In this document: positions 1 through 64,000 of the stretch, one piece after another
Layout: each line of letters starts with the position of its first letter
Position numbering within the stretch: the first letter of the stretch is position 1
Origin: Alphaproteobacteria bacterium
Lineage (GTDB): Bacteria; Pseudomonadota; Alphaproteobacteria; UBA6615
DNA length: 64,000 nucleotides
Reading direction: 5' to 3'
Assembly (NCBI GenBank): GCA_038117045.1
Contig: JAYOFE010000005.1
Span: 53,078-117,077, forward strand
Program-made: the position numbers and the translations under genes
Notes under the pieces: model-generated
Databases searched by the model: none
The model's input: the letters and a program-made list of their open reading frames with translations, nothing else
What the model was told of the DNA's origin: nothing

Positions 1-175
1 GCTCAACAAGAGCCGGGGCCTGACGATCCTGATGGCGGAGCAGAACTTCAACCAGGCCATCAAGATCGCCGACAAGGGCTACATCATCGTCCATGGCGAG
101 ATCGCGTTCGCAAGCAAGGACGCGGCGGACCTGCGCGAGAACGACATGGTGAAGAGCTACTACCTCGGCGGTTGA
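1..175 (+). CDS. 3' end of a branched-chain amino acid ABC transporter ATP-binding protein (LivF-like), partial
   Basis: Frame beginning at nt 2 translates to ...LNKSRGLTILMAEQNFNQAIKIADKGYIIVHGEIAFASKDAADLRENDMVKSYYLGG then TGA at 173-175. This is the typical LivF C-terminal tail. Confidence 0.6.
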   Translation, partial: LNKSRGLTILMAEQNFNQAIKIADKGYIIVHGEIAFASKDAADLRENDMVKSYYLGG

Positions 176-198
176 GCCCGGCAGTCGTCTGAATTCGA

Positions 199-226
199 AA
201 CGGGGGCCTCACGGCCCCCGTTTTCA
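199..226. terminator. Rho-independent terminator, possibly bidirectional
   Basis: GGGGGCC (202-208), loop TCAC, GGCCCCC (213-219), then GTTTTC. It lies between convergent genes. Confidence 0.5.
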
Positions 227-243
227 TTATGCCGTTATGCGTC

Positions 244-1464
244 CTAGCGCTCGACGTTGGCGCTGCGGACCGGAACCCCGAATTCGCGGTGACAGATCTC
301 CGCCAGCTTGGCGACGCCATCACGCAGCTCGTCGAGCGTGGGATTCCCAAAACACAGACGCATGCTGTGACGGCCGGTCTCGGGATCTGCAGTCCATTCG
401 GCGCCCGGGTTCAGGGCGACCCCCTCCGCTGCCGCGGCGACGGCCAGCTTCGAGGTATCGACACTGTCTGGCAGCGTGACCCAGATGAAGATGCCGCCCT
501 TCGGCACGCGGAACTCCGCCGCGGTGCCGAATTCAGCGTTGAGGGCTTCCATGATCGTGTCGCATTTCTCCTTCAGGACCCCCTGGAGGCTTGCGACATG
601 CTCATCGAAATTTGCAGTGCAGTACTCCGCCAGGACCATCTGCTCCAGCGCGCCCGATCCGGCATCGTGCTTGACCGCCAGAAGGCGTGACATCACCTCC
701 CAGCCGGCCGCGATGAAGCCGACGCGCAGGGCCGGTGCGATCGTCTTGGAGAACGAGCCGCAGTAGATCACCCGACCGTCCGTATCAAGCGCATGGATCG
801 CGCGTGGGCGTGTTCCGTCGAAGGTCAGGTCGGCGTAGCAGTCGTCCTCGAAGATCGGAACATCATGCTTGCGCGCCAGTTCGAGCATCTGCAGGCGGCG
901 ATCCTCGGGCATGACGGAGCCCGTCGGGTTTTGCACCGTCGGGATCGTGTAGATGTATTTCGGCTTGATACCGTCCGCCGCGAGTTTGTCGAGAATGTCC
1001 GACAGCGCATCCATCCGGATGCCATCATCGTCGAGCGGAGCGCCGATGTAGTTCACGCCGGCCCGGATGTAGCGCTGCAGTGTGCCCTGGTAGCTGCCTT
1101 CTTCCGCGATGACTGTGTCGCCTGGCTCCAGGAACACGGCATTGACGAGGTCGAGAGCCTGCAGCGAACCGGACACGACCAGGATGTCATCAGCGCTCGT
1201 ATCCATTCCCGCACGCTTGTTGAGGGTGCCGGAGATGAAATCGCGGAGCGGGCGGTAGCCCTGCGGGCCGCTGTTCAGGCCATAGGTTGCGAGCGTCGTG
1301 CCTTCGCGCCGCAGAATGCTTTCGGAGGCGGCGATGAAGGCATCGACAGGTACGCAGGCGGCGTCATTGTGCCCTCCGACGAAGTTGAACTTCGGAAAGC
1401 CGTTCCAGCGTACCGCGGGTGCGGGCAGGTCGTGCCGGTAAAAGGATGAGTAATCGAACGTCAT
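244..1464 (-). CDS. PLP-dependent aminotransferase, class I/II fold
   Basis: The 414-aa ORF carries the SFSKT lysine motif and a class I/II aminotransferase-like sequence. ATG at 1464 (MTFDY...) lies 4 nt after the upstream xdh-family stop (TGATTTCATG), suggesting coupling. The alternative start at 1488 has a poorer RBS. Confidence 0.7.
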   Translation of the reverse strand: MTFDYSSFYRHDLPAPAVRWNGFPKFNFVGGHNDAACVPVDAFIAASESILRREGTTLATYGLNSGPQGYRPLRDFISGTLNKRAGMDTSADDILVVSGSLQALDLVNAVFLEPGDTVIAEEGSYQGTLQRYIRAGVNYIGAPLDDDGIRMDALSDILDKLAADGIKPKYIYTIPTVQNPTGSVMPEDRRLQMLELARKHDVPIFEDDCYADLTFDGTRPRAIHALDTDGRVIYCGSFSKTIAPALRVGFIAAGWEVMSRLLAVKHDAGSGALEQMVLAEYCTANFDEHVASLQGVLKEKCDTIMEALNAEFGTAAEFRVPKGGIFIWVTLPDSVDTSKLAVAAAAEGVALNPGAEWTADPETGRHSMRLCFGNPTLDELRDGVAKLAEICHREFGVPVRSANVER

Positions 1465-1468
1465 GAAA

Positions 1469-3810
1469 TCAGGCGGCCTTTCGCTCATTCAGGATTCGCC
1501 AGATACGCTCCGGCGTTGCCGGCATGTCGATATGGGCCACGCCGAAGTCGCGCAAAGCGTTGGTGATGGCCGCAATCACGACCGGCGGGGCCACGAGCGC
1601 ACCGGCCTCGCCGGCACCCTTCACGCCCAGGGGGTTTGTCACGCACGGCACCTCGTTGGTGTCGAGCTCGATCATGGGGACATTGTCCGCACGGGGCATG
1701 GTGTAGTCCATGAAGGATGAGGTCACCATTTGTCCGGTTTCCGGGTCGTAAACGGTATTTTCCAGCATGGCCTGGCCGATGCCCTGCGCGACACCGCCAT
1801 GCACCTGTCCTGCGACGAGCATGGGATTGATGACCTTTCCGACATCATCGACCGCGCAATAGCGCACGACATGGACGACACCGGTGTCCTGCTCGATTTC
1901 GACCTCGCAGACATGGCAGCCGTTAGGGTAGCTCCAGTGCTCGATGGTGTGCGTGTCGGTACCGCTTAGCGGACCGCGAAGGTCTTCGGGAAGGTCCGTG
2001 GAGGTGCGGGCATGCCGGGCCACATCAAACAGTGTCACAGCCTTGTCCGTTCCCTTCACCCGATAGGCGCCATCCGCGTACTCCACGTCCTGGGCGGCTG
2101 TTTCCAGCATCTCCGACGCGATCAGGGTCCCCTTTGCGATGACCTCATCCGATGAGTTGAGTGCCGCAACACTGCCTATATGACTGGTGCGGGAGCCATG
2201 GCTGCCGCCGCCATTGGGCAGGTTATCGCTGTCTGAGGTATCGATGACGACACTCTCGAAATCGATACCCAGCTTGTCAGAGACGAGTTGCATGAATGAC
2301 GTGTCATGTCCCTGGCCCATCGGCTGGGTGCCGACACGTACGATGACCCGGTCGTCGTCCGTCACCTCTACCTCGGCTGTCTCGGTCGGGTTGCCCGCGG
2401 TTGTCTCCAGATACTGGCTGACGGCGATACCGGACAGGCGGCCGCGTTTCAGGGCCTCGGCGCGGCGCGCTTCGTGGCCGGTCCAGTCGGCCATCTTCGC
2501 AACGAGGTCCATGTTTTCCTCGAAGGCCCCACTGTCATAGGTCGTGCCCATGGCGTTGTTGTAAGGGAATGCGTCGGTCCGGATGAGGTTTCGCCGCCGG
2601 ATCTCCAGCGGGTCCATCTTCAGGTCATGCGCCGCGACGTCCACAAGGCGTTCCATCACGTAGATGGCTTCGGGCCGGCCCGCGCCGCGATAGGGGCCGA
2701 CAGGCGCAGTGTTGGTGACCACGCATTTCACTTCCACATCGGCAACAGGGATATCGTAGACACTCGTCAGGATCTTGGGACCGATCTGCGTGGGGATGGA
2801 GACCCCGGCGGAGCAGGAATAGGCGCCGATATTGGCAACCGTGTTCACACGAACCGCCAGGAACCTGCCGTCGGCATCCAGCGCAAGCTCGCAGTCCGAG
2901 ACATGGTCGCGCCCGTGCAGGTCGCTCAGGAACGCCTCGGACCGGTCGCTGATCCAGCGCACGGTGCGCCCCGTGCGCTTCGCCGCGACCATCACCAGGA
3001 CCTGTTCGGGGTAGGGATGGGTTTTCATCCCGAAGCCGCCCCCGACGTCGTCGACCAGCACGCGGATCTGCTCGGGCTCGCACTTGAAGAATGCCCCAGC
3101 CAGCCATTGGCGCAGCAGGTGCCGGTTCTGGTTCGAGGTGTAGATGGTGTAGCGCCCCGAGGCCGTGTCGTAGCTTCCGATGGCGCCACGCACTTCCATG
3201 GAGTTCTGGACGATACGCTGGTTTACCAGCCTTACCTTTGAGACGTGCGCCGCATTTGCGAACGCGGCATCGGTCTGCTCCCGGTCCCCGATCTGCGAGC
3301 GGAACAGGAAGTTCTGCGGCACCTCGTCCCAGAGCTGCACCACGCCCTCGTCCATCGCCCGGTCTGTCTCGGTGACAACCGGAAGCGGGGCATAGTCCAC
3401 GATGATCGCTTCGGATGCATCGCGTGCCTGTTCGAGCGTTCCGGCGACGACAAACGCGACCGGGTCGCCCACATACCGCGCCCTGTCTGATGTGAGCGCG
3501 TACTGCGGCGGATAGATCAGGGGCGTCCCGTCGGGCTTGGTGAGCGCCGCGAAGAACGGCGGGGGTCCCGGAAATGCGCCAATGCCCTCCTCAGTAAGGT
3601 CCTGGCCCGTCAGAACCGCCACGACACCGGGCATGCTGCGTGCGGTGGACGTATCGATGGAAAGAATATCTGCGTGGGCGTACGGAGAACGGAGGACGTA
3701 TCCGAACGCTTCGCCGTCGCGGGGCAGGTCGTCGTTGAACTTGCCTCTGCCCGTCAGTAGGCGCGGATCTTCGGTTCGCCGCACAGGCTGGCCGACACCA
3801 TACTTCGTCA
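1469..3810 (-). CDS. Xanthine dehydrogenase/aldehyde oxidase family molybdopterin-binding large subunit (form II CoxL-like, AYRGAGR-type)
   Basis: N-terminus MTKYGVGQPVRRTEDPRLLTGRGKF plus a GPYRGAGRPE active-site loop, typical of form-II putative CODH large subunits. Start placed at the ATG after the AAAGGGGGGG RBS. The ORF-track N-extension MGMDTD... is rejected. Confidence 0.85.
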
Positions 3811-3911
3811 TGACATCCCCCCCTTTATTCGTTGTGTTATGGATCGTATCTTGGAACGAGAGACCGCCCGGTGCAACGCGAACAGGCGGCATTTGAGGAG
3901 ATGCAGGATCC

Positions 3912-4859
3912 GTGTCCATTCCCAATCAGCGCATTGTCTATCTGAACGGCGATTACATTCCTGAGAACGAGGCGAAACTGCCGTTCCGGGACAGGGGCGT
4001 GAAGTACGGCGACGCCGTCTTCGATACGACGCGAACCTTCGGTCACGAGATTTTCAAGCTCGATGAGCATCTGGAGCGGCTCTACCGGTCGCTTCGCTAT
4101 ATAGGTATCGACCCGGGCATGCCGCTGGCGGACATGGCCGAAATTACCCGAGAGGTTGTGCGGCGGAACCTGCCGACAATAGCCGCAGATGAAGACCTTT
4201 GGGTCTCGCAGCGCATCACGCGGGGCATCGTCGATCGGAACGAGCGGTCGGCCTGGCCGGACTATGTGGGGCCGACAGTCATCGTCGAATGCCTGCCGTT
4301 GCCTCTCTCGACACGCGCAAAGCTCTACCGCGACGGGATCGACATGATCGTGTCGTCGGTCCGACGGACCGCGCCGGACATGCTGAGTCCGCGAGCCAAA
4401 ACCCACAACTACCTCAACCTGATCATGGCCGACGAGGAAGTCTCCGCACAGAATCCGGAAGCCTATGCCGTCATGCTCGATCACAACGGCAACATTGCCG
4501 AGGGCAGGGGCAGCAACATCTTCTTCGTGTCGGAAGGCCGGCTCGTGACACCGCAGGAACGCTATGTCCTGCCGGGAATCAGCCGCCAGACGGTGATGGA
4601 ACTGGCGGAGAAGATCGGGGTTCCCTGTGCGGAGAAGGACTACGACCTGTTCGACGCCTATAATGCTGATGAGGTGTTCATTTCATCCACGAGTTTCTGC
4701 ATCTGCCCGGCGCGCAGCATCAACGGACGCGTCTTCGCCGCCGGCGCAATCCCCGGACCGGTCACGAAACGTTTGATGGACGCCTATGTGGACCTGGTGG
4801 GCTTTGACTGGGTCGAACAGTACATGCGTTACCCGGCCGTGGACGCCAAACGGGTGTAG
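3912..4859 (+). CDS. Class IV aminotransferase (branched-chain amino acid / D-amino acid aminotransferase family)
   Basis: 315-aa ORF with class IV aminotransferase-like sequence (N-terminus MSIPNQRIVYLNGDYIPENEAKLPFRDRGVKYGDAVFDT...). It is divergent from the xdh-family gene. Confidence 0.8.
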   Translation: MSIPNQRIVYLNGDYIPENEAKLPFRDRGVKYGDAVFDTTRTFGHEIFKLDEHLERLYRSLRYIGIDPGMPLADMAEITREVVRRNLPTIAADEDLWVSQRITRGIVDRNERSAWPDYVGPTVIVECLPLPLSTRAKLYRDGIDMIVSSVRRTAPDMLSPRAKTHNYLNLIMADEEVSAQNPEAYAVMLDHNGNIAEGRGSNIFFVSEGRLVTPQERYVLPGISRQTVMELAEKIGVPCAEKDYDLFDAYNADEVFISSTSFCICPARSINGRVFAAGAIPGPVTKRLMDAYVDLVGFDWVEQYMRYPAVDAKRV

Positions 4860-4863
4860 TGAA

Positions 4864-5664
4864 TTAAGGCGTTTGTTTCGCAAACCAGTCGTTGAGCGTC
4901 TGCATCGATTTCTCCGCCTCTTCCATCAGGAAGAAGTGGCTCGACTTCTCGAACACCACCGTTTCGCTGTTGGCAATGCCGTTGGACAGTTCATCCGTTC
5001 CCTGCATGGAACAGATCGGGTCAACGCGTCCGGCCATGATCAGAGTAGGGCAGGCGATTTCACCCAAACGCCCTGAGGTATCGTGGCTGAGCGCCGTGTG
5101 GTTGAGGTTCACATAGGAGACCTTGCTGCGCGCCTCGTTGCCCACCAGTGCCTCGATGCGGGCCATTGCCTCGGGGTTGTCGTTGTAAAAAGCGGGTGCG
5201 ACAAACATATGTGCCGAGTGGCGTGCCCAGTCAGCCCAGTTGTCCCGCCACTCCAGGACTTCGCGCATGTTCTCAAGGACGCGCTTACCTATCGGGTCCA
5301 CCTTGGCTGTGGAAGCTGCCAGGACAAGTGACTGGATACGGTCAGGGGCGCGCAAGGCCATGTGTTGTCCGATCAAGCCACCCAGTGAGCGGCCGACCAC
5401 GTGTGCTTTATCGATCTCCAGATTGTCCATAAGGGCGAGCATGGTGTCGGCAAGTTCTTCAGTCGTGCAGGGGGCATCGACCGGGGAACTCTCGCCGGAA
5501 CCCGGGTTGTCCATTGCGACCACCCGATAGCGGTTCTTGAACGTCTCGATCTGGGGCAGCCAGGCGGTGTGATCGCCGGCAAGGCCATGAATCAGGATAA
5601 CCGGGAATCCGTCACCGGCCTCGATATAGTTCACGTCGAAACGGCCGCAATTCACTTTCGGCAT
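4864..5664 (-). CDS. Alpha/beta hydrolase fold protein (copy 1 of a tandem pair)
   Basis: HGLAGDH, nucleophile-elbow GRSLGG, ~267 aa from MPKVNCGRFDVNYIEAGDG. It is about 65% identical to the downstream paralog. Confidence 0.75.
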   Translation of the reverse strand: MPKVNCGRFDVNYIEAGDGFPVILIHGLAGDHTAWLPQIETFKNRYRVVAMDNPGSGESSPVDAPCTTEELADTMLALMDNLEIDKAHVVGRSLGGLIGQHMALRAPDRIQSLVLAASTAKVDPIGKRVLENMREVLEWRDNWADWARHSAHMFVAPAFYNDNPEAMARIEALVGNEARSKVSYVNLNHTALSHDTSGRLGEIACPTLIMAGRVDPICSMQGTDELSNGIANSETVVFEKSSHFFLMEEAEKSMQTLNDWFAKQTP

Positions 5665-5686
5665 GCTTTGTCTCTCTGTTTGTGAT

Positions 5687-6487
5687 TCAGGCTGCGTGCT
5701 TTTCAAACCAGCTTTCAAGCGTGGACATGGCTTTCGCCGCTTCCTCCATGAGGAAGAAGTGGCTCGACTTCTCGAAGATCTCCAGCTCTGCGTTCGGCAG
5801 TCGTTCCATCATCCAGTTCTGCGCTGTCATTGAGCAGATCGGGTCAAAGCGCCCACCCATAACGAGCGTCGGTGTCCGAATATCTGACAGGCGGTCGAGA
5901 ACGTCATGCTCAAGACATGCCGTTGCAAGATTGTTGTATGAGGTCATGTCGCGCCCCTCGTCACTGACCAGTGCCGTTATGCGCGACATCAGTTCGGGGT
6001 TCTCGTTGTAGAAGGCAGGTGCAACAAACAGATAGACCGCGTGAGGGGCCCATTCCGCCCAGTTGCCGCGCCATTTGAGCAGCTGTTGAAGGTTGGTGAT
6101 CACCTGCGCTCCGACAGCATCAAGACGAGCAAAGGAGGCTGCCATCGCGAGGGATTGGAGGCGTTCAGGCGCTTTCAGCGCCATGTGCTGCGCCACAGCA
6201 CCTCCCATGGAACGACCGACCACATGGGCCTTCTCGATGCCAAGCTTGTCCATCAGGCCCAATGTTGCATCGGCTAGATCGGCAGTGCCAGCCGGTTGGC
6301 TAACAGGCGAGCTGTCGCCAGATCCGGGGTTGTCGAAAGCGATAACCCGATACCGTTCCTTCCATGCGGCCAATTGGGGGAGCCACGCAGTGTGGTCGCC
6401 CGCTAGGCCGTGTATCAGGAGAATGGGAAATCCTTCGCCCTCTTCGACGTAGTTGATGTCAAAACGCCCGGTGTTCACAACTGTCAT
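5687..6487 (-). CDS. Alpha/beta hydrolase fold protein (copy 2 of a tandem pair)
   Basis: MTVVNTGRFDINYVEEGEGFPILLIHGLAGDH...GRSMGG. AAGGAGAG RBS sits 8 nt upstream. Confidence 0.8.
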   Translation of the reverse strand: MTVVNTGRFDINYVEEGEGFPILLIHGLAGDHTAWLPQLAAWKERYRVIAFDNPGSGDSSPVSQPAGTADLADATLGLMDKLGIEKAHVVGRSMGGAVAQHMALKAPERLQSLAMAASFARLDAVGAQVITNLQQLLKWRGNWAEWAPHAVYLFVAPAFYNENPELMSRITALVSDEGRDMTSYNNLATACLEHDVLDRLSDIRTPTLVMGGRFDPICSMTAQNWMMERLPNAELEIFEKSSHFFLMEEAAKAMSTLESWFEKHAA

Positions 6488-6502
6488 CTAGGCTCTCCTT
6501 AA

Positions 6503-6539
6503 TGCAAAACACCGCGCCCCGATCCATCGGTACGCGGTG
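6503..6539 (-). terminator. Candidate terminator hairpin after the ABC ATPase gene
   Basis: CACCGCG (6510-6516) and CGCGGTG (6533-6539) form a 7-bp stem. On the minus strand it is followed by GTTTTGC. The loop is long, so confidence is moderate. Confidence 0.4.
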
Positions 6540-6566
6540 CTTTGACAAGCAGGTTTATCCGGAAAA

Positions 6567-7646
6567 CTAGCGGATACGGTCCCCGTTCGCGTCGAACAGG
6601 AAGATGCCGGCGTCCGGAAAGGTGATCGTCACCGACTGGTGGCGCTGGAAGTGCTCCGTGCCCTCGACAACAGCCACAAACGGGCGATCTTCCCCGGTCT
6701 CGAAGTAGAGAAGGGTATCCTTGCCGAGCGGTTCGACGAGGCCGACCTTGCGTTCGATGCTGGCACCGGCGCCGGCGCTATCCCCGATCCCGACATTCTC
6801 CGGCCGAATGCCCAGCGTCCCCTTGCCGGGAGCCGTGGAGGCGTATTTCACGGGCAGTGGAATATCGAAATGGGCGCTGTGGAATTCCAGCGTATCGCCG
6901 TTCTTAACGAATTCGCCGTCGATCAGATTCATCGCCGGATTCCCGAAGAAGTCGGCGACAAAATACGAGACCGGGTCGCCGTAGATTTCCAGCGGTGAGC
7001 CCTGTTGCACGATCTCACCCTGATTCATCACGATGATCCGGTCAGCCAGTGTCATGGCCTCTTCCTGGTCATGCGTGACGTAGATGAACGTCTTCTGCAA
7101 CTCGTCATGCAACCGGTCGCACTCGGCACGCAGTTCGCGCCGCAACTTGGCATCGAGCGAGGACAGCGGCTCGTCGAGGAGGAAGTTCGACGGTTCCGTC
7201 ACGAGCGTGCGGGCCAGCGCGATACGCTGGGATTCACCGCCCGAACACTGGCCCGGCATCTTGCCGAGCAGGTGAGTGATCCGGACGAGTTCAGAGACTT
7301 CCTTCACCCGCTTGGCCTGCTCGTCCTGCGGGACCTTCTTCATGCGCAGGCCGAAGGCGATGTTGTCGGCCACCGTCTTGTGCGGGAACAGGGCATGGCT
7401 CTGGAACACCATGCCCAGGTCGCGGTCGCCGGGTTCCTTCTCGTTGACCACTGTGCCGTCGATCCGGATTTCCCCGTCGGTGGGGTCCTCGAAGCCGGCA
7501 ATCATGCGCAGCGTGGTTGTCTTGCCGCAGCCGGACGGTCCCACGAAAACGATGAACTCGCCGTCGTCGATCGTCAGGTTCATCTGCTTCACGGCGACGA
7601 CATTGCCGTATTCCTTGCGCAGGTTCTCGAGTTCTATACGAGACAT
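6567..7646 (-). CDS. ABC transporter ATP-binding protein (MalK/UgpC-like, sugar/polyamine type)
   Basis: Walker A GPSGCGKTT, signature LSGGESQRIALAR, and a C-terminal TOBE-like regulatory domain. Confidence 0.9.
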   Translation of the reverse strand: MSRIELENLRKEYGNVVAVKQMNLTIDDGEFIVFVGPSGCGKTTTLRMIAGFEDPTDGEIRIDGTVVNEKEPGDRDLGMVFQSHALFPHKTVADNIAFGLRMKKVPQDEQAKRVKEVSELVRITHLLGKMPGQCSGGESQRIALARTLVTEPSNFLLDEPLSSLDAKLRRELRAECDRLHDELQKTFIYVTHDQEEAMTLADRIIVMNQGEIVQQGSPLEIYGDPVSYFVADFFGNPAMNLIDGEFVKNGDTLEFHSAHFDIPLPVKYASTAPGKGTLGIRPENVGIGDSAGAGASIERKVGLVEPLGKDTLLYFETGEDRPFVAVVEGTEHFQRHQSVTITFPDAGIFLFDANGDRIR

Positions 7647-7652
7647 GGCGCG

Positions 7653-8555
7653 CTACCTCCTCACCATCCCAAAACTGAATCCGCGCGCCAGGTGCTTGCG
7701 GATAATTAATCCCACCACAATCAGCGGGAGGGTAATTCCAACGGACAGCGCAGCTTGGCGTCCGTAGACACGTCCTTCTGTCGATCCCTGGTACTTGGAG
7801 AGTTCGACCGGCAGTGTGACGACCTGGGCCTTCGACAGCAGCAGTGCCAAAAGGTACTCGCTCCATGTCAGGATCAGAATGAACAGGAAGGTCGCCACGA
7901 GGCCTGATCTGACCAGGGGCAGTACGACCTCCCAGATCGTGCGCCAGCGGCTCGCGCCCAGAATTTCGGCGGCCTGTTCCATTTCCCGTGGAACTTCATC
8001 GATGAAGCTCTTCGACATCCAGACCGCGTAGGGCAGTGTCGTCAGGAAATAAAGGATCACCAGCCCAGTGACGGTGTCGAGCAGGCCGAGCGCGCTGTAC
8101 CAGATGGATATCGGTGCCACCAGGACGATAGGCGGCACCATTCGTAACATCAGCAACTGGAACATTCGCCCTTCGGACAGGATCTGGTACCGCGACACAC
8201 CGTAGGCGAGCACGGACCCGAACAGGACCGACAGAGTCGTTGCGATGAACGAGATCAGCGCACTGTTGCCAAGCGCGACCCATGGGCGCTGCAGGGACTG
8301 GGCGTAGGTCTTGATCTCACCGGTCTGCTCATCGACCGAATGGCCCTCAACGTCTGCCCAGACGGCAAGATAGTTCTGGAGGGTCGCATTCTCGGAGATA
8401 TAGACCGGCGGCCAGGCGAACCATTCGCGGTCCGGCTTGAACGAGGTCGAGACCATCCAGAAAATCGGAAACGCGACAATCAGGAGCCAGATCGTCAAAA
8501 GGAAGTAACGCATGGCCGCATAGGCGGTGCGCCGCTGGGACTTGGTCATCGCCAT
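7653..8555 (-). CDS. ABC transporter permease (MalG/UgpE-like)
   Basis: 300 aa with multiple transmembrane segments and an EAA-like loop. Tightly spaced in the operon. Confidence 0.85.
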   Translation of the reverse strand: MAMTKSQRRTAYAAMRYFLLTIWLLIVAFPIFWMVSTSFKPDREWFAWPPVYISENATLQNYLAVWADVEGHSVDEQTGEIKTYAQSLQRPWVALGNSALISFIATTLSVLFGSVLAYGVSRYQILSEGRMFQLLMLRMVPPIVLVAPISIWYSALGLLDTVTGLVILYFLTTLPYAVWMSKSFIDEVPREMEQAAEILGASRWRTIWEVVLPLVRSGLVATFLFILILTWSEYLLALLLSKAQVVTLPVELSKYQGSTEGRVYGRQAALSVGITLPLIVVGLIIRKHLARGFSFGMVRR

Positions 8556-8558
8556 GGC

Positions 8559-9566
8559 TCAGCTCTCCTCCGGACTGGCCTGGTACATCTCGTCCAAGCT
8601 CTTCTTCTCGCGCCGCAGCAGCCAGATCGCGCTCATGACAATGGCCACCATCATGAACAGCACGAGATAGGATAGGACGGCACCATAGGAGAGATCAAAG
8701 AACTGCCAGGCGTTGATGAAGATGTAGACCGGGATGGTCTCGGTCGCGGAGCCGGGACCGCCTTGAAGCAGGCCCCAGGTTTTCGGGAACTCGGCCATCG
8801 ATTCAAGGAAGCGCAGGATGAGCGCGAGCAGGATAACCGGGCGGAGCAGGGGAAGTTGGACCTCCCAGAAGATGCGCCACCTGCTGGCTCCGAGGATTTG
8901 CGCAGCTTCCTGCGGTTCCTTGGGAAGCGCGGCAAGGCCGGCCATCATGATGATGAAGCTGAAGGGGGTCCAGTTCCAGATTTCCAGCAGACCGATCGTC
9001 GTCAGGGCGGCTTGCTGGTTGTAAAGGAATTGCACCTCGGAGCGTGTGCCCGTAACCATGCCAATGATGTCGTTCAACGGGCCGTTCTGATAGAGGATCA
9101 TTTCGCCGGTATAGGCAATGACGATCGGCACCGTGAGCATCGGCAGGATGAAGAAGATGTAGTAGACGCCCTGACCGCGGAAGGGGCGATACATCAGTAG
9201 CGCCAGTCCAAATCCCAGCAGGAAGCATCCTGTCGTCACACCGGTCGAGAACAGCAGTGAACGAATGATTGCGTAGCCGAACTTGTCGTCGCTGAACGCA
9301 TCCGCCCACAGATCGAGGCCGACCCAGGTGGAGGCGCGGAAATAGGACAGAAACGACGGGTCGTCGCCGGCGTCGAATATCGAGAATGAGAAGAACGAGA
9401 AATAGCCCTGCAGCAGGAATGCAGGCAGCAGGATGAAGATCATCAGCGCCATCAGCGGGGTCAAAACGGTCCATTTAAACCGTTTCACCCCCTGCGCGCG
9501 TGTCGCTTCGCGAGAGTTGCCACGCCGGGGAGCCGGCTCGGCATTCATGGTCGTATCAGCGGTCAT
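8559..9566 (-). CDS. ABC transporter permease (MalF/UgpA-like)
   Basis: Transmembrane protein with EAA motif region EAAQILGASRWRIFWEV. Start chosen at MTADT (ATG 9566) after the intergenic hairpins. The ORF track extends to 9617, but that region contains hairpins. Confidence 0.75.
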   Translation of the reverse strand: MTADTTMNAEPAPRRGNSREATRAQGVKRFKWTVLTPLMALMIFILLPAFLLQGYFSFFSFSIFDAGDDPSFLSYFRASTWVGLDLWADAFSDDKFGYAIIRSLLFSTGVTTGCFLLGFGLALLMYRPFRGQGVYYIFFILPMLTVPIVIAYTGEMILYQNGPLNDIIGMVTGTRSEVQFLYNQQAALTTIGLLEIWNWTPFSFIIMMAGLAALPKEPQEAAQILGASRWRIFWEVQLPLLRPVILLALILRFLESMAEFPKTWGLLQGGPGSATETIPVYIFINAWQFFDLSYGAVLSYLVLFMMVAIVMSAIWLLRREKKSLDEMYQASPEES

Positions 9567-9647
9567 GACGTAAAAAAGCCTCGAGGACTCTGGGGCGCGT
9601 GAAGCGCCCCAGAGCATCTCATGAGGTTAGCAGGTCGAACCTGTCGC

Positions 9648-11114
9648 TTAGGACGGAACGTCCACGGACGGGAAGAGTGACTTGTAGGTCGCGAGCTCTT
9701 CCTTGAGACGTCGCTTGCCAATGCGGCGAATGGCGCGGCCCCAGGCCTCCGATGTGTCGGATGCGGCCTGCTTGGCGGTCTTGTCGCCGGCATACATCTC
9801 CGACAGGTTCCGCTTGAGTTCGGTCTCGAACTCCAGCAGGCCGGTCAGGAAGATCGGCGGGGTCACGATCTGCAGGTTCTTCTTGATCGCATCCATGCCG
9901 CCCGGCGTGTACACCTTTTCAGCGAGCGAACCCGGCTTGAAGTGATCCACGTGCCACGGGTCGTGGAACGTGTTCACCGGGTCACCCACGATGCGCGCAC
10001 TATTGGCACCCGTGCCCAGATACATGGCCATATATGCCATGGCTTCCTTGCGCGGGCTGTGGCGGTTTACGAGGATGCCCACATTGGGCGTCGAGACCGA
10101 ACGCTTGAGCAGCTTACCGCTCTTCTTGGAGCCCGGAACCGGACCGAACAACCACTTGCCGGCCGTCTTGGACTTCTTCGGGTTCTCGGCGAGAGCCGCG
10201 ACACCGTCCCAGTACTGGCAGGAATAGGCCTGGCCATTGATGATCCGCGGAATCATCTGCGGCGTGCCCCAACCGGCGGCTTCCGGATGCGAGACCTGCT
10301 TCACGTCCAGATAAGTCTGGAATGCGTATTCGCCGATCTCGTTGTCAATGTTCGGATCCATGTCGTCGGTGAACGGGAACCCGCCTGCGCTGTGGAGGTA
10401 CATGTACCACCAGGCGACGGACGAACCACGGTCACGCAGGTTGGCGCTGCCCCAGAGGTCCTGGTCCGGGCGGTGGAAGAACTTCATGATCTCAAGGTCT
10501 TCTTCCCAGGTCTCCGGCCAGGTCAGCTCGCGCCCGTGCTTGTCGGCAAAGGCCTTTCGCTCATCCGGGTTCTCGAACAGGTCTTTCCGGACGAACTGGA
10601 CGTGGACGTTGCCATCGGTCGTGATGCCGTAGGTCTTGCCCTTGTAGGTCAGGAACTTACCGAAATCGCCAACGGCATTGATCTTGAAGTCGGCCGCTGC
10701 CATGTAGTCGTCCAGCGGCTCCAGAAGGCCGGCAGAGGCCAGCGATGGGATCATGTTGGTATCGACGTGGAAGAAGTCGAACTCCGGCGACTTCGAAAGC
10801 GCTTCGGCCATGGCGCGCTGCGGAATGTCGAACGCGCTGATGTCCTGAAGCTTCGTGATGCTGATCCCGGTCAGGTCGCCGAACTCGTCCATGACGGGCT
10901 TGGCGCCGCTCGAGTACAGGCCCCACATGATGCCGGTCAGGTCCTGACCGTTCGGAACCGCCTTTTTGGCAGCGGCAACGATTCGATCCTCTTCCGCACC
11001 GGCGAAAGCTTGGCCCGCCATCATAGGCGTTGCGACGCCCATGGCAGCCGCAGCGGCGCCAGATTTCAAGGCCTCGCGGCGCGTGATTTCCGACAACTTG
11101 ATTGTCTTAAACAT
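9648..11114 (-). CDS. ABC transporter substrate-binding protein (family 1, extracellular solute-binding) with Tat signal
   Basis: Twin-arginine signal MFKTIKLSEITRREALKSGAAAAAMGVATPMMAGQAFA. About 490 aa, typical of sugar/oligosaccharide SBPs. Confidence 0.85.
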   Translation of the reverse strand: MFKTIKLSEITRREALKSGAAAAAMGVATPMMAGQAFAGAEEDRIVAAAKKAVPNGQDLTGIMWGLYSSGAKPVMDEFGDLTGISITKLQDISAFDIPQRAMAEALSKSPEFDFFHVDTNMIPSLASAGLLEPLDDYMAAADFKINAVGDFGKFLTYKGKTYGITTDGNVHVQFVRKDLFENPDERKAFADKHGRELTWPETWEEDLEIMKFFHRPDQDLWGSANLRDRGSSVAWWYMYLHSAGGFPFTDDMDPNIDNEIGEYAFQTYLDVKQVSHPEAAGWGTPQMIPRIINGQAYSCQYWDGVAALAENPKKSKTAGKWLFGPVPGSKKSGKLLKRSVSTPNVGILVNRHSPRKEAMAYMAMYLGTGANSARIVGDPVNTFHDPWHVDHFKPGSLAEKVYTPGGMDAIKKNLQIVTPPIFLTGLLEFETELKRNLSEMYAGDKTAKQAASDTSEAWGRAIRRIGKRRLKEELATYKSLFPSVDVPS

Positions 11115-11171
11115 TTCGTTCCTCCCTAATTCCTGCCTTTAGTTAGAGGGTAGACCCAGGCAAGGTTTTTT

Positions 11172-11195
11172 CGTCGTCTCAGGCATGTGACGACG
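11172..11195. promoter_or_regulatory. Inverted repeat in the divergent promoter region between the ABC operon and the XRE-cupin regulator
   Basis: CGTCGTC (11172-11178) ... GACGACG (11189-11195), 7-bp arms, 10-nt spacer. Confidence 0.25.
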
Positions 11196-11283
11196 CGGTG
11201 ACGAAACGTTACAACACTTTCCCTGGACGGGAAAAGTTTTCTTAGAGTGGAATCGCGGGGGGAAGGGGTATCGCGCTCGTTGT

Positions 11284-11958
11284 TTGAGCGATGAGGACGC
11301 AATGGACGACGTACGGACACAATCACGGCAGGGTCAGGGACTGACGCTTGGGGCGAAGGTGCGCGGCTTGCGCAAGTCCCAGGGACAGACCCTGGCAGCA
11401 GTCTCCAAGGTGACGGGGCTGTCGATTTCAGCCTTGTCCAAGATTGAAAACGATCAGGTTTCCCCGACATTTGCCAACCTCATGCGGCTGGCAGAAGGTT
11501 TGCGGATTCCGCTGAGCGAACTGGTCACGCTCGACGGAAGCGCGAATGGGGTGTCGGCGCGTATGAGCATCAGCCGCAAGCGTGATATAGTGTTCCGCTC
11601 CACGCCCAAGTACGACATGTATGCGCTTTGCGCCGATCTTCGGCACAAGCGCATGACGCCCCTCATCGAGAAGGTGCGTGCGGAAGATCCGAAGCGACTC
11701 GAAGGCATGATTTCGCATTCCGGTGAGGAGTTCTTCTATGTCCTGCGCGGGGCGATCGAGGTCCACACGGAACACTACAGCCCGGTGCGTCTCGAGCAGG
11801 GTGACAGCGCCTATCTCGATAGCTCGATGGCGCATACCCTTGTGGCGGTCGATGGTGACGAGGCGGACATCCTGATGGTCTGGCTGGGGCCCAACACCGG
11901 TGACGGTGACGGAGCCACTGCTGCGGAAGCCATTCTGAGCCAGACCTCTCGGGCCTGA
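11284..11958 (+). CDS. XRE-family HTH transcriptional regulator with C-terminal cupin domain
   Basis: HTH region QGQTLAAVSKVTGLSISALSKIEND and a C-terminal cupin-like beta-barrel region. The internal start MDDV is also possible. Confidence 0.75.
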   Translation: MSDEDAMDDVRTQSRQGQGLTLGAKVRGLRKSQGQTLAAVSKVTGLSISALSKIENDQVSPTFANLMRLAEGLRIPLSELVTLDGSANGVSARMSISRKRDIVFRSTPKYDMYALCADLRHKRMTPLIEKVRAEDPKRLEGMISHSGEEFFYVLRGAIEVHTEHYSPVRLEQGDSAYLDSSMAHTLVAVDGDEADILMVWLGPNTGDGDGATAAEAILSQTSRA

Positions 11959-12003
11959 CGGCGGCTCATCAAACAAAAGAAACGTTTTCCAGGGAGAGCT
12001 GAA

Positions 12004-12792
12004 ATGGAAGTACGTCAACTCGACATCGCCAACACCGATGTGATCCAGCTCGGGGAAGGGCCCGACCTTCTCTTGCTGCACACACTGCTGGCTGAACGTA
12101 CTGTCTTCGACAGGGTTCTGCCGGAACTGGCGGCCAAACACCGTCTGACCATCCCGAACCTGCCGGGCTATGGCAAGACGCCGCCGCTGGAAAATCGATC
12201 ACCGGCGGTGGAGGACTATGCGGACCGCATTGCCGGGATCATGGATGCCGCGGGCCTGCCGAACGACACCGATGTTCTGGGCAATGGCGCGGGCGGCTTT
12301 ATGTCGGTGGTGCTAGCGATCCGTCATGGCGGGCGTATCGGAAAGCTGATCCTTGCCGATACCGGCCCGGGATTCCCGGAAGCCGCCAAGAAGCCACTGC
12401 ACATTCTCGCCGACAAGGTCGAGGCGGAAGGCATGCAGTCCGTTCTCGATGCCGCGATGCTTCGCATGTTCCCGGAGCCCTATATCGCCGCGAACCCGGA
12501 AGTCATCGCGGAACGGAAGGCCGCGCTTGCCACGTGCAACCCGCAGGCCTTTGCGGCGACAGCGCGGGCACTTGCAAGCGTCGAGATGGCGGACCAGATC
12601 GGCGGCATCACCAACGAGACGATGGTGATGGTCGGTCTCGACGATGCGACCACGCCGCCTGCGTTGTCCTATGCCCTGCATGAGGGTATCCCGGGCGCGA
12701 AACTCGTTGAAATCGAGGATTGCGGCCACTGCCCGCAAATCCAGCAGCGGGACGTGTTCGTGAAGGAAGTTCTTGGCTTCCTCGAGGGCTAG
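12004..12792 (+). CDS. Alpha/beta hydrolase fold protein
   Basis: 262 aa, nucleophile-elbow GNGAGG, HTLLAE N-terminal motif. Confidence 0.75.
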   Translation: MEVRQLDIANTDVIQLGEGPDLLLLHTLLAERTVFDRVLPELAAKHRLTIPNLPGYGKTPPLENRSPAVEDYADRIAGIMDAAGLPNDTDVLGNGAGGFMSVVLAIRHGGRIGKLILADTGPGFPEAAKKPLHILADKVEAEGMQSVLDAAMLRMFPEPYIAANPEVIAERKAALATCNPQAFAATARALASVEMADQIGGITNETMVMVGLDDATTPPALSYALHEGIPGAKLVEIEDCGHCPQIQQRDVFVKEVLGFLEG

Positions 12793-13433
12793 TCTTTTCC
12801 CCGTTTCGTCGCGCCTGCCATGCGCAGGGCAAGGTCGCCGTACTGAACCGCGAGGTCCTCGACGGTCAGCTTGCCCTCGCTGCGGAACCAGTAAACCGCG
12901 AAATCGACGATACCCACGATGGCGAATGCCGTTGAGGTGATGTTCTCTATCGAGAAGTCGCCGGATTTCGTTCCGTCGGTCAGGATTCCACGAAGCCGGT
13001 CCACGAAGTCGCGTTGCAACGTGGTCAGCCGCTTGCGGCGCGCGGCCGGCAGGCCGTCGATCAACTTGTCGACATTGTAGAGCCCGGCATTGAGCATCGG
13101 CATGATGTCGGCCTTGCCCACGTCGTGGCGCACATGAGCTGCCACGAAGGCCCGCAGCCGTTCTTTCGGGGTGGGTCCGGCAGCCGATACGGCGTCGTCG
13201 GACAAATCGTTGAGGACGAGCATCGTGTTCTCGAGCGTTGCGAACAGGATCTCGTCCTTGGATGCGAAATGATAGTAGAGCGCCGGCGCGCTGATCCCGA
13301 TGGTCTTTGCAATGGCGTTCAGGCTGGTGCGCTCGTAGCCGCGCTGCGCGAACAGTCCCGCTGCCTCATTGACGATCAGTGCGCGCGTCTCGTCTGCGCT
13401 GCGGGTACGTCTGCTCGTGCTTGCCTGGGCCAT
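12789..13433 (-). CDS. TetR family transcriptional regulator
   Basis: N-terminal HTH TSLNAIAKTIGISAPALYYHFASKDEIL. 214 aa. Confidence 0.85.
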   Translation of the reverse strand: MAQASTSRRTRSADETRALIVNEAAGLFAQRGYERTSLNAIAKTIGISAPALYYHFASKDEILFATLENTMLVLNDLSDDAVSAAGPTPKERLRAFVAAHVRHDVGKADIMPMLNAGLYNVDKLIDGLPAARRKRLTTLQRDFVDRLRGILTDGTKSGDFSIENITSTAFAIVGIVDFAVYWFRSEGKLTVEDLAVQYGDLALRMAGATKRGKD

Positions 13434-13460
13434 GACCGATCCTTGTCAGGAACGCGAGCG

Positions 13461-13494
13461 TAATACTTAATGAACATTAATTAAATGATGTTCG
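13461..13494. promoter_or_regulatory. AT-rich palindromic region, candidate TetR operator / promoter of the hyu cluster
   Basis: TTAATG-AA-CATTAA, and GAACAT ... ATGTTC inverted repeats in TAATACTTAATGAACATTAATTAAATGATGTTCG. This AT-rich island sits in GC-rich DNA between TetR and hyuA. Confidence 0.35.
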
Positions 13495-13577
13495 ACTGCA
13501 TTGGCTCTGATAATCTGCCATCGTGATTTTGTGTGCGCACCGCGCTGGTTGGTTGCGCATCGGGGATGGGGAGAATC

Positions 13578-15656
13578 ATGCGATTTGCTGTCGACACCGG
13601 AGGGACGTTCACCGACCTGATCGTCGAGGACGATGACAACGGCCTTCATATGTTCAAGGCCTCGACCACGCCGGACGACCCGATCCGTGGCGTGCTCGAC
13701 AGCCTGCAGGTGGCCGCCGAGGGGTTCGGCATGGAACTCGGGGACCTCCTCGCCAAGGGTGAACTCTTCATCCACGGCACGACCCACGCCATCAATGCCA
13801 TCGTCACCGGTAATACGGCGAAGACGGCCTTCCTGACGACTGAGGGCCACCGCGATATCCTCGTCTGGCGCGAGGGCGGTCGGATGGAGCCCTTCAACTT
13901 CACGGTCCCGTATCCAGAACCGTATATTCCGCGCGCCCTGTCCTATGAAGTCCCGGGACGCATCCTGGCCGACGCGTCGGAACTGCACCCGCTCAACGAG
14001 GGGCGGGTCACCGAGATTCTTGAGGATCTGAAGGAGAAGGGCGTCGAGGCGATCGCGGTCTGCCTGCTCTGGTCGATCATCAACCCGTCGCATGAAGACC
14101 GGGTGGGCGCGTTGATCGAACAGCACCTGCCGGGTGTACCCTACACGCTGTCGCACGTGCTCAATCCATCGCTACGCGAATACCGTCGTGCGTCTTCGGC
14201 GGCGATCGACGCCTCCCTGAAGCCGCAAATGAGTGCGTATATGCGCAACCTTACCGGGCGCCTGTCGGATGCCGGGTTTGACGGGCGTGTGCTGATCGTG
14301 ACTTCCCAGGGCGGGATGATGGACGCGGCGGATATCGCCGAGCAGCCGATCCACCTGATCAATTCCGGCCCGTCCATGGCGCCGGTCTCGGGCCGCTATT
14401 TTGCCCGTGAGGACGAGAACTCGGACAACGTGGTGATCGCGGACACCGGCGGCACGACCTATGACGTCAGCCTTGTCCGGCGCGGGCGTATCCCGTGGAC
14501 GCGAGAGACCTGGATCGGCCAGCCCTATCGCGGCCACATGACGGGATTCCCGTCGGTAGATGTAAAATCTATCGGCGCTGGTGGCGGCTCGATCGCCTGG
14601 GTCGACGACGGCGGCATGTTGCATGTCGGTCCGCAGAGCGCGGGTGCGGTGCCCGGTCCGGCGTGCTACGGGCAGGGCGGCGAGAAGCCGACCGTAACAG
14701 ATGCGTCGCTGGTGCTCGGTTATCTCGATCCCGAGTTCTTCCTCGGCGGCAGCATGTCGCTGGATGTCGCGGCATCGCGCGCGGCCATCGAGCGTGACGT
14801 GGCCGGCCCGATGGGCCTGAGCCTGGAAGACGCGGCGGCGGCCGTGATTTCCATCGCCACCGAGAACATGGTGCAGGCGATCATCGACATTACGGTCAAC
14901 CAGGGCATCGACCCGCGCGAGGCGGTGCTCATCGGCGGCGGCGGTGCGGCGGGCCTGAACTCGACCGCCATCGGGCGGCGTCTCGGCAGTGAGCGCGTGC
15001 TCATCCCCGAGGTCGGAGCGGCGCTGAGCGCGGCGGGCGCAATGATGTCCGACCTGCATTCCCAGTACACACGGACCTTTTTCGCCATGTCTGAAAACTT
15101 CGACGTGGAAGGCGTGAATGCAATCCTCGATGCGCTGGAGGCGAGCTGCAATGCATTCATCGACGGGCCGGGGCAGGGCTCCATCGACCAGACCATAGAG
15201 TTCTTCGCAGAGGCGCGTTATCCCGAACAGGTCTGGGAGATCGAGGTGCCCCTGGCGTCGCGGCGGTTCAACAGCGATGCGGATGTGCGCGCACTGGTCG
15301 CCGAATTTCACAAGACCCACGAGGACATCTTCGCCATCTCTGATCCGGAATCCGAGATCGAGGTGGTCGGCTGGACCGCGTCCGTGAAGTGCCGCTTGCG
15401 TGAAAGCGAGGCGGGCTCGCTGGCCGAACGCGAGCTGCAGACTGCGGTCGATGGGATCCGCAAGGTCTACTTCTCGGGCCACGGCTATGTCGACGCGACG
15501 GTGCGCCGGTTCGAGGCGATGAAGGCGGGTGAGGTGCTGGAGGGACCGGCAATCATCGAATCCCCGTTCACAACGGTGGTGATCGATCCGGGCGCGACGG
15601 CGGAGCGGCGCCCCTCCGGCAGCGTGTCCATCGTACCGGGCACGGCGACGGCTTAG
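13578..15656 (+). CDS. hyuA: Hydantoinase/oxoprolinase family protein, subunit A (HyuA-like)
   Basis: MRFAVDTGGTFTDLIVEDD N-terminus typical of HyuA/oxoprolinase N-terminal domains. GGGGAG RBS precedes the ATG at 13578. 692 aa. Confidence 0.85.
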   Translation: MRFAVDTGGTFTDLIVEDDDNGLHMFKASTTPDDPIRGVLDSLQVAAEGFGMELGDLLAKGELFIHGTTHAINAIVTGNTAKTAFLTTEGHRDILVWREGGRMEPFNFTVPYPEPYIPRALSYEVPGRILADASELHPLNEGRVTEILEDLKEKGVEAIAVCLLWSIINPSHEDRVGALIEQHLPGVPYTLSHVLNPSLREYRRASSAAIDASLKPQMSAYMRNLTGRLSDAGFDGRVLIVTSQGGMMDAADIAEQPIHLINSGPSMAPVSGRYFAREDENSDNVVIADTGGTTYDVSLVRRGRIPWTRETWIGQPYRGHMTGFPSVDVKSIGAGGGSIAWVDDGGMLHVGPQSAGAVPGPACYGQGGEKPTVTDASLVLGYLDPEFFLGGSMSLDVAASRAAIERDVAGPMGLSLEDAAAAVISIATENMVQAIIDITVNQGIDPREAVLIGGGGAAGLNSTAIGRRLGSERVLIPEVGAALSAAGAMMSDLHSQYTRTFFAMSENFDVEGVNAILDALEASCNAFIDGPGQGSIDQTIEFFAEARYPEQVWEIEVPLASRRFNSDADVRALVAEFHKTHEDIFAISDPESEIEVVGWTASVKCRLRESEAGSLAERELQTAVDGIRKVYFSGHGYVDATVRRFEAMKAGEVLEGPAIIESPFTTVVIDPGATAERRPSGSVSIVPGTATA

Positions 15657-15673
15657 CGGAAAGGAGAGCGGAG

Positions 15674-17440
15674 ATGGCAAGGCAAAAGATCGACGGCGTA
15701 CAGCTTGCCCTCCTGTCCAACCGGCTGGAGGGGATCTCGTCCAAGATGGGCAACACCCTTATGCGCACAGGGCGCTCGGGCGTTCTCAACATCGCGCGGG
15801 ACTTTTCCTGCTGCATCCTGACAGCGGACAACCAGCTCGCGGCGGTGGCCGAGAGCCTGCCGATCCATGTGCTGTCCGGTCCGGATATTATGGCCGCGAC
15901 CATGAAGTCGTATCATCCGGACCTGAAGCGCGGTGACGCGTTCCTGCACAACTCGCCCTATCACGGGTGCTCCCATGCGGCGGATCATACGATCCTCGTC
16001 CCGGTGATCGATGATGACGGCATCCACCGCTACACGGTGGCGGCGAAGGCGCACCAGGCGGACATCGGCAACTCGATCCCGACGACCTATCACGGCACCG
16101 CGCGCGATGTGTACGAGGAAGGCGCACTGATCTTCCCGGCCGTGAAGGTGCAGGAAGACTACGAATACAACATGGACATCGTGCGGATGTGCCGCCTGCG
16201 CATCCGTGTCCCGGACCAGTGGTGGGGTGACTTCCTGGCCATGATGGGCGCGGCCCGCATCGGCGAGCGCGAGCTTCTGGCGCTGGGCAAGGAGGTCGGC
16301 TGGGACACGCTGGAGGCCTTCAACGAGGACTGGTTCGCCTATTCCGAGGAGCGGATGATCGGCGCGATCAGGCAGCTTCCCGCGGGCACGGCGACGCGCA
16401 CCTCGACCCATGACGCCATTCCCGGCACGCCGGAAGACGGCATTCCCATCACCAGCACCGTCACCATCGACCCGGAAGGCGCGAAGGTGACCGTCGACCT
16501 GCGCGACAATATGGACGCGCAGCCCTGCGGGCTGAACCTGTCCGAAGCGTGCGCGCGTACGGCAGCCATGGTGGGCGTGTTCAATTCCATCGACCATACA
16601 GTGCCAAAGAACGCCGGCTCCTTCCGGCGTATCGACGTGCTTTTGCGCGAGAACTCGGTCTGCGGCATCCCGAAGCACCCGACGAGCTGCTCGGTGGCGA
16701 CGACAAACATTGCCGACCGTGTGTCCAACCCGACCCAGGCGGCCATGGCGGAGATCGCCGACGGTTACGGCCTTGCCGAGTGCGGGGCAATCATCCCGCC
16801 CGCCGTCGGCGTGGTCTCGGGCACGAACCCGGACAGCGGCGAGCCCTTCGTCAACCAGGTCTTCCTGGGCCTGACGGGCGGCGCGGGTGCACCCTATGCG
16901 GATTGCTGGCAGTCGATCTGCCATGTCGGCAATGGCGGGCTCTGCTACCAGGATTCCATCGAACTCGATGAGCTTCGCCAGCCGCTCTACATCAAGACCC
17001 GCGCCTTTGCGCCCGACACCGAGGGTGCCGGAAAGTTCTGCGGCGCGCGCTCGGCCTATACCGAATTCGGACCGCGCGTGGGCAACCTCGACGTCGCCTA
17101 TGTAAGCGACGGAGGCATCAACGGTCCCAAGGGGGTGCGCGGCGGGCTCGGTGGGGCCAATGCTGGCCAGTTCAAGATTACCCGCAACGGCGAGCACGAG
17201 GATCTGCCCAACTGCGCGGTGGTAAATCTTTTGGCGGGAGAAATGATAGGCTCGAAATCGTGCGGCGGTGGCGGGTACGGCAGCCCGCTCGACCGTGACC
17301 CCGAGAAGGTCGCTCACGACGTGCGCGAGGAATATGTCAGCGCCGCGCGCGCCGCCTCCGTCTACGGGGTGGTGGTTGATGGCGAAGGGCGGCTCGACCG
17401 CGCGGCGACCGACAAACTCCGGGCGGACATGATCGCCTGA
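15674..17440 (+). CDS. hyuB: Hydantoinase B/oxoprolinase family protein (HyuB-like), copy 1
   Basis: 588 aa; DGVQLALLSNRLEGISSKMGNTLMRTGRSGVLNIARDFSCCI is characteristic of the HyuB family. Confidence 0.85.
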   Translation: MARQKIDGVQLALLSNRLEGISSKMGNTLMRTGRSGVLNIARDFSCCILTADNQLAAVAESLPIHVLSGPDIMAATMKSYHPDLKRGDAFLHNSPYHGCSHAADHTILVPVIDDDGIHRYTVAAKAHQADIGNSIPTTYHGTARDVYEEGALIFPAVKVQEDYEYNMDIVRMCRLRIRVPDQWWGDFLAMMGAARIGERELLALGKEVGWDTLEAFNEDWFAYSEERMIGAIRQLPAGTATRTSTHDAIPGTPEDGIPITSTVTIDPEGAKVTVDLRDNMDAQPCGLNLSEACARTAAMVGVFNSIDHTVPKNAGSFRRIDVLLRENSVCGIPKHPTSCSVATTNIADRVSNPTQAAMAEIADGYGLAECGAIIPPAVGVVSGTNPDSGEPFVNQVFLGLTGGAGAPYADCWQSICHVGNGGLCYQDSIELDELRQPLYIKTRAFAPDTEGAGKFCGARSAYTEFGPRVGNLDVAYVSDGGINGPKGVRGGLGGANAGQFKITRNGEHEDLPNCAVVNLLAGEMIGSKSCGGGGYGSPLDRDPEKVAHDVREEYVSAARAASVYGVVVDGEGRLDRAATDKLRADMIA

Positions 17441-19224
17441 TGGCGGCGAACGGGACAGGACCGGTCGAGACAGGCACCGATGGTGTCCAGCTCGCGTTGC
17501 TCGCCAACCGGCTGGACGGCATCGTCCGTAAGATGGCCAACACCCTGCTGCGCACCGGTCGTTCGGGCGTTCTCAACACCGCGCGGGACTTTTCCTGCTG
17601 CATCGTCACCGGCGACCACCGGCTCCTGACGGCGACGGAAAGCCTGCCGATCCATGTGCTCTCCGGCCCGGACATGATGGCCGCGTCGATGGCGGAGTTT
17701 CACCCCGAACTGAAGCGGGGCGATGCCTTCCTGCACAACTCGCCCTATCACGGCTGTTCGCATCCGGCGGATCACACGATCCTAGTACCGGTCATGGACC
17801 GCGAGGGGCGCCATCGCTTCACGGTCGAGGCCAAGGCACACCAGGCCGATATCGGCAACTCGATCCCGACGACCTATCACGCGCGTGCCCGCGATGTGTA
17901 TGAGGAGGGGGCGCTGATCTTCCCTGCGGTGCGGGTACAGCGCGACTACGCGAATATCGAGGACATCGTTCGGATGTGCCGCCTGCGTATCCGCGTGCCG
18001 GACCAGTGGTGGGGCGACTACCTCGCCATGATAGGCGCGGCGCGCATCGGCGAGCGGGAACTGACGGCGCTTGGCGAGGATGTGGGCTGGGACGCACTGG
18101 ACGCCTTCGCGGACCGCTTCTTCGATTATTCCGAAGCACGCATGGAAGCGGCGCTCCGGTCGTTGCCGGCGGGTTCGGCGGGACACTCGAGCACCCATGA
18201 CCCGATCCCCGGCACGCCCGAAGAAGGGGTGAAAATCAACGTCAGCGTGACCGTCGATCCGGTCGCCGCGCGGGTGTCGGTGGATTTGCGCGACAATCCG
18301 GATGCGCTGCCCTGCGGGCTTAACCTGTCGGAGGCCTGCTCGCGCACGGCGGCGATGGTCGGCGTCTTCAACTCCATTGACCACACGGTGCCGAAGAATG
18401 CGGGCTCATTCCGCCGCATCGATGTGAAGTTGCGCGAGAATTGCGTCGTCGGTATCCCGAAACATCCGACGAGCTGTTCCGCCGCGACCACCAATGTCGC
18501 CGACCGTGTGTCCAACTCGGTTCAGGCCTCGATGGCGAAGATTTCAGAGCAGGTGGGTCTCGCCGAGTGCGGGGCGTCCAGCCCGCCCGCAGCGGCCGTG
18601 ATCTCGGGTACCAATCCCGAGACCGGCAAACCCTATGTGAACCAGATTTTCCTCGGCCGGACGAACGGCGCGGCCAGTGCGCACACCGATGCCTGGTGGA
18701 CGGTAGGGCATGTGGGCAATGCCGGGATGTGCTTCCTCGATTCCGTGGAACTCGACGAGTTGCGCCTGCCGATCTACGTCCATGCGCGCGGCTTCGTGCC
18801 CGACAGCGAGGGTGCGGGTCGTAATTGCGGCGCGCCGCAGGGCTTTGCGGTGTTTGGGCCGCGGGCGGGGACCATGTCCCTGATCTACAATTCAGACGGC
18901 TCAATCAACGGTCCGAAGGGCGTGCGCGGAGGCCTCGGTGCCGCGAACGCCGCCCAGCACAAACTGACGGCAAGTGGCGAGGAAGAAGAAGTTCCCCGCG
19001 TCGGCCAGGTCTTCCTGGAGCCGGGCGAACTGATGGTCTCGCGCTCCTGCGGAGGAGGCGGGTTCGGCCTCCCGGTGGAACGCGACCCTGCAAGGGTGGC
19101 CCGGCAGGTGGCTGAGGGGTTCCTGTCCGTGGAGCGCGCGCGCAAGCTGTACGCGGTCGCGGTCGATCCCGACGGGCAAGTGATTGCGGACGAGACCGCG
19201 CGGCTCAGGCAAGCGGCGGAGTAG
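17440..19224 (+). CDS. hyuB: Hydantoinase B/oxoprolinase family protein (HyuB-like), copy 2 (tandem paralog)
   Basis: 594 aa, collinear with copy 1 (DGVQLALLANRLDGIVRKMANTLLRTGRSGVLNTARDFSCCI...). The start abuts the copy-1 stop. Confidence 0.85.
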   Translation: MAANGTGPVETGTDGVQLALLANRLDGIVRKMANTLLRTGRSGVLNTARDFSCCIVTGDHRLLTATESLPIHVLSGPDMMAASMAEFHPELKRGDAFLHNSPYHGCSHPADHTILVPVMDREGRHRFTVEAKAHQADIGNSIPTTYHARARDVYEEGALIFPAVRVQRDYANIEDIVRMCRLRIRVPDQWWGDYLAMIGAARIGERELTALGEDVGWDALDAFADRFFDYSEARMEAALRSLPAGSAGHSSTHDPIPGTPEEGVKINVSVTVDPVAARVSVDLRDNPDALPCGLNLSEACSRTAAMVGVFNSIDHTVPKNAGSFRRIDVKLRENCVVGIPKHPTSCSAATTNVADRVSNSVQASMAKISEQVGLAECGASSPPAAAVISGTNPETGKPYVNQIFLGRTNGAASAHTDAWWTVGHVGNAGMCFLDSVELDELRLPIYVHARGFVPDSEGAGRNCGAPQGFAVFGPRAGTMSLIYNSDGSINGPKGVRGGLGAANAAQHKLTASGEEEEVPRVGQVFLEPGELMVSRSCGGGGFGLPVERDPARVARQVAEGFLSVERARKLYAVAVDPDGQVIADETARLRQAAE

Positions 19225-19228
19225 GGCG

Positions 19229-20380
19229 ATGGCGGACATTCCTGTCAGCGGCACATGCGATCTGAAGTTCGCGGCGGTGGAGGATGCGTTCCGCCGCAAC
19301 ATGAACGAAGGCGATCCGGTCTGCGGGGACGAACTGGGCGCCTGTGTATCCGTTGTGATCGATGGCGAGACCGTCGTGGACCTATGGGGCGGATACCGGG
19401 ACGCGGCGCGGACTCGGCCGTGGGAGCGCGACACCATCACCTGCATGATGTCGGTCTCAAAGTCCTGTGCGGCTATCGCACTGCTCACCCTGATCGACAG
19501 GGGGATCGTGAGCATGGAAGCCAAGGTCTCGCGCTACTGGCCGGGTTTTTCGGGCGATGGCAAGGAAGACATGAGCGTGCGCACGTTGATATCCCACCAG
19601 TCCGGTGTCATCTACGCGGATGCTGCTCCGGCCGCGTCCCTCTGGGATGGGCTGGCGGTCGAGGAGGCGCTCGAGGCCGCCACCCCTGAATGGGTGCCCG
19701 GCACCGGCGGCGCCTATCATTCCTTCACCTATGGGCCGCTCATCAATGCCCTGATCCGTCACGCAGACGGGCGTGACGTAGGCACGGTGTGGCGCGAGGA
19801 CGTGGCGGACCCCTTCGGGATCGACTTCCAGATCGGCCTCAACGATGAGGAAGCCACCCGGCGCGCGGAATTTGTGGAGACCCCGGGCACACCCTCACGC
19901 GACGGCATCAAGGGCGAGGCGGACTCACCGCTGACCCGCGCCTGGAACCCGCTGCCGAGGAGCGAAGACTTCAACTCGGACAACTGGGTCCACGGCCTAT
20001 TTGCCTCGGCCAACGGTCATGGCAACGCACGGGCCATCGCGCGCCTCTACGGCGGAATGGCAAACGAGGGGCTGATTGATGGCTGGCGGCTGCTGTCGGA
20101 AGGCCTGATCGCCGATGCAACCAGTGAGCACTGGGACGATCTCGATCGCATGACCAACCGACCTTTCCGGTTTGGCTGCGGATTCATGCTGTCCTGTCCA
20201 CCGTTTCCGTTCGGCGGATATCGGGACAATTTCGGCCACACAGGCATCGGCGGCGCCATCGGCTTCGGCGATCCGGAACGCCGGATCGGCTTCAGCTACT
20301 GCGGCAACCGGATGGCCCCGATCGCGGATACGGGCCCGTTCGCCGGGTCGCTGATCGAAGCCATGTACGCATCAGTCTAG
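19229..20380 (+). CDS. Serine hydrolase, beta-lactamase/esterase (class C-like) family
   Basis: S-x-x-K motif SVSKS. ATG at 19229 with GGAG RBS, 4 nt after the hyuB-2 stop. Confidence 0.75.
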   Translation: MADIPVSGTCDLKFAAVEDAFRRNMNEGDPVCGDELGACVSVVIDGETVVDLWGGYRDAARTRPWERDTITCMMSVSKSCAAIALLTLIDRGIVSMEAKVSRYWPGFSGDGKEDMSVRTLISHQSGVIYADAAPAASLWDGLAVEEALEAATPEWVPGTGGAYHSFTYGPLINALIRHADGRDVGTVWREDVADPFGIDFQIGLNDEEATRRAEFVETPGTPSRDGIKGEADSPLTRAWNPLPRSEDFNSDNWVHGLFASANGHGNARAIARLYGGMANEGLIDGWRLLSEGLIADATSEHWDDLDRMTNRPFRFGCGFMLSCPPFPFGGYRDNFGHTGIGGAIGFGDPERRIGFSYCGNRMAPIADTGPFAGSLIEAMYASV

Positions 20381-20389
20381 GGGAGAGTT

Positions 20390-21148
20390 ATGCGGTTCAA
20401 GGACAAAGTGGCGCTGGTCACGGGAGGCTCATCGGGGATCGGTGCGGAAGTTTGCGCGCGCTTCGCAGAGGAGGGCGCGAAGGTCGCCGTTGTGTCCGGC
20501 TCGTCGACAGAACGCGCGGCGGCGGTCGTGGAACGTTGTGGCAATGGCGCGCGCGGTTTTGCTTGTGATGTTTCTGACGTTACCCAGATCGACACGCTGG
20601 TCGGGAATGTGATTGGGGCTTTCGGGCAGATCGATATCCTGGTGAATGCGGCGGGCGTCTTTTACCCGACCCGCATCGGCGAGACCGACGAGGCGATGTA
20701 TGACCGCATGGCCGACATTAACCTCAAGGGTTGCTTCTTCATGTGCAACGCCGTCGCGCCGCACATGATCGCGGCGGGCAGCGGCAAGATCGTGAACCTC
20801 GGCTCGGGCGCAGGCGTCGCCGGACGCAGCAACTACATCGTCTATTCAGCGGTGAAAGCCGGGGTCATCAACATGACCCGTTCGTTTGCCGCCGCGCTGG
20901 CGCCCCACAACATTAACGTGAACTGCCTTGCACCCGGCAACACGGCGACCCCGATGAACGAGAACGTCCGCACGGAGCCCGAATACGCGGAGATCTACGA
21001 GACCATCAAGCAGAAGACCCTCAGCCCACGGCCGTTTGCGGACGCCTACGAGATGGCGGGTGGGGTGCTGTTCCTGTGTTCGCAGGACGCCAGCGCCGCG
21101 CACGGCGCGCTGCTGCTCATGGATGAGGGCCTGTCAGCCGGATACTGA
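20390..21148 (+). CDS. SDR family oxidoreductase
   Basis: TGGSSGIG Rossmann motif, YSAVK catalytic motif. Confidence 0.85.
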   Translation: MRFKDKVALVTGGSSGIGAEVCARFAEEGAKVAVVSGSSTERAAAVVERCGNGARGFACDVSDVTQIDTLVGNVIGAFGQIDILVNAAGVFYPTRIGETDEAMYDRMADINLKGCFFMCNAVAPHMIAAGSGKIVNLGSGAGVAGRSNYIVYSAVKAGVINMTRSFAAALAPHNINVNCLAPGNTATPMNENVRTEPEYAEIYETIKQKTLSPRPFADAYEMAGGVLFLCSQDASAAHGALLLMDEGLSAGY

Positions 21149-21183
21149 CCCAACACCCGAACGGGAAAACACGGAGAGACATC

Positions 21184-21957
21184 ATGCAACTCAGGAACAA
21201 GGTGGCGCTGATCACCGGCGGTTCGCAGGGCATCGGCGAGGAAATCGCCCGGCTGTTCGCATCCGAAGGCGCGACCTGCGCCGTCGTGGCGAGTGCGAAC
21301 GTCCGCAAGGCCAACAAGGTCGCCAAGGAGATCAAGCGCAAGTCGAAGGGCTACGCCGCCGACGTCACCAAGCCCGCCGAGGTGAATAAGCTCGTCGAGA
21401 AGGTGATGAAGGACTTCAAGAAGATCGACATCCTCGTGAATGCGGCCGGCGTGTTCTACCCGACACCTGCGGGCGAGACGAAAACCACGGACATGAACCG
21501 CATGGTCGACATCAACCTGAAGGGCAACTGGAACGTCACCAATGCCGTGGTGCCGCACATGAAGGCGCGCAAGCAGGGCAACATTATCAACCTGGCGTCG
21601 GTTGCCGGCGTGACGGCCATCCCGGCTTACCCGATCTACTGCGCAACCAAGGCGGGAATCATCATGATGACCCGGGCATTGGCCGTTGAACTCTCGCGCG
21701 ACGGCATCCATGTGAACTCGATCTCGCCGGGCAACACGGCGACGCCGATGAACGAGGACATCCGGACCGATCCCGCCCTGAAGCCGGTGCTGGATTTCAT
21801 GGAAATGCTGACCCCTTCGGGCCGGACCTATTCGGAGGCTGCGGATATCGCAAACACAGCGCTGTTCCTGGCTTCGCCGAAGACCGGCAAGGCGATCTAT
21901 GGCGCCAACTTCGTCATCGATGAGGGCTTTGCGGCCGGGCTGTTCGTCGCGAGTTGA
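21184..21957 (+). CDS. SDR family oxidoreductase
   Basis: TGGSQGIG, YCATK catalytic motif. Tandem with the previous SDR. Confidence 0.85.
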   Translation: MQLRNKVALITGGSQGIGEEIARLFASEGATCAVVASANVRKANKVAKEIKRKSKGYAADVTKPAEVNKLVEKVMKDFKKIDILVNAAGVFYPTPAGETKTTDMNRMVDINLKGNWNVTNAVVPHMKARKQGNIINLASVAGVTAIPAYPIYCATKAGIIMMTRALAVELSRDGIHVNSISPGNTATPMNEDIRTDPALKPVLDFMEMLTPSGRTYSEAADIANTALFLASPKTGKAIYGANFVIDEGFAAGLFVAS

Positions 21958-22008
21958 GAAGAATACGAGCCTTTTCGGCTCCCTGAAGCAGTGTGTTAGA
22001 GAGAGGCC

Positions 22009-23187
22009 ATGGCGAAGGTCTCACAGGCGCTGAACATCGAGGATCTGCGGAAGATGGCGGGCCGGCGCCTGCCGTCTTTCCTGTTCGACTATGTCGAGCG
22101 GGGCCATGCTGATGGGGGCAGCGTGAACCGCAACGTCGCGGCCTTCGATAAGTACACGATGCTCTCGCGCGCGCTGGTTCAGGTGGTGCCGCCGAACACC
22201 GAACGTATGGTCTTCGGCAGGCGCTATGCCCTGCCGTTCGGGATTTCCGCCGTGGGCGGGCTGGGCATTTTCCGGCCCGGCGCCGACCGCTTTCTCGCCG
22301 AGGTCGCGCGGGAAGCCAACATCCCTTTCATGCTGTCGGGCGTATCCAACGAATCCATCGACACCGTCGCCCGGATCGCGCCCGAGCATGTCTGGTTCCA
22401 GCTCTATGCGTCGCGTGATTTTGAACTGACGAAGCGCATGATCAGTCAGGCGGCGGATGCCGGCTGTGACGTGCTGGTCGTGTCTGTCGACTACCCAATC
22501 CAGAACAAGAGCGAAGTGCCCCAGCGCTCGGGCGTGACGCCGATCGGCGGGATCAACTGGCAGAAGCTTCCGTCGATCTTCGGCGACCTCGCAATGCATC
22601 CGGCCTGGCTGGCGACGTTCCTGGCCAGTGGCGGCATGCCGAAGATGGAAAGCTGGATGCCCTATGCGCCGCAGGGCAGCTCGCCCAAGGACATAGCGAA
22701 GTATTTCGCCAGCGTCTGGCCGCCCAACCTGGTCTGGGACGACATGGAGCGCATCCGCGAGGTCTGGAAGGGCAAGCTGGTCCTCAAGGGACTGATGGAG
22801 CCCGCGGATATCGCGAAGGCCTATGCCGTCGGCGCGGATGGCGTGTCGCTGTCGAACCATGGCGGTAACAAGCTGAACATCGTTCCGGCCACCGTGGACT
22901 GCCTGGCGCCCGCACGCGCGGCCATTTCGCCTGAAAACAACCTGTTCCTCGACGGCGGCATGCGCCGGGGTTCGGACGTGGTGAAGGCTGTCGCGCTGGG
23001 GGCTGATTTCTGCTTCCTCGGCCGGGCCTTCCTCTACGGGGTCTCGGCGGGCGGCCGGGAAGGCGTGCGGCGGGCCGTGGAGATCCTGCGCGACGAGGTG
23101 TCCTACACCATGGCCATGCTCGGCTGTCCCGATGTCGATGGTATCGACCCGGCACTGCTGTTCCCGCCTACGCAGGGCCGCGCCTGA
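22009..23187 (+). CDS. FMN-dependent alpha-hydroxy acid dehydrogenase (LldD/glycolate oxidase family)
   Basis: 392 aa with FMN-dependent alpha-hydroxy acid dehydrogenase (TIM-barrel) family sequence; N-terminus LEDLRKMAGRRLPSFLFDYVERGHADGG. Confidence 0.85.
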   Translation: MAKVSQALNIEDLRKMAGRRLPSFLFDYVERGHADGGSVNRNVAAFDKYTMLSRALVQVVPPNTERMVFGRRYALPFGISAVGGLGIFRPGADRFLAEVAREANIPFMLSGVSNESIDTVARIAPEHVWFQLYASRDFELTKRMISQAADAGCDVLVVSVDYPIQNKSEVPQRSGVTPIGGINWQKLPSIFGDLAMHPAWLATFLASGGMPKMESWMPYAPQGSSPKDIAKYFASVWPPNLVWDDMERIREVWKGKLVLKGLMEPADIAKAYAVGADGVSLSNHGGNKLNIVPATVDCLAPARAAISPENNLFLDGGMRRGSDVVKAVALGADFCFLGRAFLYGVSAGGREGVRRAVEILRDEVSYTMAMLGCPDVDGIDPALLFPPTQGRA

Positions 23188-23193
23188 GCCGGG

Positions 23194-23943
23194 TCAGACC
23201 AGCTTCGAAATCACGATATAAAGGCCGAGAACGAGGAGCGCGACCAGCATGAGCTGTCGGAAGCGGTCCTCGGAAATCCGGTGGCGAAGCTTTTCGCCGA
23301 GCCAGTAGCCCAGAAGTGTCGGGATGGTGGCCGCGGTCGAGGCAATCGCGAGTTCCCGGGTCAGAAGTCCCTGTACGATAAAGGCGATGGCGATCACGCC
23401 CGAGCCGAGCAGGAACAGCAGGCCCATGGCCTGCACCAGCTGGTCGCGATTGAGCCGGAGGCACTGCATGTAGGGCACGCCCGGCACGGCATCGGAGCCT
23501 GTCATGCCGGCAAGCACGCCGTTGATGCTGCCGACCACGGGCGAAAGCCAGACTTCGTGGCGGCCGGGATGGGGCAGGCGCGGGGCCGCCAGCGCATATA
23601 GCGCATAGATGACCAGCACCGCGCCCAGAATGGCAGTGATCAGGCGCGGGTTCCCCGCGACGAGGATTTCGGTGCCGAACCAGATACCGATGCAGAACAT
23701 CACGAAGAACGGCCACAACCGGCCGAGTGTGTCGCGCTGGGGCGGGCCGCTGAAGGTCTGCCAAGCGTTTGAGGCAAGGCCCGGCACGATAATGACGGCA
23801 ATGGCCGAGGGCAGGGGCATGACCGTCGCAAGAAGCCCGAGCGCCACGATCTTCATGCCCAGCCCGATGGTACCTTTCACCAGGCCGCCAAGAACCATCG
23901 TCGCGAACGCAAAGACGATCTGAAACGTACTCAAGTCCAGCAT
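23194..23943 (-). CDS. TauE/SafE family sulfite-exporter-like permease
   Basis: Polytopic membrane protein of about 250 aa. N-terminus MLDLSTFQIVFAFATMVLGGLVKG is a typical TauE first TM. The longer MPADTS start would overlap the upstream SDR. Confidence 0.7.
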   Translation of the reverse strand: MLDLSTFQIVFAFATMVLGGLVKGTIGLGMKIVALGLLATVMPLPSAIAVIIVPGLASNAWQTFSGPPQRDTLGRLWPFFVMFCIGIWFGTEILVAGNPRLITAILGAVLVIYALYALAAPRLPHPGRHEVWLSPVVGSINGVLAGMTGSDAVPGVPYMQCLRLNRDQLVQAMGLLFLLGSGVIAIAFIVQGLLTRELAIASTAATIPTLLGYWLGEKLRHRISEDRFRQLMLVALLVLGLYIVISKLV

Positions 23944-23965
23944 CAGAGTGGCCGCTGCGTTCGCG

Positions 23966-24742
23966 CTAGATTTCCCACTCGACGTTGCCGTCCATGCCGA
24001 TGTTCTGGCCGGTGATGTGTCGGCCGGCATGCGACGCGAGGAAAACGGCGAGGTCGCCGACTTCCGTGGGGTCGATCCAGCATTTCAGCGAAATGAACTC
24101 CATGAACGCGGCCTCGCGTTCCTCGACGGAGATTCCCATCTCTTTCGCCTGGTTGGCGACGATGTTGCGTCCGCGCTCGTTGTCGATCAGGCCCGGCAGG
24201 ATGGCATTGCAGCGGATACCAAACGGGCCGTATTCGCGTGCCACGGTGTGGGTCAGGCCCAACACGCCGACCTTGGACGCTACATAGGGCGAGCGCATGG
24301 GCAGCGCCACCTTGGCCGAGGCTGTGGAGATGTTGACGATGCAGCCCGACTTCTGGGCCTTCATGTGCGGGGCAACGTTTTTGATGCAATAGAACATGCC
24401 GTTGAGGTTCACACCGATAGTGCGGTCCCAGTCCTCGTAGGAGATATCCTCCAGCGCGCCGCGCGGCCCGCCGATCCCGGCATTGTTCACGAGCACATCG
24501 ACGCCACCCATGAGTTCCACGGCATCCGTGACCATCTTCTCGACATCCGAGGGCTTGCCCACATCGGCCAGCGTGCCAGACACGCGGTCATCGCTGTGGA
24601 TCACCTCGTTGAGCATGTCCTGCTGCACATCGCAGGTGTGCACGAATGCGCCGGCTGCCGCGAAGCGTTCCACGATGGCGCGCCCGATCCCGGATCCGCC
24701 GGCTGTGACGATCACGCGCGTACCGCTTGCAAGATTTGACAT
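23966..24742 (-). CDS. SDR family oxidoreductase
   Basis: TAGGSGIG, YVASK motifs. 258 aa. Confidence 0.85.
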   Translation of the reverse strand: MSNLASGTRVIVTAGGSGIGRAIVERFAAAGAFVHTCDVQQDMLNEVIHSDDRVSGTLADVGKPSDVEKMVTDAVELMGGVDVLVNNAGIGGPRGALEDISYEDWDRTIGVNLNGMFYCIKNVAPHMKAQKSGCIVNISTASAKVALPMRSPYVASKVGVLGLTHTVAREYGPFGIRCNAILPGLIDNERGRNIVANQAKEMGISVEEREAAFMEFISLKCWIDPTEVGDLAVFLASHAGRHITGQNIGMDGNVEWEI

Positions 24743-24776
24743 TAATAAATCCCCACAAGTATCTGAATTTCATTTT

Positions 24777-25712
24777 TTATTTGGCCTTTGATGGGCCTTG
24801 AGACAGGGTTTTCCAGCGCTTCATGATCGCGGCCAGTTCCTCGCGCAGAAGCTGGATGAACCGTTCCGCGGCGCCGGTCAACGGGGTGCGGACCTGGCGG
24901 ACCAGATAGTACTCGATCTCGGCGCGCGGGCTGACTATGGGGTTGATGACCAGCGCACCTGATGATGCTTCATCGATCACCGATGCAACCGCCGTCAGGG
25001 TCGACCATCCTGAGTGGCGGACATACTCCAGCGTGGTGTTCAGGCCGTCGGATTCGATGCTGGCGGCGACCTCGACTTCTGCGCGGGCCAGATGCGTGTC
25101 GATGATCGAGCGGATCGCATGACGCCGTGTCGGCAGGACAAGGCGCAGCGGCGGCAAGTCCTTCAGCCGCAGCCGTTCCAGCGGGGGCAGTCCGGATCCG
25201 GGGCCGGACACGAGCGCCATTTCGTGCTGCGCCAGCAGGGTGGCCTCGATGCCCTCGTGGCTGACGGCGCTGGTGACCACGGCGAAATCCAGCTCACCGG
25301 CTGCGACGCGTTCCGTCAGCGTGCCGCCATAGGCCTCGTCGAGGGTCAGGTCGACATTCGGGTGTGCTTCCACAAACCGGGACAGCGCGGCGGGCAGTGC
25401 ACTGCGGGAGACCGAGGGCACCGTGCCGATGGTGAGTGCGCCCGTCACGTCGCTCGACAGGCCGCGCAAGGCGTGCCCGGTCTCGGCCACGGCATTCAGG
25501 ATCGTCAGGCTGCGCGCGTACAGGCGCTTGCCAGCCACCGTGGGCTCCACGCCGCGCCGGCTTCGGGTGAACAGGGGAACCCCGAACTCGTCCTCAAGGT
25601 TGCGGATCTGCACGGATAGGCCGGGCTGGGTGCAGTTTTCCCGCCTTGCGGCGCGGGAGAAGCTGCCTTCCTCGTACACGGCGACGAATTGTTCGAGCTG
25701 ACGAAGGTCCAT
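24777..25712 (-). CDS. LysR family transcriptional regulator
   Basis: N-terminal HTH MDLRQLEQFVAVYEEGSFSRAARRENCTQPGLSVQIRNLE. Confidence 0.85.
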   Translation of the reverse strand: MDLRQLEQFVAVYEEGSFSRAARRENCTQPGLSVQIRNLEDEFGVPLFTRSRRGVEPTVAGKRLYARSLTILNAVAETGHALRGLSSDVTGALTIGTVPSVSRSALPAALSRFVEAHPNVDLTLDEAYGGTLTERVAAGELDFAVVTSAVSHEGIEATLLAQHEMALVSGPGSGLPPLERLRLKDLPPLRLVLPTRRHAIRSIIDTHLARAEVEVAASIESDGLNTTLEYVRHSGWSTLTAVASVIDEASSGALVINPIVSPRAEIEYYLVRQVRTPLTGAAERFIQLLREELAAIMKRWKTLSQGPSKAK

Positions 25713-25757
25713 GACCGGACTATAAGGCGAAGTTATCGCTTTGCGCAGTCGTGATAA

Positions 25758-26696
25758 TCAGGCGGCCACATCCGGCGCGCCGGCGATCACCGCGGCCCAT
25801 GCGGCCGCCGTATGACGGAGCGCTTCCTCCAGTCGGACGACAAGTTCGCGGGCGGCACGTGACAGCGGGCGTTGGGTCTGGTGGATGAGGTAGTAGTCGA
25901 AGGGCGTCTGCCGGCCGAGCAGGGGATTGACGACAAGTTTCCCGCTATCGAGGTCGCTGACGATGGTCGTGACCGGGAAAATGCCGGAAAAGTCTGAGTT
26001 ACGGATGAACTCGAGGGTCCCGAACAGGCCGTCGATCTCGATCACCCGGGCAACCTGGATGTTGCCCATGCTGATGTAGCGCTCAAGCAGGGTGCGAAGG
26101 CTGTGATGCGACGACGGCATCACAAGCTTGATCGGCGGCAGGCTCTGCAAGCGCACAGGCTCGAGATGGGTGAGGCCGGTCTTCTTGCCGGAAATCATGG
26201 CGAGTGGCTCTGACGACAGGACACGCATTTCCAGCCCGTCATGTTGCGGCGGTTCCGTCACCACAGCGAAGTCCAGTTCCCCCGATACCACCCAGTCAGT
26301 GAGCGTGCCGCTAAAGGCCTCGACGACCCGGATATCGACATTGGGCATGGCTTCGGTGAAACCCGGCAGCAGGTCCGCCAGCACGCCCTTGGTGATGGTG
26401 GGGATCAGCCCTACCTCGAGCGCGCCGGATATGCCGCGCACAAATTCGTGCATGTTCTGGGCCGCGTGCTGTACGTCCCCGAGGATGCGTCGCGAATCTT
26501 CGTAGAAACGGTCGCCAGCGGGGGTGGGGCGTACGCCGCGGGCGTGACGCTCGAACAGGGCGACCCCAAGCGACTGCTCGAGGTTCTTGATTTGCAGGCT
26601 CAGGCTGGGTTGGGCTGCGTTCAGACGATCGGCAGCGGCGTTGATGCTGCCCTCCTCATAGACGGCCACAAAGGTACGGATTTGCTTGAGATCCAT
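25758..26696 (-). CDS. LysR family transcriptional regulator (tandem paralog)
   Basis: MDLKQIRTFVAVYEEGSINAAADRLNAAQPSLSLQIKNLE. Collinear with the adjacent LysR. Confidence 0.85.
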   Translation of the reverse strand: MDLKQIRTFVAVYEEGSINAAADRLNAAQPSLSLQIKNLEQSLGVALFERHARGVRPTPAGDRFYEDSRRILGDVQHAAQNMHEFVRGISGALEVGLIPTITKGVLADLLPGFTEAMPNVDIRVVEAFSGTLTDWVVSGELDFAVVTEPPQHDGLEMRVLSSEPLAMISGKKTGLTHLEPVRLQSLPPIKLVMPSSHHSLRTLLERYISMGNIQVARVIEIDGLFGTLEFIRNSDFSGIFPVTTIVSDLDSGKLVVNPLLGRQTPFDYYLIHQTQRPLSRAARELVVRLEEALRHTAAAWAAVIAGAPDVAA

Positions 26697-26725
26697 TAGC
26701 CAAAACCAAGATATAACAATTTCTG

Positions 26726-26749
26726 ATAGAAAGCATTGTAACTTGCTAT
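26726..26749. promoter_or_regulatory. Candidate LysR-type binding dyad in the divergent promoter
   Basis: ATAGAAAG-N8-CTTGCTAT imperfect dyad, T-N11-A style, between the LysR and LLM genes. Confidence 0.3.
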
Positions 26750-26818
26750 TTGTCGGTATGGCTACCGCTCTTTAGGTTTGCCGCCAATGAATTACGCCTA
26801 GACCGAAAGGAGCCAGCA

Positions 26819-28066
26819 ATGGCCAAACCGAAAGTCATCGTCCAGCTTTACCCGATGTTCCCCGCGGACAGCGAAGAGGACCGGATCGCCAAGCGTCCGC
26901 TTGGCAACGACAACGACATGTATCACCGCATCGTCCATGAATGGACGGAAGTGGTGAAGGAAGCGGACGCGATGGGCGTATGGGGTCTCGGCACCATCGA
27001 GCATCACTTCCATTCCGAAGGATATGAAGTTGGCCCGAACCCGGGCGTTCTGAACGCCTACTGGGCCAGCCATGTGAAGAATGCCCATGTGGGTGCGCTC
27101 GGCTATGTCGCCGCCACGCACGATCCGCTGCGTGTCGCCGAAGAGACCGCGATCATCGACCACCTGACCAAGGGCAAGTTCTTCGTGGGCTTCGCGCGCG
27201 GCTACCAGTCGCGCTGGGCCAACGTCATGGGTCAGTTCACCGAATCCCCGGCGACCGTGTCCGACGGCAGCGCCGCCGATGACCGCAATCGCCAGATTTT
27301 CGAAGAGCGCGTGCAGATGGTCATCGATGCGTGGACGCAGGAAAGCGTGCGCGTGAAGGGCGAGTTCTACGAGGCACCGTATCCATACGAGACGGGCGTC
27401 GAGGGCTATCCGGCCTGGAAAATTGCGAAGGAAGCCGGCGCCGAGGGCGAGATTGGTGAGGACGGCAGCGTGCAGCGCGTCTGCGTCGTGCCGAAGCCAT
27501 ACCAGAAGCCGTATCCGCCGGTGTTCGTGGCCGCGTCCAAGAGCCAGGCGTCGATCGACTTCTGTGCCCGCAACGCGTTCATCCCGACCTACTTCATGCC
27601 GACCAAGGGTGTTGTCGAGCTTTCGCACTACTACACCAAGGTCGCCAATGAATCCGGGTTCCCGGTGCAGCTCGGCCAGAACCAGAACATCGTGCGCTGG
27701 CCTCACATCACTAAGACGTCCGAGGACTTCGACCGCAAGCTGCGTGACTACGATCTCGACATCTACAAGAACTTCTATGGTCCGTTCTTCCCGCAGTTCC
27801 CGCAGGGCAACGACAATGAACTGATCCAGGGCATGAAAGACTCCGACATCTTTATCGGCGGAACCGTCGATGAGTCCATCAAGGCCTGGAAGCACATCTA
27901 TGACCAGGTGCCGTGTGAGTACATCACGCTGATCTGGCATTGGGCCCAGCAGCCGAAGGACGACATGATGGAGGAACTCCAGCTGTTCATGGACAAGGTC
28001 CTGCCCGAACTGGAGACCCCGGAATTCGAGCCGGTCGGCCAGAAGGTTCCGATGGCGGCTGAATAA
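26819..28066 (+). CDS. LLM-class (luciferase-like) flavin-dependent oxidoreductase
   Basis: ATG at 26819 after AAGGAG. Sequence MAKPKVIVQLYPMF...GTIEHHFHSEGYEV is typical of luciferase-like monooxygenases. Confidence 0.8.
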   Translation: MAKPKVIVQLYPMFPADSEEDRIAKRPLGNDNDMYHRIVHEWTEVVKEADAMGVWGLGTIEHHFHSEGYEVGPNPGVLNAYWASHVKNAHVGALGYVAATHDPLRVAEETAIIDHLTKGKFFVGFARGYQSRWANVMGQFTESPATVSDGSAADDRNRQIFEERVQMVIDAWTQESVRVKGEFYEAPYPYETGVEGYPAWKIAKEAGAEGEIGEDGSVQRVCVVPKPYQKPYPPVFVAASKSQASIDFCARNAFIPTYFMPTKGVVELSHYYTKVANESGFPVQLGQNQNIVRWPHITKTSEDFDRKLRDYDLDIYKNFYGPFFPQFPQGNDNELIQGMKDSDIFIGGTVDESIKAWKHIYDQVPCEYITLIWHWAQQPKDDMMEELQLFMDKVLPELETPEFEPVGQKVPMAAE

Positions 28067-28092
28067 CCGCCGGATCACATCAGTTGAATTTG

Positions 28093-28127
28093 AACCGCCC
28101 CGGTTTGTCCGGGGCGGTTCTTTTTTG
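28093..28127 (+). terminator. Rho-independent terminator
   Basis: ACCGCCCCGG, loop TTTGT, CCGGGGCGGT, then TCTTTTTT. Confidence 0.7.
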
Positions 28128-28229
28128 TGGATATGTCCGCCCACTGAGTGATTGCGGGCCTCGCGGCGGCGCACCGGTCGTGTATCGTGAGGGGACAGTT
28201 GGCAGTCCGGCATCACGGAGGATGGATCG

Positions 28230-28871
28230 ATGAGCGGACGGATCATGACGGTGGCCCAGCAGAAGGGTGGTTCGGGCAAGACGACCCTGGCGGCGAACCT
28301 CGCCGTGGCCTGGTCGCTTGGCGGCAAGCTCAGTGTGGCGGTTCTTGATGTGGATCCCCAGGGAAGCCTCGGCGAATGGTTTGAGCGCCGTGAGGAACGC
28401 ATGGGGGAGGATCGCACCGGCCTGACCTTCCGAACGGCCAGCGGCTGGGGCGCGAAACGCGAGGCCCGCTCGCTGGCCCGCGACCACGACCTTGTGGTGA
28501 TCGACACGCCGCCCCATGCCGACCTGGAATTGCGCAGCGCCATCGAGAACGCCGCACTGGTCGTCGTGCCGGTGCAGCCCAGCCCTGCGGATCTCTGGGC
28601 GACGGAGGCCACGCTCGAGGCTGCGGCGAAGGAACGGGTGAGCGCCCTGATGGTACTCAACCGGGTTCCGCCGCGCGCGCGGCTGACCGAGGAAATGGCC
28701 GCCGCATTGCGCGAGTTCGCGGCACCTCTTGCGGCGACACGTTTGGGTAACCGCGTGGCCTATTCCGAGGGCTTCAAGGTCGGAGGCGCACCTGTGGAAT
28801 TGCGCGCGTCCAGCCCTTCGGCCGATGAAGTGCGCGCGCTGGCAGCCGAAGTGCTGAAGTCGGCGCGCTAG
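28230..28871 (+). CDS. ParA/MinD-family P-loop ATPase (orphan; no adjacent ParB)
   Basis: Deviant Walker A KGGSGKTT at the N-terminus. 213 aa. Six nt upstream of the next gene. Confidence 0.8.
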   Translation: MSGRIMTVAQQKGGSGKTTLAANLAVAWSLGGKLSVAVLDVDPQGSLGEWFERREERMGEDRTGLTFRTASGWGAKREARSLARDHDLVVIDTPPHADLELRSAIENAALVVVPVQPSPADLWATEATLEAAAKERVSALMVLNRVPPRARLTEEMAAALREFAAPLAATRLGNRVAYSEGFKVGGAPVELRASSPSADEVRALAAEVLKSAR

Positions 28872-28877
28872 TTCCCC

Positions 28878-29909
28878 ATGCGGCAGATTGGAATCGGCGT
28901 AATAGGCGCCGGCTGGGTCGGCGGCATTCGCGCGAATGCTTGTGCCCGCCACGCGCTGGTGGGTGAGTTGCAGATCGCCGAGATCAATCCCGACCGTGCC
29001 GCCGAGATCGCCAGCGAGACCGGCGCCCAGCATGTCACTCCCGACTGGCGCGAGATCGTTGCGAGCCCGGGCGTGGATGCCGTCATCATCGCATCGACGC
29101 CTGAATCCGAGCGCTACCCGATTGTCCGCGCGGCGCTGGAGGGGGGCAAGCACGTGCTGGTCGAGAAGCCCATCGCGCCTGGCCCGGAGGAAACCGACGA
29201 GGCTATTGCGCTGTCTGAGGAGAGGGGATTGCAGATCGCGGTCGGCTATACCCGCCGGTTCGACCCCAAATATGCCTACGTCAACGAGGCCATCAAGACG
29301 GGCCGCATCGGCGAGCCTGTCACCTGTCTTGTCAGCCGCAACATCACCCGCGAGATCGGCGCGAAGATCCGCGGCCGCTCGAAGCTGTCGCCCGCGGCGA
29401 TGGGCGGGACCCATTCCATCGACTTCCTGCTGTGGTGCCTGCAGCCGCGACTGCCGGTAATGGTCTACTCGCAACAGGCCGGCAAGCTGTTCACGCAGGT
29501 CAGCGAGACGCCGGACCACCAGTGGATCATGGTCACCATGGATGACGGTACGACCATCGCCGCCGGATCGGGCTGGCTGCTGCCGCTGGGTTATCCGCAA
29601 TACGCCCAGAGCTGGATCGAGGTTATCGGGACTGAAGGTGTCTTGACCGTGGACGACACCCACCGCGATATTTCCACGAACACGTCCGAGCACGGCGTCC
29701 GCTATCCGCTGTCTTCCATGCCGGGTGAGCAGGTGGATCACGTCTTCGCCGGAGCGATGGTCGATGAGACCATTCACTTCATCGAGGCGATTGCGTTCGA
29801 CCGGCCGGTGCTGGCCAATGCGCGCGAAGCGAGGCTGGTGATGGATGTGACCATGGCTGCCGATCTGTCCGCGGAAACGGGCGAAGCGGTGGTGTTGCCT
29901 TCACGCTGA
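28878..29909 (+). CDS. Gfo/Idh/MocA family NAD(P)-dependent oxidoreductase
   Basis: MRQIGIGVIGAGWVGG Rossmann N-terminus, EKP motif. 343 aa. Confidence 0.85.
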   Translation: MRQIGIGVIGAGWVGGIRANACARHALVGELQIAEINPDRAAEIASETGAQHVTPDWREIVASPGVDAVIIASTPESERYPIVRAALEGGKHVLVEKPIAPGPEETDEAIALSEERGLQIAVGYTRRFDPKYAYVNEAIKTGRIGEPVTCLVSRNITREIGAKIRGRSKLSPAAMGGTHSIDFLLWCLQPRLPVMVYSQQAGKLFTQVSETPDHQWIMVTMDDGTTIAAGSGWLLPLGYPQYAQSWIEVIGTEGVLTVDDTHRDISTNTSEHGVRYPLSSMPGEQVDHVFAGAMVDETIHFIEAIAFDRPVLANAREARLVMDVTMAADLSAETGEAVVLPSR

Positions 29910-29963
29910 ATTTCCCCTTACGCTGCAGCGTCTCATCTAGAGAGACCAACAGGCTGCCCCGGA

Positions 29964-30761
29964 ATGACCGCATACAAGAACCAGTCCCTCGAGCGCGGTT
30001 TCGCGATTCTCGAGTATCTCGGCAAAAGCACCACGGGACGTTCCGTGTCCGATGTGGCGCGCGCGACCAGGCTGCACCGTGCGACTGCGCACCGTCTGCT
30101 GGAGGTGCTGTGCCAGCTCGGCTACGCCTACAAGGCCTCCGACCGGCGGTACTGGATCGGCTATTCGATGCATGTCTTCGGGCACCGGACGAGCATGGTC
30201 GCGCGGATCACCCATCACGCCCATCCGTTCCTGGTGAAGCTGGCCCATGAGGTGGATGAGACGGTCAATCTGGGATTCCTCGAAGGCATCCAGGCCTTCG
30301 TGGCGGATCGCGTGGTGACCGCTCAGGCACATCGTTCCGATGTGCAGATCGGCGGCTATTTCGATGCCCACGCGACCAGCCTGGGCAAGGCGCTCCTGTC
30401 GTCACGCACGCCCGAAGAGGTCAATGCCAGCTACAAGGCTACGCGTCTTGCGTCCTATACGGGATCGACGATCACGGACCAGAAAACGCTGATGCGCGAA
30501 CTGGCGGAGGTCCGCAAGCGGGGCTATGCGGTCAACTACGAGGAACGTTCACCCGGCATTCGCTCGGTGGCGGCGCCGCTGATCAACCCGCATGGCCGGG
30601 CGGCCTGTGCGATCTCGATCACCGGCCCGCGCGCGCGCCTCGACGATGCGCGGATCCCGCGGCTTGGTGCCCGGCTGCAGGAGATTGCGAGCGAACTCGT
30701 CGAGCACCTGACCGCGCAGGGCGGTGTCGTCGCATCAGCCGATCGCGCCGGCGCTGCGTAG
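29964..30761 (+). CDS. IclR family transcriptional regulator
   Basis: N-terminal HTH LERGFAILEYLGKSTTGRSVSDVARATRLHRATAHRLL, and a C-terminal IclR effector domain. Confidence 0.85.
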   Translation: MTAYKNQSLERGFAILEYLGKSTTGRSVSDVARATRLHRATAHRLLEVLCQLGYAYKASDRRYWIGYSMHVFGHRTSMVARITHHAHPFLVKLAHEVDETVNLGFLEGIQAFVADRVVTAQAHRSDVQIGGYFDAHATSLGKALLSSRTPEEVNASYKATRLASYTGSTITDQKTLMRELAEVRKRGYAVNYEERSPGIRSVAAPLINPHGRAACAISITGPRARLDDARIPRLGARLQEIASELVEHLTAQGGVVASADRAGAA

Positions 30762-31961
30762 CTCCGCGATCTTCGCGTCGTCGTAGCCAAGCACCTCTTT
30801 CAGCACTTCGTCCGTGTGCTGGCCCAGCAGTGGCGGGTGATAGCGATACTCGACCGGCGTTCCCGACAGTTTCAGCGGGCTCGCGATCAGTGCCGCGCCG
30901 TCCGGGCCGGCCAGCGGGTGGGGGACGTTGACGACCATCTCGCGCGCCTTGACGTGCGGGTCCTCGAAGACCTGGTCGAGGGTGTTGATCGGCCCGCAGC
31001 CGATCTTGTTGGCTTCCAGCTCGGCCAGCCATTCGGCGGAGGGCTTTGTCTTCATGATGGCCTGGATGTGCGCGACCACCTCGGCACGGTTACCGACGCG
31101 CGCGGCGTTGGTGGCAAAGGTCGGGTTCTCGGGGAGGTCGGGCTCGCCGAGGATCTTCGCGAAGACCTTGAACTGGTTGTCGTTGCCGACCGCGACGACG
31201 ATGTGGCCGTCGGCGGTCTCGAACACCTGATAGGGGACGATGTTGGGATGGGCGTTGCCCAGCCGTTCAGCCTGGCCGGAATGCAGGTAGTTCATGCCCT
31301 GATTCACCAGCCATGCGACCTGGGTGTCCAGCATGCCAATGTCGATGTACTGGCCCTGGCCGGTGACCGTCGCGTAACGAAGCGCGCCGTTGACGGCGAC
31401 AGCGGCGAACATGCCCGACATGATGTCCGCGATCGGTACGCCAACCTTCTGCGGCTCGCCGTCGGGCTCACCGGTCAGCGACATGATCCCGCCCATGCCC
31501 TGGATAAGGAAGTCGTAGCCGGGACGTGAGGCGTATGGGCCTGTCTGGCCGAAACCGGTGACCGAGCAATAGACCAGCTTCGGGTTGATGTCCTTCAGGT
31601 CGTCGTAGCCCAAGCCGTATTTGGCGAGGTTACCGGTCTTGAAGTTTTCAACCAGCACGTCGGCCTTCTTCGCGATCTCGCGCACGATGCCCTGACCAAT
31701 CTCGCTGCTCAGATCCACCTCGACCGAGCGCTTGTTGCGGTTGGCGCTCATGAAGTAGGCGCTCTCACTCGTATCCTCGCCGTCGGGACCGGACATGAAC
31801 GGCGGCGCGAACCGGCGGGTGTCGTCACCCGCGCCCGGACGCTCGATCTTTATGACGTCGGCACCCAGGTCGCCGAGCATCTGTGTGCAATAGGGGCCGG
31901 CAAGGACCCGCGTCAGATCAAGGACGGTAACTCCGGATAGTGCGCCTTTGGATTCGGCCAT
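30735..31961 (-). CDS. CoA-transferase family III (CaiB/BaiF / formyl-CoA transferase family)
   Basis: MAESKGALSGVTVLDLTRVLAGPYCTQMLGDLGADVIKIE. GGAGA RBS precedes the ATG at 31961. Confidence 0.85.
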   Translation of the reverse strand: MAESKGALSGVTVLDLTRVLAGPYCTQMLGDLGADVIKIERPGAGDDTRRFAPPFMSGPDGEDTSESAYFMSANRNKRSVEVDLSSEIGQGIVREIAKKADVLVENFKTGNLAKYGLGYDDLKDINPKLVYCSVTGFGQTGPYASRPGYDFLIQGMGGIMSLTGEPDGEPQKVGVPIADIMSGMFAAVAVNGALRYATVTGQGQYIDIGMLDTQVAWLVNQGMNYLHSGQAERLGNAHPNIVPYQVFETADGHIVVAVGNDNQFKVFAKILGEPDLPENPTFATNAARVGNRAEVVAHIQAIMKTKPSAEWLAELEANKIGCGPINTLDQVFEDPHVKAREMVVNVPHPLAGPDGAALIASPLKLSGTPVEYRYHPPLLGQHTDEVLKEVLGYDDAKIAELRSAGAIG

Positions 31962-32187
31962 GACGTTTCTCCATGGGCCGGCATTGAACAGCCGGCGGGA
32001 CGTGTTGTGAACGGCCTGAATAGTGCATTCGTCGCGCCTGCTCAATGTCGCGTATGGGGGTTCGGCGTGCGAACGTCTACGCGAGCGTCAATTGACTTTT
32101 TCCCGACAGGTGCACATTTAGGGCGCATTCGAAATTCAACGTCCGCGCCCCGATCCGGGACGCTGGGCCGGAACACCCGGAGGTAAC

Positions 32188-32841
32188 ATGTCAGAAGAAG
32201 CAGCACTCGCCGCGGCACGTCAGCGGATCGAGGATTATCGCAAGCGGATTTCCAGTCTCGACGATGATTCTCGGGACCTTTTGTTCCGCGAAGCACGCAA
32301 TCACAACTGGTGGCAGGACAAGGACGTCTCGGACGACCAGCTTCGTGAGATCTATGAACTGGTGAAATTCGGGCCAACGAGTGCGAACACACAGCCGCAG
32401 CGTATCGTCTTCCTGCGTTCGACCGAGGCCAAGGAGCGGTTGATGCCGTCCCTGAACGAGCCGAACAGGGAGAAGACGATGAAGGCGCCGGTGGTGGCGG
32501 TCCTCGGTTACGACAATACGTTCTGGAAGGATTTCCCGGTCAACTATCCGATCCGGCCGGAGATGGCGGACCGCTTCAAGGACAACGAGGCCCTCTCGGA
32601 GCGTTTCAGTTTCCAGCAGGCGACGCTGCAGGGCGCGTATTTCATCCTCGCTGTACGCGCGGTCGGCCTCGATGCGGGTGCGATGGGCGGTTTCGACGCG
32701 GCCATGGCGACCGAAGAGTTCTTCAAGGGGACGCCCGTGAAGGCGAACTTCGTCTGCAACATCGGCTACGGCCACATGGACGGCATCAAGGGGCCGCGCC
32801 TGCACCGATACGATTTCGACGAAGTCTGCTCGATCCTCTAG
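32188..32841 (+). CDS. Nitroreductase family protein (RutE / malonic semialdehyde reductase-like)
   Basis: 217 aa; FREARNHNWWQDKDVSDDQLREIYELVKFGPTSANTQPQRIVFL matches the RutE-like nitroreductase pattern. Confidence 0.7.
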   Translation: MSEEAALAAARQRIEDYRKRISSLDDDSRDLLFREARNHNWWQDKDVSDDQLREIYELVKFGPTSANTQPQRIVFLRSTEAKERLMPSLNEPNREKTMKAPVVAVLGYDNTFWKDFPVNYPIRPEMADRFKDNEALSERFSFQQATLQGAYFILAVRAVGLDAGAMGGFDAAMATEEFFKGTPVKANFVCNIGYGHMDGIKGPRLHRYDFDEVCSIL

Positions 32842-32894
32842 TTCCCGCTCAAGCGGAACGTGAAGGCGGCGGTGCCCAGGGTGCCGCCGCTTTT

Positions 32895-33671
32895 TTATTG
32901 GCGAGGCAACTGTGCCGTGATCTTTCGGGACGCATCCAGCAGCACAGGCAGGAATCGTGAAGTCATCTCGTCGAGGCGCGTACGCGCGGCGTGGGTGCCG
33001 ACATTCAGCGCGGCGAGAATGCGTCCGCTCCGGTCATAGATCGGGACGGCCAGTGAGCGCAGCCCGGTCTCCAGTTCCTGGTCCACCAGCGCGTATCCCT
33101 TGAGCCGCGCTGTCTCGATGGCCTCGCGGACTTCTTTCGGATCCAGCTTGGTCCGCTCCGTGTAGGCCTTCGGTGTGATTTCGGCGAGGAATCGGTCGAG
33201 AATTTCCGGTGATTTGTGGGAGAGCAGGACCCTGCCGAGCGAGGTTGCTTCTGCCGGCAGGCGGGTGCCGATGCCGAGGTTGATGGACATGATCCGTGTC
33301 GCGGCTGTCACGCGCTGGACGTAGATAACTTCCTGGCCGCTAAGCACTGCAGCGGAGCATGATTCCTGCAGTTCCCGCACCACGTCTTCCATGGGTGGCT
33401 GGGCGATCTGCCACCATTCGAGCGACGACAGGTAGGCATAGCCCAGACCCAGGACATCGGGCGTAAGAGAGAACTTCCGCCCGTTGCTGCGCACATGACC
33501 CAGTTGTTCGAGAGTGAGCAGGAACCTGCGCGCGGTCGCTCGCGTGGTACCGGTTGCTTCCGCGACCTCGCTGATGGTCATCTCCGGTGCATCAGGTCCG
33601 AAGGCGCCGATAACAGCCAGTCCGCGTTCCAGCGATTGGACAAACTCGGGGTTCCCGTCGCGCTTGGCCAT
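32895..33671 (-). CDS. IclR family transcriptional regulator (PcaR/PcaU-like)
   Basis: HTH ISEVAEATGTTRATARRFLLTLEQLGHV. Divergent from a ring-cleavage dioxygenase gene. Confidence 0.8.
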   Translation of the reverse strand: MAKRDGNPEFVQSLERGLAVIGAFGPDAPEMTISEVAEATGTTRATARRFLLTLEQLGHVRSNGRKFSLTPDVLGLGYAYLSSLEWWQIAQPPMEDVVRELQESCSAAVLSGQEVIYVQRVTAATRIMSINLGIGTRLPAEATSLGRVLLSHKSPEILDRFLAEITPKAYTERTKLDPKEVREAIETARLKGYALVDQELETGLRSLAVPIYDRSGRILAALNVGTHAARTRLDEMTSRFLPVLLDASRKITAQLPRQ

Positions 33672-33869
33672 TGGCCGCATTCCTTGACTTTAAGTGGGCG
33701 TGATACGAACTGATGTTCGTAGTTCGGACTTAATCATTTTCGAGTGTTCTGTCGATACGGAACTTTGTGTGCGCAAAGCGATCGGGGTGCGGTTGCGAAA
33801 GGCGCGTTTTCCGGCGCATTCTGGCACCAACGAATACGGTCGCGCGGCGGCCCTGAGGAGAGAGACCCG

Positions 33870-34802
33870 ATGAGAGATTTGACCGAAGCCAACGTCACCG
33901 ATGCGGTGCTGGAGAAGATCGCGGACGACACGGATCCGCGTCTACGTGTGATCATGGAAGCGTTGATCCGTCATGCGCATGATTTCATTAGGGAAGTGAA
34001 CCTCACGCCCGATGAACTGCTCTACGGCGCACGCTTTATCCAGAAGGTCGGCCAGATTTCCGACGACAAGCGCGAAGAGGGCGTGCTGCTCGGGGACGTG
34101 CTGGGCATGACGGCCCTGGTCGAGATTCTTGGCGACCGGGTGCGTGTCGGTGCGACGGAATCGAGCCTGCTCGGCCCGTTCTATCGTGAAGGTGCACCGG
34201 CTCGCGAAATGGGTTTCGACATTTCCCTGAACGATGATGAGGGCGAGCCGGCTTTCGTCCACGGCACTGTCGTGGATGCGTCGGGCAACCCGATCGAGGG
34301 TGTGGTGTTGGACCTGTGGCAGACGGCGCCGAACATGTTCTACGAGGCGCAGGTCGGCCAGCCGAAGGAATACGATGACTATGCCTATCGCGGGAAGTTC
34401 CGCACCGGCGCCGACGGCAAGTACTGGTTCCGTTCTCGCAAGCCGGTCGACTACCCCGTTCCGACGGACGGCCCGGTGGGGCTGATCCTCAACGGCACCG
34501 GACGCCACTCCTGGCGGCCCGCGCACCTGCACTACCTCGTCTACAAGGACGGCTACCAGACGATCCAGACCGAGCTGTTCAACAACGACAGCAAGTACTT
34601 GGATTCTGACGCCGTCTTCGGCGTGAAGGAAACGCTGGTGATCCCGTACAACAAGGTTGATGACGCCGCCCGGGCCAAGGAATACGGCTTCGAGGGTTCG
34701 ACCTTCTATGAAGGCGCGTATGATTTCGTCATGAAGGACGACGCGAGCGTGAAAGACGCAGAAGCGGCCTACAGCCAGCGCGCGAGCATGAGCGCGGACT
34801 GA
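33870..34802 (+). CDS. Intradiol ring-cleavage dioxygenase (catechol/hydroxyquinol 1,2-dioxygenase family)
   Basis: GRHSWRPAHLHYLV matches the intradiol dioxygenase Fe-ligand motif. ATG at 33870 after a GAGGAG RBS. Confidence 0.8.
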   Translation: MRDLTEANVTDAVLEKIADDTDPRLRVIMEALIRHAHDFIREVNLTPDELLYGARFIQKVGQISDDKREEGVLLGDVLGMTALVEILGDRVRVGATESSLLGPFYREGAPAREMGFDISLNDDEGEPAFVHGTVVDASGNPIEGVVLDLWQTAPNMFYEAQVGQPKEYDDYAYRGKFRTGADGKYWFRSRKPVDYPVPTDGPVGLILNGTGRHSWRPAHLHYLVYKDGYQTIQTELFNNDSKYLDSDAVFGVKETLVIPYNKVDDAARAKEYGFEGSTFYEGAYDFVMKDDASVKDAEAAYSQRASMSAD

Positions 34803-34878
34803 CGTTCGCCAACACGTGTGAATTCTCCGGCGTCACCCTCGGGTGGCGCCGGAATGCTTTCAAGGGGAAGAAAACGGA

Positions 34879-35775
34879 ATGAGTCTCGAGAACATGAAGG
34901 TCGGATGGATCGGCGCGGGCAAGATGGGCGCTCCGATGAGCCGAAACGTGCTGGCGACGGGCGTCAGCCTGTCTGTCTTTGACCCGGTGGCGGTGAACAT
35001 GGAGTCCGTCGTGGATGCGGGTGCGCGCGCAGCAAGTTCGAATGCCGAACTGGTGTCCGGGGCCGATATCGTGTTCTCGATGATCCCCAATGATGCCGTC
35101 CTGCGGGCGATCACTATCGGCGATGACGGTGTGATCCCGGTGATGAAGCCGGGAAGCATTTTCGTGGATATGAGCACGGTGTCTCCCGAGACCTCGATCG
35201 AGGTGGCTGAGGCGGCGGCGACGGCGGGCATCGCCTATCTGCGTGCGCCCGTCTCGGGAAGCACGGCGCTTGCCGAGGCCGGGACGCTCACGGTGATGGT
35301 GTCCGGCCCGCGGCAGGCCGCCGACACATGTGCCCTCCTGTTCGATGCCATGGGCGCGACGACGTTCTATCTGGGAGAGGACGAACAGGCGCGCTACCTG
35401 AAGCTGGTCGTGAACCTGCTGGTTGGCACGACCGGCGCCGTTCTTGCCGAGGCGCTGACGCTGGGCCGCAAAGGCGGCCTCGACTGGCAGCAGATGCTGG
35501 ACGTGATCGGCTCCAGCGCCGCCGCGTCACCCTATATCAAGTACAACCTGGAGCCGTTGAAGGCGCGCGATTTCACGCCGCTGTTCACGACCGAGCAGAT
35601 GGTCAAGGATTCGCGGCTGATCTGCGGAGCCGGGGCGGGGGTGGACGTGCCGATGCCCATCGGCAACGCGATGCTCCAGACCTTCGAGGATACGGTCGCA
35701 GCCGGCTACGGGCAGGAGAACCTGACTGCCGCGATCAAGCTGATCGAGGGCAAGGCCGGCCTCGACGACCTTTAG
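34879..35775 (+). CDS. NAD(P)-dependent oxidoreductase, 3-hydroxyisobutyrate dehydrogenase / 6-PGDH NAD-binding family
   Basis: MKVGWIGAGKMGAPM N-terminus. 298 aa. Confidence 0.8.
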   Translation: MSLENMKVGWIGAGKMGAPMSRNVLATGVSLSVFDPVAVNMESVVDAGARAASSNAELVSGADIVFSMIPNDAVLRAITIGDDGVIPVMKPGSIFVDMSTVSPETSIEVAEAAATAGIAYLRAPVSGSTALAEAGTLTVMVSGPRQAADTCALLFDAMGATTFYLGEDEQARYLKLVVNLLVGTTGAVLAEALTLGRKGGLDWQQMLDVIGSSAAASPYIKYNLEPLKARDFTPLFTTEQMVKDSRLICGAGAGVDVPMPIGNAMLQTFEDTVAAGYGQENLTAAIKLIEGKAGLDDL

Positions 35776-35783
35776 TCCGCTGC

Positions 35784-36791
35784 CTAGCTGGTACCGGCGT
35801 AGCCGTAGGACAGCCGGAACATCTCGTTCATGTGCTCCGCGGTCGTGCACGGTTCGAACTTCGCGGGCTGGTCGTCGCCCACACAGGTCGGGACGGGTTC
35901 GATCAGCGCGTCGAAGCGCGGTGCGTAGAAATAGGGGATCGAGTAGCGCTCCGCATTGTCGGTACCATTCAGCACCCGGTGCATGGTCGAGCGGTAGACG
36001 CCGTTGGTCCACCGGGTCATCAGGTCGCCCAGGTTGACCACGAATGTGTCCGGGATGGGCGTGGCCGCAACCCATTCGTCGGCCGCGTTACGGACTTCCA
36101 GTCCACCGATGTCGTCCTGTGCGAGTAGCGTGATGCCGCCCCAGTCTGTGTGCGCGCCCGCGCCAAGCTAGTTGAATTCGGACGTCTCCGGTTGTGGCGG
36201 ATAGCGCAGGATGCGCAGCACGGCGCCCGGCCAGTCATGGTATCCGGCGAACCAGTTGCTCTCGAGATCGAGGGACAGCGCGATCAGCGTCAGCAAATGG
36301 TCGCTCAGCTTCCGCATCTCAGTCTGGTAGGCGATCATCTGGTCCCGGAAGCCGGGGATCGACGCTGGCCACTGGTTATGGCCGATGCCCCTGACATGCC
36401 GCTTCGCGAAAGCGTGGTCGTCGGGGACTTCCAGCCCGCAGTAATAGCTTTCCTTCAGGTCCGGCGGGGACTTCTCTGCATCGAGATCCTGGCTGTCGAG
36501 CTGCTGCTCGGCGATGGGCTCGTAACCCGCTGTTGTGGGCGACTTGCGCATGTGGATCGCCATCTTCTCGTCCATGGGCAAGGCGAAGAAGCGCCTGGCC
36601 CACTCGAACTGGTTCGAGACCAGGTCGTGGGACACGCCATGGTTGGAGACGTAGAAGAAACCGATGTTCCGGCAGGCTTCGCGAATCTGTCCGGCGATGT
36701 TCGGATATGCCGCCGGATCGGAACCGGGGCCGCCCTTCAGGTCGATGACCGGAACGGAATCCAGCGTAACGGGTGGCGAATATATAAGCAT
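35784..36791 (-). pseudogene. 2OG-Fe(II) oxygenase (isopenicillin-N-synthase-like) interrupted by a single in-frame amber codon
   Basis: One minus-strand frame reads ...RILRYPPQPETSEFN then TAG (36168-36170), then LGAGAHTDWGGITLLAQDDIGGLEV ... NLGDLMTRWTNGVYRSTMHRV. The HxD ... H facial triad and RxS motif are intact on both sides of the stop. The ORF track splits it into 36168..36872 and 35784..36041. Confidence 0.7.
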
Positions 36792-36908
36792 CGCGGCGCT
36801 CCTTTGGGCTGCCTGGCCGGAACAGGCCCGCCGAAACCCGCGGAAACGCGGGTCCGGCGTCCTGGCTTGCACCTGACCCTGCAGCTAGCGTGCCACGATG
36901 GCGCGCAA

Positions 36909-37247
36909 CTAGAGCGCGGCGGATCCGGTCTCGCCGGTGCGCACGCGCACCGCGGATTCAAGGTTGAGCACGAAGATCTTGCCGTCACCGATCTTCTCGG
37001 TGTTGGCCGACGTGCGGATCGCTTCGACGGCGGCGTCGACGGCAGAATCGTCGACGGCAATCTCGACCTTCACCTTGGGGATGAAGCTCACCTGGTACTC
37101 CGCGCCGCGGTAGATCTCGGTCTGGCCCTTCTGGCGGCCATATCCCTTGACCTCGCTGGCCGTCATGCCCTCGATGCCGACACCGGCAAGGGCTTCGCGC
37201 ACGTCGTCCAGCTTGTGCGGCTTGATGATGGCGATAATAAATTTCAT
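36909..37247 (-). CDS. glnK: P-II nitrogen regulatory protein (GlnK/GlnB family)
   Basis: MKFIIAIIKPHKLDDVREAL... with T-loop GYGRQKGQTEIYRGAEY. 112 aa. Confidence 0.85.
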   Translation of the reverse strand: MKFIIAIIKPHKLDDVREALAGVGIEGMTASEVKGYGRQKGQTEIYRGAEYQVSFIPKVKVEIAVDDSAVDAAVEAIRTSANTEKIGDGKIFVLNLESAVRVRTGETGSAAL

Positions 37248-37325
37248 GTCTCTGTCCAATCGGGTTGGGGGTGACCCCGGGTCATCCGGCGTCACCCCGC
37301 ACATGTCCGGAAGCGTATTCCAGAT

Positions 37326-38537
37326 TTACATATTGTGGTAGCCGCGTTCGCCATGCATGGCGAGATCGAGACCCTGGGCTTCCGTGTCTTCGTCGACCCG
37401 GAACTTGAAGAACATCTTCAGGACCGTTGCGATGACGAAGGTCAGGACCGCCGACCACACCGCGACAATCGCAATGCCCGTCAACTGGACACCGAGCTGG
37501 CTTCCCGTATCCATGCCGTCCGCGAAACCGTTGCCGCCTAGCGAGGTCGCCACGAAGAACGAGACCAGGATGGTGCCCAGCGCGCCGCCGATACCATGGA
37601 CCGCGAACACGTCGAGGGAGTCGTCGATCTTCAGGCGCTGCTTCACGAACTGCGTGACCGTGTAGCAGACGACGCCGCCGGCAAGACCCAGAACCAGACC
37701 GCCGATGGGGCCGACCGAACCCGATGCAGGCGTGATCGTTGCGAGGCCCGCGACCATGCCGGTCACCGCACCGACAAGGCTGGCCTTGCGGTAGCGGATA
37801 AGCTCCATCACCGACCACGCCACTGTGCCCGCGGCTGCGGAGATGTGGGTGACGGTCATGGCCATACCGGCCGCACCGTCGGCAGCCAGTGCCGAGCCGG
37901 CGTTGAAGCCGAACCAGCCGACCCATAGCATCGATGCGCCGATCATGGTCAGTCCGGGCGCATGCGGCGGCTGTATGTCGTGCGGGAAGCCGCGACGGCG
38001 GCCGAGCATGATGGCCAGCACCAGCGCGGACACACCTGCCGTCACATGGACGACGACACCGCCCGCGAAGTCCAGCAGGCCCATCTCAGCGAGGAAGCCT
38101 CCACCCCAGACCCAGTGCACGACGGGGGAATAGACGATGAGCACCCAGATGAGCGAGAACGCGACGACGAACCCGAAATGGATGCGCTCCACGAACGCGC
38201 CCACGATCAGTGCGGGCGTGATGATCGCGAAGGTCATCTGGAACATGAAAAACAGGCTCTCGGGGATGGTGCCGGCTTCAGAATCAAAGCCTACGCCCGA
38301 CAGGAACAGTTTTCCAAATCCGCCCCACCATGCGTTGCCGTCGCCGAAGGCGATGGAATAGGCGGCGAAAAACCAGATAAGTGAGACTGTCGCGGCGATC
38401 GCGAAGCAGTTCATAAGGACCGACAGCACATTCTGTGCCCGCACCAGGCCCGCATAAAACAATGCGAGGCCGGGCAGGGTCATGAAGAGAACTAGCGCCG
38501 TCGAGGTTAGAATCCAGGCCGTATCGGCTCCGTTCAT
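37326..38537 (-). CDS. amtB: Ammonium transporter (Amt family)
   Basis: MNGADTAWILTSTALVLFMTLPGLALFYAGLVRAQN, 11 TM-like segments. GGAGG RBS 7 nt upstream of the ATG at 38537. Confidence 0.85.
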   Translation of the reverse strand: MNGADTAWILTSTALVLFMTLPGLALFYAGLVRAQNVLSVLMNCFAIAATVSLIWFFAAYSIAFGDGNAWWGGFGKLFLSGVGFDSEAGTIPESLFFMFQMTFAIITPALIVGAFVERIHFGFVVAFSLIWVLIVYSPVVHWVWGGGFLAEMGLLDFAGGVVVHVTAGVSALVLAIMLGRRRGFPHDIQPPHAPGLTMIGASMLWVGWFGFNAGSALAADGAAGMAMTVTHISAAAGTVAWSVMELIRYRKASLVGAVTGMVAGLATITPASGSVGPIGGLVLGLAGGVVCYTVTQFVKQRLKIDDSLDVFAVHGIGGALGTILVSFFVATSLGGNGFADGMDTGSQLGVQLTGIAIVAVWSAVLTFVIATVLKMFFKFRVDEDTEAQGLDLAMHGERGYHNM

Positions 38538-38759
38538 GATTAACCTCCAGATACAGGTTTGGTTGTGTTTTTTTGCTTTTTGGATCGGGAAGTCGGAGCG
38601 AACGGAATCGATCCGGCCTGCGATGATGCGCAGGTCTGGTGCGTTTCCCCTCTTACCGGCCTCCCTTGTACGGCATTGGTCGTTCAAATTTCTTGTTTGG
38701 CCGCCGGTAGGCTACGGGTTCGATAATATCTGCCGAAAAAGTGTGCGCAAGAGGACGGT

Positions 38760-40073
38760 GTGGTTCAGATCGGGTTGAGTAATGTTTCGGCAGGTTCGCC
38801 ACGCGCGGTCCTGCGCGATTTGTTTGCGGCGGCCCTCGATGCGGCCGATCCCATGGCCAGTGTGCCCGGCCATTTACCCCGGATTTCCGGGGACGGGCGC
38901 GTGGTCGTGATTGGAGCCGGCAAGGCGTCCGCTGCCATGGCGAAGGCTGTCGAAGACGCGGCGCGGGCGGCCGGGTGGCTGGACCGTATCGAGGGGCTGG
39001 TGGTGACGCGGTACGGCCACGGGGCCGATTGCGCGCGAATCGAGATCATCGAGGCGGCGCATCCGGTCTCCGATGAATCGGGTGCGCGCGCGGCACGCCG
39101 CGTGATGGAGATGGTGGGGAACCTGGACGCAGAGGATACCCTGATCTGCCTGATTTCAGGTGGCGGTTCGGCGTTGCTTTCGCTGCCGGCCGAGGGGGTG
39201 GCGGTCGAGGAGAAAGCCGCGATGAACCGGGCGTTGCTGCGCAGCGGCGCACCCATCGACCAGATGAATTGCGTGCGCAAGCATATCTCCGCGATCAAGG
39301 GCGGACGGCTGGCCGCCCACGCCCAGCCGGCGCAGGTTGTCACGCTGATGATTTCGGACGTGCCCCATGACGACCCGTCGGTGATCGCCTCGGGCCCAAC
39401 GGTGCCAGATCCCACGACCTGCGCCCAGGCTCTTGAGATACTCGACCGCTATGGGATCGACGCGCCCGACAGTATCCGTGAACTGCTCAACAGCGCACGT
39501 GGGGAGACCCCGAAGCCCGACGATCCTGTGTTCCAGCGGGTCCGCAACACGATCATCTCACGCCCAGCCGACATGATTTCGGCGGTCAAGGCGGCCGCGA
39601 CGGAGATGGGCCTTTCTGTTGTGTCCCTGGGCGCCGACCTTGAGGGAGAGGCGCGAGACCTCGGCTCGGAACACGCGCGGCTCGCAAAACGGCTCAAGGC
39701 CGAACGGGCAGGGGATCTTCCGTTGCTGATCCTGTCCGGCGGGGAGACGACCGTGACGGTGCGCGGCGATGGACGGGGCGGGCGCAACGCAGAATATGCG
39801 CTTGGTCTTGCGGCCGAACTGGGCGGGGGGCCGGGGATTTACGCCATTGCCTGTGACACCGACGGTATCGACGGAGTGGAAGACAACGCGGGTGTGGTTG
39901 TCATGCCGGATACGCTGGACCGGGCCACGGTACAGGGACTCACGACGGTTGATCACCTTGAACGTAACGACGCTTACGGGTTCTTTGCCGCCATCGGCGA
40001 TCTTGTCATGACCGGGCCGACGCGCACCAACGTCAATGATTTCCGGGCAATTTTGGTCACCGATGACAATTAA
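38760..40073 (+). CDS. Glycerate kinase (MOFRL / glycerate 2-kinase family)
   Basis: 437 aa with MOFRL/glycerate 2-kinase family sequence (…DGIDGVEDNAGVVVMPDTLD…). Confidence 0.8.
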   Translation: MVQIGLSNVSAGSPRAVLRDLFAAALDAADPMASVPGHLPRISGDGRVVVIGAGKASAAMAKAVEDAARAAGWLDRIEGLVVTRYGHGADCARIEIIEAAHPVSDESGARAARRVMEMVGNLDAEDTLICLISGGGSALLSLPAEGVAVEEKAAMNRALLRSGAPIDQMNCVRKHISAIKGGRLAAHAQPAQVVTLMISDVPHDDPSVIASGPTVPDPTTCAQALEILDRYGIDAPDSIRELLNSARGETPKPDDPVFQRVRNTIISRPADMISAVKAAATEMGLSVVSLGADLEGEARDLGSEHARLAKRLKAERAGDLPLLILSGGETTVTVRGDGRGGRNAEYALGLAAELGGGPGIYAIACDTDGIDGVEDNAGVVVMPDTLDRATVQGLTTVDHLERNDAYGFFAAIGDLVMTGPTRTNVNDFRAILVTDDN

Positions 40074-40179
40074 TTTATCGATTGGAAAATAAACTTGCCC
40101 GGTCTGGCCGTCCTTGTTATTTATCACGCGATAAATCAATGCGGCGCAGATTTCTGCGCGCCAATCCGGGAGCGGTTAA

Positions 40180-41397
40180 ATGAGCCACGCGGCGGAAATC
40201 CACGACAGTCCTGACGTCACTCGTGAAGAGGTGCTCGAACGCGCGGAAGGTGTGCTCCCGATCATCGCGGAGCGGGCAGACCTCGCGGACCAGCAGCGGC
40301 GTCTGCCGGAAGAAAACGTTCGCCTGTTTCAGGATGCCGGGCTGTTTCGCATTCTCCAGCCGAAGCGCGTGGGCGGGTATGAGCTCGACCTGGGGATGCT
40401 GGTGGACACAGGTGCCGTGATTTCCCGTGTCTGCGCATCGAGCGGCTGGAACGTCTCCAACCTTGCAAGCCATCACTGGATGCTGGGTATGTGGCCGAAG
40501 GAAGCGCAGGACGAGGTCTGGGGCGGGAACGGTGAGACGGCCGACAACCTGATCTGCGCCTCGGTGATCTTCCCGGCGGGCCGCGCCAAACGCGTCGACG
40601 GCGGCTACTTGTTGAGCGGGCGCTGGCCGTTCTGCTCGGGCATCGACCCCAGTGACTGGAACATGCTGGGCGGCATGGTCGAGGAAGACACCGACCATCC
40701 GGAAAAGGAGGCGCGGTTGTTCCTGGTCCGCAAGTCGGATCATGAGGTGATCGACACCTGGTTCACCTCAGGCCTGCAGGGCACCGGTTCGAAGGACGCC
40801 GCGGCCGAGGACCTGTTCGTGCCGGAGCACATGACCGTTGCGGCGGATGATGTGAAGGGCGGGCCGACGCCGGGCAGCGCGGTGAACCCCGGCGCGCTCT
40901 ACAAGGTGCCCGTGATTGCGCCCTTTGCATATGTGCTGTCGGGCACGCCGCTTGGCATCGCGGAAGGCGTCTATCGGAACTTTGTCGACGGCATGAAGGC
41001 GCGGACCACCAACTACACCGGCGCGAAGATCGCCGGACTCCAGAATATCCAGATCAAGGTGGCCGAAGCCGGTGCCGCGATCCAGGCAGCCCGCCTGATG
41101 ATGCTGGGTGATTGCGATGAATCCATGGATATCGCCGCACGCGGCGAGGTGCCGGACCTGGAGACCAAGGCCAAGTATCGGCGCAACGGCGCCTATAGCG
41201 CGAACCTGTGCGTTGAGGCCGTGAACACGCTCCACCAGGCCAGCGGCGGTGGTGGGATCTATTCCAAGAACTCCATCGCACGCGCTTTCCGTGACGTGCA
41301 CGCCGCGCGCGCACACATCGCATTCAACATGGATGTGGCGGGCACCACCTTCGGGCGGATCGCGCTGGGTCTCGGCACCGACAATCACGTGCTGTGA
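40180..41397 (+). CDS. Acyl-CoA dehydrogenase-fold flavin-dependent monooxygenase (group D, HsaA/C2-HpaH/DszC-like oxygenase component)
   Basis: The LFRILQPKRVGGYE motif and ACAD-like architecture without a CoA-binding signature suggest the oxygenase component of a two-component system. No reductase partner is adjacent. Confidence 0.65.
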   Translation: MSHAAEIHDSPDVTREEVLERAEGVLPIIAERADLADQQRRLPEENVRLFQDAGLFRILQPKRVGGYELDLGMLVDTGAVISRVCASSGWNVSNLASHHWMLGMWPKEAQDEVWGGNGETADNLICASVIFPAGRAKRVDGGYLLSGRWPFCSGIDPSDWNMLGGMVEEDTDHPEKEARLFLVRKSDHEVIDTWFTSGLQGTGSKDAAAEDLFVPEHMTVAADDVKGGPTPGSAVNPGALYKVPVIAPFAYVLSGTPLGIAEGVYRNFVDGMKARTTNYTGAKIAGLQNIQIKVAEAGAAIQAARLMMLGDCDESMDIAARGEVPDLETKAKYRRNGAYSANLCVEAVNTLHQASGGGGIYSKNSIARAFRDVHAARAHIAFNMDVAGTTFGRIALGLGTDNHVL

Positions 41398-42068
41398 TGT
41401 CGGCCGTTGTCGAAACAACTTCGGCACCGGAACCGGGCAGGGTGCGCCAGCGCCTCTCGCCCGAGGAACGTGAACGCCAGATCGTCGACGGGGCGATCGC
41501 GTACTTTGCCGAAGTGGGCCTGTCGGGGCAGACGCGTGAACTGGCCCAGCGGCTTGGTGTGACCCAGCCGCTGATCTACCGCTATTTCCCGAAAAAGCAG
41601 GACCTGATCGACCGTGTCTATGAGGAAGTCTTCGTCGGTCGCTGGCAGTCGTCCTGGGCAGACCTGATCGCCGACCGCTCGCGCCCGCTGCGTGAGCGAT
41701 TGATCGAATTCTACGGCACCTATGCGCGGGACGTTCTCAACTACGAGTGGATCCGGATTTACATGTTCGCCGGCCTCGCGGGTGAGGACATCAACCGGCG
41801 TTACATTGCGTTGCTTGAAGAGCGCCTGCTACGCCCCATTGTGACCGAGGTTCGCGATGCCGCCGGCGTCGCCGGACCTGATGCCACGCCGATCACCGGA
41901 CTGGAGATCGAGGCGGCGTGGCACATCCATGCAGCCGTTTTCTATTACTTCGTGCGCAAGCACATCTATCGCGCGAAGACCGAACCCGATCTCGATGCCT
42001 TCATTGCCGACGCGGTGGATCGCACCCTGCTGGGCGCCATTGAGGTCACCCGGCGCGAGTTGGGCTAG
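41394..42068 (+). CDS. TetR family transcriptional regulator
   Basis: HTH LSGQTRELAQRLGVTQPLIYRYFPKKQDL. The start (GTGATG) overlaps the stop of the upstream monooxygenase. Confidence 0.8.
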   Translation: MMSAVVETTSAPEPGRVRQRLSPEERERQIVDGAIAYFAEVGLSGQTRELAQRLGVTQPLIYRYFPKKQDLIDRVYEEVFVGRWQSSWADLIADRSRPLRERLIEFYGTYARDVLNYEWIRIYMFAGLAGEDINRRYIALLEERLLRPIVTEVRDAAGVAGPDATPITGLEIEAAWHIHAAVFYYFVRKHIYRAKTEPDLDAFIADAVDRTLLGAIEVTRRELG

Positions 42069-42084
42069 GCGCAGGCCACATGGA

Positions 42085-42116
42085 CAAAAAAGGCCGGGCA
42101 AAAGCCCGGCCTTTTC
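42085..42116. terminator. Bidirectional rho-independent terminator
   Basis: AAAAAAGGCCGGGC, loop AAAA, GCCCGGCCTTTT. Located between convergent genes. Confidence 0.6.
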
Positions 42117-42135
42117 CGTTGTGCCTGTTGGCAGG

Positions 42136-42873
42136 TTACTCGGCGGCGGTCGCCGCGGCCTTGGCGGCCTTGCGCTTCGCCCACCAGGTTTTGATGTCGA
42201 GCTTGAAGTGCTCGTAATAGACCTTCGGGAAGATGATCAGGATGTCGTAGAGCGCGATCCAGCCGCCTTTCAGCGTCACCGGGATCGTGATGAACGGTGA
42301 GGCGCCGATAATGACGATGTGCTCGTCCGGATTGATCTTGTCCCGGTTCTGAAGTGCGTTCTCGACATTGTGTGCGAATGACCAGTCGGCCCGGTAGATC
42401 ACCTGGCCTTCCGGGTTGATGACATACGCCGTGTTCGGCAGCAGTCCCCAGTCGTGGTGCCACTTGCCGTCGACGCTGTCGACGACGATCTTGCGCTTCT
42501 CGCCGTAGTCGTCGCGATTGCGTTTTGCGTAGGCGATCTTCTCGTCGATGGTCGTCGCGGGCTTGGCCTTTTCGCCCGGGTGCGCCTCGCGCACATAGAC
42601 GACCAGCCATTCGACGTCGGGATACTTCGCCTGCAGCTCCGCATATGGCTTCACGTTCTTGACGTACATCGGGCAGGTCAGGCTGCCGGATTCGATCACC
42701 AGCCATTTGCCCTTGTAGTCGGAGAGCTTCACCTCGTTCCCGTCGAGATCGGTGAAGGTGTAGTCGTAGTTGACCGTTTCACCCGCCTTTGGGCCGGGAA
42801 AGTAGCCAAGCTCGTAATTGCTCATCTTGAAACGGGGGTAGTTGTAAGTCTCCCCGCGTGCCGGTGCGCCCAT
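42136..42873 (-). CDS. Thioredoxin-fold protein, iodothyronine-deiodinase-like (SGSLTCP motif), with C-terminal hydrophobic/amphipathic tail
   Basis: KLSDYKGKWLVIESGSLTCPMY resembles the deiodinase FGSxT(U/C)P active-site region. The C-terminus ASPFITIPVTLKGGWIALYDILIIFPKVYY is hydrophobic. AAGGGA RBS precedes the ATG at 42873. Confidence 0.4.
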   Translation of the reverse strand: MGAPARGETYNYPRFKMSNYELGYFPGPKAGETVNYDYTFTDLDGNEVKLSDYKGKWLVIESGSLTCPMYVKNVKPYAELQAKYPDVEWLVVYVREAHPGEKAKPATTIDEKIAYAKRNRDDYGEKRKIVVDSVDGKWHHDWGLLPNTAYVINPEGQVIYRADWSFAHNVENALQNRDKINPDEHIVIIGASPFITIPVTLKGGWIALYDILIIFPKVYYEHFKLDIKTWWAKRKAAKAAATAAE

Positions 42874-42984
42874 GTTATTTTCCCTTTACGAACCTTGTTG
42901 CCTGTTCCTGTGTTCCCGAGATTATCAGAACACAAAGCTTGCACAAATCTCGGGCACAATTGCGTGAAGAGACGTGTCTGGGTG

Positions 42985-43764
42985 TCAGACCACGGTCCAG
43001 CCGCCGTCGATGGTAAGGCTGGCACCGGTGATCAGTCCGGATGCCGGCGAGGCGAGGAAGACGATGGCACCCGTCACGTCCGAAATCTTGCCCAGGCGGC
43101 CCATCAGGATGCGGTCCATCACGAACTGCCGGAACTCCGGGTTCTCGAACATCGGAGCCGTCATCGGGGTCTCGATGAAAGTCGGGCCGATGCAGTTGGA
43201 GCGGATGTTCTGCGGTGCCAGTTCCGCAGCGATCGCCTTGCTCATTCCCTCGACGGCATGCTTCGTCATGCAATAGACGGTGCGGTTGGGCGAGCCCACA
43301 TGGCCCATCTGCGATGACATATGGATCATCGATCCGCCACGGCCGCCCGCCAGCATGCGCCGGGCGGCGGCCTGGGCAACCGTGAACATGGATTTCACGT
43401 TCAGGTCGAGCAGGAAGTCGAGATTTTCTTCCGAGACATTGACGAAGGGTTCCGGCCGGTTCGAGCCGGCGTTGTTCATCAGGATGTCGATGCGCTCCAG
43501 CCCCTCGATCTTCTCTTGGACCTGGGCAGCATCGGTCACGTCGCAGACGAGGGGGGTGGCCTTGCCGCCCGCCTTCACGATCTCTTCGGCCACGGCGTCC
43601 AGCTCGGACTCGGTGCGGCTGACCAGCACGACCTCGGCACCGGCATCGGCCAGCGACAATGCCGCGCCGCGTCCGAGCCCGCGTCCGGCGCCACTGACGA
43701 CGGCCGTCAGCCCGTCAAGACGAAGGGAAGGGGTCACGAGATCTTGTACTTCGGCCACGCTCAT
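42985..43764 (-). CDS. SDR family oxidoreductase
   Basis: SGAGRGLG Rossmann motif, YCMTK catalytic motif. 259 aa. Confidence 0.85.
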   Translation of the reverse strand: MSVAEVQDLVTPSLRLDGLTAVVSGAGRGLGRGAALSLADAGAEVVLVSRTESELDAVAEEIVKAGGKATPLVCDVTDAAQVQEKIEGLERIDILMNNAGSNRPEPFVNVSEENLDFLLDLNVKSMFTVAQAAARRMLAGGRGGSMIHMSSQMGHVGSPNRTVYCMTKHAVEGMSKAIAAELAPQNIRSNCIGPTFIETPMTAPMFENPEFRQFVMDRILMGRLGKISDVTGAIVFLASPASGLITGASLTIDGGWTVV

Positions 43765-43914
43765 CTGTTTTCGACTCCAATCGACGCATTCAGGTCATTC
43801 GTAAACGATTGCAATCTTGCAATCCGGAATGCGTGCGACCATAACCGAGGCCAACGCGGGTTGTAAGACCGGCAAGATCAACCTTCACGACATGCCAAAG
43901 GCGAGGATTACCAC

Positions 43915-44913
43915 ATGGCGAAAAAGGCGACGGCGAAGAAGAAAACCGCCGGCAAGAAGAAGCTCCTGACCAAGGCCGATGTGCTGCGCAAGTGCAAGCA
44001 GCTCAACAACTGGGGCAAGTGGGGCAAGGACGACCAGCTTGGCGTGTTGAACTACATAACCCCGGAAGATGTTGTTGAGGCCTCAAAGCTGATCCAGAAG
44101 GGCAAGGTTTTCCGCCTGGGTCTGAACCTCGACGAGAAGGGCCCGCAGAACGGACTGTTCGGCGGCCGCTGGAACCCGATGCACCAGATGCTGGCGACCG
44201 GCACCGATGCCGTCCAGGGTATCCAGGAGCCGCTGGTCGGCATGCGCTACGCCGACGACGCCATCAACCTGCCGACCCAGTGTGCGACCCAGTGGGACGC
44301 GCTGGCCCATGTCTTTGAAGGCGACAAGATGTGGAACGGCTATGACGCGACGCTGGTCGACGTGCGCGGCGCCCACAAGAACGGCATCGAGCACTTCGCC
44401 GACAAGATGGTCGGCCGCGGCGTGCTGTTGGACGTCGCCCGCTACAAGCGCAAGAAGCGCCTTGCCGATGGCGAGGAGATCACGATCGAGGATCTCGAGG
44501 CGACCGCCAAGAAGCAGGGCGTCGAAGTGCGCCGTGGCGACTTCGTGCTGGTCAACACCGGCCAGATGGCTGACTGCCTCGACAAGGGCGACTGGGGTGG
44601 ATACGCCGGTGGCGATGCGCCGGGCCTGGCCTTCGAGACCGTGGACTGGATTCACAAGAAGGAAATCGCAGGCATCTGCTCAGACACCTGGGGCATCGAG
44701 GTTCGCCCGAACCGCAGCGTCCCGGGCATCAACCAGCCCTGGCACTGGGTGACGATCCCGCATATTGGCATCGTCCACGGCGAGATCTGGTACCTGCGCG
44801 AGCTGGTCGAGGACTGCAAGGAAGACGGCCGTTACGAGTTCTTCCTCTGCGCCCCGCCGCTGGTCATCACCCGCGGCACGGGTTCGCCGATCAATCCGCA
44901 GGCGATCAAGTAG
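43915..44913 (+). CDS. Cyclase family protein (PF04199-like; kynurenine formamidase/isatin hydrolase superfamily), copy 1, with Lys/Ala-rich N-terminal tail
   Basis: Core region ...NLPTQCATQWDALAHVF...DVARY... . N-terminus MAKKATAKKKTAGKKKLLTK is absent from the two paralogs. Confidence 0.7.
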   Translation: MAKKATAKKKTAGKKKLLTKADVLRKCKQLNNWGKWGKDDQLGVLNYITPEDVVEASKLIQKGKVFRLGLNLDEKGPQNGLFGGRWNPMHQMLATGTDAVQGIQEPLVGMRYADDAINLPTQCATQWDALAHVFEGDKMWNGYDATLVDVRGAHKNGIEHFADKMVGRGVLLDVARYKRKKRLADGEEITIEDLEATAKKQGVEVRRGDFVLVNTGQMADCLDKGDWGGYAGGDAPGLAFETVDWIHKKEIAGICSDTWGIEVRPNRSVPGINQPWHWVTIPHIGIVHGEIWYLRELVEDCKEDGRYEFFLCAPPLVITRGTGSPINPQAIK

Positions 44914-45021
44914 CGCTTCTGCGTCATTCGACGTTAGTATCGACGGCGCCGTCCCGATGGGATGGCGCCGTTTCGATTCAAGTGTGCCGGAAAGGCACCG
45001 TTCTGGGGAGAACGCAAGAAA

Positions 45022-45987
45022 ATGCCACGCAGATACGATGAGGTGTCGCTGACCATGGCCGATCTCGAGGTCATGGCCGAGAAATGCTCGAACTGGGGCC
45101 GCTGGGGCCCCGACGACGAGATCGGGACCCTGAATTTCATCGGGTCCGAGGAGCTGAAGCATGCCGCGAACATGGTGAAGCAGGGCAAGTCGATCTCGCT
45201 TGGGCTCGACTTCAACCAGGAAGGCCCGCAGACCGGCCGGTTCCGCCGTTTCAACCCGGTCCACTCCATGCTGGCGACCGGCACCGATGCGTGCGCGGGC
45301 AAGCACACCCAGCCCAACATCCAGTACGCCGACGACATGGTGACGATGCCGCTGCAGTGCGGCACCCAGTGGGACGCGCTGAGCCACATCTTCAACGACG
45401 GCAAAATGTGGAACGGCTACGACGCCTCGCTGGTCGATGCGAACGGCGCGAAGAAGAACGGCATCGAGAAGGTGAAGGCCAAGACGGTCGGGCGCGGCAT
45501 CCTGCTGGATATCGCGCGCTGGGCCGGAAAGGACTCACTCGACGACGGCACGGCGATTACCTGCGACGATCTTGAGAAATGCGCCGCCGACCAGGGTGTC
45601 GAAGTGCGCCGCGGTGACATCGTCGTGGTGCGCACCGGCCACATGGAACGTTGCCTGGCAAAGGGTGACTGGACGGGATACTCCGGTGGCGATTCGCCGG
45701 GCATGGCCTTCGAGACGGCGGAGTGGGCGTTCGAGAAGGAGATTGCCGCAGTCTGCACCGACACCTGGGGTTGCGAGGTGCGGCCGAACGAGATCGCCGA
45801 GGCATTCCAGCCCTGGCACTGGGTGGTCATCCCGAAGATGGGGCTCACACTGGGCGAGATTTTTTATCTCAAGGACATCGGTGCCGATTGCGCGGATGAC
45901 GGCGTGTACGAGTTCCTGTTCTGCGCGCCGCCGCTGCCGATCACGGGTGCCGTCGGTTCGCCGATCAACCCCATCGCGCTGAAATAG
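45022..45987 (+). CDS. Cyclase family protein, copy 2
   Basis: MPRRYDEVSLTMADLEVMAEKCSNWGRWGPDDE ... MPLQCGTQWDALSHIF. Start chosen by alignment with copy 3. GGGGAG RBS upstream. Confidence 0.75.
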   Translation: MPRRYDEVSLTMADLEVMAEKCSNWGRWGPDDEIGTLNFIGSEELKHAANMVKQGKSISLGLDFNQEGPQTGRFRRFNPVHSMLATGTDACAGKHTQPNIQYADDMVTMPLQCGTQWDALSHIFNDGKMWNGYDASLVDANGAKKNGIEKVKAKTVGRGILLDIARWAGKDSLDDGTAITCDDLEKCAADQGVEVRRGDIVVVRTGHMERCLAKGDWTGYSGGDSPGMAFETAEWAFEKEIAAVCTDTWGCEVRPNEIAEAFQPWHWVVIPKMGLTLGEIFYLKDIGADCADDGVYEFLFCAPPLPITGAVGSPINPIALK

Positions 45988-46044
45988 CCTTAGACAAGCA
46001 AACAACTGGCGACGAACGCCGGATCATAAGAGAGGAAAAGACAG

Positions 46045-47028
46045 ATGCATCGCTACGACGACCCGGCCTACCGGTTTGACATGGACCTGATCAAGGAAAA
46101 GTCCGAGCGCAACAAGAACTGGGGGAAATGGGGACCTGACGACGAGTGGGGCACCATCAATTATGTGGGCGATGAAGAGCGCAAGGCGGCAGCTGGGCTC
46201 GTCAAGAAGGGCCAGGTCTTCTCGCTCGGCCTGAACTTCGACAGCAACGGACCGCAGCGCGGCCTGTTCGGTGGACGCTGGAATCCGATCCACACCATGC
46301 TCGCGACGGGTACGGATGCGGTTGCCGGAAAACAGACGGTTCCGGGGAAGAAGTACGCGAGCCAGTACGCCGACGATGCGGTCTCTTTGCCGCTGCAGTG
46401 CGGCACCCAGTGGGACGCTCTGGGCCATGTCTTTAACAGTGACAAGATGTGGAACGGCTATGACGCGACTTTGGTGGGCGCGAATGGTGCGGAGAAAAAC
46501 GCCATCCACAAGATGCGCGACAAGATGGTCGGCCGCGGCATCCTGCTCGACATTGCGCGCTGGGCCGGCGTCGACTCCCTGGATGACGGCACGGCCATCG
46601 ATGCCGACGACCTGAACCAGTGCGCGAAGGACCAGGGTGTCGAGATTCGCCGTGGCGACTTCGTGATCTACCGCACGGGCCACATGGAGCGCTGCCTCGC
46701 GGCGGGCGAGTGGGGCGGGTATGCCGGCGGCGATGCGCCGGGCGTGTCGTTCCATACCTGTGACTGGATGCGCGACATGGAGATTGCCGCGATCTGCGCC
46801 GATACGTGGGGCTGTGAGGTCATCCCGAACGAGACGGATGATGTGTTCCAGCCCTGGCACTGGATCGTGATCCCACAGATCGGCATCACCATGGGCGAGA
46901 TCTTCTACCTGAAGGATCTCGCCAACGATTGTGCGGAGGACAAGGTGTACGAGTTCATGTTCGTCGCACCGCCGCTCCCGATTACCAAGGGCGTCGGTTC
47001 CCCGATCAATCCGCAGGCGATCAAGTAA
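46045..47028 (+). CDS. Cyclase family protein, copy 3
   Basis: MHRYDDPAYRFDMDLIKEKSERNKNWGKWGPDDE ... LPLQCGTQWDALGHVF. AGAGAGGAAAAG RBS. Confidence 0.75.
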   Translation: MHRYDDPAYRFDMDLIKEKSERNKNWGKWGPDDEWGTINYVGDEERKAAAGLVKKGQVFSLGLNFDSNGPQRGLFGGRWNPIHTMLATGTDAVAGKQTVPGKKYASQYADDAVSLPLQCGTQWDALGHVFNSDKMWNGYDATLVGANGAEKNAIHKMRDKMVGRGILLDIARWAGVDSLDDGTAIDADDLNQCAKDQGVEIRRGDFVIYRTGHMERCLAAGEWGGYAGGDAPGVSFHTCDWMRDMEIAAICADTWGCEVIPNETDDVFQPWHWIVIPQIGITMGEIFYLKDLANDCAEDKVYEFMFVAPPLPITKGVGSPINPQAIK

Positions 47029-47142
47029 CTTCGGGCGCGAATTCTTTGACGAGGGGCGGCGCCGGCCTTGCCGGTGCCGCCTCGCGCGTTTAAGACACAG
47101 GCAGATTCAGCGGCAAATTCAGCCAAACGAGGACGGTGAACT

Positions 47143-48456
47143 ATGGCGATCGAATTCCTGAAGCAGGGCATGGATTCCGAGGCGACGGACGAGGCGGACA
47201 CCAAGGTTCGCGGGATCGTCGAAGGGATCCTCAGCGATGTTAAGGCGCGCGGCGATGCAGCGGTGCGCGAGCTGTCGGAGAAGTTCGACAAGTGGACGCC
47301 GGAGAGCTTCCGCCTGTCCGATGCGCAGATCAAGGAACTGATGGATTCTCTGCCGGAGCAGACCATCGAAGACATCAAGTTCGCGCAGGCGCAGGTTCGC
47401 AACTTTGCGCAGATCCAGCGTGACGCGCTGAAGGATGTCGAGGTCGAGACGCTTCCCGGTGTGAAGCTCGGCCACAAGAATATTCCTGTGAACAGCGTGG
47501 GCTGCTACGTCCCCGGCGGCCGCTATCCGATGGTCGCCTCGGCGCATATGTCGGTGGTCACGGCCAAGGTGGCCGGCGTGCCGCGCGTGATCGCGTGCAC
47601 CCCGCCGAACGAGGGCGGTCCGCATGCGGCCACCATCGCGGCGATGCACCTTGCGGGCGCGGACGAAATCTATTGTCTGGGCGGTGTCCAGGCGGTGGCC
47701 GCCATGGGTATCGGTACGGAAACCATCCAGGGCTGTGACATGCTGGTGGGACCGGGCAACGCCTATGTCGCCGAGGCCAAGCGCCAGCTTTATGGCCGCG
47801 TGGGCATCGACCTCTTCGCCGGCCCGACCGAGGTCCTCGTGGTCGCCGATCACACGGCCGACGTGGAAATGGTTGTCGTCGATTTGCTGGGGCAGGCCGA
47901 GCATGGGCCGAACTCGCCGGCGGCGGTGATCACCACATCGCGCGAACTGGCAGAAGCCATTCCCGGTGAGATCGAACGCCAGCTCAAGCTGCTGCCGACA
48001 GCGGATGTGGCATCCATCGCGTGGAAGGACTACGGCCAGATCATTCTGTGCGACACCCGCGAGGAGATGCGGTCCGAAGCCGACCGACTGGCCTACGAGC
48101 ATGTCGAGATCCTGAGCGAGGATCCGCGGTGGTTCCTGGACAACATGACCAACTTCGGTGCGCTGTTCATCGGTCCGGAGACGAACGTCTCATACGGCGA
48201 CAAGGTGATCGGCACCAACCACACACTTCCGACCAAGGGTGCTGCCCGCTACACGGGCGGCCTGTGGGTGGGCAAGTTCATGAAGACCTGCACCTACCAG
48301 CAGATCACCGAGGAGGCGAGCGCGCTGGTGGGCGACTATTGCTCGCGGCTTTGCGAAGTCGAGCGCTTCTGGGGCCACAAGGAACAGGCCGATCTGCGCC
48401 TGCGTCGCTATGCGGGCCGCAACATCGGTATCGGTGCGACCAACGCGGCCGAGTAA
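47143..48456 (+). CDS. Histidinol dehydrogenase family protein (HisD-like paralog; context suggests a catabolic alcohol/aldehyde dehydrogenase such as HpsN-like)
   Basis: 437 aa with HisD-family sequence (e.g. …[31 protein letters not shown]…). It is not in a his operon. It sits beside a TRAP transporter. Confidence 0.8.
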
Positions 48457-48476
48457 TCGGTCTCACAGAACGGCGA

Positions 48477-48510
48477 TAAAAAAAGGGCGGCCCGGGGGCC
48501 GCCCTTTTTC
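48477..48510. terminator. Bidirectional rho-independent terminator
   Basis: AAAAAGGGCGGCCC, loop GGG, GGCCGCCCTTTTTC. Flanked by the convergent hisD-like and dctP genes. Confidence 0.7.
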
Positions 48511-48528
48511 GTGTGAGCTCCGTCGGAA

Positions 48529-49614
48529 CTACTTGATTGTGTAGACGTGGACCGGCTTGGCGCCGTTTTCCTGCGCCAGGTCGATCAGGCGCTTGAAGGT
48601 CGCCTTGCCCGGGAAGCCTTGGTCTTCGTATTCCTGAGCCTTCTGGTTGACCCAGGGCTCGATGGCGCGCGCCATCTCAAGCTGGGTGTCCGGGTCGATG
48701 TTGCGAACGGTCACGCCCTGCTTGCGCAGGTTGTCGAGAGCCGTCACGAACTTCGTCTCGGACTCGTCCTCGACCGCCTGCTGGTACACGACGACCTCTT
48801 CCATGATGATCTTCTTCACGTCATCCGGAATCTTGGCCCAGGTGTCCTTGTTGACCGTCAGCGGGTACGCGAGGACCGAACCCCAGCCCATGGTCGTGTA
48901 GTACTTCGCGACCTCGCCGAACTTGAAGCCGTAGTACGGGGCCGGGAAGATCACGACGCCATCGAACACGCCGGACTGCAGCGCGTTATAGACTTCGTTC
49001 AGGTTGGTCTGGACCTTCGCCGCGCCGGCATAGTCGAGCCAGGGCAGGTTCGGACCGGCCGCGCCGATCTTTACACCCTTGAGCTCTTCCATCTTCGTCC
49101 AAGGGAAGTCGGTGCCGAGACCGTAGTCGTCGAACGCACCGCCGCCCAGATAGGTCTGATTGTAGTTGTCCGAGAACACGGTGGAGAAGTAGTCGAACTC
49201 CTCATGCACCTTCCGGGTCGTCGGACCCATGATGTGCGGATCCCCCGAGATGAACGGGGTGAAGTAGTTCAGGTTGTGGACGAACAGCTTCGTCGGCTCG
49301 AAGCACGAGCACATCGCGCCGAAGTCAACCAGACCCTTCTGGGTCGATTCCAGAACCTCGAACAGGTTGGCGATGGTGCCGCCGTAACCCTCGATGAACC
49401 GGACCGTGTGCTGCGTCTCCGCGGCGACGCGCTTCGTTACGTTCGGGACGAACGTCTTCTGAAGCTGGTTCACGGTCGCCAGCGGTGCGGCCGGATGGCC
49501 GGCGGCAATGCGGAACGTGAAGCTGTCGGCATAGGCCGAGGTTGCTGTTGCGGCGGCGGCAACGGCCAGAACGCCCGCTGCTGCGAATCCCGCAAGGTGT
49601 TTACGTGCTTTCAC
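48529..49614 (-). CDS. dctP: TRAP transporter substrate-binding protein (DctP family)
   Basis: Signal peptide KARKHLAGFAAAGVLAVAAAATATSAYA after a GTG start at 49614 with GGGAGA RBS. The ORF-track start at 49698 is a likely over-extension. Confidence 0.8.
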   Translation of the reverse strand: MKARKHLAGFAAAGVLAVAAAATATSAYADSFTFRIAAGHPAAPLATVNQLQKTFVPNVTKRVAAETQHTVRFIEGYGGTIANLFEVLESTQKGLVDFGAMCSCFEPTKLFVHNLNYFTPFISGDPHIMGPTTRKVHEEFDYFSTVFSDNYNQTYLGGGAFDDYGLGTDFPWTKMEELKGVKIGAAGPNLPWLDYAGAAKVQTNLNEVYNALQSGVFDGVVIFPAPYYGFKFGEVAKYYTTMGWGSVLAYPLTVNKDTWAKIPDDVKKIIMEEVVVYQQAVEDESETKFVTALDNLRKQGVTVRNIDPDTQLEMARAIEPWVNQKAQEYEDQGFPGKATFKRLIDLAQENGAKPVHVYTIK

Positions 49615-50013
49615 AGATCGTCTCCCATTAATTTTGATTTCGTTGTTACGAAATGACACAGAGCCGAACCGGGCAGACAGCACGGTACGCCTGTACATGT
49701 CGGTATGGAGAAAAGCAGGAATCGGCGATAATTACCAGAGCCGATCAAGGTATTGTCAGGTTCGGTGGTCATTACTCGGACTCCGTACTTGGATCAACTG
49801 CCGATTGCACTCTGGAATTGGCTCTTTGATTCGTTGGTTCCAGTTCGGCAGTTGGCATCATCGGATGCCAATGTGGCGAGATCATCACGGTCGATTGATC
49901 GAATTTGGGCGCTAAAGTGTCAAAAATGCTCAAACTTCCGGAATCTCGCATTTACACCGGCGCGCAGTCTGCTAACTTGCCGTGAATGTATTCCGCGTGG
50001 GGGTGCGCGGAGC

Positions 50014-50038
50014 GGTGCCCGTTCTCAGGACGGGCACC
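50014..50038 (+). promoter_or_regulatory. Strong hairpin immediately upstream of the dctQ RBS (attenuator or protein-binding site candidate)
   Basis: GGTGCCCGT-tctcagg-ACGGGCACC, 9-bp perfect stem, followed by CGGGTTTATTGG and then GAGGAAATCG ATG. Confidence 0.3.
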
Positions 50039-50060
50039 CGGGTTTATTGGGAGGAAATCG

Positions 50061-50597
50061 ATGATCGATCGCGTTGTGTACACGGTAACGCGCGTGTGCA
50101 GCACCATTGCCGCTTTCTGGGCGATGGCACTTGCGTTTCTGATCCTCTACGACATCACGGGGCGCACATTCTTCAATGTACCGTTCGACGGAACGATCGA
50201 GATTGTGGCCAATTCGATGGTCTCGATCCTGTTCCTGCAGATGCCGTACACGATCTATCGCGGTGCCCATCTGCGCACGACCGTGATCTATCAGAATGTC
50301 GCGCCGATCGTCCGGCGGCTGATCGACATCCTGGCCTCCGGGCTGGGCGTGTGGTTCTTCATTTCGATCGCGCTAGGCGGTTACGAGGACATGGTCATCG
50401 GCTGGAACGTCGATGAGCGTGAAGGCGAGGGATCGATCCGTGTGCCGGTGTATCCGGTCCGCTCGGTGATCTTTGCGTTCGCGATTGTCTCGGCCGCGAC
50501 CTATCTCGTGTTGTTCTGCCACTTCCTGTTTGGCGGCAAGGCCATCACGGAAGAGGAAGAGGGCCGGCATGAGCCCATCGAAGGCTCACAGATCTAA
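50061..50597 (+). CDS. dctQ: TRAP transporter small permease (DctQ family)
   Basis: 178 aa, 4 TM segments. ATG at 50061 after GGGAGGAAA. Confidence 0.8.
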   Translation: MIDRVVYTVTRVCSTIAAFWAMALAFLILYDITGRTFFNVPFDGTIEIVANSMVSILFLQMPYTIYRGAHLRTTVIYQNVAPIVRRLIDILASGLGVWFFISIALGGYEDMVIGWNVDEREGEGSIRVPVYPVRSVIFAFAIVSAATYLVLFCHFLFGGKAITEEEEGRHEPIEGSQI

Positions 50598-50671
50598 CGA
50601 ACTGGCATAACCCGCACGGAGCGCCCCGAGCTGGCGATCCGGAAAACAGGGATAATAAGGGGGCGTAAATA

Positions 50672-52021
50672 ATGGATCCGACTACAGCAGTACTGCTGAT
50701 GCTGGTTGCGCTGATTATTGGCGTGATCGGCGGCATCCATATCGGACTATCGCTTGGCGTTACGGCGCTCGTCGGCACGTGGCTGATGTTCGGCTCGTAC
50801 GAGCTGGCGGCCGGCCAGGTCGGCAGTACATCGTTCTTCGCATTGCGCGACTTCGTTTTTGCGGTCATCCCGCTGTTCGTCCTTATGGGTGAATTCGTGA
50901 GCAGATCCGGTTCCGCCGGTGACCTCTACAGGGTGATGAACTTTGGCCTGAAGCGCATTCCGGGACGCCTGGCCGTGGCGACGGTCGCAGGCAACGCGGT
51001 TTTCGCAGCCGTGACAGGAACCAGCCTGGCGTCGGCAGCAGCGTTCTCGCGTCTCGCCTATCCGGAAATGATCGCGGCCGGTTACAGCCGTAAATATGCG
51101 TTGGGCTCGGTCGCGGGCAGCGCCTGCCTGGGCATGCTGATCCCGCCGAGCGTATTGCTCATCATCTGGGGCATCGTGACAGAAATCTCGATCGGGTTTC
51201 TGTTCCTTGCAGGGATTTTCCCCGGCATCTTGCTCGCGCTTGTTATGGCCTTCTATTGCTCCGGCGTAGCCATTCTCAAGCCGAAAACCGCTCCGGCGGT
51301 GGATTTGAGTAACGAGAAACTGACCAGTCAGGAAATCATCAGCGGCTGTGGCGTGATTTTCCTTATCTTTGCCGTGCTGGGCAGCATCTGGCTGGGACTT
51401 GCGACACCGTCCGAGGCGGCGGCACTCGGAGCGTTGTTCGGCCTTATTCTGGCTCTGATTAAGGGTGTTAGATGGGAAGGTGTCCGCGACGCGATCGTGG
51501 ATTCGGGCAAAGTTATCGCACCTATCCTGTTCCTGCTGTTGACAGCTCAGATGTATTCGCGGCTGCTGACGACAGGTGGTGTGGTCAACCTGATTACCGA
51601 AACCGTTGGCGGTGCGGGCATTGATCCTAATGTTGCCGTACTGCTCATGATCATCATCTGGCTGGTGCTTGGCACGCTGCTGGACTCAGGCTCGATCATC
51701 CTGCTGACCGTCCCGATCTTCTGGCCGATTGCAGAAGGCTTTGGGTATAACCCCTATGCATTTGCGATCATCGGAATCCTGGCCATCGAGGCAGGGTTGT
51801 TGACGCCGCCGGTCGGGCTTCTTGTTTATGCGGTTAAAGGCTCTGTACCTGACCGCACGGTTCAGCTCGGTGAGATTTTCGCAGGGTCGGTGCCGTACTG
51901 GTTGCTGATCCTTCTGGTCATGGCACTGGTCTGGGTGGTGCCGCAGTTGGCAACCATTCCGATTGACTGGAGTTCCGGGAATACAACATTCCATCGGATA
52001 GGTTTGTTCCCATCCCAATAG
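50672..52021 (+). CDS. dctM: TRAP transporter large permease (DctM family)
   Basis: 449 aa polytopic membrane protein. N-terminus MDPTTAVLLMLVALIIGVIGGIHIGLSLGV. Confidence 0.85.
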   Translation: MDPTTAVLLMLVALIIGVIGGIHIGLSLGVTALVGTWLMFGSYELAAGQVGSTSFFALRDFVFAVIPLFVLMGEFVSRSGSAGDLYRVMNFGLKRIPGRLAVATVAGNAVFAAVTGTSLASAAAFSRLAYPEMIAAGYSRKYALGSVAGSACLGMLIPPSVLLIIWGIVTEISIGFLFLAGIFPGILLALVMAFYCSGVAILKPKTAPAVDLSNEKLTSQEIISGCGVIFLIFAVLGSIWLGLATPSEAAALGALFGLILALIKGVRWEGVRDAIVDSGKVIAPILFLLLTAQMYSRLLTTGGVVNLITETVGGAGIDPNVAVLLMIIIWLVLGTLLDSGSIILLTVPIFWPIAEGFGYNPYAFAIIGILAIEAGLLTPPVGLLVYAVKGSVPDRTVQLGEIFAGSVPYWLLILLVMALVWVVPQLATIPIDWSSGNTTFHRIGLFPSQ

Positions 52022-52041
52022 GAACAAATCACCATATACAA

Positions 52042-52076
52042 GAAGCGGCGCAGGCAACTGCGCCGCTTTTTTTGAT
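52042..52076 (+). terminator. Rho-independent terminator after dctM
   Basis: AAGCGGCGCAG, loop GCAA, CTGCGCCGCTT, then TTTTTT. Confidence 0.7.
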
Positions 52077-52096
52077 TGTCCGGTTGTGGCGGAATC

Positions 52097-52125
52097 AAAA
52101 ACGGGCACCCAGAAGTGCCCGTTTT
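52097..52125. terminator. Second hairpin terminator (bidirectional; serves coxS on the minus strand)
   Basis: AAAACGGGCAC, loop CCAGAA, GTGCCCGTTTT. Confidence 0.55.
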
Positions 52126-52155
52126 CAATCGTAAATGCACATATGGAAGCAGCTA

Positions 52156-52632
52156 TCAGCCGCGGCGTTCCTCAGCGACGCGCTCGATGGCATCGACGAT
52201 TGCCTGGTAGCCCGTGCAACGGCAGTAGTTGCCGGAGATGAACTCACGGATTTCCTCGCGGGACGGGGAGGCGGACTTCGACAGGAGTTCCTGTGCCGTC
52301 AGCAGCATGCCGGGGGTACAGAAGCCGCACTGGACGGCGTTGCGTTCGTGGAACGCCTTCTGCAGGTCCGCAATCTCACCGGAATCCGAGAGACCTTCGA
52401 TTGTCTCGACGACTGCGCCGTCGGCCTGTGCTGCCAGCATCAGGCACCCGCGAACGATATTCCCGTCCACGCGGATCGTGCAGGCGCCGCACACGCCATG
52501 CTCGCAGCCGACATGGCTGCCTGTCAGTTCCATCTCGTAGCGCACGAAATCCACCAGGTTGGTGCGCGCAGGGACCCTGCGGGTGACCTGCTGGCCGTTG
52601 ATGGTCAGAGTGATGTCGACGTTCTTGTCCAT
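52156..52632 (-). CDS. coxS: (2Fe-2S)-binding small subunit of a molybdopterin hydroxylase (CoxS/XdhC-Fe-S family)
   Basis: CEHGVCGACT and CGFCTPG ... CRCTGY cysteine motifs. 158 aa. Confidence 0.9.
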   Translation of the reverse strand: MDKNVDITLTINGQQVTRRVPARTNLVDFVRYEMELTGSHVGCEHGVCGACTIRVDGNIVRGCLMLAAQADGAVVETIEGLSDSGEIADLQKAFHERNAVQCGFCTPGMLLTAQELLSKSASPSREEIREFISGNYCRCTGYQAIVDAIERVAEERRG

Positions 52633-52651
52633 CCTGTCCTCCGCGCCGCTC

Positions 52652-53506
52652 TCAGGCCGCGAGTTCGGCGAGCGCGCGCTTGGTCAGCACGCGGGCCAGA
52701 TGCATTTTCATTTCTGCCGGACCGTTCAGGTCGGCCATCGGGTCGAGGTCGGCGCCGAGCGCGTCCTGCGCCTTCTTCACGCTGTCCTCGTTGTGGGACT
52801 GTCCTTCCAGCGCGGACATGGCGCTCCGGGCGAGGATCGGCTGGTCGCCGGCACCCAGGAAGCCGATGCGAACATCAGAGAATGTGCCGCCTTCCACCCG
52901 GCCCTGAACGGCGATGCCGACGATGGCGTAATCGCCGTGACGCCGCGCCAGTTCCATGAAGGAGGTGCGCTCGCCGTCCTTGATGACGGGGATCTCAGCC
53001 GCAACGAGAAGCTCGCTTTCTTCACGTGCCGTCTCGAAAAGGCCCTTGAAGAAGTCGTCGGCCGCGACCTTGCGCTGGCCGCCGCGGCCCTGCAGGACGA
53101 AGGTCGCACCGAGAGCACGTGTCACGGCTGGCATTTCAGCAGCCGGATCCGCGAAGGCGATGGAGCCGCCGAAGGTGCCGCGGTTCCGGATGGCGTGGTG
53201 CGCCACATGCGGCATCGCCTTGGCGATCAGCGGTGCGTGCTTTGCAACCTCGGGAGAGTCGAGGACTTCCGAATGCCGTGTAAGTGCGCCGATCGTGAGG
53301 GTGTCGCCGTTCACCGAGATACCGGACAAGCCATCAAGGTGGTTGATGTCGATCAGGACCTCGGGCGCGGACAGGCGCATGTTGAGGGTCGCCATGAGGC
53401 TCTGGCCGCCGGCAAGAATACGTGCGTCGTCGCCGTGCTCATCGAGTAGGTCGAATACCTGCTCGAGGCTATCGGCGCGCACATAGGAAAAAGGTGCGGG
53501 TTTCAA
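52652..53506 (-). CDS. coxM: FAD-binding medium subunit of a molybdopterin hydroxylase (CoxM family)
   Basis: ILAGGQSLMATLNMR FAD-binding motif. 284 aa. The stop is 20 nt upstream of the coxS start. Confidence 0.85.
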   Translation of the reverse strand: MKPAPFSYVRADSLEQVFDLLDEHGDDARILAGGQSLMATLNMRLSAPEVLIDINHLDGLSGISVNGDTLTIGALTRHSEVLDSPEVAKHAPLIAKAMPHVAHHAIRNRGTFGGSIAFADPAAEMPAVTRALGATFVLQGRGGQRKVAADDFFKGLFETAREESELLVAAEIPVIKDGERTSFMELARRHGDYAIVGIAVQGRVEGGTFSDVRIGFLGAGDQPILARSAMSALEGQSHNEDSVKKAQDALGADLDPMADLNGPAEMKMHLARVLTKRALAELAA

Positions 53507-53720
53507 CCTGTCTCTCCCCTTCGAAACACCACTTGTGTCAGCCCGGACTTCTTGTCGTTCCGGAACATATGTTTCTACCCATTAGACAGGCCCAAGTCTA
53601 TGCGAAGCCGCGGAGCAAACCTATCCTCGCGGACCGGAATTCAAGCACCTGAAGGAGTGAGAAATGTCGAAGGCACAGGTCCATGTGAAGAAGGCCGTAT
53701 AAAAACTGGTCGGAGAATCG

Positions 53721-54128
53721 GTGTCGCATGCGCGCACCGACATCAGCGTCCGCGACGTCAAGGTAACCACGGACGAACCGCTCGAGCGCGGCGGCACAAA
53801 TGTCGCGGCGTCGCCGACCGAGACCATTATGGCCGCGCTGATTGGCTGCACCAACAATGTCGCCACGCGCATCGTCCATCACAAGGAACTCAACTTCGAG
53901 ATCCAGACGATCGAATGTGATGTCGAGTTCGACCGTCGTGGCGTCATTCTGGCCGAGGAAATTTCCGTGCCGTTCCCGAACATCACACTGACGATCAATG
54001 TGAAGACCGATGCGACGCCGGAGCAGCTTGCTGAAGTGCAGGACCTGCTGCCGATCTACTGCCCGGTTTCCAAGGTATTCCGCGAGGCGGGCAGCAACGT
54101 TGTCGAGAAATGGAACGTGGTCGGATAG
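53721..54128 (+). CDS. OsmC/Ohr family protein
   Basis: Conserved ...ALIGCTN... and ...LPIYCPVSKV... cysteine regions. A GTG start at 53721 has a GGAGA RBS. An in-frame ATG at 53664 with a perfect AAGGAG RBS is separated from the body by a TAA codon (see findings). Confidence 0.7.
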   Translation: MSHARTDISVRDVKVTTDEPLERGGTNVAASPTETIMAALIGCTNNVATRIVHHKELNFEIQTIECDVEFDRRGVILAEEISVPFPNITLTINVKTDATPEQLAEVQDLLPIYCPVSKVFREAGSNVVEKWNVVG

Positions 54129-54155
54129 ACTTCCCGCTTTCACGGGAGGCCGGTC

Positions 54156-54773
54156 ATGGCATTGACGATCTGGGGACGGCTCACGTCGTCCAACGTGCAG
54201 AAGCTGCTCTGGGGGTGTGCCGAAATGGGCGTGACCTTCGAACGTCCGGACATGGCCGGCAAGTTCGGTTTCACCGACGAATACCTCGCGATGAACCCGA
54301 ACCGCGTCGTGCCGACCATCGACGACGACGGGTTCATCCTGTGGGAATCCAACGCCTGCCTGCGTTATCTGGCGGAGAAGTACGGCCGTGGCACGCTGTG
54401 GCCCGAAGACCGGCATGTGCGCGCCGATGCGGACCGATGGATGGACTGGGCCACAACCACCTTCTGGAACGCGTTGAGGCCGGTGTTCCACCAGTTGATC
54501 CGGACCGCGCCGGAAAACCGGAACATGGATCTGGTCGCGCAAGGTGTGGAAGGGGCCGCGCAGGCGAGCACCATCCTGGAACGCTATCTCGAAGGCCGGG
54601 ACTTCGTCGCTGGCAATGAATTCACCATGGGTGACATTCCCATCGGCCAGGCGGTCTATCGCTGGTACGTGATGGATATCGAGCGGCCAGACCGTCCGAA
54701 CATCCGCGCATGGTACGAACGCCTCGGCGAGCGGCCCGGCTATGCCGAATACATCATGATCCCGCTGGAGTAG
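54156..54773 (+). CDS. Glutathione S-transferase family protein
   Basis: GST N- and C-terminal domain architecture. 205 aa. Confidence 0.8.
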   Translation: MALTIWGRLTSSNVQKLLWGCAEMGVTFERPDMAGKFGFTDEYLAMNPNRVVPTIDDDGFILWESNACLRYLAEKYGRGTLWPEDRHVRADADRWMDWATTTFWNALRPVFHQLIRTAPENRNMDLVAQGVEGAAQASTILERYLEGRDFVAGNEFTMGDIPIGQAVYRWYVMDIERPDRPNIRAWYERLGERPGYAEYIMIPLE

Positions 54774-55251
54774 CGGCGCGGCTCGTGATTTCCGCCTGCC
54801 GCTGGCGCACATGCGCCGGCCAGCGTGACTTGATATAAGCCAGCACCGCATGGATTTCGCGGTCTGACAGCACGCCCTCGTAAACAGGCATGTCCGTTGG
54901 CACATGCTGCCCCACCAGCTTGGACAAACCGTACTTTGTTAACGCGAAGAGGGTTGCGTCGTCGTGATGCCAGGTGTGTCCCGTCTCGTCATGGGGCGGA
55001 GCGGGCAGCTTGCCGTCAGGCTTGCGCTCGCGCCAGTTAGGCTGGCCCTCAAGATTGACACCGTGGCACGCCGCGCACTGTGCGGCATAGACCTCTGCGC
55101 CGAGAGCGATCATGTCCTTGTTGCCTGCTCCATCTGTCGACTCATCCGTCGAACCTGAGAGCAGAAGATACGCTGAAAGGCCGATGGCGGCGCACGCGCA
55201 TGCCATTGTCGCGATCCGCATATAGGGCGGTATTGAGCTCAAATTTTGCAT
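54754..55251 (-). CDS. Cytochrome c family protein (mono-haem, signal-anchored)
   Basis: CAACHG haem-binding motif. N-terminal hydrophobic segment IATMACACAAIGLSAYLLL. Confidence 0.7.
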   Translation of the reverse strand: MQNLSSIPPYMRIATMACACAAIGLSAYLLLSGSTDESTDGAGNKDMIALGAEVYAAQCAACHGVNLEGQPNWRERKPDGKLPAPPHDETGHTWHHDDATLFALTKYGLSKLVGQHVPTDMPVYEGVLSDREIHAVLAYIKSRWPAHVRQRQAEITSRAATPAGS

Positions 55252-55300
55252 GCTCCAGACTTAGAGCTTCCACCTGCTGGAAGGTCAAGCCCGACCCTAA

Positions 55301-56020
55301 TTACGGGGCCACCTGGTGGGCCGGGATGGGCATGCCGGATTGCTTCACGATCGCGATCGTGTCGCGCAGATGGGCGAGGTGCAGTTTCACCGCGCCATCG
55401 GCGTCGCGGTTGATGGCGGCGTCCATGATTGCCTTATGTTCGGTGCTTTCGTGCCGGTCGGGGTAGCTGATGGCCGCGGCGAGCTGTCGGTAGCGGCTGG
55501 CTTGGTCGGCCAGCAGGTCGCAATAGGCGAGCAGGCGAGGGGAGCCGCAATTGGCGAAGATCGCCATATGGAACGCTCGATGACGCTCCTCCCATTCGGC
55601 GTTAAAGGCATAGCCTTCACGTGTTGCCGAACGTGGCTCGCGGGACAGGTGGTGGAAGGCCACCACGATGTCGTCCTCCCATTTGTCATCCGAGTTTGCG
55701 ATGGACTGGCGCAGTGCGATTTCCTCGATCCAGCATCGGGTGCGGACAAGGTCCTCCAGGTCGTCCAGACCTATGCCGGCAACGTGAAAGCCTTTCTGGT
55801 CCTGGAAACAGACGAGCTTTTCGGCCACCAGGCGATTGAGAGCCTCGCGCACGGGGCTGATCCCGACCTTGTAGCGCTCGCGCAGCATATTGGAGCCGAG
55901 CTTATGGCCCGGGGCCAACGCACCGCCGATGATGTCGCGGCGCAACCGGTCATAGACCGATGTCGCGATTGTCGTTCCGCCGGTGCGGCTCGGGGCCACG
56001 GAAGTCGTTTTCGTCGCCAT
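55301..56020 (-). CDS. GntR family transcriptional regulator (FadR/FCD subfamily)
   Basis: N-terminal winged HTH VYDRLRRDIIGGALAPGHKLGSNMLRERYKVGISPVREALNRL, plus a C-terminal FCD-like domain. Confidence 0.8.
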   Translation of the reverse strand: MATKTTSVAPSRTGGTTIATSVYDRLRRDIIGGALAPGHKLGSNMLRERYKVGISPVREALNRLVAEKLVCFQDQKGFHVAGIGLDDLEDLVRTRCWIEEIALRQSIANSDDKWEDDIVVAFHHLSREPRSATREGYAFNAEWEERHRAFHMAIFANCGSPRLLAYCDLLADQASRYRQLAAAISYPDRHESTEHKAIMDAAINRDADGAVKLHLAHLRDTIAIVKQSGMPIPAHQVAP

Positions 56021-56057
56021 GAAAATGTGCCTGAATAGAACGTCGGCTCAATCATAC

Positions 56058-56094
56058 ATTCCAAATTTTGCGAACAGTTGAAAAAATTTGGAAT
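56058..56094. promoter_or_regulatory. Perfect 12-bp inverted repeat (candidate operator) in the GntR / TRAP divergent promoter
   Basis: ATTCCAAATTTT (56058-56069), 13 nt spacer, AAAATTTGGAAT (56083-56094). Confidence 0.4.
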
Positions 56095-56198
56095 ATCGTT
56101 GACTCGATGCCATGGGACCCGCTTCAATCCCATCCAAGAACAAGCGTCAGCAAGAATGCAGATCATCAAAGACCGGGTATTTCCCGAGGGAGAAAACG

Positions 56199-57296
56199 AT
56201 GAGCCAGAAGAAATCCTTTGCACGTAAACTTGCCGCCGTCGGGGCCGGTGCCGTCCTGGCGTCGGCCATGTTCGCGGCCCCGTCCTCAGCTGCCGAGAAA
56301 ATCAAGCTCGCGGCCATCGACGGTTATTCGCCGAAGTCGCTGTGGGTGAAGGAATTCATTGACTTCTATATTCCTGAGATCGATAAGCGGCTGGCCAAGA
56401 CCGGCAACTACGAGATCGAGTGGAACCAGGCCTGGGGCCAGATCGTGAAGGTTCGCGGTGTTCTCGGTGGCCTGCAGAAGGGCCTCGGTGACATCGGTGT
56501 TGTGACCACCGTGTTCCATGCAGACAAGGTGCCGCTGCAGCTGGTGGCCTATGCGACGCCCTTTGTCACCAACGATCCGAAGCTCGTTGCCCAGACCATT
56601 GATGATCTCGCGAACCAGCATGCCGAGTTCAAGCAGGCCTTTACCAAGTTCAATCAGGTCTACCTGACGAACATGGCGGTGCTTGATACCTACCAGATCT
56701 TTGCCAAGAAGCCGGTCGCACACCTGGTCGATATGAACGGGCTCAAGATCGGCAGTGCGGGCCTGAACCTGCGCTGGCTCGAAGGCTTCGGCGCCGCCGG
56801 CGTCGCGGGCAGCCTAGTTCACTACTACAACCAGCTCAGCACCGGCGTCCTCGACGCGATCATGCTGTGGCCGGAAGCCGTTGTGGGCGGCAAGATGTAC
56901 GAAGTTGCGCCCTACATGCTGAAGGCGGATCTCGGCACGGCGAATTCCAAGGCGATCACTGTAAATATGGACCGCTGGAAGGACCTGCCTGATGAGGTTC
57001 GTACGGTCCTGCAGGAAGCCGCGCTTGATTACCGCGATCACATGGCTGATGAAGCACTCAAGCTGGCCGATTCCAGCCAGAAGGCCTTTGTGGCCAATGG
57101 CGGCAACGTCGCCGTACTGAGCCAGGCCGAGCGCCAGGAATGGGCAAACAAGATGCCGAACGTGGCGTCCGATTGGGTTGCCGCGCGCCAGAAGGAAGGC
57201 CTGCCGGGTGCGACCATCATGAAGTCCTACATGGGCGTGATGCGCGCCAAGAATCAGCCGATCCTGCGTCACTGGGACCGCGAAATCGGTTCCTGA
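56199..57296 (+). CDS. dctP: TRAP transporter substrate-binding protein (DctP family)
   Basis: Signal peptide MSQKKSFARKLAAVGAGAVLASAMFAAPSSAA. GAGGGAGAAAA RBS. 365 aa. Confidence 0.8.
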   Translation: MSQKKSFARKLAAVGAGAVLASAMFAAPSSAAEKIKLAAIDGYSPKSLWVKEFIDFYIPEIDKRLAKTGNYEIEWNQAWGQIVKVRGVLGGLQKGLGDIGVVTTVFHADKVPLQLVAYATPFVTNDPKLVAQTIDDLANQHAEFKQAFTKFNQVYLTNMAVLDTYQIFAKKPVAHLVDMNGLKIGSAGLNLRWLEGFGAAGVAGSLVHYYNQLSTGVLDAIMLWPEAVVGGKMYEVAPYMLKADLGTANSKAITVNMDRWKDLPDEVRTVLQEAALDYRDHMADEALKLADSSQKAFVANGGNVAVLSQAERQEWANKMPNVASDWVAARQKEGLPGATIMKSYMGVMRAKNQPILRHWDREIGS

Positions 57297-57320
57297 TCCC
57301 GGCCAACCAGGGGTTTCGGT

Positions 57321-57866
57321 ATGACAGAAGCAACTGAAGGGGCGCCGCCGGCAAGCGGCGCCCCTCAGGATATCCTCGACCACATCCTGACGGTGATGAA
57401 CACCATCGGGTCGGCCTGGATCTTTGTCCTGATGGTGATGATTGACACCGACGCGTTCAGCCGAACGCTGTTCACCCATCCGATACATGGCGTGAATGAG
57501 ATGGTTGAGATGTCGATCGTCGCGATCGTCTTCATGCAGATCGGCGACGCCACAAGGCGCGGGCGTTTGACGCGTTCCGATGGCTTCTACAATCTTGTGC
57601 AGCGTCGTAGGCCGCAGGCCGGAAATGCCATGGGTGCGGTTTTTGATCTCCTCGGCGTGGTGTTCCTGCTGATCGTGCTTTACGGCGCGGTACCGGAACT
57701 TCATGACGCCTGGCGGCTGAATTATTTCGTGGGTGAAGAGGGCCTCTTCACGGTCCCCGAATGGCCGATCAAGTCCGTTATCGTTCTGGGGTGCACGGTG
57801 ACAATGCTCCAGTTCCTGAAATTCGCAGTGCGGCATATCGTGCCGCTGGTGCGTGGATCGCGCTAG
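57321..57866 (+). CDS. dctQ: TRAP transporter small permease (DctQ family)
   Basis: 181 aa, 4 TM segments. Positioned between the DctP and DctM genes. Confidence 0.75.
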   Translation: MTEATEGAPPASGAPQDILDHILTVMNTIGSAWIFVLMVMIDTDAFSRTLFTHPIHGVNEMVEMSIVAIVFMQIGDATRRGRLTRSDGFYNLVQRRRPQAGNAMGAVFDLLGVVFLLIVLYGAVPELHDAWRLNYFVGEEGLFTVPEWPIKSVIVLGCTVTMLQFLKFAVRHIVPLVRGSR

Positions 57867-57892
57867 GCGCGGTCCGGAGAGGTTGAGCCGAA

Positions 57893-59227
57893 ATGGGTGG
57901 CATTGAGGTAGGTATTGCCTCGGTCGTGGTGATCGTCTTCCTGATCTACACCGGCCTTTATATCCCCGTGGCCCTGGGTCTCGTGTCGTTCCTTGGCGTG
58001 TGGTTGATCCGCGGCAACTTCGACATTGCGGTTGCGCTGCTGTCGGAGTCGATTGCCGATACGGTCTCCGAACTCGTCTTTGCGTCTGTCCCCCTGTTTG
58101 CCCTTATGGGGCTGATTGTCAGCAAGGCCGGTCTGGGCAAGGACGTTTACGAGTTCGCGAACTTTGTCTTCTACCGGATCCGCGGGGGACTCGGCATCGC
58201 CACGGTCGCGGCGAACGCGATTTTTGCGTCGATCACTGGCTCCTCGATTGCCTCTGCCTCCGTGTTCACCCGGGTTGCAATCCCTGAGATGCGCCGGTTC
58301 GGCTATCAGCCGAGGTTCACGGTCGGTGTGGTCGCAGGTTCGTCCGTACTTGGCATGCTGATCCCGCCCAGCGCGATGCTCATCATCTATTCCATCGTGA
58401 CCGAGCAGTCGGTCGGGCACATGTTCATCGCCGGCATCATCCCCGGAATCCTGCTGGCGATTTGTTTCGGAATCCTGATCCTCGTCCTGGCCTATGTCGC
58501 CCCGCGCTATGTCGGGGGACAACAGGCGGGCGAGATTGCGGCCGAGGACTGGGCAAAGCTCACCTGGCTGGACCTGGTCAAGAAGATCATCCCGGTTGTG
58601 GTCCTTGTGCTGGTTGTCCTGGGCGGGATCTACGGCGGTGTCGTGACCCCGGTGGAAGCGGGCGCGGCGGGCGCGCTGGCTGCTCTTGTGATCGCGGTCC
58701 TCAAACGCAGTTTCGGTTGGCGCGATCTCTGGGAAGTGCTGGTCGAGACAGGCTATATTACTGCCACGATCCTGTTCCTGATTATCTCGGCATCCATGTA
58801 CAGCCGGATGCTGGGCGTCGCGGCGCTTCCGACCGTGTTCGGAGAGTGGCTCGGGTCCTTCAACCTGACGCTTAACGAACTTATGATCGTCTATGTCGTC
58901 CTGATGGTGCTGCTTGGCACGATCATCGAGACGGCGTCGATCATCCTGATCGTCGTGCCGCTGTTCCTCGTTGTCCTCGAGAGTTTCAACGTGGACCTCG
59001 TGTGGTTCGGCATCGTGACGGTGGTGGGTGCGGAAATCGGCCTGCTGACGCCGCCACTCGGGATTTCCTGTTTCGTCATCAAGAGCGCGATCAACGATCC
59101 GACGATTTCGCTGGCGGATATCTTCGCCGGCGCGTTCCCGTTCGCCGTGATGATGTTCTTCGTCCTGCTGATCCTGATTGCCTATCCGGACCTCAGCCTG
59201 ATCCTCATCCAGCTGGGCTATCTGTAG
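57893..59227 (+). CDS. dctM: TRAP transporter large permease (DctM family)
   Basis: 444-aa polytopic membrane protein with DctM-family sequence; N-terminus MGGIEVGIASVVVIVFLIYTGLYIPVALGL. Confidence 0.85.
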   Translation: MGGIEVGIASVVVIVFLIYTGLYIPVALGLVSFLGVWLIRGNFDIAVALLSESIADTVSELVFASVPLFALMGLIVSKAGLGKDVYEFANFVFYRIRGGLGIATVAANAIFASITGSSIASASVFTRVAIPEMRRFGYQPRFTVGVVAGSSVLGMLIPPSAMLIIYSIVTEQSVGHMFIAGIIPGILLAICFGILILVLAYVAPRYVGGQQAGEIAAEDWAKLTWLDLVKKIIPVVVLVLVVLGGIYGGVVTPVEAGAAGALAALVIAVLKRSFGWRDLWEVLVETGYITATILFLIISASMYSRMLGVAALPTVFGEWLGSFNLTLNELMIVYVVLMVLLGTIIETASIILIVVPLFLVVLESFNVDLVWFGIVTVVGAEIGLLTPPLGISCFVIKSAINDPTISLADIFAGAFPFAVMMFFVLLILIAYPDLSLILIQLGYL

Positions 59228-59295
59228 GCGGACCGGCTGGCGTTCCCCGGGTCGAAACCGCATAATCGCGGCCTTCTGTTACCCAGGGGAATGAG

Positions 59296-60177
59296 ATGAA
59301 GATTTTCAAGGAACGCGTACCCTATTCGGCCATTGTCGATCGCCCGGCGTGGAAGCTGCCCGACGGCAAGCGCATGGCCGTGTGGATCATCGCCAATGTC
59401 GAGGACTGGGATATCGCGCGCCCGATGCCGCGCACGGTCCTGCCGCCGCCGATGGGCGTTCCCCTGCTTCCGGACCTACCCAACTGGTCCTGGCACGAAT
59501 ACGGGATGCGTGTCGGTTTCTGGCGTATCCGCGATGCGCTGCGCGACCGTGGGATCAAGCCGACGATGGCGGTCAACGGGCGCGTTTGCGAGAACTACCC
59601 CCGTATCGCCGAAGCGGCGCTCGAGCTGGACTGGGAGTTCATGGGGCACGGGTATCTTCAGGGCCCGATGCACAAGCACGACGACCAGCAGGAGCAGATC
59701 GACCGCGCGGTCGCGGCCATCCAGAAGTTCTCCGGCAAGAAGGTGCGCGGGTGGGAAAGCCCGGGCCTGACCGAGACCTTCCAGACGATCGACTGCCTGG
59801 CCCGGGCCGGGGTCGAGTATGTCGCCGACTGGGTGCTGGACGACCAGCCGGTGGAGATCGAGACAACCGAAGGCCCGATGCTGTCGGTCCCTTACACGGT
59901 CGAGACCAACGACATCACGATGATGGCGTTGCAACAGCATTCGTCGGACGAGATGTTCAAGCGCTCGAAGGACCAGTTCGACCGGCTCTACCTGGAAAGC
60001 GCTGAGTCCGCGCGGATCATGTCGATCAGCCTGCACATGTACCTGACGGGTGCACCGCACCGGATCAAGTATTTCGAGGATATCCTCGACTACATCCTCG
60101 GCCATTCGGACGTGGCGGTGGTGCCGGGCGAGCAGATCATGGACTGGTATCGCGCCGCACATGGCGGCAACAGCTAG
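59296..60177 (+). CDS. Polysaccharide deacetylase (CE4) family protein (PuuE-like hydrolase fold)
   Basis: 293 aa with CE4 / PuuE-like sequence; internal regions WESPGLTETFQTIDCLARAGVEYVADW and SISLHMYLTGAPHRIKYFEDILDYI. Confidence 0.7.
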   Translation: MKIFKERVPYSAIVDRPAWKLPDGKRMAVWIIANVEDWDIARPMPRTVLPPPMGVPLLPDLPNWSWHEYGMRVGFWRIRDALRDRGIKPTMAVNGRVCENYPRIAEAALELDWEFMGHGYLQGPMHKHDDQQEQIDRAVAAIQKFSGKKVRGWESPGLTETFQTIDCLARAGVEYVADWVLDDQPVEIETTEGPMLSVPYTVETNDITMMALQQHSSDEMFKRSKDQFDRLYLESAESARIMSISLHMYLTGAPHRIKYFEDILDYILGHSDVAVVPGEQIMDWYRAAHGGNS

Positions 60178-60191
60178 CGCAGGCCTTCGCC

Positions 60192-61121
60192 ATGACATTG
60201 CTGATCACGCCGCCCGTTATGGGGTCCGCGGAGTACTGGCGCGACATGATCCAGGCGGAAGCCCCCGATCTTGAAATCCGCTTGTGGCCGGATGTCGGAG
60301 ATACCGCCGACATCCTGTACCTCCTGACGGGGTTTCTCGACCTGGCGGAGTTGCCGGAGCTGCCGAACCTGCGTCTCGTGATGCCGATGTTCGCTGGCTT
60401 TGACCACCTGATGGCCAGCCCGCATATGCCGGATGTGCCCATTGTGCGCACGGGACCGCCGGACGGCGACCCGGCCATGACGGAATATGCGGTCCTGCAC
60501 GTCCTGCGCCACCACCGTCAGATGCCGGATTACCTGGAGCAGCAGTCGCGCAAGGAATGGAAGGTTCGCCCGCAGAAGCAGCCGCACGAGCAGCGTGTGG
60601 GCTTCATGGGGTTTGGGATCCTGGCCCAGCCGCCCGCGCGAATCCTTTCCCGGATGGGCTTTGACGTCGCTGCCTGGACACGGACCGAGCGGCAGGATGA
60701 CGAGATCACGATGTTCCACGGCGCCAGCGGCCTCGCAGACTTCCTTGCGCGGACCGATATCGCGGTGTGCCTGCTGCCGCTGACGGAAGAGACAGTAGGC
60801 ATCCTGGGCACGAAAGCTTTCGCGCAGATGCCGGAAGGCGCCTGTATCGTCAATCTGGGACGAGGCGGTCACGTCGTGGATGCCGATCTGGTTGCGGCGC
60901 TGGATTCCGGGCACCTGTCCGGTGCGACGCTCGACGCCACCAAGCCCGAGCCGTTGCCACAGGACAGCCCGCTCTGGGCGCATCCGCGTGTCACGATAAT
61001 GCCGCACACGGCACGCCGCGTGCGGGCGAACACGGTGGCGCCGCAGGTGGCCGAAATCGTGCGGCGGGACCAGGCCGGAGAACCACAGCTCTGGGCCGTG
61101 GACCGCACGGCCGGATATTGA
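60192..61121 (+). CDS. D-isomer-specific 2-hydroxyacid dehydrogenase family (glyoxylate/hydroxypyruvate reductase A-like)
   Basis: NAD-binding GFMGFGILAQ, catalytic region NLGRGGHVVDADL ... MPHTA. 309 aa. Confidence 0.8.
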   Translation: MTLLITPPVMGSAEYWRDMIQAEAPDLEIRLWPDVGDTADILYLLTGFLDLAELPELPNLRLVMPMFAGFDHLMASPHMPDVPIVRTGPPDGDPAMTEYAVLHVLRHHRQMPDYLEQQSRKEWKVRPQKQPHEQRVGFMGFGILAQPPARILSRMGFDVAAWTRTERQDDEITMFHGASGLADFLARTDIAVCLLPLTEETVGILGTKAFAQMPEGACIVNLGRGGHVVDADLVAALDSGHLSGATLDATKPEPLPQDSPLWAHPRVTIMPHTARRVRANTVAPQVAEIVRRDQAGEPQLWAVDRTAGY

Positions 61122-61159
61122 TCAGCCGGAGACAACCGGCGGAATACGGGGAGAGGAAC

Positions 61160-61954
61160 ATGGCACTCAGTGCAGAACAGGCCGGCAAGGCCGCGGGGAT
61201 CATCCACGACGCGTATCTGGCCGGGACGCCGATCGACGGCCTGCCGGACGATTGCGTACCTGCCAATGCGGCCGATGCCGTGAAGGTACAGGAAGCCCTG
61301 CTTGCGAAGTTCGGCAAGGCGGCAGCCGGCTACAAGGCCGGGTTCACAAATCCCCCCGCGCTGGCCAAGGCGGGACCCGACGGTCCCATGTCGGGCGTCA
61401 TGTTCCGTGACTTCACGATCGGCAGCGGCGGCAGCCTGAAGCGTGCGGATGTCTGGCCGGGCACGCTGATCGAGGCGGAAGTCGCGTTCCGTATGGGCCT
61501 GCCGTTGCCGGTGCGCGATGCGGAGTATTCGCAAGCCGAGGTGCTGGATGCCGTGGACAGCGCGATCATCGCCATCGAGGTGGCGGTCCCGCGCTTTGCC
61601 AATCCGCTCGGACAGCCGGTCCCGTTCCTGTTTGCGGAGAACGGCGCGGCGCTCGGATTCGTCTGGGGCCCGGACATTCCCGACTGGCGGAACCGCGACC
61701 TCAAGACGCTCGATATCGAGTTGTCCTTCGATGGCAAGGCAGTAGCGCAGGGCCTGCCGCTGGAAGCGCGCTGCGACGAAGCCTGGGCGCTGACATGGAC
61801 GGTGAATCATTTCCGGGCCCGGGGCACCGGCATCGAGGCGGGTGATTTCATCACGACTGGCGCTGCGGCGGCACCAACGGTTCTGGGCAACGCCAGCCGG
61901 GTCTCGGCTCTCTACACAGGGATCGGCGACGTTTCTTTCACGGTCGCGGATTGA
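61160..61954 (+). CDS. 2-keto-4-pentenoate hydratase family protein (MhpD/HpaH-like hydratase/decarboxylase)
   Basis: 264 aa from the ATG at 61160 (GGGGAGAGGAAC RBS). Family assignment rests on overall similarity in length and composition. Confidence 0.65.
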   Translation: MALSAEQAGKAAGIIHDAYLAGTPIDGLPDDCVPANAADAVKVQEALLAKFGKAAAGYKAGFTNPPALAKAGPDGPMSGVMFRDFTIGSGGSLKRADVWPGTLIEAEVAFRMGLPLPVRDAEYSQAEVLDAVDSAIIAIEVAVPRFANPLGQPVPFLFAENGAALGFVWGPDIPDWRNRDLKTLDIELSFDGKAVAQGLPLEARCDEAWALTWTVNHFRARGTGIEAGDFITTGAAAAPTVLGNASRVSALYTGIGDVSFTVAD

Positions 61955-62709
61955 TCGCGCGCAGCATCCTCACGGCGTTCCTGGCGCTCTGCCTGATCGG
62001 CAGTGCGTCGGCGGAGGATGCGGACCTCAAGGCGCTGAAGAAGCAGTTCCTGCCCGGGATCAAGGGGGAGGACAACCGCAGGATCATCGATTCATCGGAC
62101 TATCCGTGGAGCGCGATCGGCCGTGTGAACACGCGGATCGGCGGATACTGTACGGGCTCGGTGATCGGGCCGCGCGATGTGCTGACGGCCGCGCACTGTC
62201 TCTGGAACAAGCGCACGCGGAACTGGCTGGTGCCCGATGCGGTTCATTTCCTCGCGGGATACCGGCGTGGTGAGTACATCGCCCTCGGGACGGTCGTGGA
62301 CTACACGCTGGCGGACCCGCTCATCACGCCACTCGACGGCTCACGCTTCAGGCCCAATGACTGGGCCATCCTACGCCTTGCCGAGCCGATCGACGGCATT
62401 ACCGGAAGCCTTCCGCTGGGCCTGTCCGGCACGCCGGTGCGCGAATACATCCAGGCCGGCTACAGCAAGGACAAGCCGCACATCCTGACAGTGGACGAAG
62501 GGTGCCGTGTCGAGGACACTCCCAACAAGGCGCGGCTGCTGCTTCACCATTGCGATGCCGTCAGCGGTGATTCCGGCTCGCCCATCCTCGGGATAACCGA
62601 TGATGCCCTTGTTATCCTGGGTGTCCACGTGGCGACAGGGCGCCCAAAAAGCGGGCAAAGCATCGGTATTGCGATACCGATCGATTCCGTCTCCGACAGT
62701 GTGCGCTAG
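61951..62709 (+). CDS. Secreted trypsin-like serine peptidase (S1 family, glutamyl-endopeptidase-like)
   Basis: Signal peptide MIARSILTAFLALCLIGSASA. Catalytic His in TAAHC and Ser in GDSGSP. Apparent TTG start overlapping the upstream stop (ATTGA). Confidence 0.7.
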   Translation: MIARSILTAFLALCLIGSASAEDADLKALKKQFLPGIKGEDNRRIIDSSDYPWSAIGRVNTRIGGYCTGSVIGPRDVLTAAHCLWNKRTRNWLVPDAVHFLAGYRRGEYIALGTVVDYTLADPLITPLDGSRFRPNDWAILRLAEPIDGITGSLPLGLSGTPVREYIQAGYSKDKPHILTVDEGCRVEDTPNKARLLLHHCDAVSGDSGSPILGITDDALVILGVHVATGRPKSGQSIGIAIPIDSVSDSVR

Positions 62710-62779
62710 CGCCCGGGCTTGTCTTCGGGCCCCGAGCACCATACCTGTCGGTATGCGAGAAACTGGAAAAGACTGACTT

Positions 62780-63382
62780 ATGGCCGAAGCTGACAATCCG
62801 ATGTCCCGAACTCCCGTCCTCGATGCGCTGATCCATCGTTCCTCCACGCCGCCGCGGCTGATGGGCGACGTGGCACCGTCGCGTGCGGAGATCGACCAGA
62901 TGCTGACGGCCGCAGTCACGGCACCGGACCATGGTGCGGTGCGGCCGTGGCGGTTCCACATCATCGAGGGCGATTCCCGGGTCAAGCTGGGTGAATTGTT
63001 CGCCGCGTCCCTGCTGGACCGGGAGCCGTTCGCGCCGACGGCAGCCATCGACAAGGAAAGGAACCGGCCCCTGCGCGCGCCGCTCATCATCGCTGTGTGC
63101 GCCAAGGTCGATCCGTCGCGAGCACCCAAGGTGCCGGTCGTCGAACAGATCGTGGCGGCAGCGGGCGCCATGGAACATCTCGTGCTCGCGGCCCAGGCCA
63201 TGGGGTACGGCGCGATCGTGCTGACCGGCCGCAATGCACATTCCGGCAAGGTCCGCGCGGCTTTCGGTCTGGACTCCGAGGATGAGCTTCTGGGCTTCGT
63301 CTATATCGGCAAGTCCAATGAGCCGACGCCGGTGAAGCCACGCCCCGATGCAGCGGATTTCACCAGCGAATGGAACGGGTAG
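62780..63382 (+). CDS. Nitroreductase family protein
   Basis: 200 aa with nitroreductase-fold sequence; N-terminal region RSSTPPRLMGDVAPSRAEIDQMLTAAVTAPDHGAVRPWRF. Confidence 0.75.
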   Translation: MAEADNPMSRTPVLDALIHRSSTPPRLMGDVAPSRAEIDQMLTAAVTAPDHGAVRPWRFHIIEGDSRVKLGELFAASLLDREPFAPTAAIDKERNRPLRAPLIIAVCAKVDPSRAPKVPVVEQIVAAAGAMEHLVLAAQAMGYGAIVLTGRNAHSGKVRAAFGLDSEDELLGFVYIGKSNEPTPVKPRPDAADFTSEWNG

Positions 63383-63452
63383 GGAACCTGCCCTCCAGAA
63401 CGAAAAATGGCCGGGAACGAGCCCGGCCATTTTGCATCAAAGTTCTGAAGCC

Positions 63453-64000
63453 CTAGAACGTCTCGTTCCAGTGGACCATCGGCAGGCCGGCTACCGGTGA
63501 GGTGAAGTAGGGAAGGTTGGTCGCGCGCAGCGAGCCGACATACACCGTCTTCAGGTCCGGGCCGCCGAAGGTGACCGAGGCGCACCAGGTCGCGATCTCG
63601 CCGCCCATCTCCATCAGCAGGTCGGCGGTGACCTCTTCCTTCTGGAAGGCGTCGTTCATCCGCTTCACTTCTTCCGGGCTGGAATCGTCGAAGATGATAT
63701 GCAGGTCGCCGTCCGGTTTGATGGCGAAGATGCCGTCGTTCATGACATGCGTGCCCCACAGGTTCCCGTAGGAATCGAAGGCAATGCCGTCGATCAGGCG
63801 GCTGTGGTCGCTCGGGCCATAGATTTCCTTGTTGGACAGGCTGCCGTCTGGGCCGATCTTGTAGCGCGCGATGTTCCGTCCGCAGGTCTGGACGACGTAG
63901 AGGTACTCCTCGTTCGCATCCAGCTTGCACTCGTTGGAGAAGTGCACGTCGTCGGCGACGATTCGCACGCCCTTTCCATCCTCGTACAGCAGAATCCGGC
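63453..64000 (-). CDS. SMP-30/gluconolactonase/LRE-like family protein, 3' portion (gene continues beyond window end)
   Basis: C-terminal beta-propeller blades (...DGIAFDSYGNLWGTHV..., ...KTVYVGSLRATNLPYF...). Stop at 63453. The ORF is still open at 64000. Confidence 0.65.
   Translation of the reverse strand, partial: RILLYEDGKGVRIVADDVHFSNECKLDANEEYLYVVQTCGRNIARYKIGPDGSLSNKEIYGPSDHSRLIDGIAFDSYGNLWGTHVMNDGIFAIKPDGDLHIIFDDSSPEEVKRMNDAFQKEEVTADLLMEMGGEIATWCASVTFGGPDLKTVYVGSLRATNLPYFTSPVAGLPMVHWNETF

Follow-up and report, generated by a model that had tools for sequence, protein, structure and literature searches.

A conserved hydantoinase-type operon with one HyuA gene and two old, intact HyuB paralogs

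The window analyzed here, a 64,000-nucleotide stretch of an alphaproteobacterial contig, contains one HyuA-like gene and exactly two HyuB-like genes, which are adjacent on the forward strand. The gene content and ORF coordinates proposed in an earlier note on this DNA were borne out: hyuA (13578..15656, + strand), encoding an ATP-binding (ASKHA) subunit of 692 aa and preceded by a GGGGAG ribosome-binding site immediately 5' of its ATG, is followed by hyuB1 (15674..17440, + strand; metal-site catalytic subunit, 588 aa) and hyuB2 (17440..19224, + strand; paralogous catalytic subunit, 594 aa). The intergenic gaps A/B1, B1/B2 and B2/next gene measure 17, -1 and 4 nt, respectively, and therefore leave no space for a gamma subunit gene. 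A TetR-family regulator gene (12789..13433, - strand; Pfam TetR_N and TetR_C_24) lies divergent from hyuA, and the AT-rich palindrome reported upstream is indeed present in the tetR-hyuA intergenic region as a 22-bp inverted repeat (GAACATTAATT/AAATGATGTTC, 13472..13493), a candidate operator. The immediate upstream neighbor of hyuA that is kept in the syntenic loci is an alpha/beta-hydrolase gene (12004..12792, + strand), PcaD-like by Pfam and NCBIfam with a score under the equivalog cut-off. Downstream of hyuB2 are genes for a beta-lactamase-fold serine hydrolase with an S-V-S-K motif (19229..20380, + strand; 383 aa, the start being most likely ATG 19229 rather than the TTG of the ORF at 19184), SDR1 (20390..21148, + strand), SDR2 (21184..21957, + strand), a member of the FMN-dependent alpha-hydroxy-acid dehydrogenase family (FMN_dh; 22009..23187, + strand), and a convergent TauE/SafE-family permease (23194..24030, - strand). 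Pfam matches support the assignment of all the neighbors that had been listed.

HyuA contains the Pfam domains Hydant_A_N, Hydantoinase_A, and Hydant_A_C, and its ASKHA ATP motifs (PHOSPHATE 1, D6TGGTFTD13; PHOSPHATE 2, D289TGGT293; ADENOSINE, G356AVPGP361) are intact. HyuB1 and HyuB2 each match Hydantoinase_B over its full length (profile positions 1-519 of 519). The four Asp/His/Asp/His metal ligands, which are essential in CapB of caprolactamase (PMC8453981), are D43, H101, D104, and H127 in HyuB1 and D50, H108, D111, and H134 in HyuB2; all four are kept in each of the 11 B1 orthologs and in all but one of the nine B2 orthologs. Comparison with orthologs gave dN/dS values of 0.03-0.15 for B1 and 0.05-0.21 for B2, at dS near saturation. 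Purifying selection acts on both copies, B2 evolving consistently 1.2-2 times faster than B1. An inactivating substitution or truncation in one HyuB, named in the earlier note as evidence that would count against its proposal, was looked for and does not exist in either copy: the full-length fold, the intact ligands, and purifying selection show that both are intact and rule out an inactive B2.

The two HyuB proteins had been described as collinear and clearly related, and pairwise alignment agrees, with 68% identity over 577 aa and no gaps. Gene conversion was considered as a cause of this similarity and rejected, as no tract was detected between B1 and B2 (longest identical run, 31 nt; third-position identity, 0.56). 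The start of hyuB2 overlaps the stop of hyuB1 (TGATG); such a stop/start overlap (TGATG or ATGA) occurs in the window and in 8 other loci, in all of which B1 and B2 are predicted to be translationally coupled. The same A-B1-B2 order is present in no fewer than 8 other species-level genomes and, besides these, in 3 metagenome contigs (loci L001-L004, L006, L007, L029, L063, and L081-L084, the A gene of L006 being cut off by the contig end). The B1 of L001, an alphaproteobacterial MAG, is 96% identical to that of the window. The B1 clade has 96% bootstrap support, the grouping of B2 with L030 has 100%, and the two groups together receive 85-90%. The duplication is older than the whole A-B1-B2 clade. 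A recent or strain-specific duplication is ruled out by the bootstrap trees and by this recurrent synteny, found in at least 11 other loci.

Across the subfamily as a whole, tandem B genes are frequent: 15 of the 79 loci have them, as the outcome of four or more independent duplications. One independently arisen A-B-B locus belongs to Enhydrobacter aerosaccus ATCC 27094 (L033, 16999-21737, - strand). About one in five loci has two or three B genes, the A-B-B-B arrangement being present at two of the 15 (L047 and L051), and the annotation rule of two genes, hydAB, is incomplete. None of the 79 loci contains tandem A genes. This propensity could reflect repeated dosage selection. On a redundancy reading, B1 and B2 would be kept for dosage or robustness, supplying more catalytic subunit for the same job. 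Very similar, recent copies exist elsewhere (the proximal pair of L047 is 88% identical and the pair of L008 is 77% identical), and in the window both copies have the same metal ligands and share 10 of 15 predicted pocket positions. Nevertheless, we consider redundancy improbable. Redundant gene copies are normally lost or homogenized, whereas this pair has been held at about 68% identity over many species in separate, well-supported ortholog clades. The missing gene-conversion signal, the steady rate difference between the copies, and the fixation of paralog-specific residues, one of them in the predicted pocket, also argue against it.

In addition, orphan B genes of the same subfamily, for which no HyuA lies within 10 kb, occur at six loci (L037, L050, L053, L055, L060, and L073) and show that B is genetically separable from A. 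By extension, B2 might be an operon passenger not partnered with the adjacent A, pairing instead with a HyuA encoded elsewhere or acting alone without ATP. We regard this as very improbable: B2 overlaps the B1 stop, all syntenic loci place it after B1 and before the next operon gene, the window has a single A gene, and B1 and B2 share 82% identity in the N-terminal helix, the element that touches A in CapAB. Moreover, a B2-type gene lies directly 3' of A in L030, which has A with B2-type only, just as L009 has A with B1-type only. Both A subunits fall within the same A clade (99% support), and it appears that A can do with either B type by itself; the analysis covered 21.7-kb stretches of L009 (SHWB01) and L030 (CBDBEU01), and the absent paralog could sit elsewhere in the genome.

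The family to which these proteins belong, the hydantoinases and ketone carboxylases, divides ATP activation and metal chemistry between subunits linked by a tunnel of about 40 Å, and is of interest in biocatalysis for the hydrolysis of stable lactams and the carboxylation of ketones. For both subunits, the nearest solved structure is that of the Pseudomonas jessenii caprolactamase, CapAB (PDB 6YRA; 445 bits for A and 163 bits for B). It resembles the locus in subunit size (about 690 and 580 aa), in having no gamma subunit, and in the ATP motifs of A and the metal site of B; its A-B-B-A architecture presumably holds for the enzyme of the window too. CapAB differs in having a single B gene and the gene order B-A (PMC8453981). 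The substrate is almost certainly not caprolactam, judging from sequence comparison, because scores against the caprolactamase equivalogs NF050156/NF050157 (579.8 bits for A, 246.6 for B1, and 236.2 for B2) are far under the cut-off of 1000, B1 has G419-N420 and B2 has G426-N427 in place of the vicinal disulfide C410-C411 of CapB, and several other CapB pocket residues differ from those in B1 and B2. The vicinal disulfide lies in the hydrophobic pocket and is conserved in the Pseudomonas lactamases.

The two-gene hydantoinases and lactamases, including HyuAB of Pseudomonas sp. NS671, N-methylhydantoinase of P. putida 77, IaaCE, and OplAB, together with the fused 5-oxoprolinases/N-methylhydantoinase (7HK5), have the same domain content and subunit sizes as the locus. 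Their sequence similarity to it is only remote (for 7HK5, 118 bits for the B part). The 692, 588, and 594 aa subunits fit the two-gene type (about 690 aa for alpha, about 570-590 aa for beta, no gamma), and ATP-driven opening of a cyclic amide would be the expected common chemistry. These enzymes form (alpha beta)2 or one fused chain, and none has been described with a second B. In the Hyd branch, the cluster consists of two genes, hydA then hydB (PMC5214803). The locus likewise starts with A followed by B; as the earlier note had claimed, the three-gene A-B1-B2 arrangement departs from this organization. Our literature search on hydantoinase A/B genes, paralogs, and operons turned up no account of a system with two B genes.

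The adjacent SDR genes prompted a carboxylase (Acx/Apc) reading, which was rejected since the locus has no gamma subunit and its B subunits are of the short type. Acetone carboxylase AcxABC (5M45, 5SVB) belongs to the same superfamily and has the B-B dimer core, the metal site, and the tunnel from the ATP site in common with it, but needs a gamma subunit (gene downstream of acxAB) and a HyuB homolog of 720-776 aa, the 776-aa form having long terminal arms. The match to 5M45_A/5SVB_A covers only 60 C-terminal residues (E about 2e-5). As for acetophenone carboxylase (Apc), the statement in the earlier note that it has two A-like subunits and one B-like subunit proved right: the alpha and gamma chains of 5L9W match HyuA, and the delta chain matches HyuB. 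Apc is the only characterized member with one type of core subunit present as two diverged paralogs with divided labor (PMC5214803). It duplicates the ATP-binding subunit, whereas the locus studied here duplicates the metal-site subunit, and it also differs in having gamma and epsilon subunits, a longer beta of 684 aa, and the order apcABCD(E). Scores far below the cut-offs of the Apc NCBIfam models likewise confirm that the locus is not an Apc look-alike. What appears new is thus the combination of one ATP-binding subunit gene with two old, intact, and, as far as sequence can tell, differently tuned catalytic-subunit genes; the kind of enzyme itself is known.

Pocket positions were mapped through an alignment of about 28% identity to a 4.0 Å structure, and single assignments may be off, above all in the glycine-rich barrel that holds position 477 of B1. 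At that position, Val (V477) occupies all 11 B1 orthologs and 70 of 77 other subfamily members, and the equivalent residue is Asn in all nine B2 orthologs and in L030 (N484 in B2, aligned with CapB Phe468). Further shifts from B1 to B2 in the predicted pocket are I40 to T/M and I373 to S, and the derived residues of B2 comprise T47, S380, A385, and N484. It seems that B1 retains a predicted pocket of ancestral type, like single-copy relatives, and that the predicted pocket of B2 is more polar. Only 13 strictly fixed positions differ between the paralog clades, and hence the functional difference between B1 and B2 could be small.

By analogy with caprolactamase, we infer that HyuA would use ATP to activate the substrate, a cyclic amide or carbonyl compound whose iminol or enol tautomer would probably be phosphorylated. 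The intermediate would then travel along a tunnel to the metal site in a B subunit for ring opening; the complexes would be A-B-B-A with a B-B dimer as the core. The two B copies would most likely broaden or divide the substrate range, for example with each copy taking one of two related substrates, one of two stereoisomers, or one of two successive steps. We give roughly even chances to the proposal that one ATP-dependent HyuA serves two HyuB subunits of different specificities within the known A-B-B-A plan. The earlier note had offered two options: a heteromer of the A-B-B' type, or a single ATPase subunit common to two specificities. The sequence evidence leans to the latter, given the fixed change in the predicted pocket of B2 and the relatives in which one A is accompanied by a B1-type or a B2-type gene only. 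With 83% identity between B1 and B2 in the segment equivalent to the CapB-CapB interface, mixed A-B1-B2-A tetramers may arise beside homotypic ones.

A dedicated asymmetric heterotetramer, A-B1-B2-A, with a B1-B2 heterodimer core and both B types needed, is a rather unlikely alternative in our estimation. Its two chambers would both be catalytic but not equivalent, or one would be catalytic and the other structural or regulatory; the arrangement would parallel, for the other type of subunit, the alpha/alpha' split of Apc. A pair of B paralogs suits the architecture of CapAB, in which a central B-B dimer is flanked on both outer faces by an A subunit (PMC8453981), and the predicted translational coupling of B1 and B2 is consistent with it. 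When paralog-specific change is divided by ortholog divergence, the ratio peaks in the A-contacting N-terminal helix (3.3) and the B-B segment (2.3), and the barrel is not the highest; this fits assembly specialization at least as well as substrate specialization. Moreover, the CapB-CapB-type interface segment contains the fixed differences N166/M167 in B1 versus I173/E174 in B2, and a nearly fixed charge reversal, E161 versus R168. Against this, single-copy relatives also show E or R at 161 and pairs of both the N and the I type at 166/167, and L009 and L030 bear the typical 161/166/167 residues of their own clades yet have a single B beside A. Enrichment of paralog-fixed sites at interfaces is suggestive but not significant (4 of 13 observed versus about 1.9 expected; binomial p about 0.11). 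The A-B-B-B loci fit a simple heterodimer poorly, and the complete metal site in both copies also disfavors it.

More tentatively than the proposal of two specificities, HyuA could be a shared ATP-dependent activator that docks interchangeable HyuB modules, the stable form being an asymmetric A-B1-B2-A complex with two reaction chambers. We consider this possible, with the chances against it. If true, it would be the mirror image of the Apc alpha/alpha' split and would explain why B has multiplied repeatedly and independently (A-B-B, A-B-B-B, orphan B) with no duplication of A here. The pocket and assembly readings of this subfamily both come from sequence, and the conserved duplication provides a natural test of whether B sets specificity and whether one A can serve several B subunits.

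Examination of the neighboring genes across the syntenic loci qualified one part of the earlier description: the downstream genes listed are present in the window, but not all of them are core. TetR, the beta-lactamase-fold hydrolase, and FMN_dh are each found in a subset of loci. The TetR gene occupies its place in the window and L002 only, the beta-lactamase-fold hydrolase is missing from L001 and L002, the two nearest relatives of the window, and FMN_dh occurs in the window, L083, and L084. An NCBIfam search of the neighbors for a clue to the substrate gave no equivalog-level matches. The TauE/SafE permease is kept in most syntenic loci. SDR1 and SDR2 are 46% identical and form the second tandem paralog pair of the operon.

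The plus-strand genes hyuA (A, encoding the ATP-binding subunit; 13578-15656, 692 aa from the ATG after a GGGGAG ribosome-binding site), hyuB1 (B1; 15674-17440, 588 aa, with AGGAGA upstream) and hyuB2 (B2; 17440-19224, 594 aa) are closely packed in the window, and the ATG of hyuB2 has one base in common with the stop codon of hyuB1 (TGATG). Pfam assigned Hydant_A_N, Hydantoinase_A, and Hydant_A_C domains to hyuA and a full-length Hydantoinase_B domain (profile positions 1-519 of 519) to each hyuB gene, and the two B proteins share 68% identity across 577 residues with zero gaps. ORF and Pfam analyses confirmed the one hyuA and two hyuB genes described in the earlier note, together with every neighbour it had named; no further A- or B-like genes were found within the window. 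An AT-rich inverted repeat of 22 bp (13472-13493) lies between tetR and hyuA. The gene for a beta-lactamase-fold serine hydrolase (Blac), which contains an S-V-S-K motif, most likely starts at ATG 19229, 4 nt past the hyuB2 stop. The operon also has a second tandem paralog pair, SDR1 and SDR2 (20390-21957, 46% identical), both kept in syntenic loci.

One genome per species was scanned, yielding 556 relatives, and the best 79 loci were kept for a gene-order map built with tblastn (relatives' loci are designated L001-L084, each with its own coordinates). The order abH-[TetR]-A-B1-B2-[Blac]-SDR1-SDR2, where abH is an alpha/beta-hydrolase gene, was observed in L001-L004, L007, L029, and L063 and in part in L006, all of them in MAGs of Alphaproteobacteria or Rhodospirillaceae. 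At L005 and L068, a contig edge cuts the locus off. Metagenomes provided three more B2-type proteins in the same A-B1-B2 arrangement (L081-L084), with synteny to the window from an ABC transporter through to a luciferase-like gene. Thus, the arrangement is not unique to this strain. The window and eight syntenic loci retain the overlap of B1 and B2 (TGATG or ATGA). Blac (19229-20380) is missing from the closest genomes, L001 and L002; among L001-L009 and L081-L084, FMN_dh (22009-23187) was found only in the window and L083/L084, and the window's TetR gene (12789-13433) has a counterpart in that position in L002 alone. Since these three genes vary in presence, they are not core. The wider synteny with L081-L084 (window 6567-11958 and 23966-28066) reaches far past the hyu genes and includes a CUT1-type ABC transporter (SBP_bac_1, two permeases, and a MalK-like ATPase), an XRE-cupin regulator, a minus-strand SDR, two tandem LysR regulators, and a luciferase-like monooxygenase; it may reflect either function or mere genome relatedness.

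The closest solved structure is the caprolactamase CapAB of Pseudomonas jessenii (PDB 6YRA; 445 bits for A, 163 bits for B), followed by a fused N-methylhydantoinase (7HK5) and then acetophenone carboxylase (Apc). Four metal ligands are essential in CapB: Asp41, His99, Asp102, and His124 (PMC8453981). HMMER alignment places D43, H101, D104, and H127 of B1 and D50, H108, D111, and H134 of B2 at these positions. The ligands are retained in 11/11 B1 orthologs, 8/9 B2 orthologs, and all 77 other close subfamily members. The sole exception, the B2 ortholog of L063, has R in place of an Asp ligand and odd residues at conserved positions, and the B1 gene of this locus (8189-11755) was matched only in part; the sequence looks poor in quality, and these oddities probably reflect MAG assembly errors or pseudogenes. 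The same probably holds for an in-frame stop inside the hyuA homolog of L039 (7927-9984). A has intact ATP motifs, and dN/dS values against orthologs are 0.04-0.13 in A, 0.03-0.15 in B1, and 0.05-0.21 in B2, with 1.2-2 times as many replacements in B2 as in B1. Given the ligands, the full-length Pfam matches, and the low dN/dS, both hyuB copies are intact, and the inactivation of one copy considered in the earlier note was not observed.

In NJ trees (200 bootstraps), B1 orthologs formed one clade (96%), B2 orthologs and the single B of L030 another (100%), and the two clades were jointly monophyletic (85-90%); the A tree had the topology (L030,((L008,L009),core)) with 99% support. The duplication is therefore older than the whole clade, and not the recent event considered in the earlier note. 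No sign of gene conversion between B1 and B2 was detected. The B2-type gene alone is retained in L030 (A-B2-SDR) and the B1-type gene alone in L009 (A-B1-TetR-Blac-SDR-SDR), where a TetR gene sits in place of B2; each shows the typical pocket and interface residues of its own paralog. Among the best 79 of 556 relatives, tandem B genes occur in 15 loci and tandem A genes in none. Bootstrap support indicates that those in L008, L015, and L056/L057 (A-B-B), L047/L051 (A-B-B-B), and a second Enhydrobacter aerosaccus locus (L033) arose independently. In L047 (4363-11740) and L051 (4359-11740), both from Rhizobiaceae/Alphaproteobacteria MAGs, hyuA leads into a run of three tandem B genes with a gene spacing of 0-5 nt; these arose by two successive duplications, independent of that in the window. 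In the cultured E. aerosaccus ATCC 27094, the A-B-B set (L033 16999-21737, minus strand) belongs to a subfamily more distant from the window's, with B genes that are 77% identical to each other and 49-51% to those of the window; this strain has an additional single-B locus of the window's subfamily (10001-11737).

The CapB pocket is lined by 15 positions, at which B1 has ILIYTAIVVGHGNCV, similar to most single-copy relatives, and B2 has TLIYTASAIGHGNCN. Where CapB has Phe468, all B1 orthologs and 70/77 other members have an aligned Val, and all B2 orthologs and L030 an aligned Asn. Strictly fixed differences between the clades number only 13. Among them are sites 22 and 26, which belong to the N-terminal helix contacting A in CapAB, and sites 166 and 167, which belong to the segment corresponding by homology to the CapB-CapB interface; this segment also has a charge reversal that is nearly fixed (E161 in B1, R168 in B2). 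B1/B2 identity is highest in the N-terminal helix and B-B segment (82-83%) and lowest in the barrel and C-terminal domains (50-55%), yet relative to ortholog divergence these two interface-related segments show the strongest paralog-specific change (ratios of 3.3 and 2.3, respectively, versus 1.6 overall). Therefore, different substrates and specialised assembly are not cleanly separated by sequence.

In this family, ATP binding and substrate activation take place in the A subunit, the metal site in B is reached through a tunnel, complexes have a B-B dimer core with A outside, and Hyd-type enzymes have two genes and no gamma subunit (PMC8453981, PMC5214803). From sequence comparison, we propose as the most likely reading, with roughly even confidence, that a single A would serve both catalytic isoforms, B1 and B2, with different pockets, and that A-B-B-A tetramers would form; their B-B core may contain one isoform or both. 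The main rival, a dedicated A-B1-B2-A heterotetramer, is possible but rather doubtful: single-B relatives (L009, L030) and A-B-B-B loci exist, and residues appearing typical of one paralog at the interface also occur in single-copy enzymes. Less probable still are redundancy of B1 and B2 and a role of B2 as an unrelated passenger.

In all respects compared except gene count, the cluster agrees with Hyd enzymes, whose clusters are described in the defining literature as two genes, hydAB (PMC5214803). Apc is the only characterised case with a duplicated core subunit; the A type is duplicated there and the B type here, so that the earlier note was correct, as structure matches show, in calling the cluster its reverse. 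No report of a hyuA-hyuB-hyuB' system was found in the literature. It offers a clean experimental system that would interest enzymologists of hydantoinase-type enzymes. Catabolic operons commonly contain tandem paralogs of catalytic subunits, so A-B1-B2 is not a conceptual surprise.

As for the substrate, the cluster's scores fall far short of the caprolactamase equivalog cut-offs, B1 and B2 lack the vicinal disulfide of CapB, and no neighbour gene reached an equivalog-level family match. The neighbours, being esterase/lactonase-type hydrolases and two SDRs, point to the degradation, in several steps, of a cyclic compound that is hydroxylated or esterified, and to nothing more specific. In much of the subfamily, the gene-order map shows an SDR directly adjoining A-B (A-B-SDR or SDR-B-A). 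Orphan HyuB genes of this subfamily with intact metal ligands were also detected in L037, L050, L053, L055, L073 (about 10001-11750), and L060 (4788-6524), with no HyuA-like gene within roughly 10 kb to either side (upstream of the L060 gene, within roughly 4.8 kb); that of L053 is flanked by a molybdenum hydroxylase large subunit and an OYE/Pyr_redox flavoprotein, and that of L050 by a Meth_synt_2-like gene and a luciferase-like monooxygenase. On a Cupriavidus pinatubonensis plasmid (CP080769.1; L080 3173-10318), a single A-B pair with 70% identity is divergent from two SDR genes and a beta-keto acid cleavage enzyme (BKACE) gene, followed by a hexapeptide-repeat protein; this arrangement may hint at a pathway via a beta-keto acid.

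Follow-up and report, generated by a model that had tools for sequence, protein, structure and literature searches.

Within the 64-kb stretch of DNA analysed here (the window), which belongs to an uncultured alphaproteobacterium, the gene for an oxygenase of the IPNS-like 2OG/Fe(II) family is interrupted by a single TAG codon, which raises the question of whether the gene has been lost, whether the codon is an error in the sequence, or whether it is translated. A preliminary description of the locus, made from the sequence alone, had named recent pseudogenization, a sequencing error, and programmed amber suppression as possible explanations. The first of these is well supported, i.e. the closest intact relative carries CAG at the position of the stop, and the downstream codons and expression signals are undecayed. 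The locus is very probably a young, lineage-specific nonsense pseudogene, or loss-of-function allele, of the oxygenase gene. Direct observations are the lesion and its direction, its recurrence in separate read sets, the removal of the catalytic residues, and the intact state of the neighbouring genes; that full-length protein is absent is inferred.

The disrupted frame and its ancestral codon

The disrupted frame (35784-36791, minus strand) comprises 335 codons and a terminal TAG. In the translation of the minus strand from 36791 to 35784, codon 208 (TAG, 36170-36168) was the only internal stop, and there were no frameshifts. When the frame was read through this stop, Pfam identified a DIOX_N domain at residues 13-143 (E 1e-31, 110 bits) and a 2OG-FeII_Oxy domain at residues 191-291 (E 9e-26, 90.7 bits), which exceed the gathering cut-offs of 27.3 and 23 bits, respectively. 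The second match spans the stop and, together with the translation, confirms the preliminary description of one in-frame TAG (36168-36170) in an otherwise unbroken frame.

The stop separates a 207-codon N-terminal fragment (36171-36791, minus strand), which encodes DIOX_N and the first part of the jelly-roll but none of the metal or 2OG ligands, from 127 codons on its 3' side (35787-36167, minus strand), which encode H214, D216, H271, R282, and S284. These residues constitute the HxD...H triad (H214-T-D216 and H271) and the RxS motif (R282-Y-S284), both of which are present and invariant in the alignment. Their conservation had been recognized in the preliminary description, but the motifs do not flank the stop, as was stated there; all five residues are located downstream of it. 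The catalytic residues of the oxygenase are encoded, yet beyond the translated part. By sequence, the gene belongs to the IPNS-like 2OG/Fe(II) oxygenase family in every respect except the uninterrupted single-chain frame of ~330-340 aa that characterizes the family, which is broken here by the TAG at codon 208. NCBIfam returned no family for the protein.

The best matches among solved structures were 9OVH (E 4e-64) and 6JYV (E 2e-56). The former is Anc357, a laboratory reconstruction of an ancestral EFE-like protein, and the latter is PaIPNS of Pseudomonas aeruginosa PAO1, which has no known function according to its authors and does not bind ACV (PMC12329707). Both proteins consist of DIOX_N and a jelly-roll, as does the window oxygenase, and the three have in common the HxD...H and RxS motifs and a Gln preceding G-x-G-x-HTD; unlike PaIPNS and Anc357, the window gene is truncated. 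Inference of the substrate from these structures failed: neither match provides one, because the former is a reconstructed ancestor and the latter is a protein of no known function.

The column of the stop is occupied by Gln in all 24 aligned homologues (the nearest ones plus some of lower similarity), within the motif N-Q-[IL]-G-A-G-A-H-T-D-W, and the same Gln is kept in the alignments of PDB entries 9ovh and 6jyv. The preliminary description had proposed an orthologue comparison at this position and had expected Q, W, or Y; the comparison yielded Q in 24 of 24 cases, and neither W nor Y. The closest intact relative is L084, assembled by Logan from run SRR33139899; over 3823 bp aligned without gaps, it shares 97.62% nucleotide identity with the window, and it contains an intact oxygenase gene of 335 codons. 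Codon 208 is CAG in L084 and also in L003, a JGI contig whose oxygenase orthologue is 88% identical. Because the closest intact relative (97.6% nucleotide identity) has CAG, the lesion is read from these alignments as one CAG-to-TAG transition, i.e. C>T on the coding strand and G>A at 36170 on the plus strand.

At the protein level, the window oxygenase shares 88% identity with intact P0001 and ~98% with intact P0131. The homologue search returned >4,000 matches; among the 120 matches listed, all are single chains of 328-383 aa except P0027 (207 aa), which is the window's own truncated product and is on record from NCBI and Logan. The TAG was found in the window allele alone, and relatives at 98% to 52% protein identity carry Gln.

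Gene neighbourhood and expression signals

According to Pfam, the gene order around the locus is CoA-transferase (-), nitroreductase (+), IclR (-), intradiol dioxygenase (+), HIBADH-like (+), oxygenase (-), P-II (-), AmtB (-), MOFRL (+), acyl-CoA dehydrogenase (+), and TetR (+). Directly upstream of the oxygenase gene is an intact glnK-type P-II gene (36909-37247, minus strand; PF00543), which matches its orthologue on contig L085 over the full length of 112 aa, and 5' of this gene is an intact AmtB-family ammonium transporter gene (37326-38537, minus strand; PF00909) with a full-length 403-aa match. On the other side, the gene for a HIBADH-like NAD-binding dehydrogenase (34879-35775, plus strand) is convergent, and its stop is located 8 nt from that of the oxygenase gene. 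The oxygenase gene is outside the aromatic-catabolic transcription unit, because it is convergent to this unit and follows amtB-glnK. Its assignment to a PcaR/intradiol dioxygenase/HIBADH unit in the preliminary description was correct as to adjacency but not as to membership, given the convergent orientation and the strand shared with amtB and glnK. No gene follows the oxygenase gene on its strand before the convergent neighbour, whose stop is 8 nt away, and the premature stop therefore exerts no polarity on other genes.

The block of MOFRL, AmtB, P-II, oxygenase, HIBADH, intradiol dioxygenase, and IclR genes was found at every locus whose oxygenase is at least 72% identical (L003-L007, L054, and L084-L088), as far as the contigs reach, and was absent around oxygenase homologues at 60% identity or less.

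The stop of the P-II gene and the ATG of the oxygenase gene are 117 nt apart, and this spacer contains an intact sigma54-type -24/-12 box, TGGCACGCTAGCTGCA (36880-36895, minus strand), from which the oxygenase gene is putatively transcribed. It has the form TGGCAC-N5-CTGCA with the consensus GG-N10-GC spacing, and TGGCAC-N5-YTGC has no other exact match in the 64 kb. In 10 clade loci, the box is a conserved island within spacers that are otherwise highly divergent. The predicted box and the amtB-glnK neighbours suggest nitrogen-regulated (RpoN-dependent) expression of the oxygenase, and the ancestral gene, located 3' of amtB-glnK, would probably have been transcribed from its own sigma54-type promoter. 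An AAGGAG ribosome-binding site (36798-36803, minus strand), 6 nt 5' of the ATG, is also intact. Scans for sigma70 promoters and intrinsic terminators around the oxygenase gene gave no signal that exceeded the shuffled background.

The leader also contains, 3' of the sigma54-like box, a short GC hairpin, CCCGCG-TTTC-CGCGGG, followed by TTTCGG (36825-36855, minus strand). The nearest relatives (L084, L003, L085, and L087) have this hairpin too, and the more distant spacers align unreliably in this region. The terminator scan did not call this hairpin.

Elsewhere in the window, two gaps in coding density (4.9-6.5 kb and 50.6-52.1 kb) were considered as further pseudogenes and rejected, as they contain intact genes of lower GC3. 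Two paralogous ORFs (284 and 266 aa) in tandem at 4864-6487 (minus strand), which are clearly similar to each other and have a GC3 below that of their neighbours, look by eye like alpha/beta-hydrolases. Three tandem paralogous ORFs at 43867-47028 (plus strand) have PF04199 (cyclase family) genes as their counterparts in L085 and match one another at ~69-72% nucleotide identity. Two adjacent paralogous regulator genes at 24777-26771 (minus strand) share a frame, with only a TGA and a short spacer between them, and their N-termini look LysR-like by eye.

Consequence, age, and recurrence of the lesion

In the proposed course of events, a C>T transition turned the conserved Gln208 codon CAG into TAG; ribosomes would stop after residue 207, and the Fe(II) triad and R282/S284 would be lost. 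The 207-aa product is predicted to be incapable of catalysis, because H214, D216, H271, R282, and S284 are all missing. The first in-frame restart after the stop is a GTG at 36041 (codon 251), past the HxD motif, and a product restarted there would be without H214 and D216.

Relative to L003, dN/dS is 0.11 before the stop (codons 1-207) and 0.08 beyond it (codons 209-335), and seven synonymous changes and one missense change relative to L084 were found after the stop. When changes were polarized with two outgroups, the window branch had six synonymous and four missense changes in addition to the stop, and the L084 branch had nine synonymous changes and one missense change; these counts lean to relaxed constraint in the window lineage, at numbers too small for significance. 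Decay is not visible in the codons after the stop, and their low dN/dS would fit continued translation and a very recent lesion equally. Because the promoter-like box, the ribosome-binding site, and the downstream codons are all without decay, the lesion appears to be recent, which fits an age younger than the ~2.4% divergence from L084.

Features of this kind are well known and common, and the locus is an ordinary young pseudogene rather than a recoding signal. Recent unitary nonsense pseudogenes of bacteria likewise have an intact frame with one stop that is one transition away from a conserved ancestral codon, intact orthologues in close relatives, and undecayed regulatory signals and downstream codons. 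Nothing essential differs in the window oxygenase, except that the gene has been inactivated a second time, independently, in a sister lineage.

In L085, L086, and L087, which derive from three JGI metagenomes, the orthologous oxygenase gene (L085 10001-11013, L086 10001-11013, and L087 3294-4306) contains a 1-nt deletion near codon 127 (CACCCCTTC -> CA-TCCTTC), which splits it into ORFs of 151 and 186 aa; one haplotype among the three differs at two further sites. The 151-aa and 186-aa proteins from these contigs are included in the orthologue's 90% cluster, and the 151-aa frameshift product is on record from ENA. An intact allele coexists in the sister population (L003, and P0121 on 13 contigs), and the gene is also intact in L004-L007, L084, and L088. 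Since the sister lineage has broken the oxygenase gene by a different lesion while the neighbouring genes stay intact, the gene seems to be dispensable in this clade.

Such recurrence might also mean that loss of the enzyme is advantageous and that the nonsense allele was selected rather than having arisen by neutral decay. Two independent lesions, the nonsense codon and the deletion in L085-L087, have affected one gene while the other 18 genes of the block are intact in both lineages, a coincidence with p ~0.05 if a lesion is equally likely in any of ~19 genes, and the frameshift allele is shared by three JGI metagenomes. However, the events are only two, intact alleles persist in the sister population and in the other loci listed above, and a gene that is merely dispensable would fit the pattern equally well. 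We therefore regard selected loss as rather unlikely. More doubtful still is the proposal that a leaky UAG keeps a down-tuned but functional enzyme, or that repeated knock-outs of a nitrogen-linked, 2OG-consuming oxygenase are adaptive in a TAG-preferring clade.

Amber decoding, assembly error, and split products

Decoding of the UAG by a suppressor tRNA, as pyrrolysine, or by an efficient near-cognate Gln-tRNA would allow a full-length, active enzyme still to be made. The 127 intact downstream codons with their low dN/dS are consistent with such decoding. When UAG is read through by a near-cognate tRNA, the residue inserted is commonly Gln, which here would restore the ancestral residue, and the base following the stop is C, a reported weak termination context in Escherichia coli. 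Basal near-cognate readthrough of this kind, which may occur at a low level, would be leakiness, not a programmed feature. Against decoding, the stop is not conserved, codon 208 being CAG in the relative with 97.6% nucleotide identity and in all other orthologues; genuine genes of the window and of the clade end in TAG more often than in either other stop codon; and other in-frame TAGs were not found in the window. A general suppressor would be costly, because TAG ends so many genuine genes. With systems of programmed UAG decoding, i.e. pyrrolysine and natural amber suppressors, the locus has in common only an in-frame UAG inside a conserved enzyme gene; unlike in those systems, the stop is unconserved among orthologues, and TAG is preferred as a terminator rather than depleted. 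The amber suppression considered in the preliminary description is thus left without support, and we judge decoding of this UAG to be very improbable.

TAG ends 30 of the 58 crudely called segments of the window (52%; about 29 of 57 without the oxygenase), 9 of the 18 window genes whose ends were verified by orthology, and 8 of the 19 JGI-called genes in L085. Among bacterial stop codons, TAG is normally the least used, and so high a frequency is unusual. The TAG share of terminators is 39% in the clade loci (L003-L007, L054, and L085) versus 21% in a set of 75 distant loci with comparable GC content. Genome-wide recoding of TAG, raised by the excess of TAG-terminated segments and by 10 same-frame adjacent ORF pairs, was considered and rejected: the pairs proved to be separate genes with their own starts, and their ends were confirmed by orthologues. 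Nine of the 10 pairs are covered by seven translated stretches, the tenth being the oxygenase gene itself. No tRNA genes were detected in the 64-kb window by ARAGORN and no matches by Rfam, so that a suppressor tRNA or structured RNA near the stop was also rejected; suppressor or pyl components were not seen in the window either.

The smallest artefact possible, a one-base substitution, would suffice to produce the TAG if the true genome had CAG and thus an intact gene. The sequence apparently comes from a draft or metagenome-derived assembly, with a contig of 181 kb, and the exact repaired (Q208) protein is absent from the collection of 15 billion proteins, which also contains nothing else that bears on the true allele. 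However, Logan contigs L001 and L002 (~1.54 kb each), from runs SRR26337561 and SRR26337560, respectively, are 100% identical to the window from 35597 onward, including the TAG. These contigs were assembled separately for each run, from reads possibly shared with the NCBI assembly, and the same TAG-bearing contig was reported in one further sample. Since two separately assembled runs carry the identical TAG, an assembly slip appears unlikely. In addition, the consensus does not look generally error-prone: all 18 genes flanking the orthologue on the 20-kb syntenic contig L085 align over their full length to the window, with no stops or frameshifts. The sequencing error suggested in the preliminary description has accordingly a very low probability.

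It is hardly conceivable that the 207-aa N-terminal piece and a restarted C-terminal piece work together as a split enzyme: an 85-aa ORF that begins with this GTG (36041) and matches 2OG-FeII_Oxy is indeed predicted by gene callers, but residues 208-250, including two of the three iron ligands (H214 and D216), are in neither piece, the codon-251 restart lying beyond them, and the intact homologues listed are all single chains.

Public gene calls (Logan and NCBI-derived) split the pseudogene into P0027 (207 aa, 36168-36791, minus strand) and P0135 (85 aa, 35784-36041, minus strand). The locus is best annotated as a pseudogene and not as two short genes of 207 and 85 aa, as is done by automatic callers, whose split entries add fragments to protein catalogues and inflate them. 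The oxygenase should not be counted in the metabolic potential of this organism. The recurrent inactivation in the sister lineage is a by-product of modest value, which suggests that the gene is dispensable, and the sigma54-type box and the linkage to amtB-glnK point to nitrogen-regulated expression of this subfamily of IPNS-like oxygenases.

Follow-up and report, generated by a model that had tools for sequence, protein, structure and literature searches.

What is the function of a locus in which three consecutive cyclase-family genes are followed by a HisD-like dehydrogenase and a TRAP importer? We have analysed it within the window, that is, the whole 64-kb stretch of DNA, and hold with modest conviction that its genes make up a conserved module for the catabolism of a small organic molecule, probably regulated by a TetR-family protein; its proteins suggest a substrate that is most likely neither DHPS nor kynurenine.

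All the genes named in the preliminary description were recovered where it had placed them (Table 1), and profile searches confirmed the upstream SDR, deiodinase-like protein, flavin monooxygenase and TetR. The TRAP importer was also confirmed (DctP, DctQ and DctM), although the supposed dctQM fusion is two genes. The start of the TetR gene overlaps the 3' end of the monooxygenase gene, and the SDR is transcribed divergently from cyc1. For comparison, a genome scan covered 80 cyclase loci from many taxa (L-numbered), neighbours being counted within 10 kb of the cyclase. The monooxygenase, which matches the HsaA-like NCBIfam model with 313 bits, below its cut-off, has homologues adjoining the module in L008, L010 and L025, yet in only 5 of the 80 loci overall, and is possibly an accessory gene. 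The deiodinase-like gene is kept beside the SDR only in the close relatives L001, L008 and L009. The window as a whole is a patchwork, densely packed with catabolic genes that are unrelated to each other.

Table 1. Features of the locus, with window coordinates, strand and supporting match
Feature	Coordinates	Strand	Evidence or remark
HsaA/HpaB(C2)-like flavin-dependent monooxygenase, oxygenase component	40180..41397	+	PF08028
TetR-family regulator	41394..42068	+	homology
Deiodinase-like thioredoxin-fold protein	42136..42873	-	PF00837, 30.6 bits
SDR oxidoreductase	42985..43764	-	PF13561, 207 bits
Operator/promoter-like element, ATTGCAATCTTGCAAT ... GTGCGACCATAACCGA	43808..43848	.	SDR-cyc1 divergent intergenic region
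cyc1, MGS0169-type metal-dependent hydrolase	43915..44913	+	PF04199, E 3e-25; QCATQWDALAH
cyc2, paralogous hydrolase	45022..45987	+	PF04199, E 4e-25; QCGTQWDALSH; alternative start, ATG at 44962
cyc3, paralogous hydrolase	46045..47028	+	PF04199, E 3e-22; QCGTQWDALGH
HpsN-like Zn/NAD+ four-electron alcohol-to-acid dehydrogenase, GRYPM clade	47143..48456	+	PF00815, 467 bits
TRAP solute-binding protein, DctP family	48529..49614	-	PF03480, partial match, 81 bits
TRAP small membrane subunit DctQ	50061..50597	+	PF04290
TRAP large membrane subunit DctM	50672..52021	+	PF06808, 232 bits
Bidirectional terminator-like hairpin	52040-52071		3' of dctM
Molybdenum hydroxylase [2Fe-2S] subunit	52156..52632	-	homology to Fer2 genes
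Molybdenum hydroxylase FAD-binding subunit	52652..53506	-	homology to FAD_binding_5 genes

Profile searches and translations agree that cyc1-3 are tandem PF04199 paralogs, 55-66% identical in pairs (cyc2 and cyc3, 66%), all bearing QC[AG]TQWDALxH; the N-terminal tail of cyc1 is Lys/Ala-rich. The QCxTQ stretch had been proposed as the counterpart of the HxGTH metal motif, and rightly so: in BLASTP each Gln falls exactly opposite a His of HCGTHVDAPYH, the motif of a canonical member, and the paper on structure 5IBZ equates the same positions with the canonical His ligands (PMC5341072). It is not, however, an undescribed motif, since Gln-x3-Gln-x-Asp-x3-His was named in 2017, when 5IBZ was solved as MGS0169, a metal-dependent carboxylesterase (Popovic et al. 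2017, PMC5341072). The activity of MGS0169 is stimulated by Mn and is lost when its Gln and Asp residues are mutated, the Gln being needed; the enzyme has weak isatin hydrolase activity and prefers esters about 1000-fold, and its modified motif is shared by the trans-dienelactone hydrolase of Pseudomonas reinekei (PMC5341072). 5IBZ matches the cyclases with E 2e-70 and 38-43% identity, and it tops the fold search, with isatin hydrolases and KynB next; the AlphaFold model is unreliable at residues 77-153, the motif region, where pLDDT is below 50. The eight functional residues of MGS0169 (F84, R87, Q127, Q131, D133, H137, H286 and E299) are invariant in cyc1-3, their cyc1 counterparts being F82, R85, Q122, Q126, D128, H132, H277 and E290. 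Measured against its own orthologues, each paralog shows purifying selection (dN/dS 0.05-0.25 overall and for cyc1, 0.06-0.17 for cyc3); the Gln residues are thus, as had been supposed, kept by selection and not a sign of decay. More than 5,000 homologues of cyc3 were found, and the Q-Q motif is present in 120/120 among the matches listed. The triplication is lineage-specific: 77 of the 80 loci have a single cyclase copy, and a cyc2 orthologue occurs only in L010 among the recovered loci.

In keeping with the catabolic module that had been suspected, the gene neighbourhood is conserved, the cyclase, HisD-like and SDR genes recurring together across many genomes. A HisD-like gene lies near the cyclase in 39 of the 80 loci, in 31 of them together with an SDR; the gene order is independent in Pusillimonas, Paraburkholderia and the Rhizobium plasmid pRL8, and the transporters beside the trio vary among genomes. 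Q-Q cyclases elsewhere also keep company with the binding-protein subfamily of this locus: TRAP systems whose binding protein lacks the canonical clamping Arg (Arg-less) stand near 11 of 38 Q-Q cyclases and near 0 of 35 Q-H cyclases. HisD-linked members occur in every cyclase clade with genomic context, which is all of them but the MGS0169 outgroup. The SDR is a core member of this trio, and its best solved relatives are polyol/sugar-acid enzymes (L-xylulose reductase, KduD and gluconate 5-dehydrogenase). In R. leguminosarum 3841, the pea-rhizosphere-induced region pRL80021-pRL80041 of pRL8 (Ramachandran et al. 2011, PMC3333776) holds homologues of the TetR (pRL80035, 45% identity), the Q-Q cyclases (61-63%), the SDR (pRL80037, 51%) and the HisD-like protein (65%). 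Expression there rises in the pea rhizosphere specifically, 6-10 fold for the cyclase gene pRL80036 and 2.5-3.5 fold for pRL80037; coxG and coxM mutants are weaker competitors in that environment (PMC3333776). No regulator had been thought obvious at the present locus, but the TetR is a plausible one: homologues adjoin the module in three lineages, and besides resembling pRL80035 it is 39% identical to the Pusillimonas TetR (L088) that adjoins cyclase, HisD-like and SDR genes. It is probably a repressor of the module. A putative operator/promoter lies between the SDR and cyc1; this element contains a near-palindrome that occurs once in the window, and is conserved in the corresponding intergenic region of L008 and L009.

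The alternative that survives best, which we regard as possible but rather unlikely, is the degradation of an N-heterocyclic or heteroaromatic compound: a molybdenum hydroxylase would make a lactam or lactone, the cyclases would hydrolyse the ring amide in the manner of isatin hydrolase or enamidase, and the HisD-like enzyme would oxidise a hydroxymethyl or aldehyde substituent, carried either by the ring or by the product of its opening. Lactam hydrolases do belong to the cyclase family, and the weak isatin hydrolase activity of MGS0169 is in keeping with such a role, whereas its strong ester preference is not (PMC5341072). In 34 of the 80 loci, genes for molybdenum hydroxylase subunits lie no farther than 10 kb from the cyclase, in three different gene orders, and the pRL8 cluster contains XdhC and MoaA. 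Also in favour are the recurrence of isochorismatase-like amidase genes (12 loci) and the gene mix of the SAR116 locus L067, which combines CoxLSM, an FAD monooxygenase, an alpha/beta hydrolase, a polysaccharide deacetylase, a canonical cyclase and a Q-Q cyclase. At the present locus, the Fer2 and FAD_binding_5 genes hold the same position as in L001, L008 and L010, their products share 50% and 30% identity with pRL80024 and pRL80023, and they are possibly associated with the module. However, no large subunit is encoded next to them, the sole one in the window being 48 kb away; about half of the cyclase-HisD-like-SDR loci have no molybdenum enzyme within 10 kb; and the large subunits that are linked share 26-32% identity between genomes, and are thus not one orthologous partner. 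In NCBIfam these enzymes are matched best by aldehyde-oxidoreductase and glyceraldehyde-dehydrogenase models, in no case reaching the curated cut-off.

A pathway for DHPS or a related sulfonate, in which the HisD-like protein, the SDR and the TRAP importer would be HpsN, HpsO and HpsKLM as JGI/KEGG-style names imply, is very improbable. The proposal that the dehydrogenase is HpsN-like and not a histidine-biosynthesis gene is upheld by the phylogeny, which places it with HpsN. HpsN structures are its best solved relatives in the PDB (416 bits, versus 210-267 bits for HisD), it is 49% identical to the DHPS dehydrogenase CpHpsN, close homologues are often named 'sulfopropanediol 3-dehydrogenase' by JGI, the relatives are marine, and the adjacent PF13561 SDR and TRAP genes resemble hpsO and hpsKLM. 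It also keeps Q251, H254, E319, H320, D353, K354, H360 and H412, and with them the Zn ligands, catalytic Glu/His and NAD-specifying Asp of HpsN. The analogy holds for the fold but fails at the substrate site: (i) the sulfonate/Zn-binding His126 of HpsN is Met130 here, and G-R-Y-P-M replaces the HpsN-defining G-R-Y-[A/S]-H throughout the close homologues (120 of 120) and also in those from three phyla. (ii) In a neighbour-joining tree the GRYPM proteins come out as a separate sister clade of HpsN, spanning these phyla, with members from soil bacteria and from Firmicutes where the context is one of sugar acids and aromatics; judged by sequence, the protein is neither HisD nor a bona fide HpsN. 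(iii) When 'VKIGAAG' of the binding protein is aligned with 'KIR/KVR/EVR' of four solved binding proteins, the canonical clamping Arg is Gly. This Arg is present in 96.8% of DctP proteins, the known exceptions bind non-carboxylates, and in HpsK the sulfonate is held by a pair of Arg. (iv) No HpsP-type Zn-ADH, SuyAB, CuyA or Xsc was detected among the window genes scanned with Pfam.

It is very improbable that the genes share no pathway and adjoin each other simply through descent. The patchwork nature of the window would fit this view, as would the TRAP genes, which keep synteny with the complete set in the close relatives L001, L008, L009 and L010 alone, more distant Arg-less TRAP loci having the cyclase and lacking the HisD-like gene. 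Nevertheless, distant taxa keep the cyclase, HisD-like and SDR genes side by side, in rearranged orders and with different transporters, and the pRL8 cyclase and SDR are co-induced (PMC3333776). Finally, we dismiss the reading that these are kynurenine formamidases of tryptophan catabolism and a biosynthetic histidinol dehydrogenase, as named in the source annotation, in spite of a TIGR00069 hisD score of 456 bits (cut-off 243.8) and of the pRL8 cyclase having been read as a formamidase in 2011 (PMC3333776), because the first two metal-ligand His of KynB are Gln in cyc1-3, whose closest characterised relative is an esterase, the dehydrogenase fits HisD structures less well than HpsN and has D-K and GRYPM where HisD has D-Y and GSAPL, and neither tryptophan dioxygenase, kynureninase nor a his operon was found in the window. 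Both identities are already contradicted by sequence, and the database names of both key enzymes are misleading.

In the catabolic module that we favour, we infer the following order of steps. The compound would be imported by the TRAP system; because the binding protein lacks the carboxylate/sulfonate-clamping Arg, the ligand is probably neutral or zwitterionic and not a simple organic acid. The cyclases would then act as MGS0169-type divalent-metal (Mn/Zn) hydrolases, with a site formed by Gln-x3-Gln-x-Asp-x3-His plus Arg, His and Glu, and would split an ester or a lactone, a cyclic amide being a less likely target. Since the copies differ most in the loop that in MGS0169 completes the pocket of the partner subunit, they probably cover related substrates or successive bonds. 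The HpsN-like enzyme would take the exposed primary alcohol through the aldehyde to the carboxylate; as it keeps Lys354, a sulfonate contact in HpsN, its substrate is still likely to carry an anionic group, at least after hydrolysis. A neighbouring secondary hydroxyl may be oxidised or epimerised by the SDR, as with HpsO beside HpsN, and in many genomes a molybdenum hydroxylase could supply or consume an intermediate.

The module shares features with several known systems, and differs from each of them. MGS0169, like cyc1-3 of marine origin, has the same architecture of about 320 aa, motif, extra active-site Phe, Arg, His and Glu; in the tree, however, it is the outgroup to the entire cyclase clade studied here, and cyc1-3 form a diverged tandem triplet associated with an HpsN-like dehydrogenase and an SDR. 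The trans-dienelactone hydrolase of P. reinekei MT1 is a Zn-dependent, cyclase-like enzyme, described in PMC5341072 as having the same Gln-Gln-Asp-His motif and as hydrolysing a lactone in aromatic degradation. Its context is chlorosalicylate degradation. We know of no HisD-like partner for it. KynB and isatin hydrolase share with the cyclases the core fold (Foldseek probability 1.0, TM about 0.3-0.5), the motif Asp and the third His, but they are shorter (about 200-260 aa versus about 325 aa), have His in place of the two Gln, and show marginal sequence similarity (E 0.86 to 4J0N). HpsN of Cupriavidus pinatubonensis (PDB 8V35; PMC11382572) has in common with the dehydrogenase its fold, Zn ligands, catalytic Glu/His, Asp-Lys pair and NAD preference residue, and its partners HpsO and HpsKLM are mirrored by the SDR and TRAP importer; in contrast to that system, neither HpsP nor a sulfolyase is seen here among the window genes scanned with Pfam. 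The pRL8 region also has CoxS/M-type subunits near the module, but it carries a single cyclase, its importer is a LivJ-type ABC system and not TRAP, and its CoxMSL is complete and adjacent.

Open reading frames and Pfam matches put three tandem cyclase genes (cyc1, cyc2 and cyc3), a HisD-like dehydrogenase gene and TRAP transporter genes where the preliminary description had placed them, and the SDR, deiodinase-like protein, TetR regulator and HsaA-like flavin monooxygenase upstream were also as it reported; dctQ and dctM, which it had written as a single dctQM, are separate genes. All three cyclases score 80–89 bits against PF04199 (cut-off 23.1), and the P, Q and M subunits of the transporter are all present. 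Between the SDR gene and cyc1, a near-palindrome together with a 'GTGCGACCATAACCGA' element, conserved in the equivalent regions of two related loci (L008 and L009), forms a candidate operator/promoter; searches for an operator common to this region and the dctP–dctQ intergenic region, and for a riboswitch or other ligand-naming RNA, found none. The long divergent dctP–dctQ region contains a strong GC-rich hairpin of 11 pairs just 5' of the dctQ start, with no Rfam family match. Elsewhere in the window, a paralog-rich hydrolase cluster has, after one hydantoinase/oxoprolinase A gene, two B-subunit genes in tandem and a gene of the beta-lactamase family (esterase-like), and an aromatic-catabolism patch holds two IclR genes, a family III CoA-transferase, a nitroreductase, an intradiol (catechol/hydroxyquinol-type) dioxygenase, a 3-hydroxyisobutyrate-dehydrogenase-like gene and a 2OG-dioxygenase-like gene.

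Positions of the genes and other features discussed, in window coordinates
Feature	Position	Orientation or setting	Family match
MoCoBD large subunit	1469-3925		
Hydantoinase/oxoprolinase cluster	13533-20380		
Aromatic-catabolism patch	29964-36872		
SDR	42985-43764	(-)	PF13561
Near-palindrome and putative operator element	43808-43848	SDR–cyc1 intergenic	
cyc1	43915-44913	(+), co-directional with cyc2 and cyc3	PF04199, E 3e-25
cyc1 Lys/Ala-rich N-terminus	43915-43990		
cyc2	45022-45987 (earlier ATG 44962)	(+), co-directional	PF04199, E 4e-25
cyc3	46045-47028	(+), co-directional	PF04199, E 3e-22
HisD-like	47143-48456	(+), 3' of cyc3	PF00815, 467 bits
DctP	48529-49614	convergent to HisD-like	PF03480, partial, 81 bits
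Hairpin	50014-50038	5' of dctQ	
DctQ	50061-50597		PF04290
DctM	50672-52021		PF06808
CoxS and CoxM	52156-53506		
Second TRAP region	55301-61121		
DctP2	56112-57296	second TRAP	
DctQ2	57321-57866	second TRAP	
DctM2	57893-59227	second TRAP	

None of the three cyclases carries the binuclear metal motif of KynB and the canonical members (HxGTHxDxPxH); they read QC[AG]TQWDALxH instead (QCATQWDALAH in cyc1, QCGTQWDALSH in cyc2 and QCGTQWDALGH in cyc3). That this stretch is the counterpart of the His motif holds good, since BLASTP aligns HCGTHVDAPYH of a canonical Emticicia member residue for residue with the cyc1 motif and since Popovic et al. 2017 (PMC5341072) agree. The motif has been described before: the same authors reported Gln for the first two motif His in MGS0169 (PDB 5IBZ), a protein from a marine metagenome, and named the motif Gln-x3-Gln-x-Asp-x3-His. 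MGS0169 is a carboxylesterase stimulated by metals (Mn2+ > Mg2+ > Co2+), with a kcat/KM of about 2e5 M-1 s-1 on pNP-acetate and an esterase activity some 1000-fold above its isatin hydrolase activity; the Q127A, Q131A and D133A mutants lose activity, and the trans-dienelactone hydrolase of Pseudomonas reinekei has the same Gln-Gln-Asp-His motif (PMC5341072). cyc1 matches 5IBZ with E 2e-70, and the alignment pairs MGS0169 F84, R87, Q127, Q131, D133, H137, H286 and E299 with cyc1 F82, R85, Q122, Q126, D128, H132, H277 and E290, respectively. None of the eight functional residues varies among the three paralogs or across an alignment of 37 sequences, nor do Q122, Q126, D128 and H132 vary among the 120 homologues listed. 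Judged by these residues, the cyclases are new members of the known MGS0169-type Q-Q-D-H esterase subgroup; the exchange of two metal-ligand His for Gln is already in the literature and adds nothing alone. An AlphaFold model of cyc1 recovers the fold, Foldseek ranking 5IBZ first, followed by isatin hydrolases and KynB; its pLDDT is below 50 over residues 77–153, motif included, and it therefore gives no residue-level evidence, for which we used the 5IBZ alignment and the published work.

The three copies are 55–66% identical to one another, and each has a dN/dS of 0.05–0.25 against orthologues from related metagenome genomes; all three are therefore kept by selection. In the cyclase tree cyc2 and cyc3 are sisters, cyc1 lies in a separate clade and MGS0169 is the outgroup. 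The paralogs diverge most in the loop at residues 100–111, whose counterpart in MGS0169 extends into the pocket of the partner subunit (PMC5341072), which suggests that they may differ in substrate range. Only this window and the related locus L010 have three cyclases in tandem; L001, L008 and L009 have two, and the other loci one. cyc1 starts with a basic Lys/Ala-rich tail (MAKKATAKKKTAGKKKLL...), shared with its L001, L008 and L009 orthologues and missing from cyc2, cyc3 and MGS0169. Among relatives the second Gln is variable, 38 proteins having Gln at both positions (Q-Q) and 35 Gln then His (Q-H). The second His is kept, as QGATHWDALGH, in about half of the related cyclases (L035-L087, mainly Xanthobacteraceae, Pseudolabrys), a subgroup linked to HisD-like and Mo-hydroxylase genes and never to TRAP.

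The dehydrogenase passes the hisD models (TIGR00069, 456.6 bits against a cut-off of 243.8), which explains its automatic public name, 'histidinol dehydrogenase'. The solved structures closest to it are dehydrogenases acting at the 3-position of 2,3-dihydroxypropanesulfonate, DHPS (HpsN, 8V35, 416 bits), true HisD structures scoring 210–267 bits. It is 49% identical to HpsN of Cupriavidus pinatubonensis (CpHpsN) and keeps (i) the Zn ligands, CpHpsN Gln248, His251, Asp352 and His411 being Q251, H254, D353 and H412; (ii) the catalytic pair, Glu318/His319 being E319/H320; and (iii) K354, H360 and the NAD-specifying D49. HpsN is defined by the loop G-R-Y-[A/S]-H, whose His (His126 in CpHpsN) is a ligand first of Zn and then of the sulfonate; HisD has G-S-A-P-L at this loop (PMC11382572). 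Neither loop is found here: the sequence is G-R-Y-P-M, with Met130 at the His126 position, the HisD-type G-S-A-P-L or G-x-A-x-Y loop is absent, and Asp-Lys replaces Asp-Tyr at the Zn-ligand Asp. The GRYPM loop is present in 120 of 120 close homologues, and is identical in the L001 locus and in plasmid-borne homologues from Agrobacterium, Emticicia (Bacteroidota) and Geobacillus (Bacillota). In a neighbour-joining tree without bootstrap, built after a search of 1.84 billion representatives, the GRYPM clade adjoins the HpsN clade, both with Asp-Lys, and a large Asp-Tyr group with HisD-type loops stands apart. The suspicion that this is not a housekeeping HisD is thus upheld, the protein falling in the sister group of HpsN, and neither a further PF00815 gene nor any his gene was found among the Pfam-scanned genes of the window. 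From its defining residues, the protein is a member of an HpsN sister clade without the sulfonate-binding His, neither HisD nor HpsN. The retained Lys354 suggests an anionic dehydrogenase substrate, such as ring opening or the cleavage of an ester might produce.

The best solved relative of DctP scores 52 bits only, and reading the ligand of the binding protein from homology was dropped for that reason. In four independent alignments to solved binding proteins, the Gly of 'VKIGAAG' faces the Arg of 'KIR/KVR/EVR', so that the ligand-clamping Arg (equivalent to SiaP Arg147) is absent. This Arg occurs in 96.8% of DctP proteins and acts as a carboxylate selectivity filter, the few known Arg-less exceptions taking atypical ligands such as ethanolamine (Fischer et al. 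2015). The signature places DctP in this rare Arg-less class, and it recurs in the second TRAP system of the window and in every cyclase-linked DctP recovered; an Arg-less TRAP lies near 11 of 38 Q-Q cyclases, whereas none lies near the 35 Q-H cyclases. The missing filter and the linkage to hydrolases point to an atypical, non-acid TRAP substrate. The second system stands behind a GntR gene, with genes for a polysaccharide deacetylase and a 2-hydroxyacid dehydrogenase after it; a similar deacetylase adjoins CoxLSM and an Arg-less TRAP in a SAR116 locus (L067).

The cyclase alignment, run against one genome for each species, recovered 80 loci, whose neighbours were counted by tblastn. Within 10 kb of the cyclase there was a HisD-like gene in 39 of the 80, HisD-like plus SDR in 31, Mo-hydroxylase subunits (CoxL/CoxM/CoxS type) in 34 and TRAP genes in 14. 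The loci belong to Alphaproteobacteria, Betaproteobacteria and Gammaproteobacteria and to MAGs labelled Streptomycetaceae and Acidobacteriota, and, the MGS0169 outgroup apart, no clade of the cyclase tree lacks HisD-linked members. The order changes from genome to genome: MMSDH-cyclase-HisD-like-SDR-TetR-ABC transporter in Pusillimonas, with CoxL and CoxS on the opposite side; CoxS-CoxM-CoxL-cyclase-SDR-MFS in Paraburkholderia, with HisD-like and LacI close by; and CoxM-CoxS-CoxL-cyclase-HisD-like-SDR in Xanthobacteraceae. On gene content, cyclase, HisD-like, SDR, TRAP and TetR make up a widespread module, and the trio of cyclase, GRYPM dehydrogenase and SDR is tightly conserved across soil, rhizosphere and marine bacteria. 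HisD-like and SDR are also found paired where there is no cyclase, next to genes of the FAH, VOC and RraA families, sugar-acid dehydratases and LacI regulators. As for further partners, methylmalonate-semialdehyde dehydrogenase, which lies beside HisD-like in Pusillimonas and Bacillus, was rejected as not general and absent from the 80 loci, and so was a single orthologous Mo-hydroxylase, the large subunits being only 26–32% identical across genomes. Here CoxS and CoxM have no adjoining large subunit; the sole MoCoBD large subunit of the window lies 48 kb off, beside two aminotransferases and alpha/beta hydrolases. The Mo enzyme is therefore a frequent but variable partner. A pair of PEP-synthase-like (PPDK_N plus mobile domain) and M24 creatinase/DddP-like genes recurs near the module in L049, L053, L054 and L056.

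A version of the module in a cultured organism is carried by plasmid pRL8 of Rhizobium leguminosarum 3841, in the order coxG, alpha/beta hydrolase, CoxM-S-L, LivJ-type ABC importer, MCP, LysR, a nucleotidyltransferase-family gene, MoaA, TetR divergent from the cyclase pRL80036, SDR pRL80037 and XdhC, with HisD-like pRL80041, pntAB and acs further on. Its proteins are 61–63% (cyclase), 51% (SDR), 65% (HisD-like) and 45% (TetR) identical to those of the window, the cyclase motif being QASTQWDALCH. The pea rhizosphere specifically induces pRL80036 6–10 fold and pRL80037 2.5–3.5 fold, coxG and coxM mutants compete less well there, and the cyclase was taken for a formylkynurenine formamidase (Ramachandran et al. 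2011, PMC3333776), which its Q-Q motif makes unlikely; the pRL80041 protein was detected in bacteroids. The module had therefore been seen before and its function never assigned, and pRL8, with cyclase and SDR induced by pea roots, offers a genetic handle on the trio.

What the module degrades can be read in several ways. A serious alternative is an N-heterocycle pathway in which the cyclases would be ring-amide hydrolases; it gains support from the linkage to Mo-hydroxylases and from the SAR116 locus, where LysR, an Arg-less TRAP, a canonical cyclase, LLM, an alpha/beta hydrolase, a Q-Q cyclase, a FAD monooxygenase, CoxLSM and a polysaccharide deacetylase stand together. DHPS catabolism, for which an SDR of the hpsO family (PF13561) is present, is contradicted by the changed His126 motif, by the missing binding-protein Arg (in HpsK proteins two Arg hold the DHPS sulfonate) and by the lack of HpsP and sulfolyase, no hpsP-type Zn-ADH (PF00107/PF08240) and no SuyAB, CuyA or Xsc being found among the Pfam-scanned genes of the 64-kb window. 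The reading as kynurenine formamidase plus HisD does not stand, given both motifs and the gene context, with neither tryptophan dioxygenase nor kynureninase among the Pfam-scanned window genes. Chance adjacency is contradicted by a linkage that persists through rearranged orders.

A bolder reading, possible but short of probable, is that the trio of Q-Q or Q-H cyclase, GRYPM dehydrogenase and SDR constitutes an undescribed pathway, widespread among bacteria, for a natural product that would be neutral or zwitterionic, would be released by plants (as the pRL8 inducer in pea exudate) and by marine phototrophs, and would be taken up via Arg-less TRAP, ABC or MFS systems. Searches of open-access papers turned up no cyclase plus HisD-like pathway, and for PF00815 only the HisD and HpsN (DHPS or cysteinolate) activities. 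Were this pathway real, the GRYPM clade would add a new, third catalytic specificity to the histidinol dehydrogenase family, and a sizeable share of marine 'hpsN' and 'kynurenine formamidase' counts would belong to it. In public databases the GRYPM clade is named 'sulfopropanediol 3-dehydrogenase' or 'histidinol dehydrogenase' and the Q-Q cyclases 'kynurenine formamidase', names that are probably wrong for both key enzymes, being at odds with their defining residues. Such misnaming could skew the metagenomic tallies made for DHPS and tryptophan catabolism; since oceanic DHPS turnover is estimated from hpsN counts, including the GRYPM clade would inflate the estimates.

On the sequence evidence, the predicted classes are an importer that takes a non-acid ligand, hydrolases that depend on a metal and act on esters or lactones (possibly lactams), a Zn/NAD+ dehydrogenase, an SDR and a TetR regulator. 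After import, the cyclases would hydrolyse an ester or lactone bond, or possibly a lactam; HisD-like would then oxidise the freed hydroxymethyl group, taking a primary alcohol to the carboxylate in two steps, the SDR would work on a neighbouring secondary hydroxyl, and Mo-hydroxylases may act upstream or downstream in many genomes. Homology gives the SDR only a generic polyol/sugar-acid reductase type, its best solved relatives being L-xylulose reductase, KduD and gluconate 5-dehydrogenase; pyridoxal 4-dehydrogenase is not among the 60 solved relatives listed. In one concrete shape that the trio pathway could take, the SDR would convert a lactol to a lactone, the cyclase would open the ring and HisD-like would oxidise the hydroxymethyl to a carboxylate, a sequence parallel to that of vitamin B6 degradation, from pyridoxal through 4-pyridoxolactone and 4-pyridoxate to the dicarboxylate.
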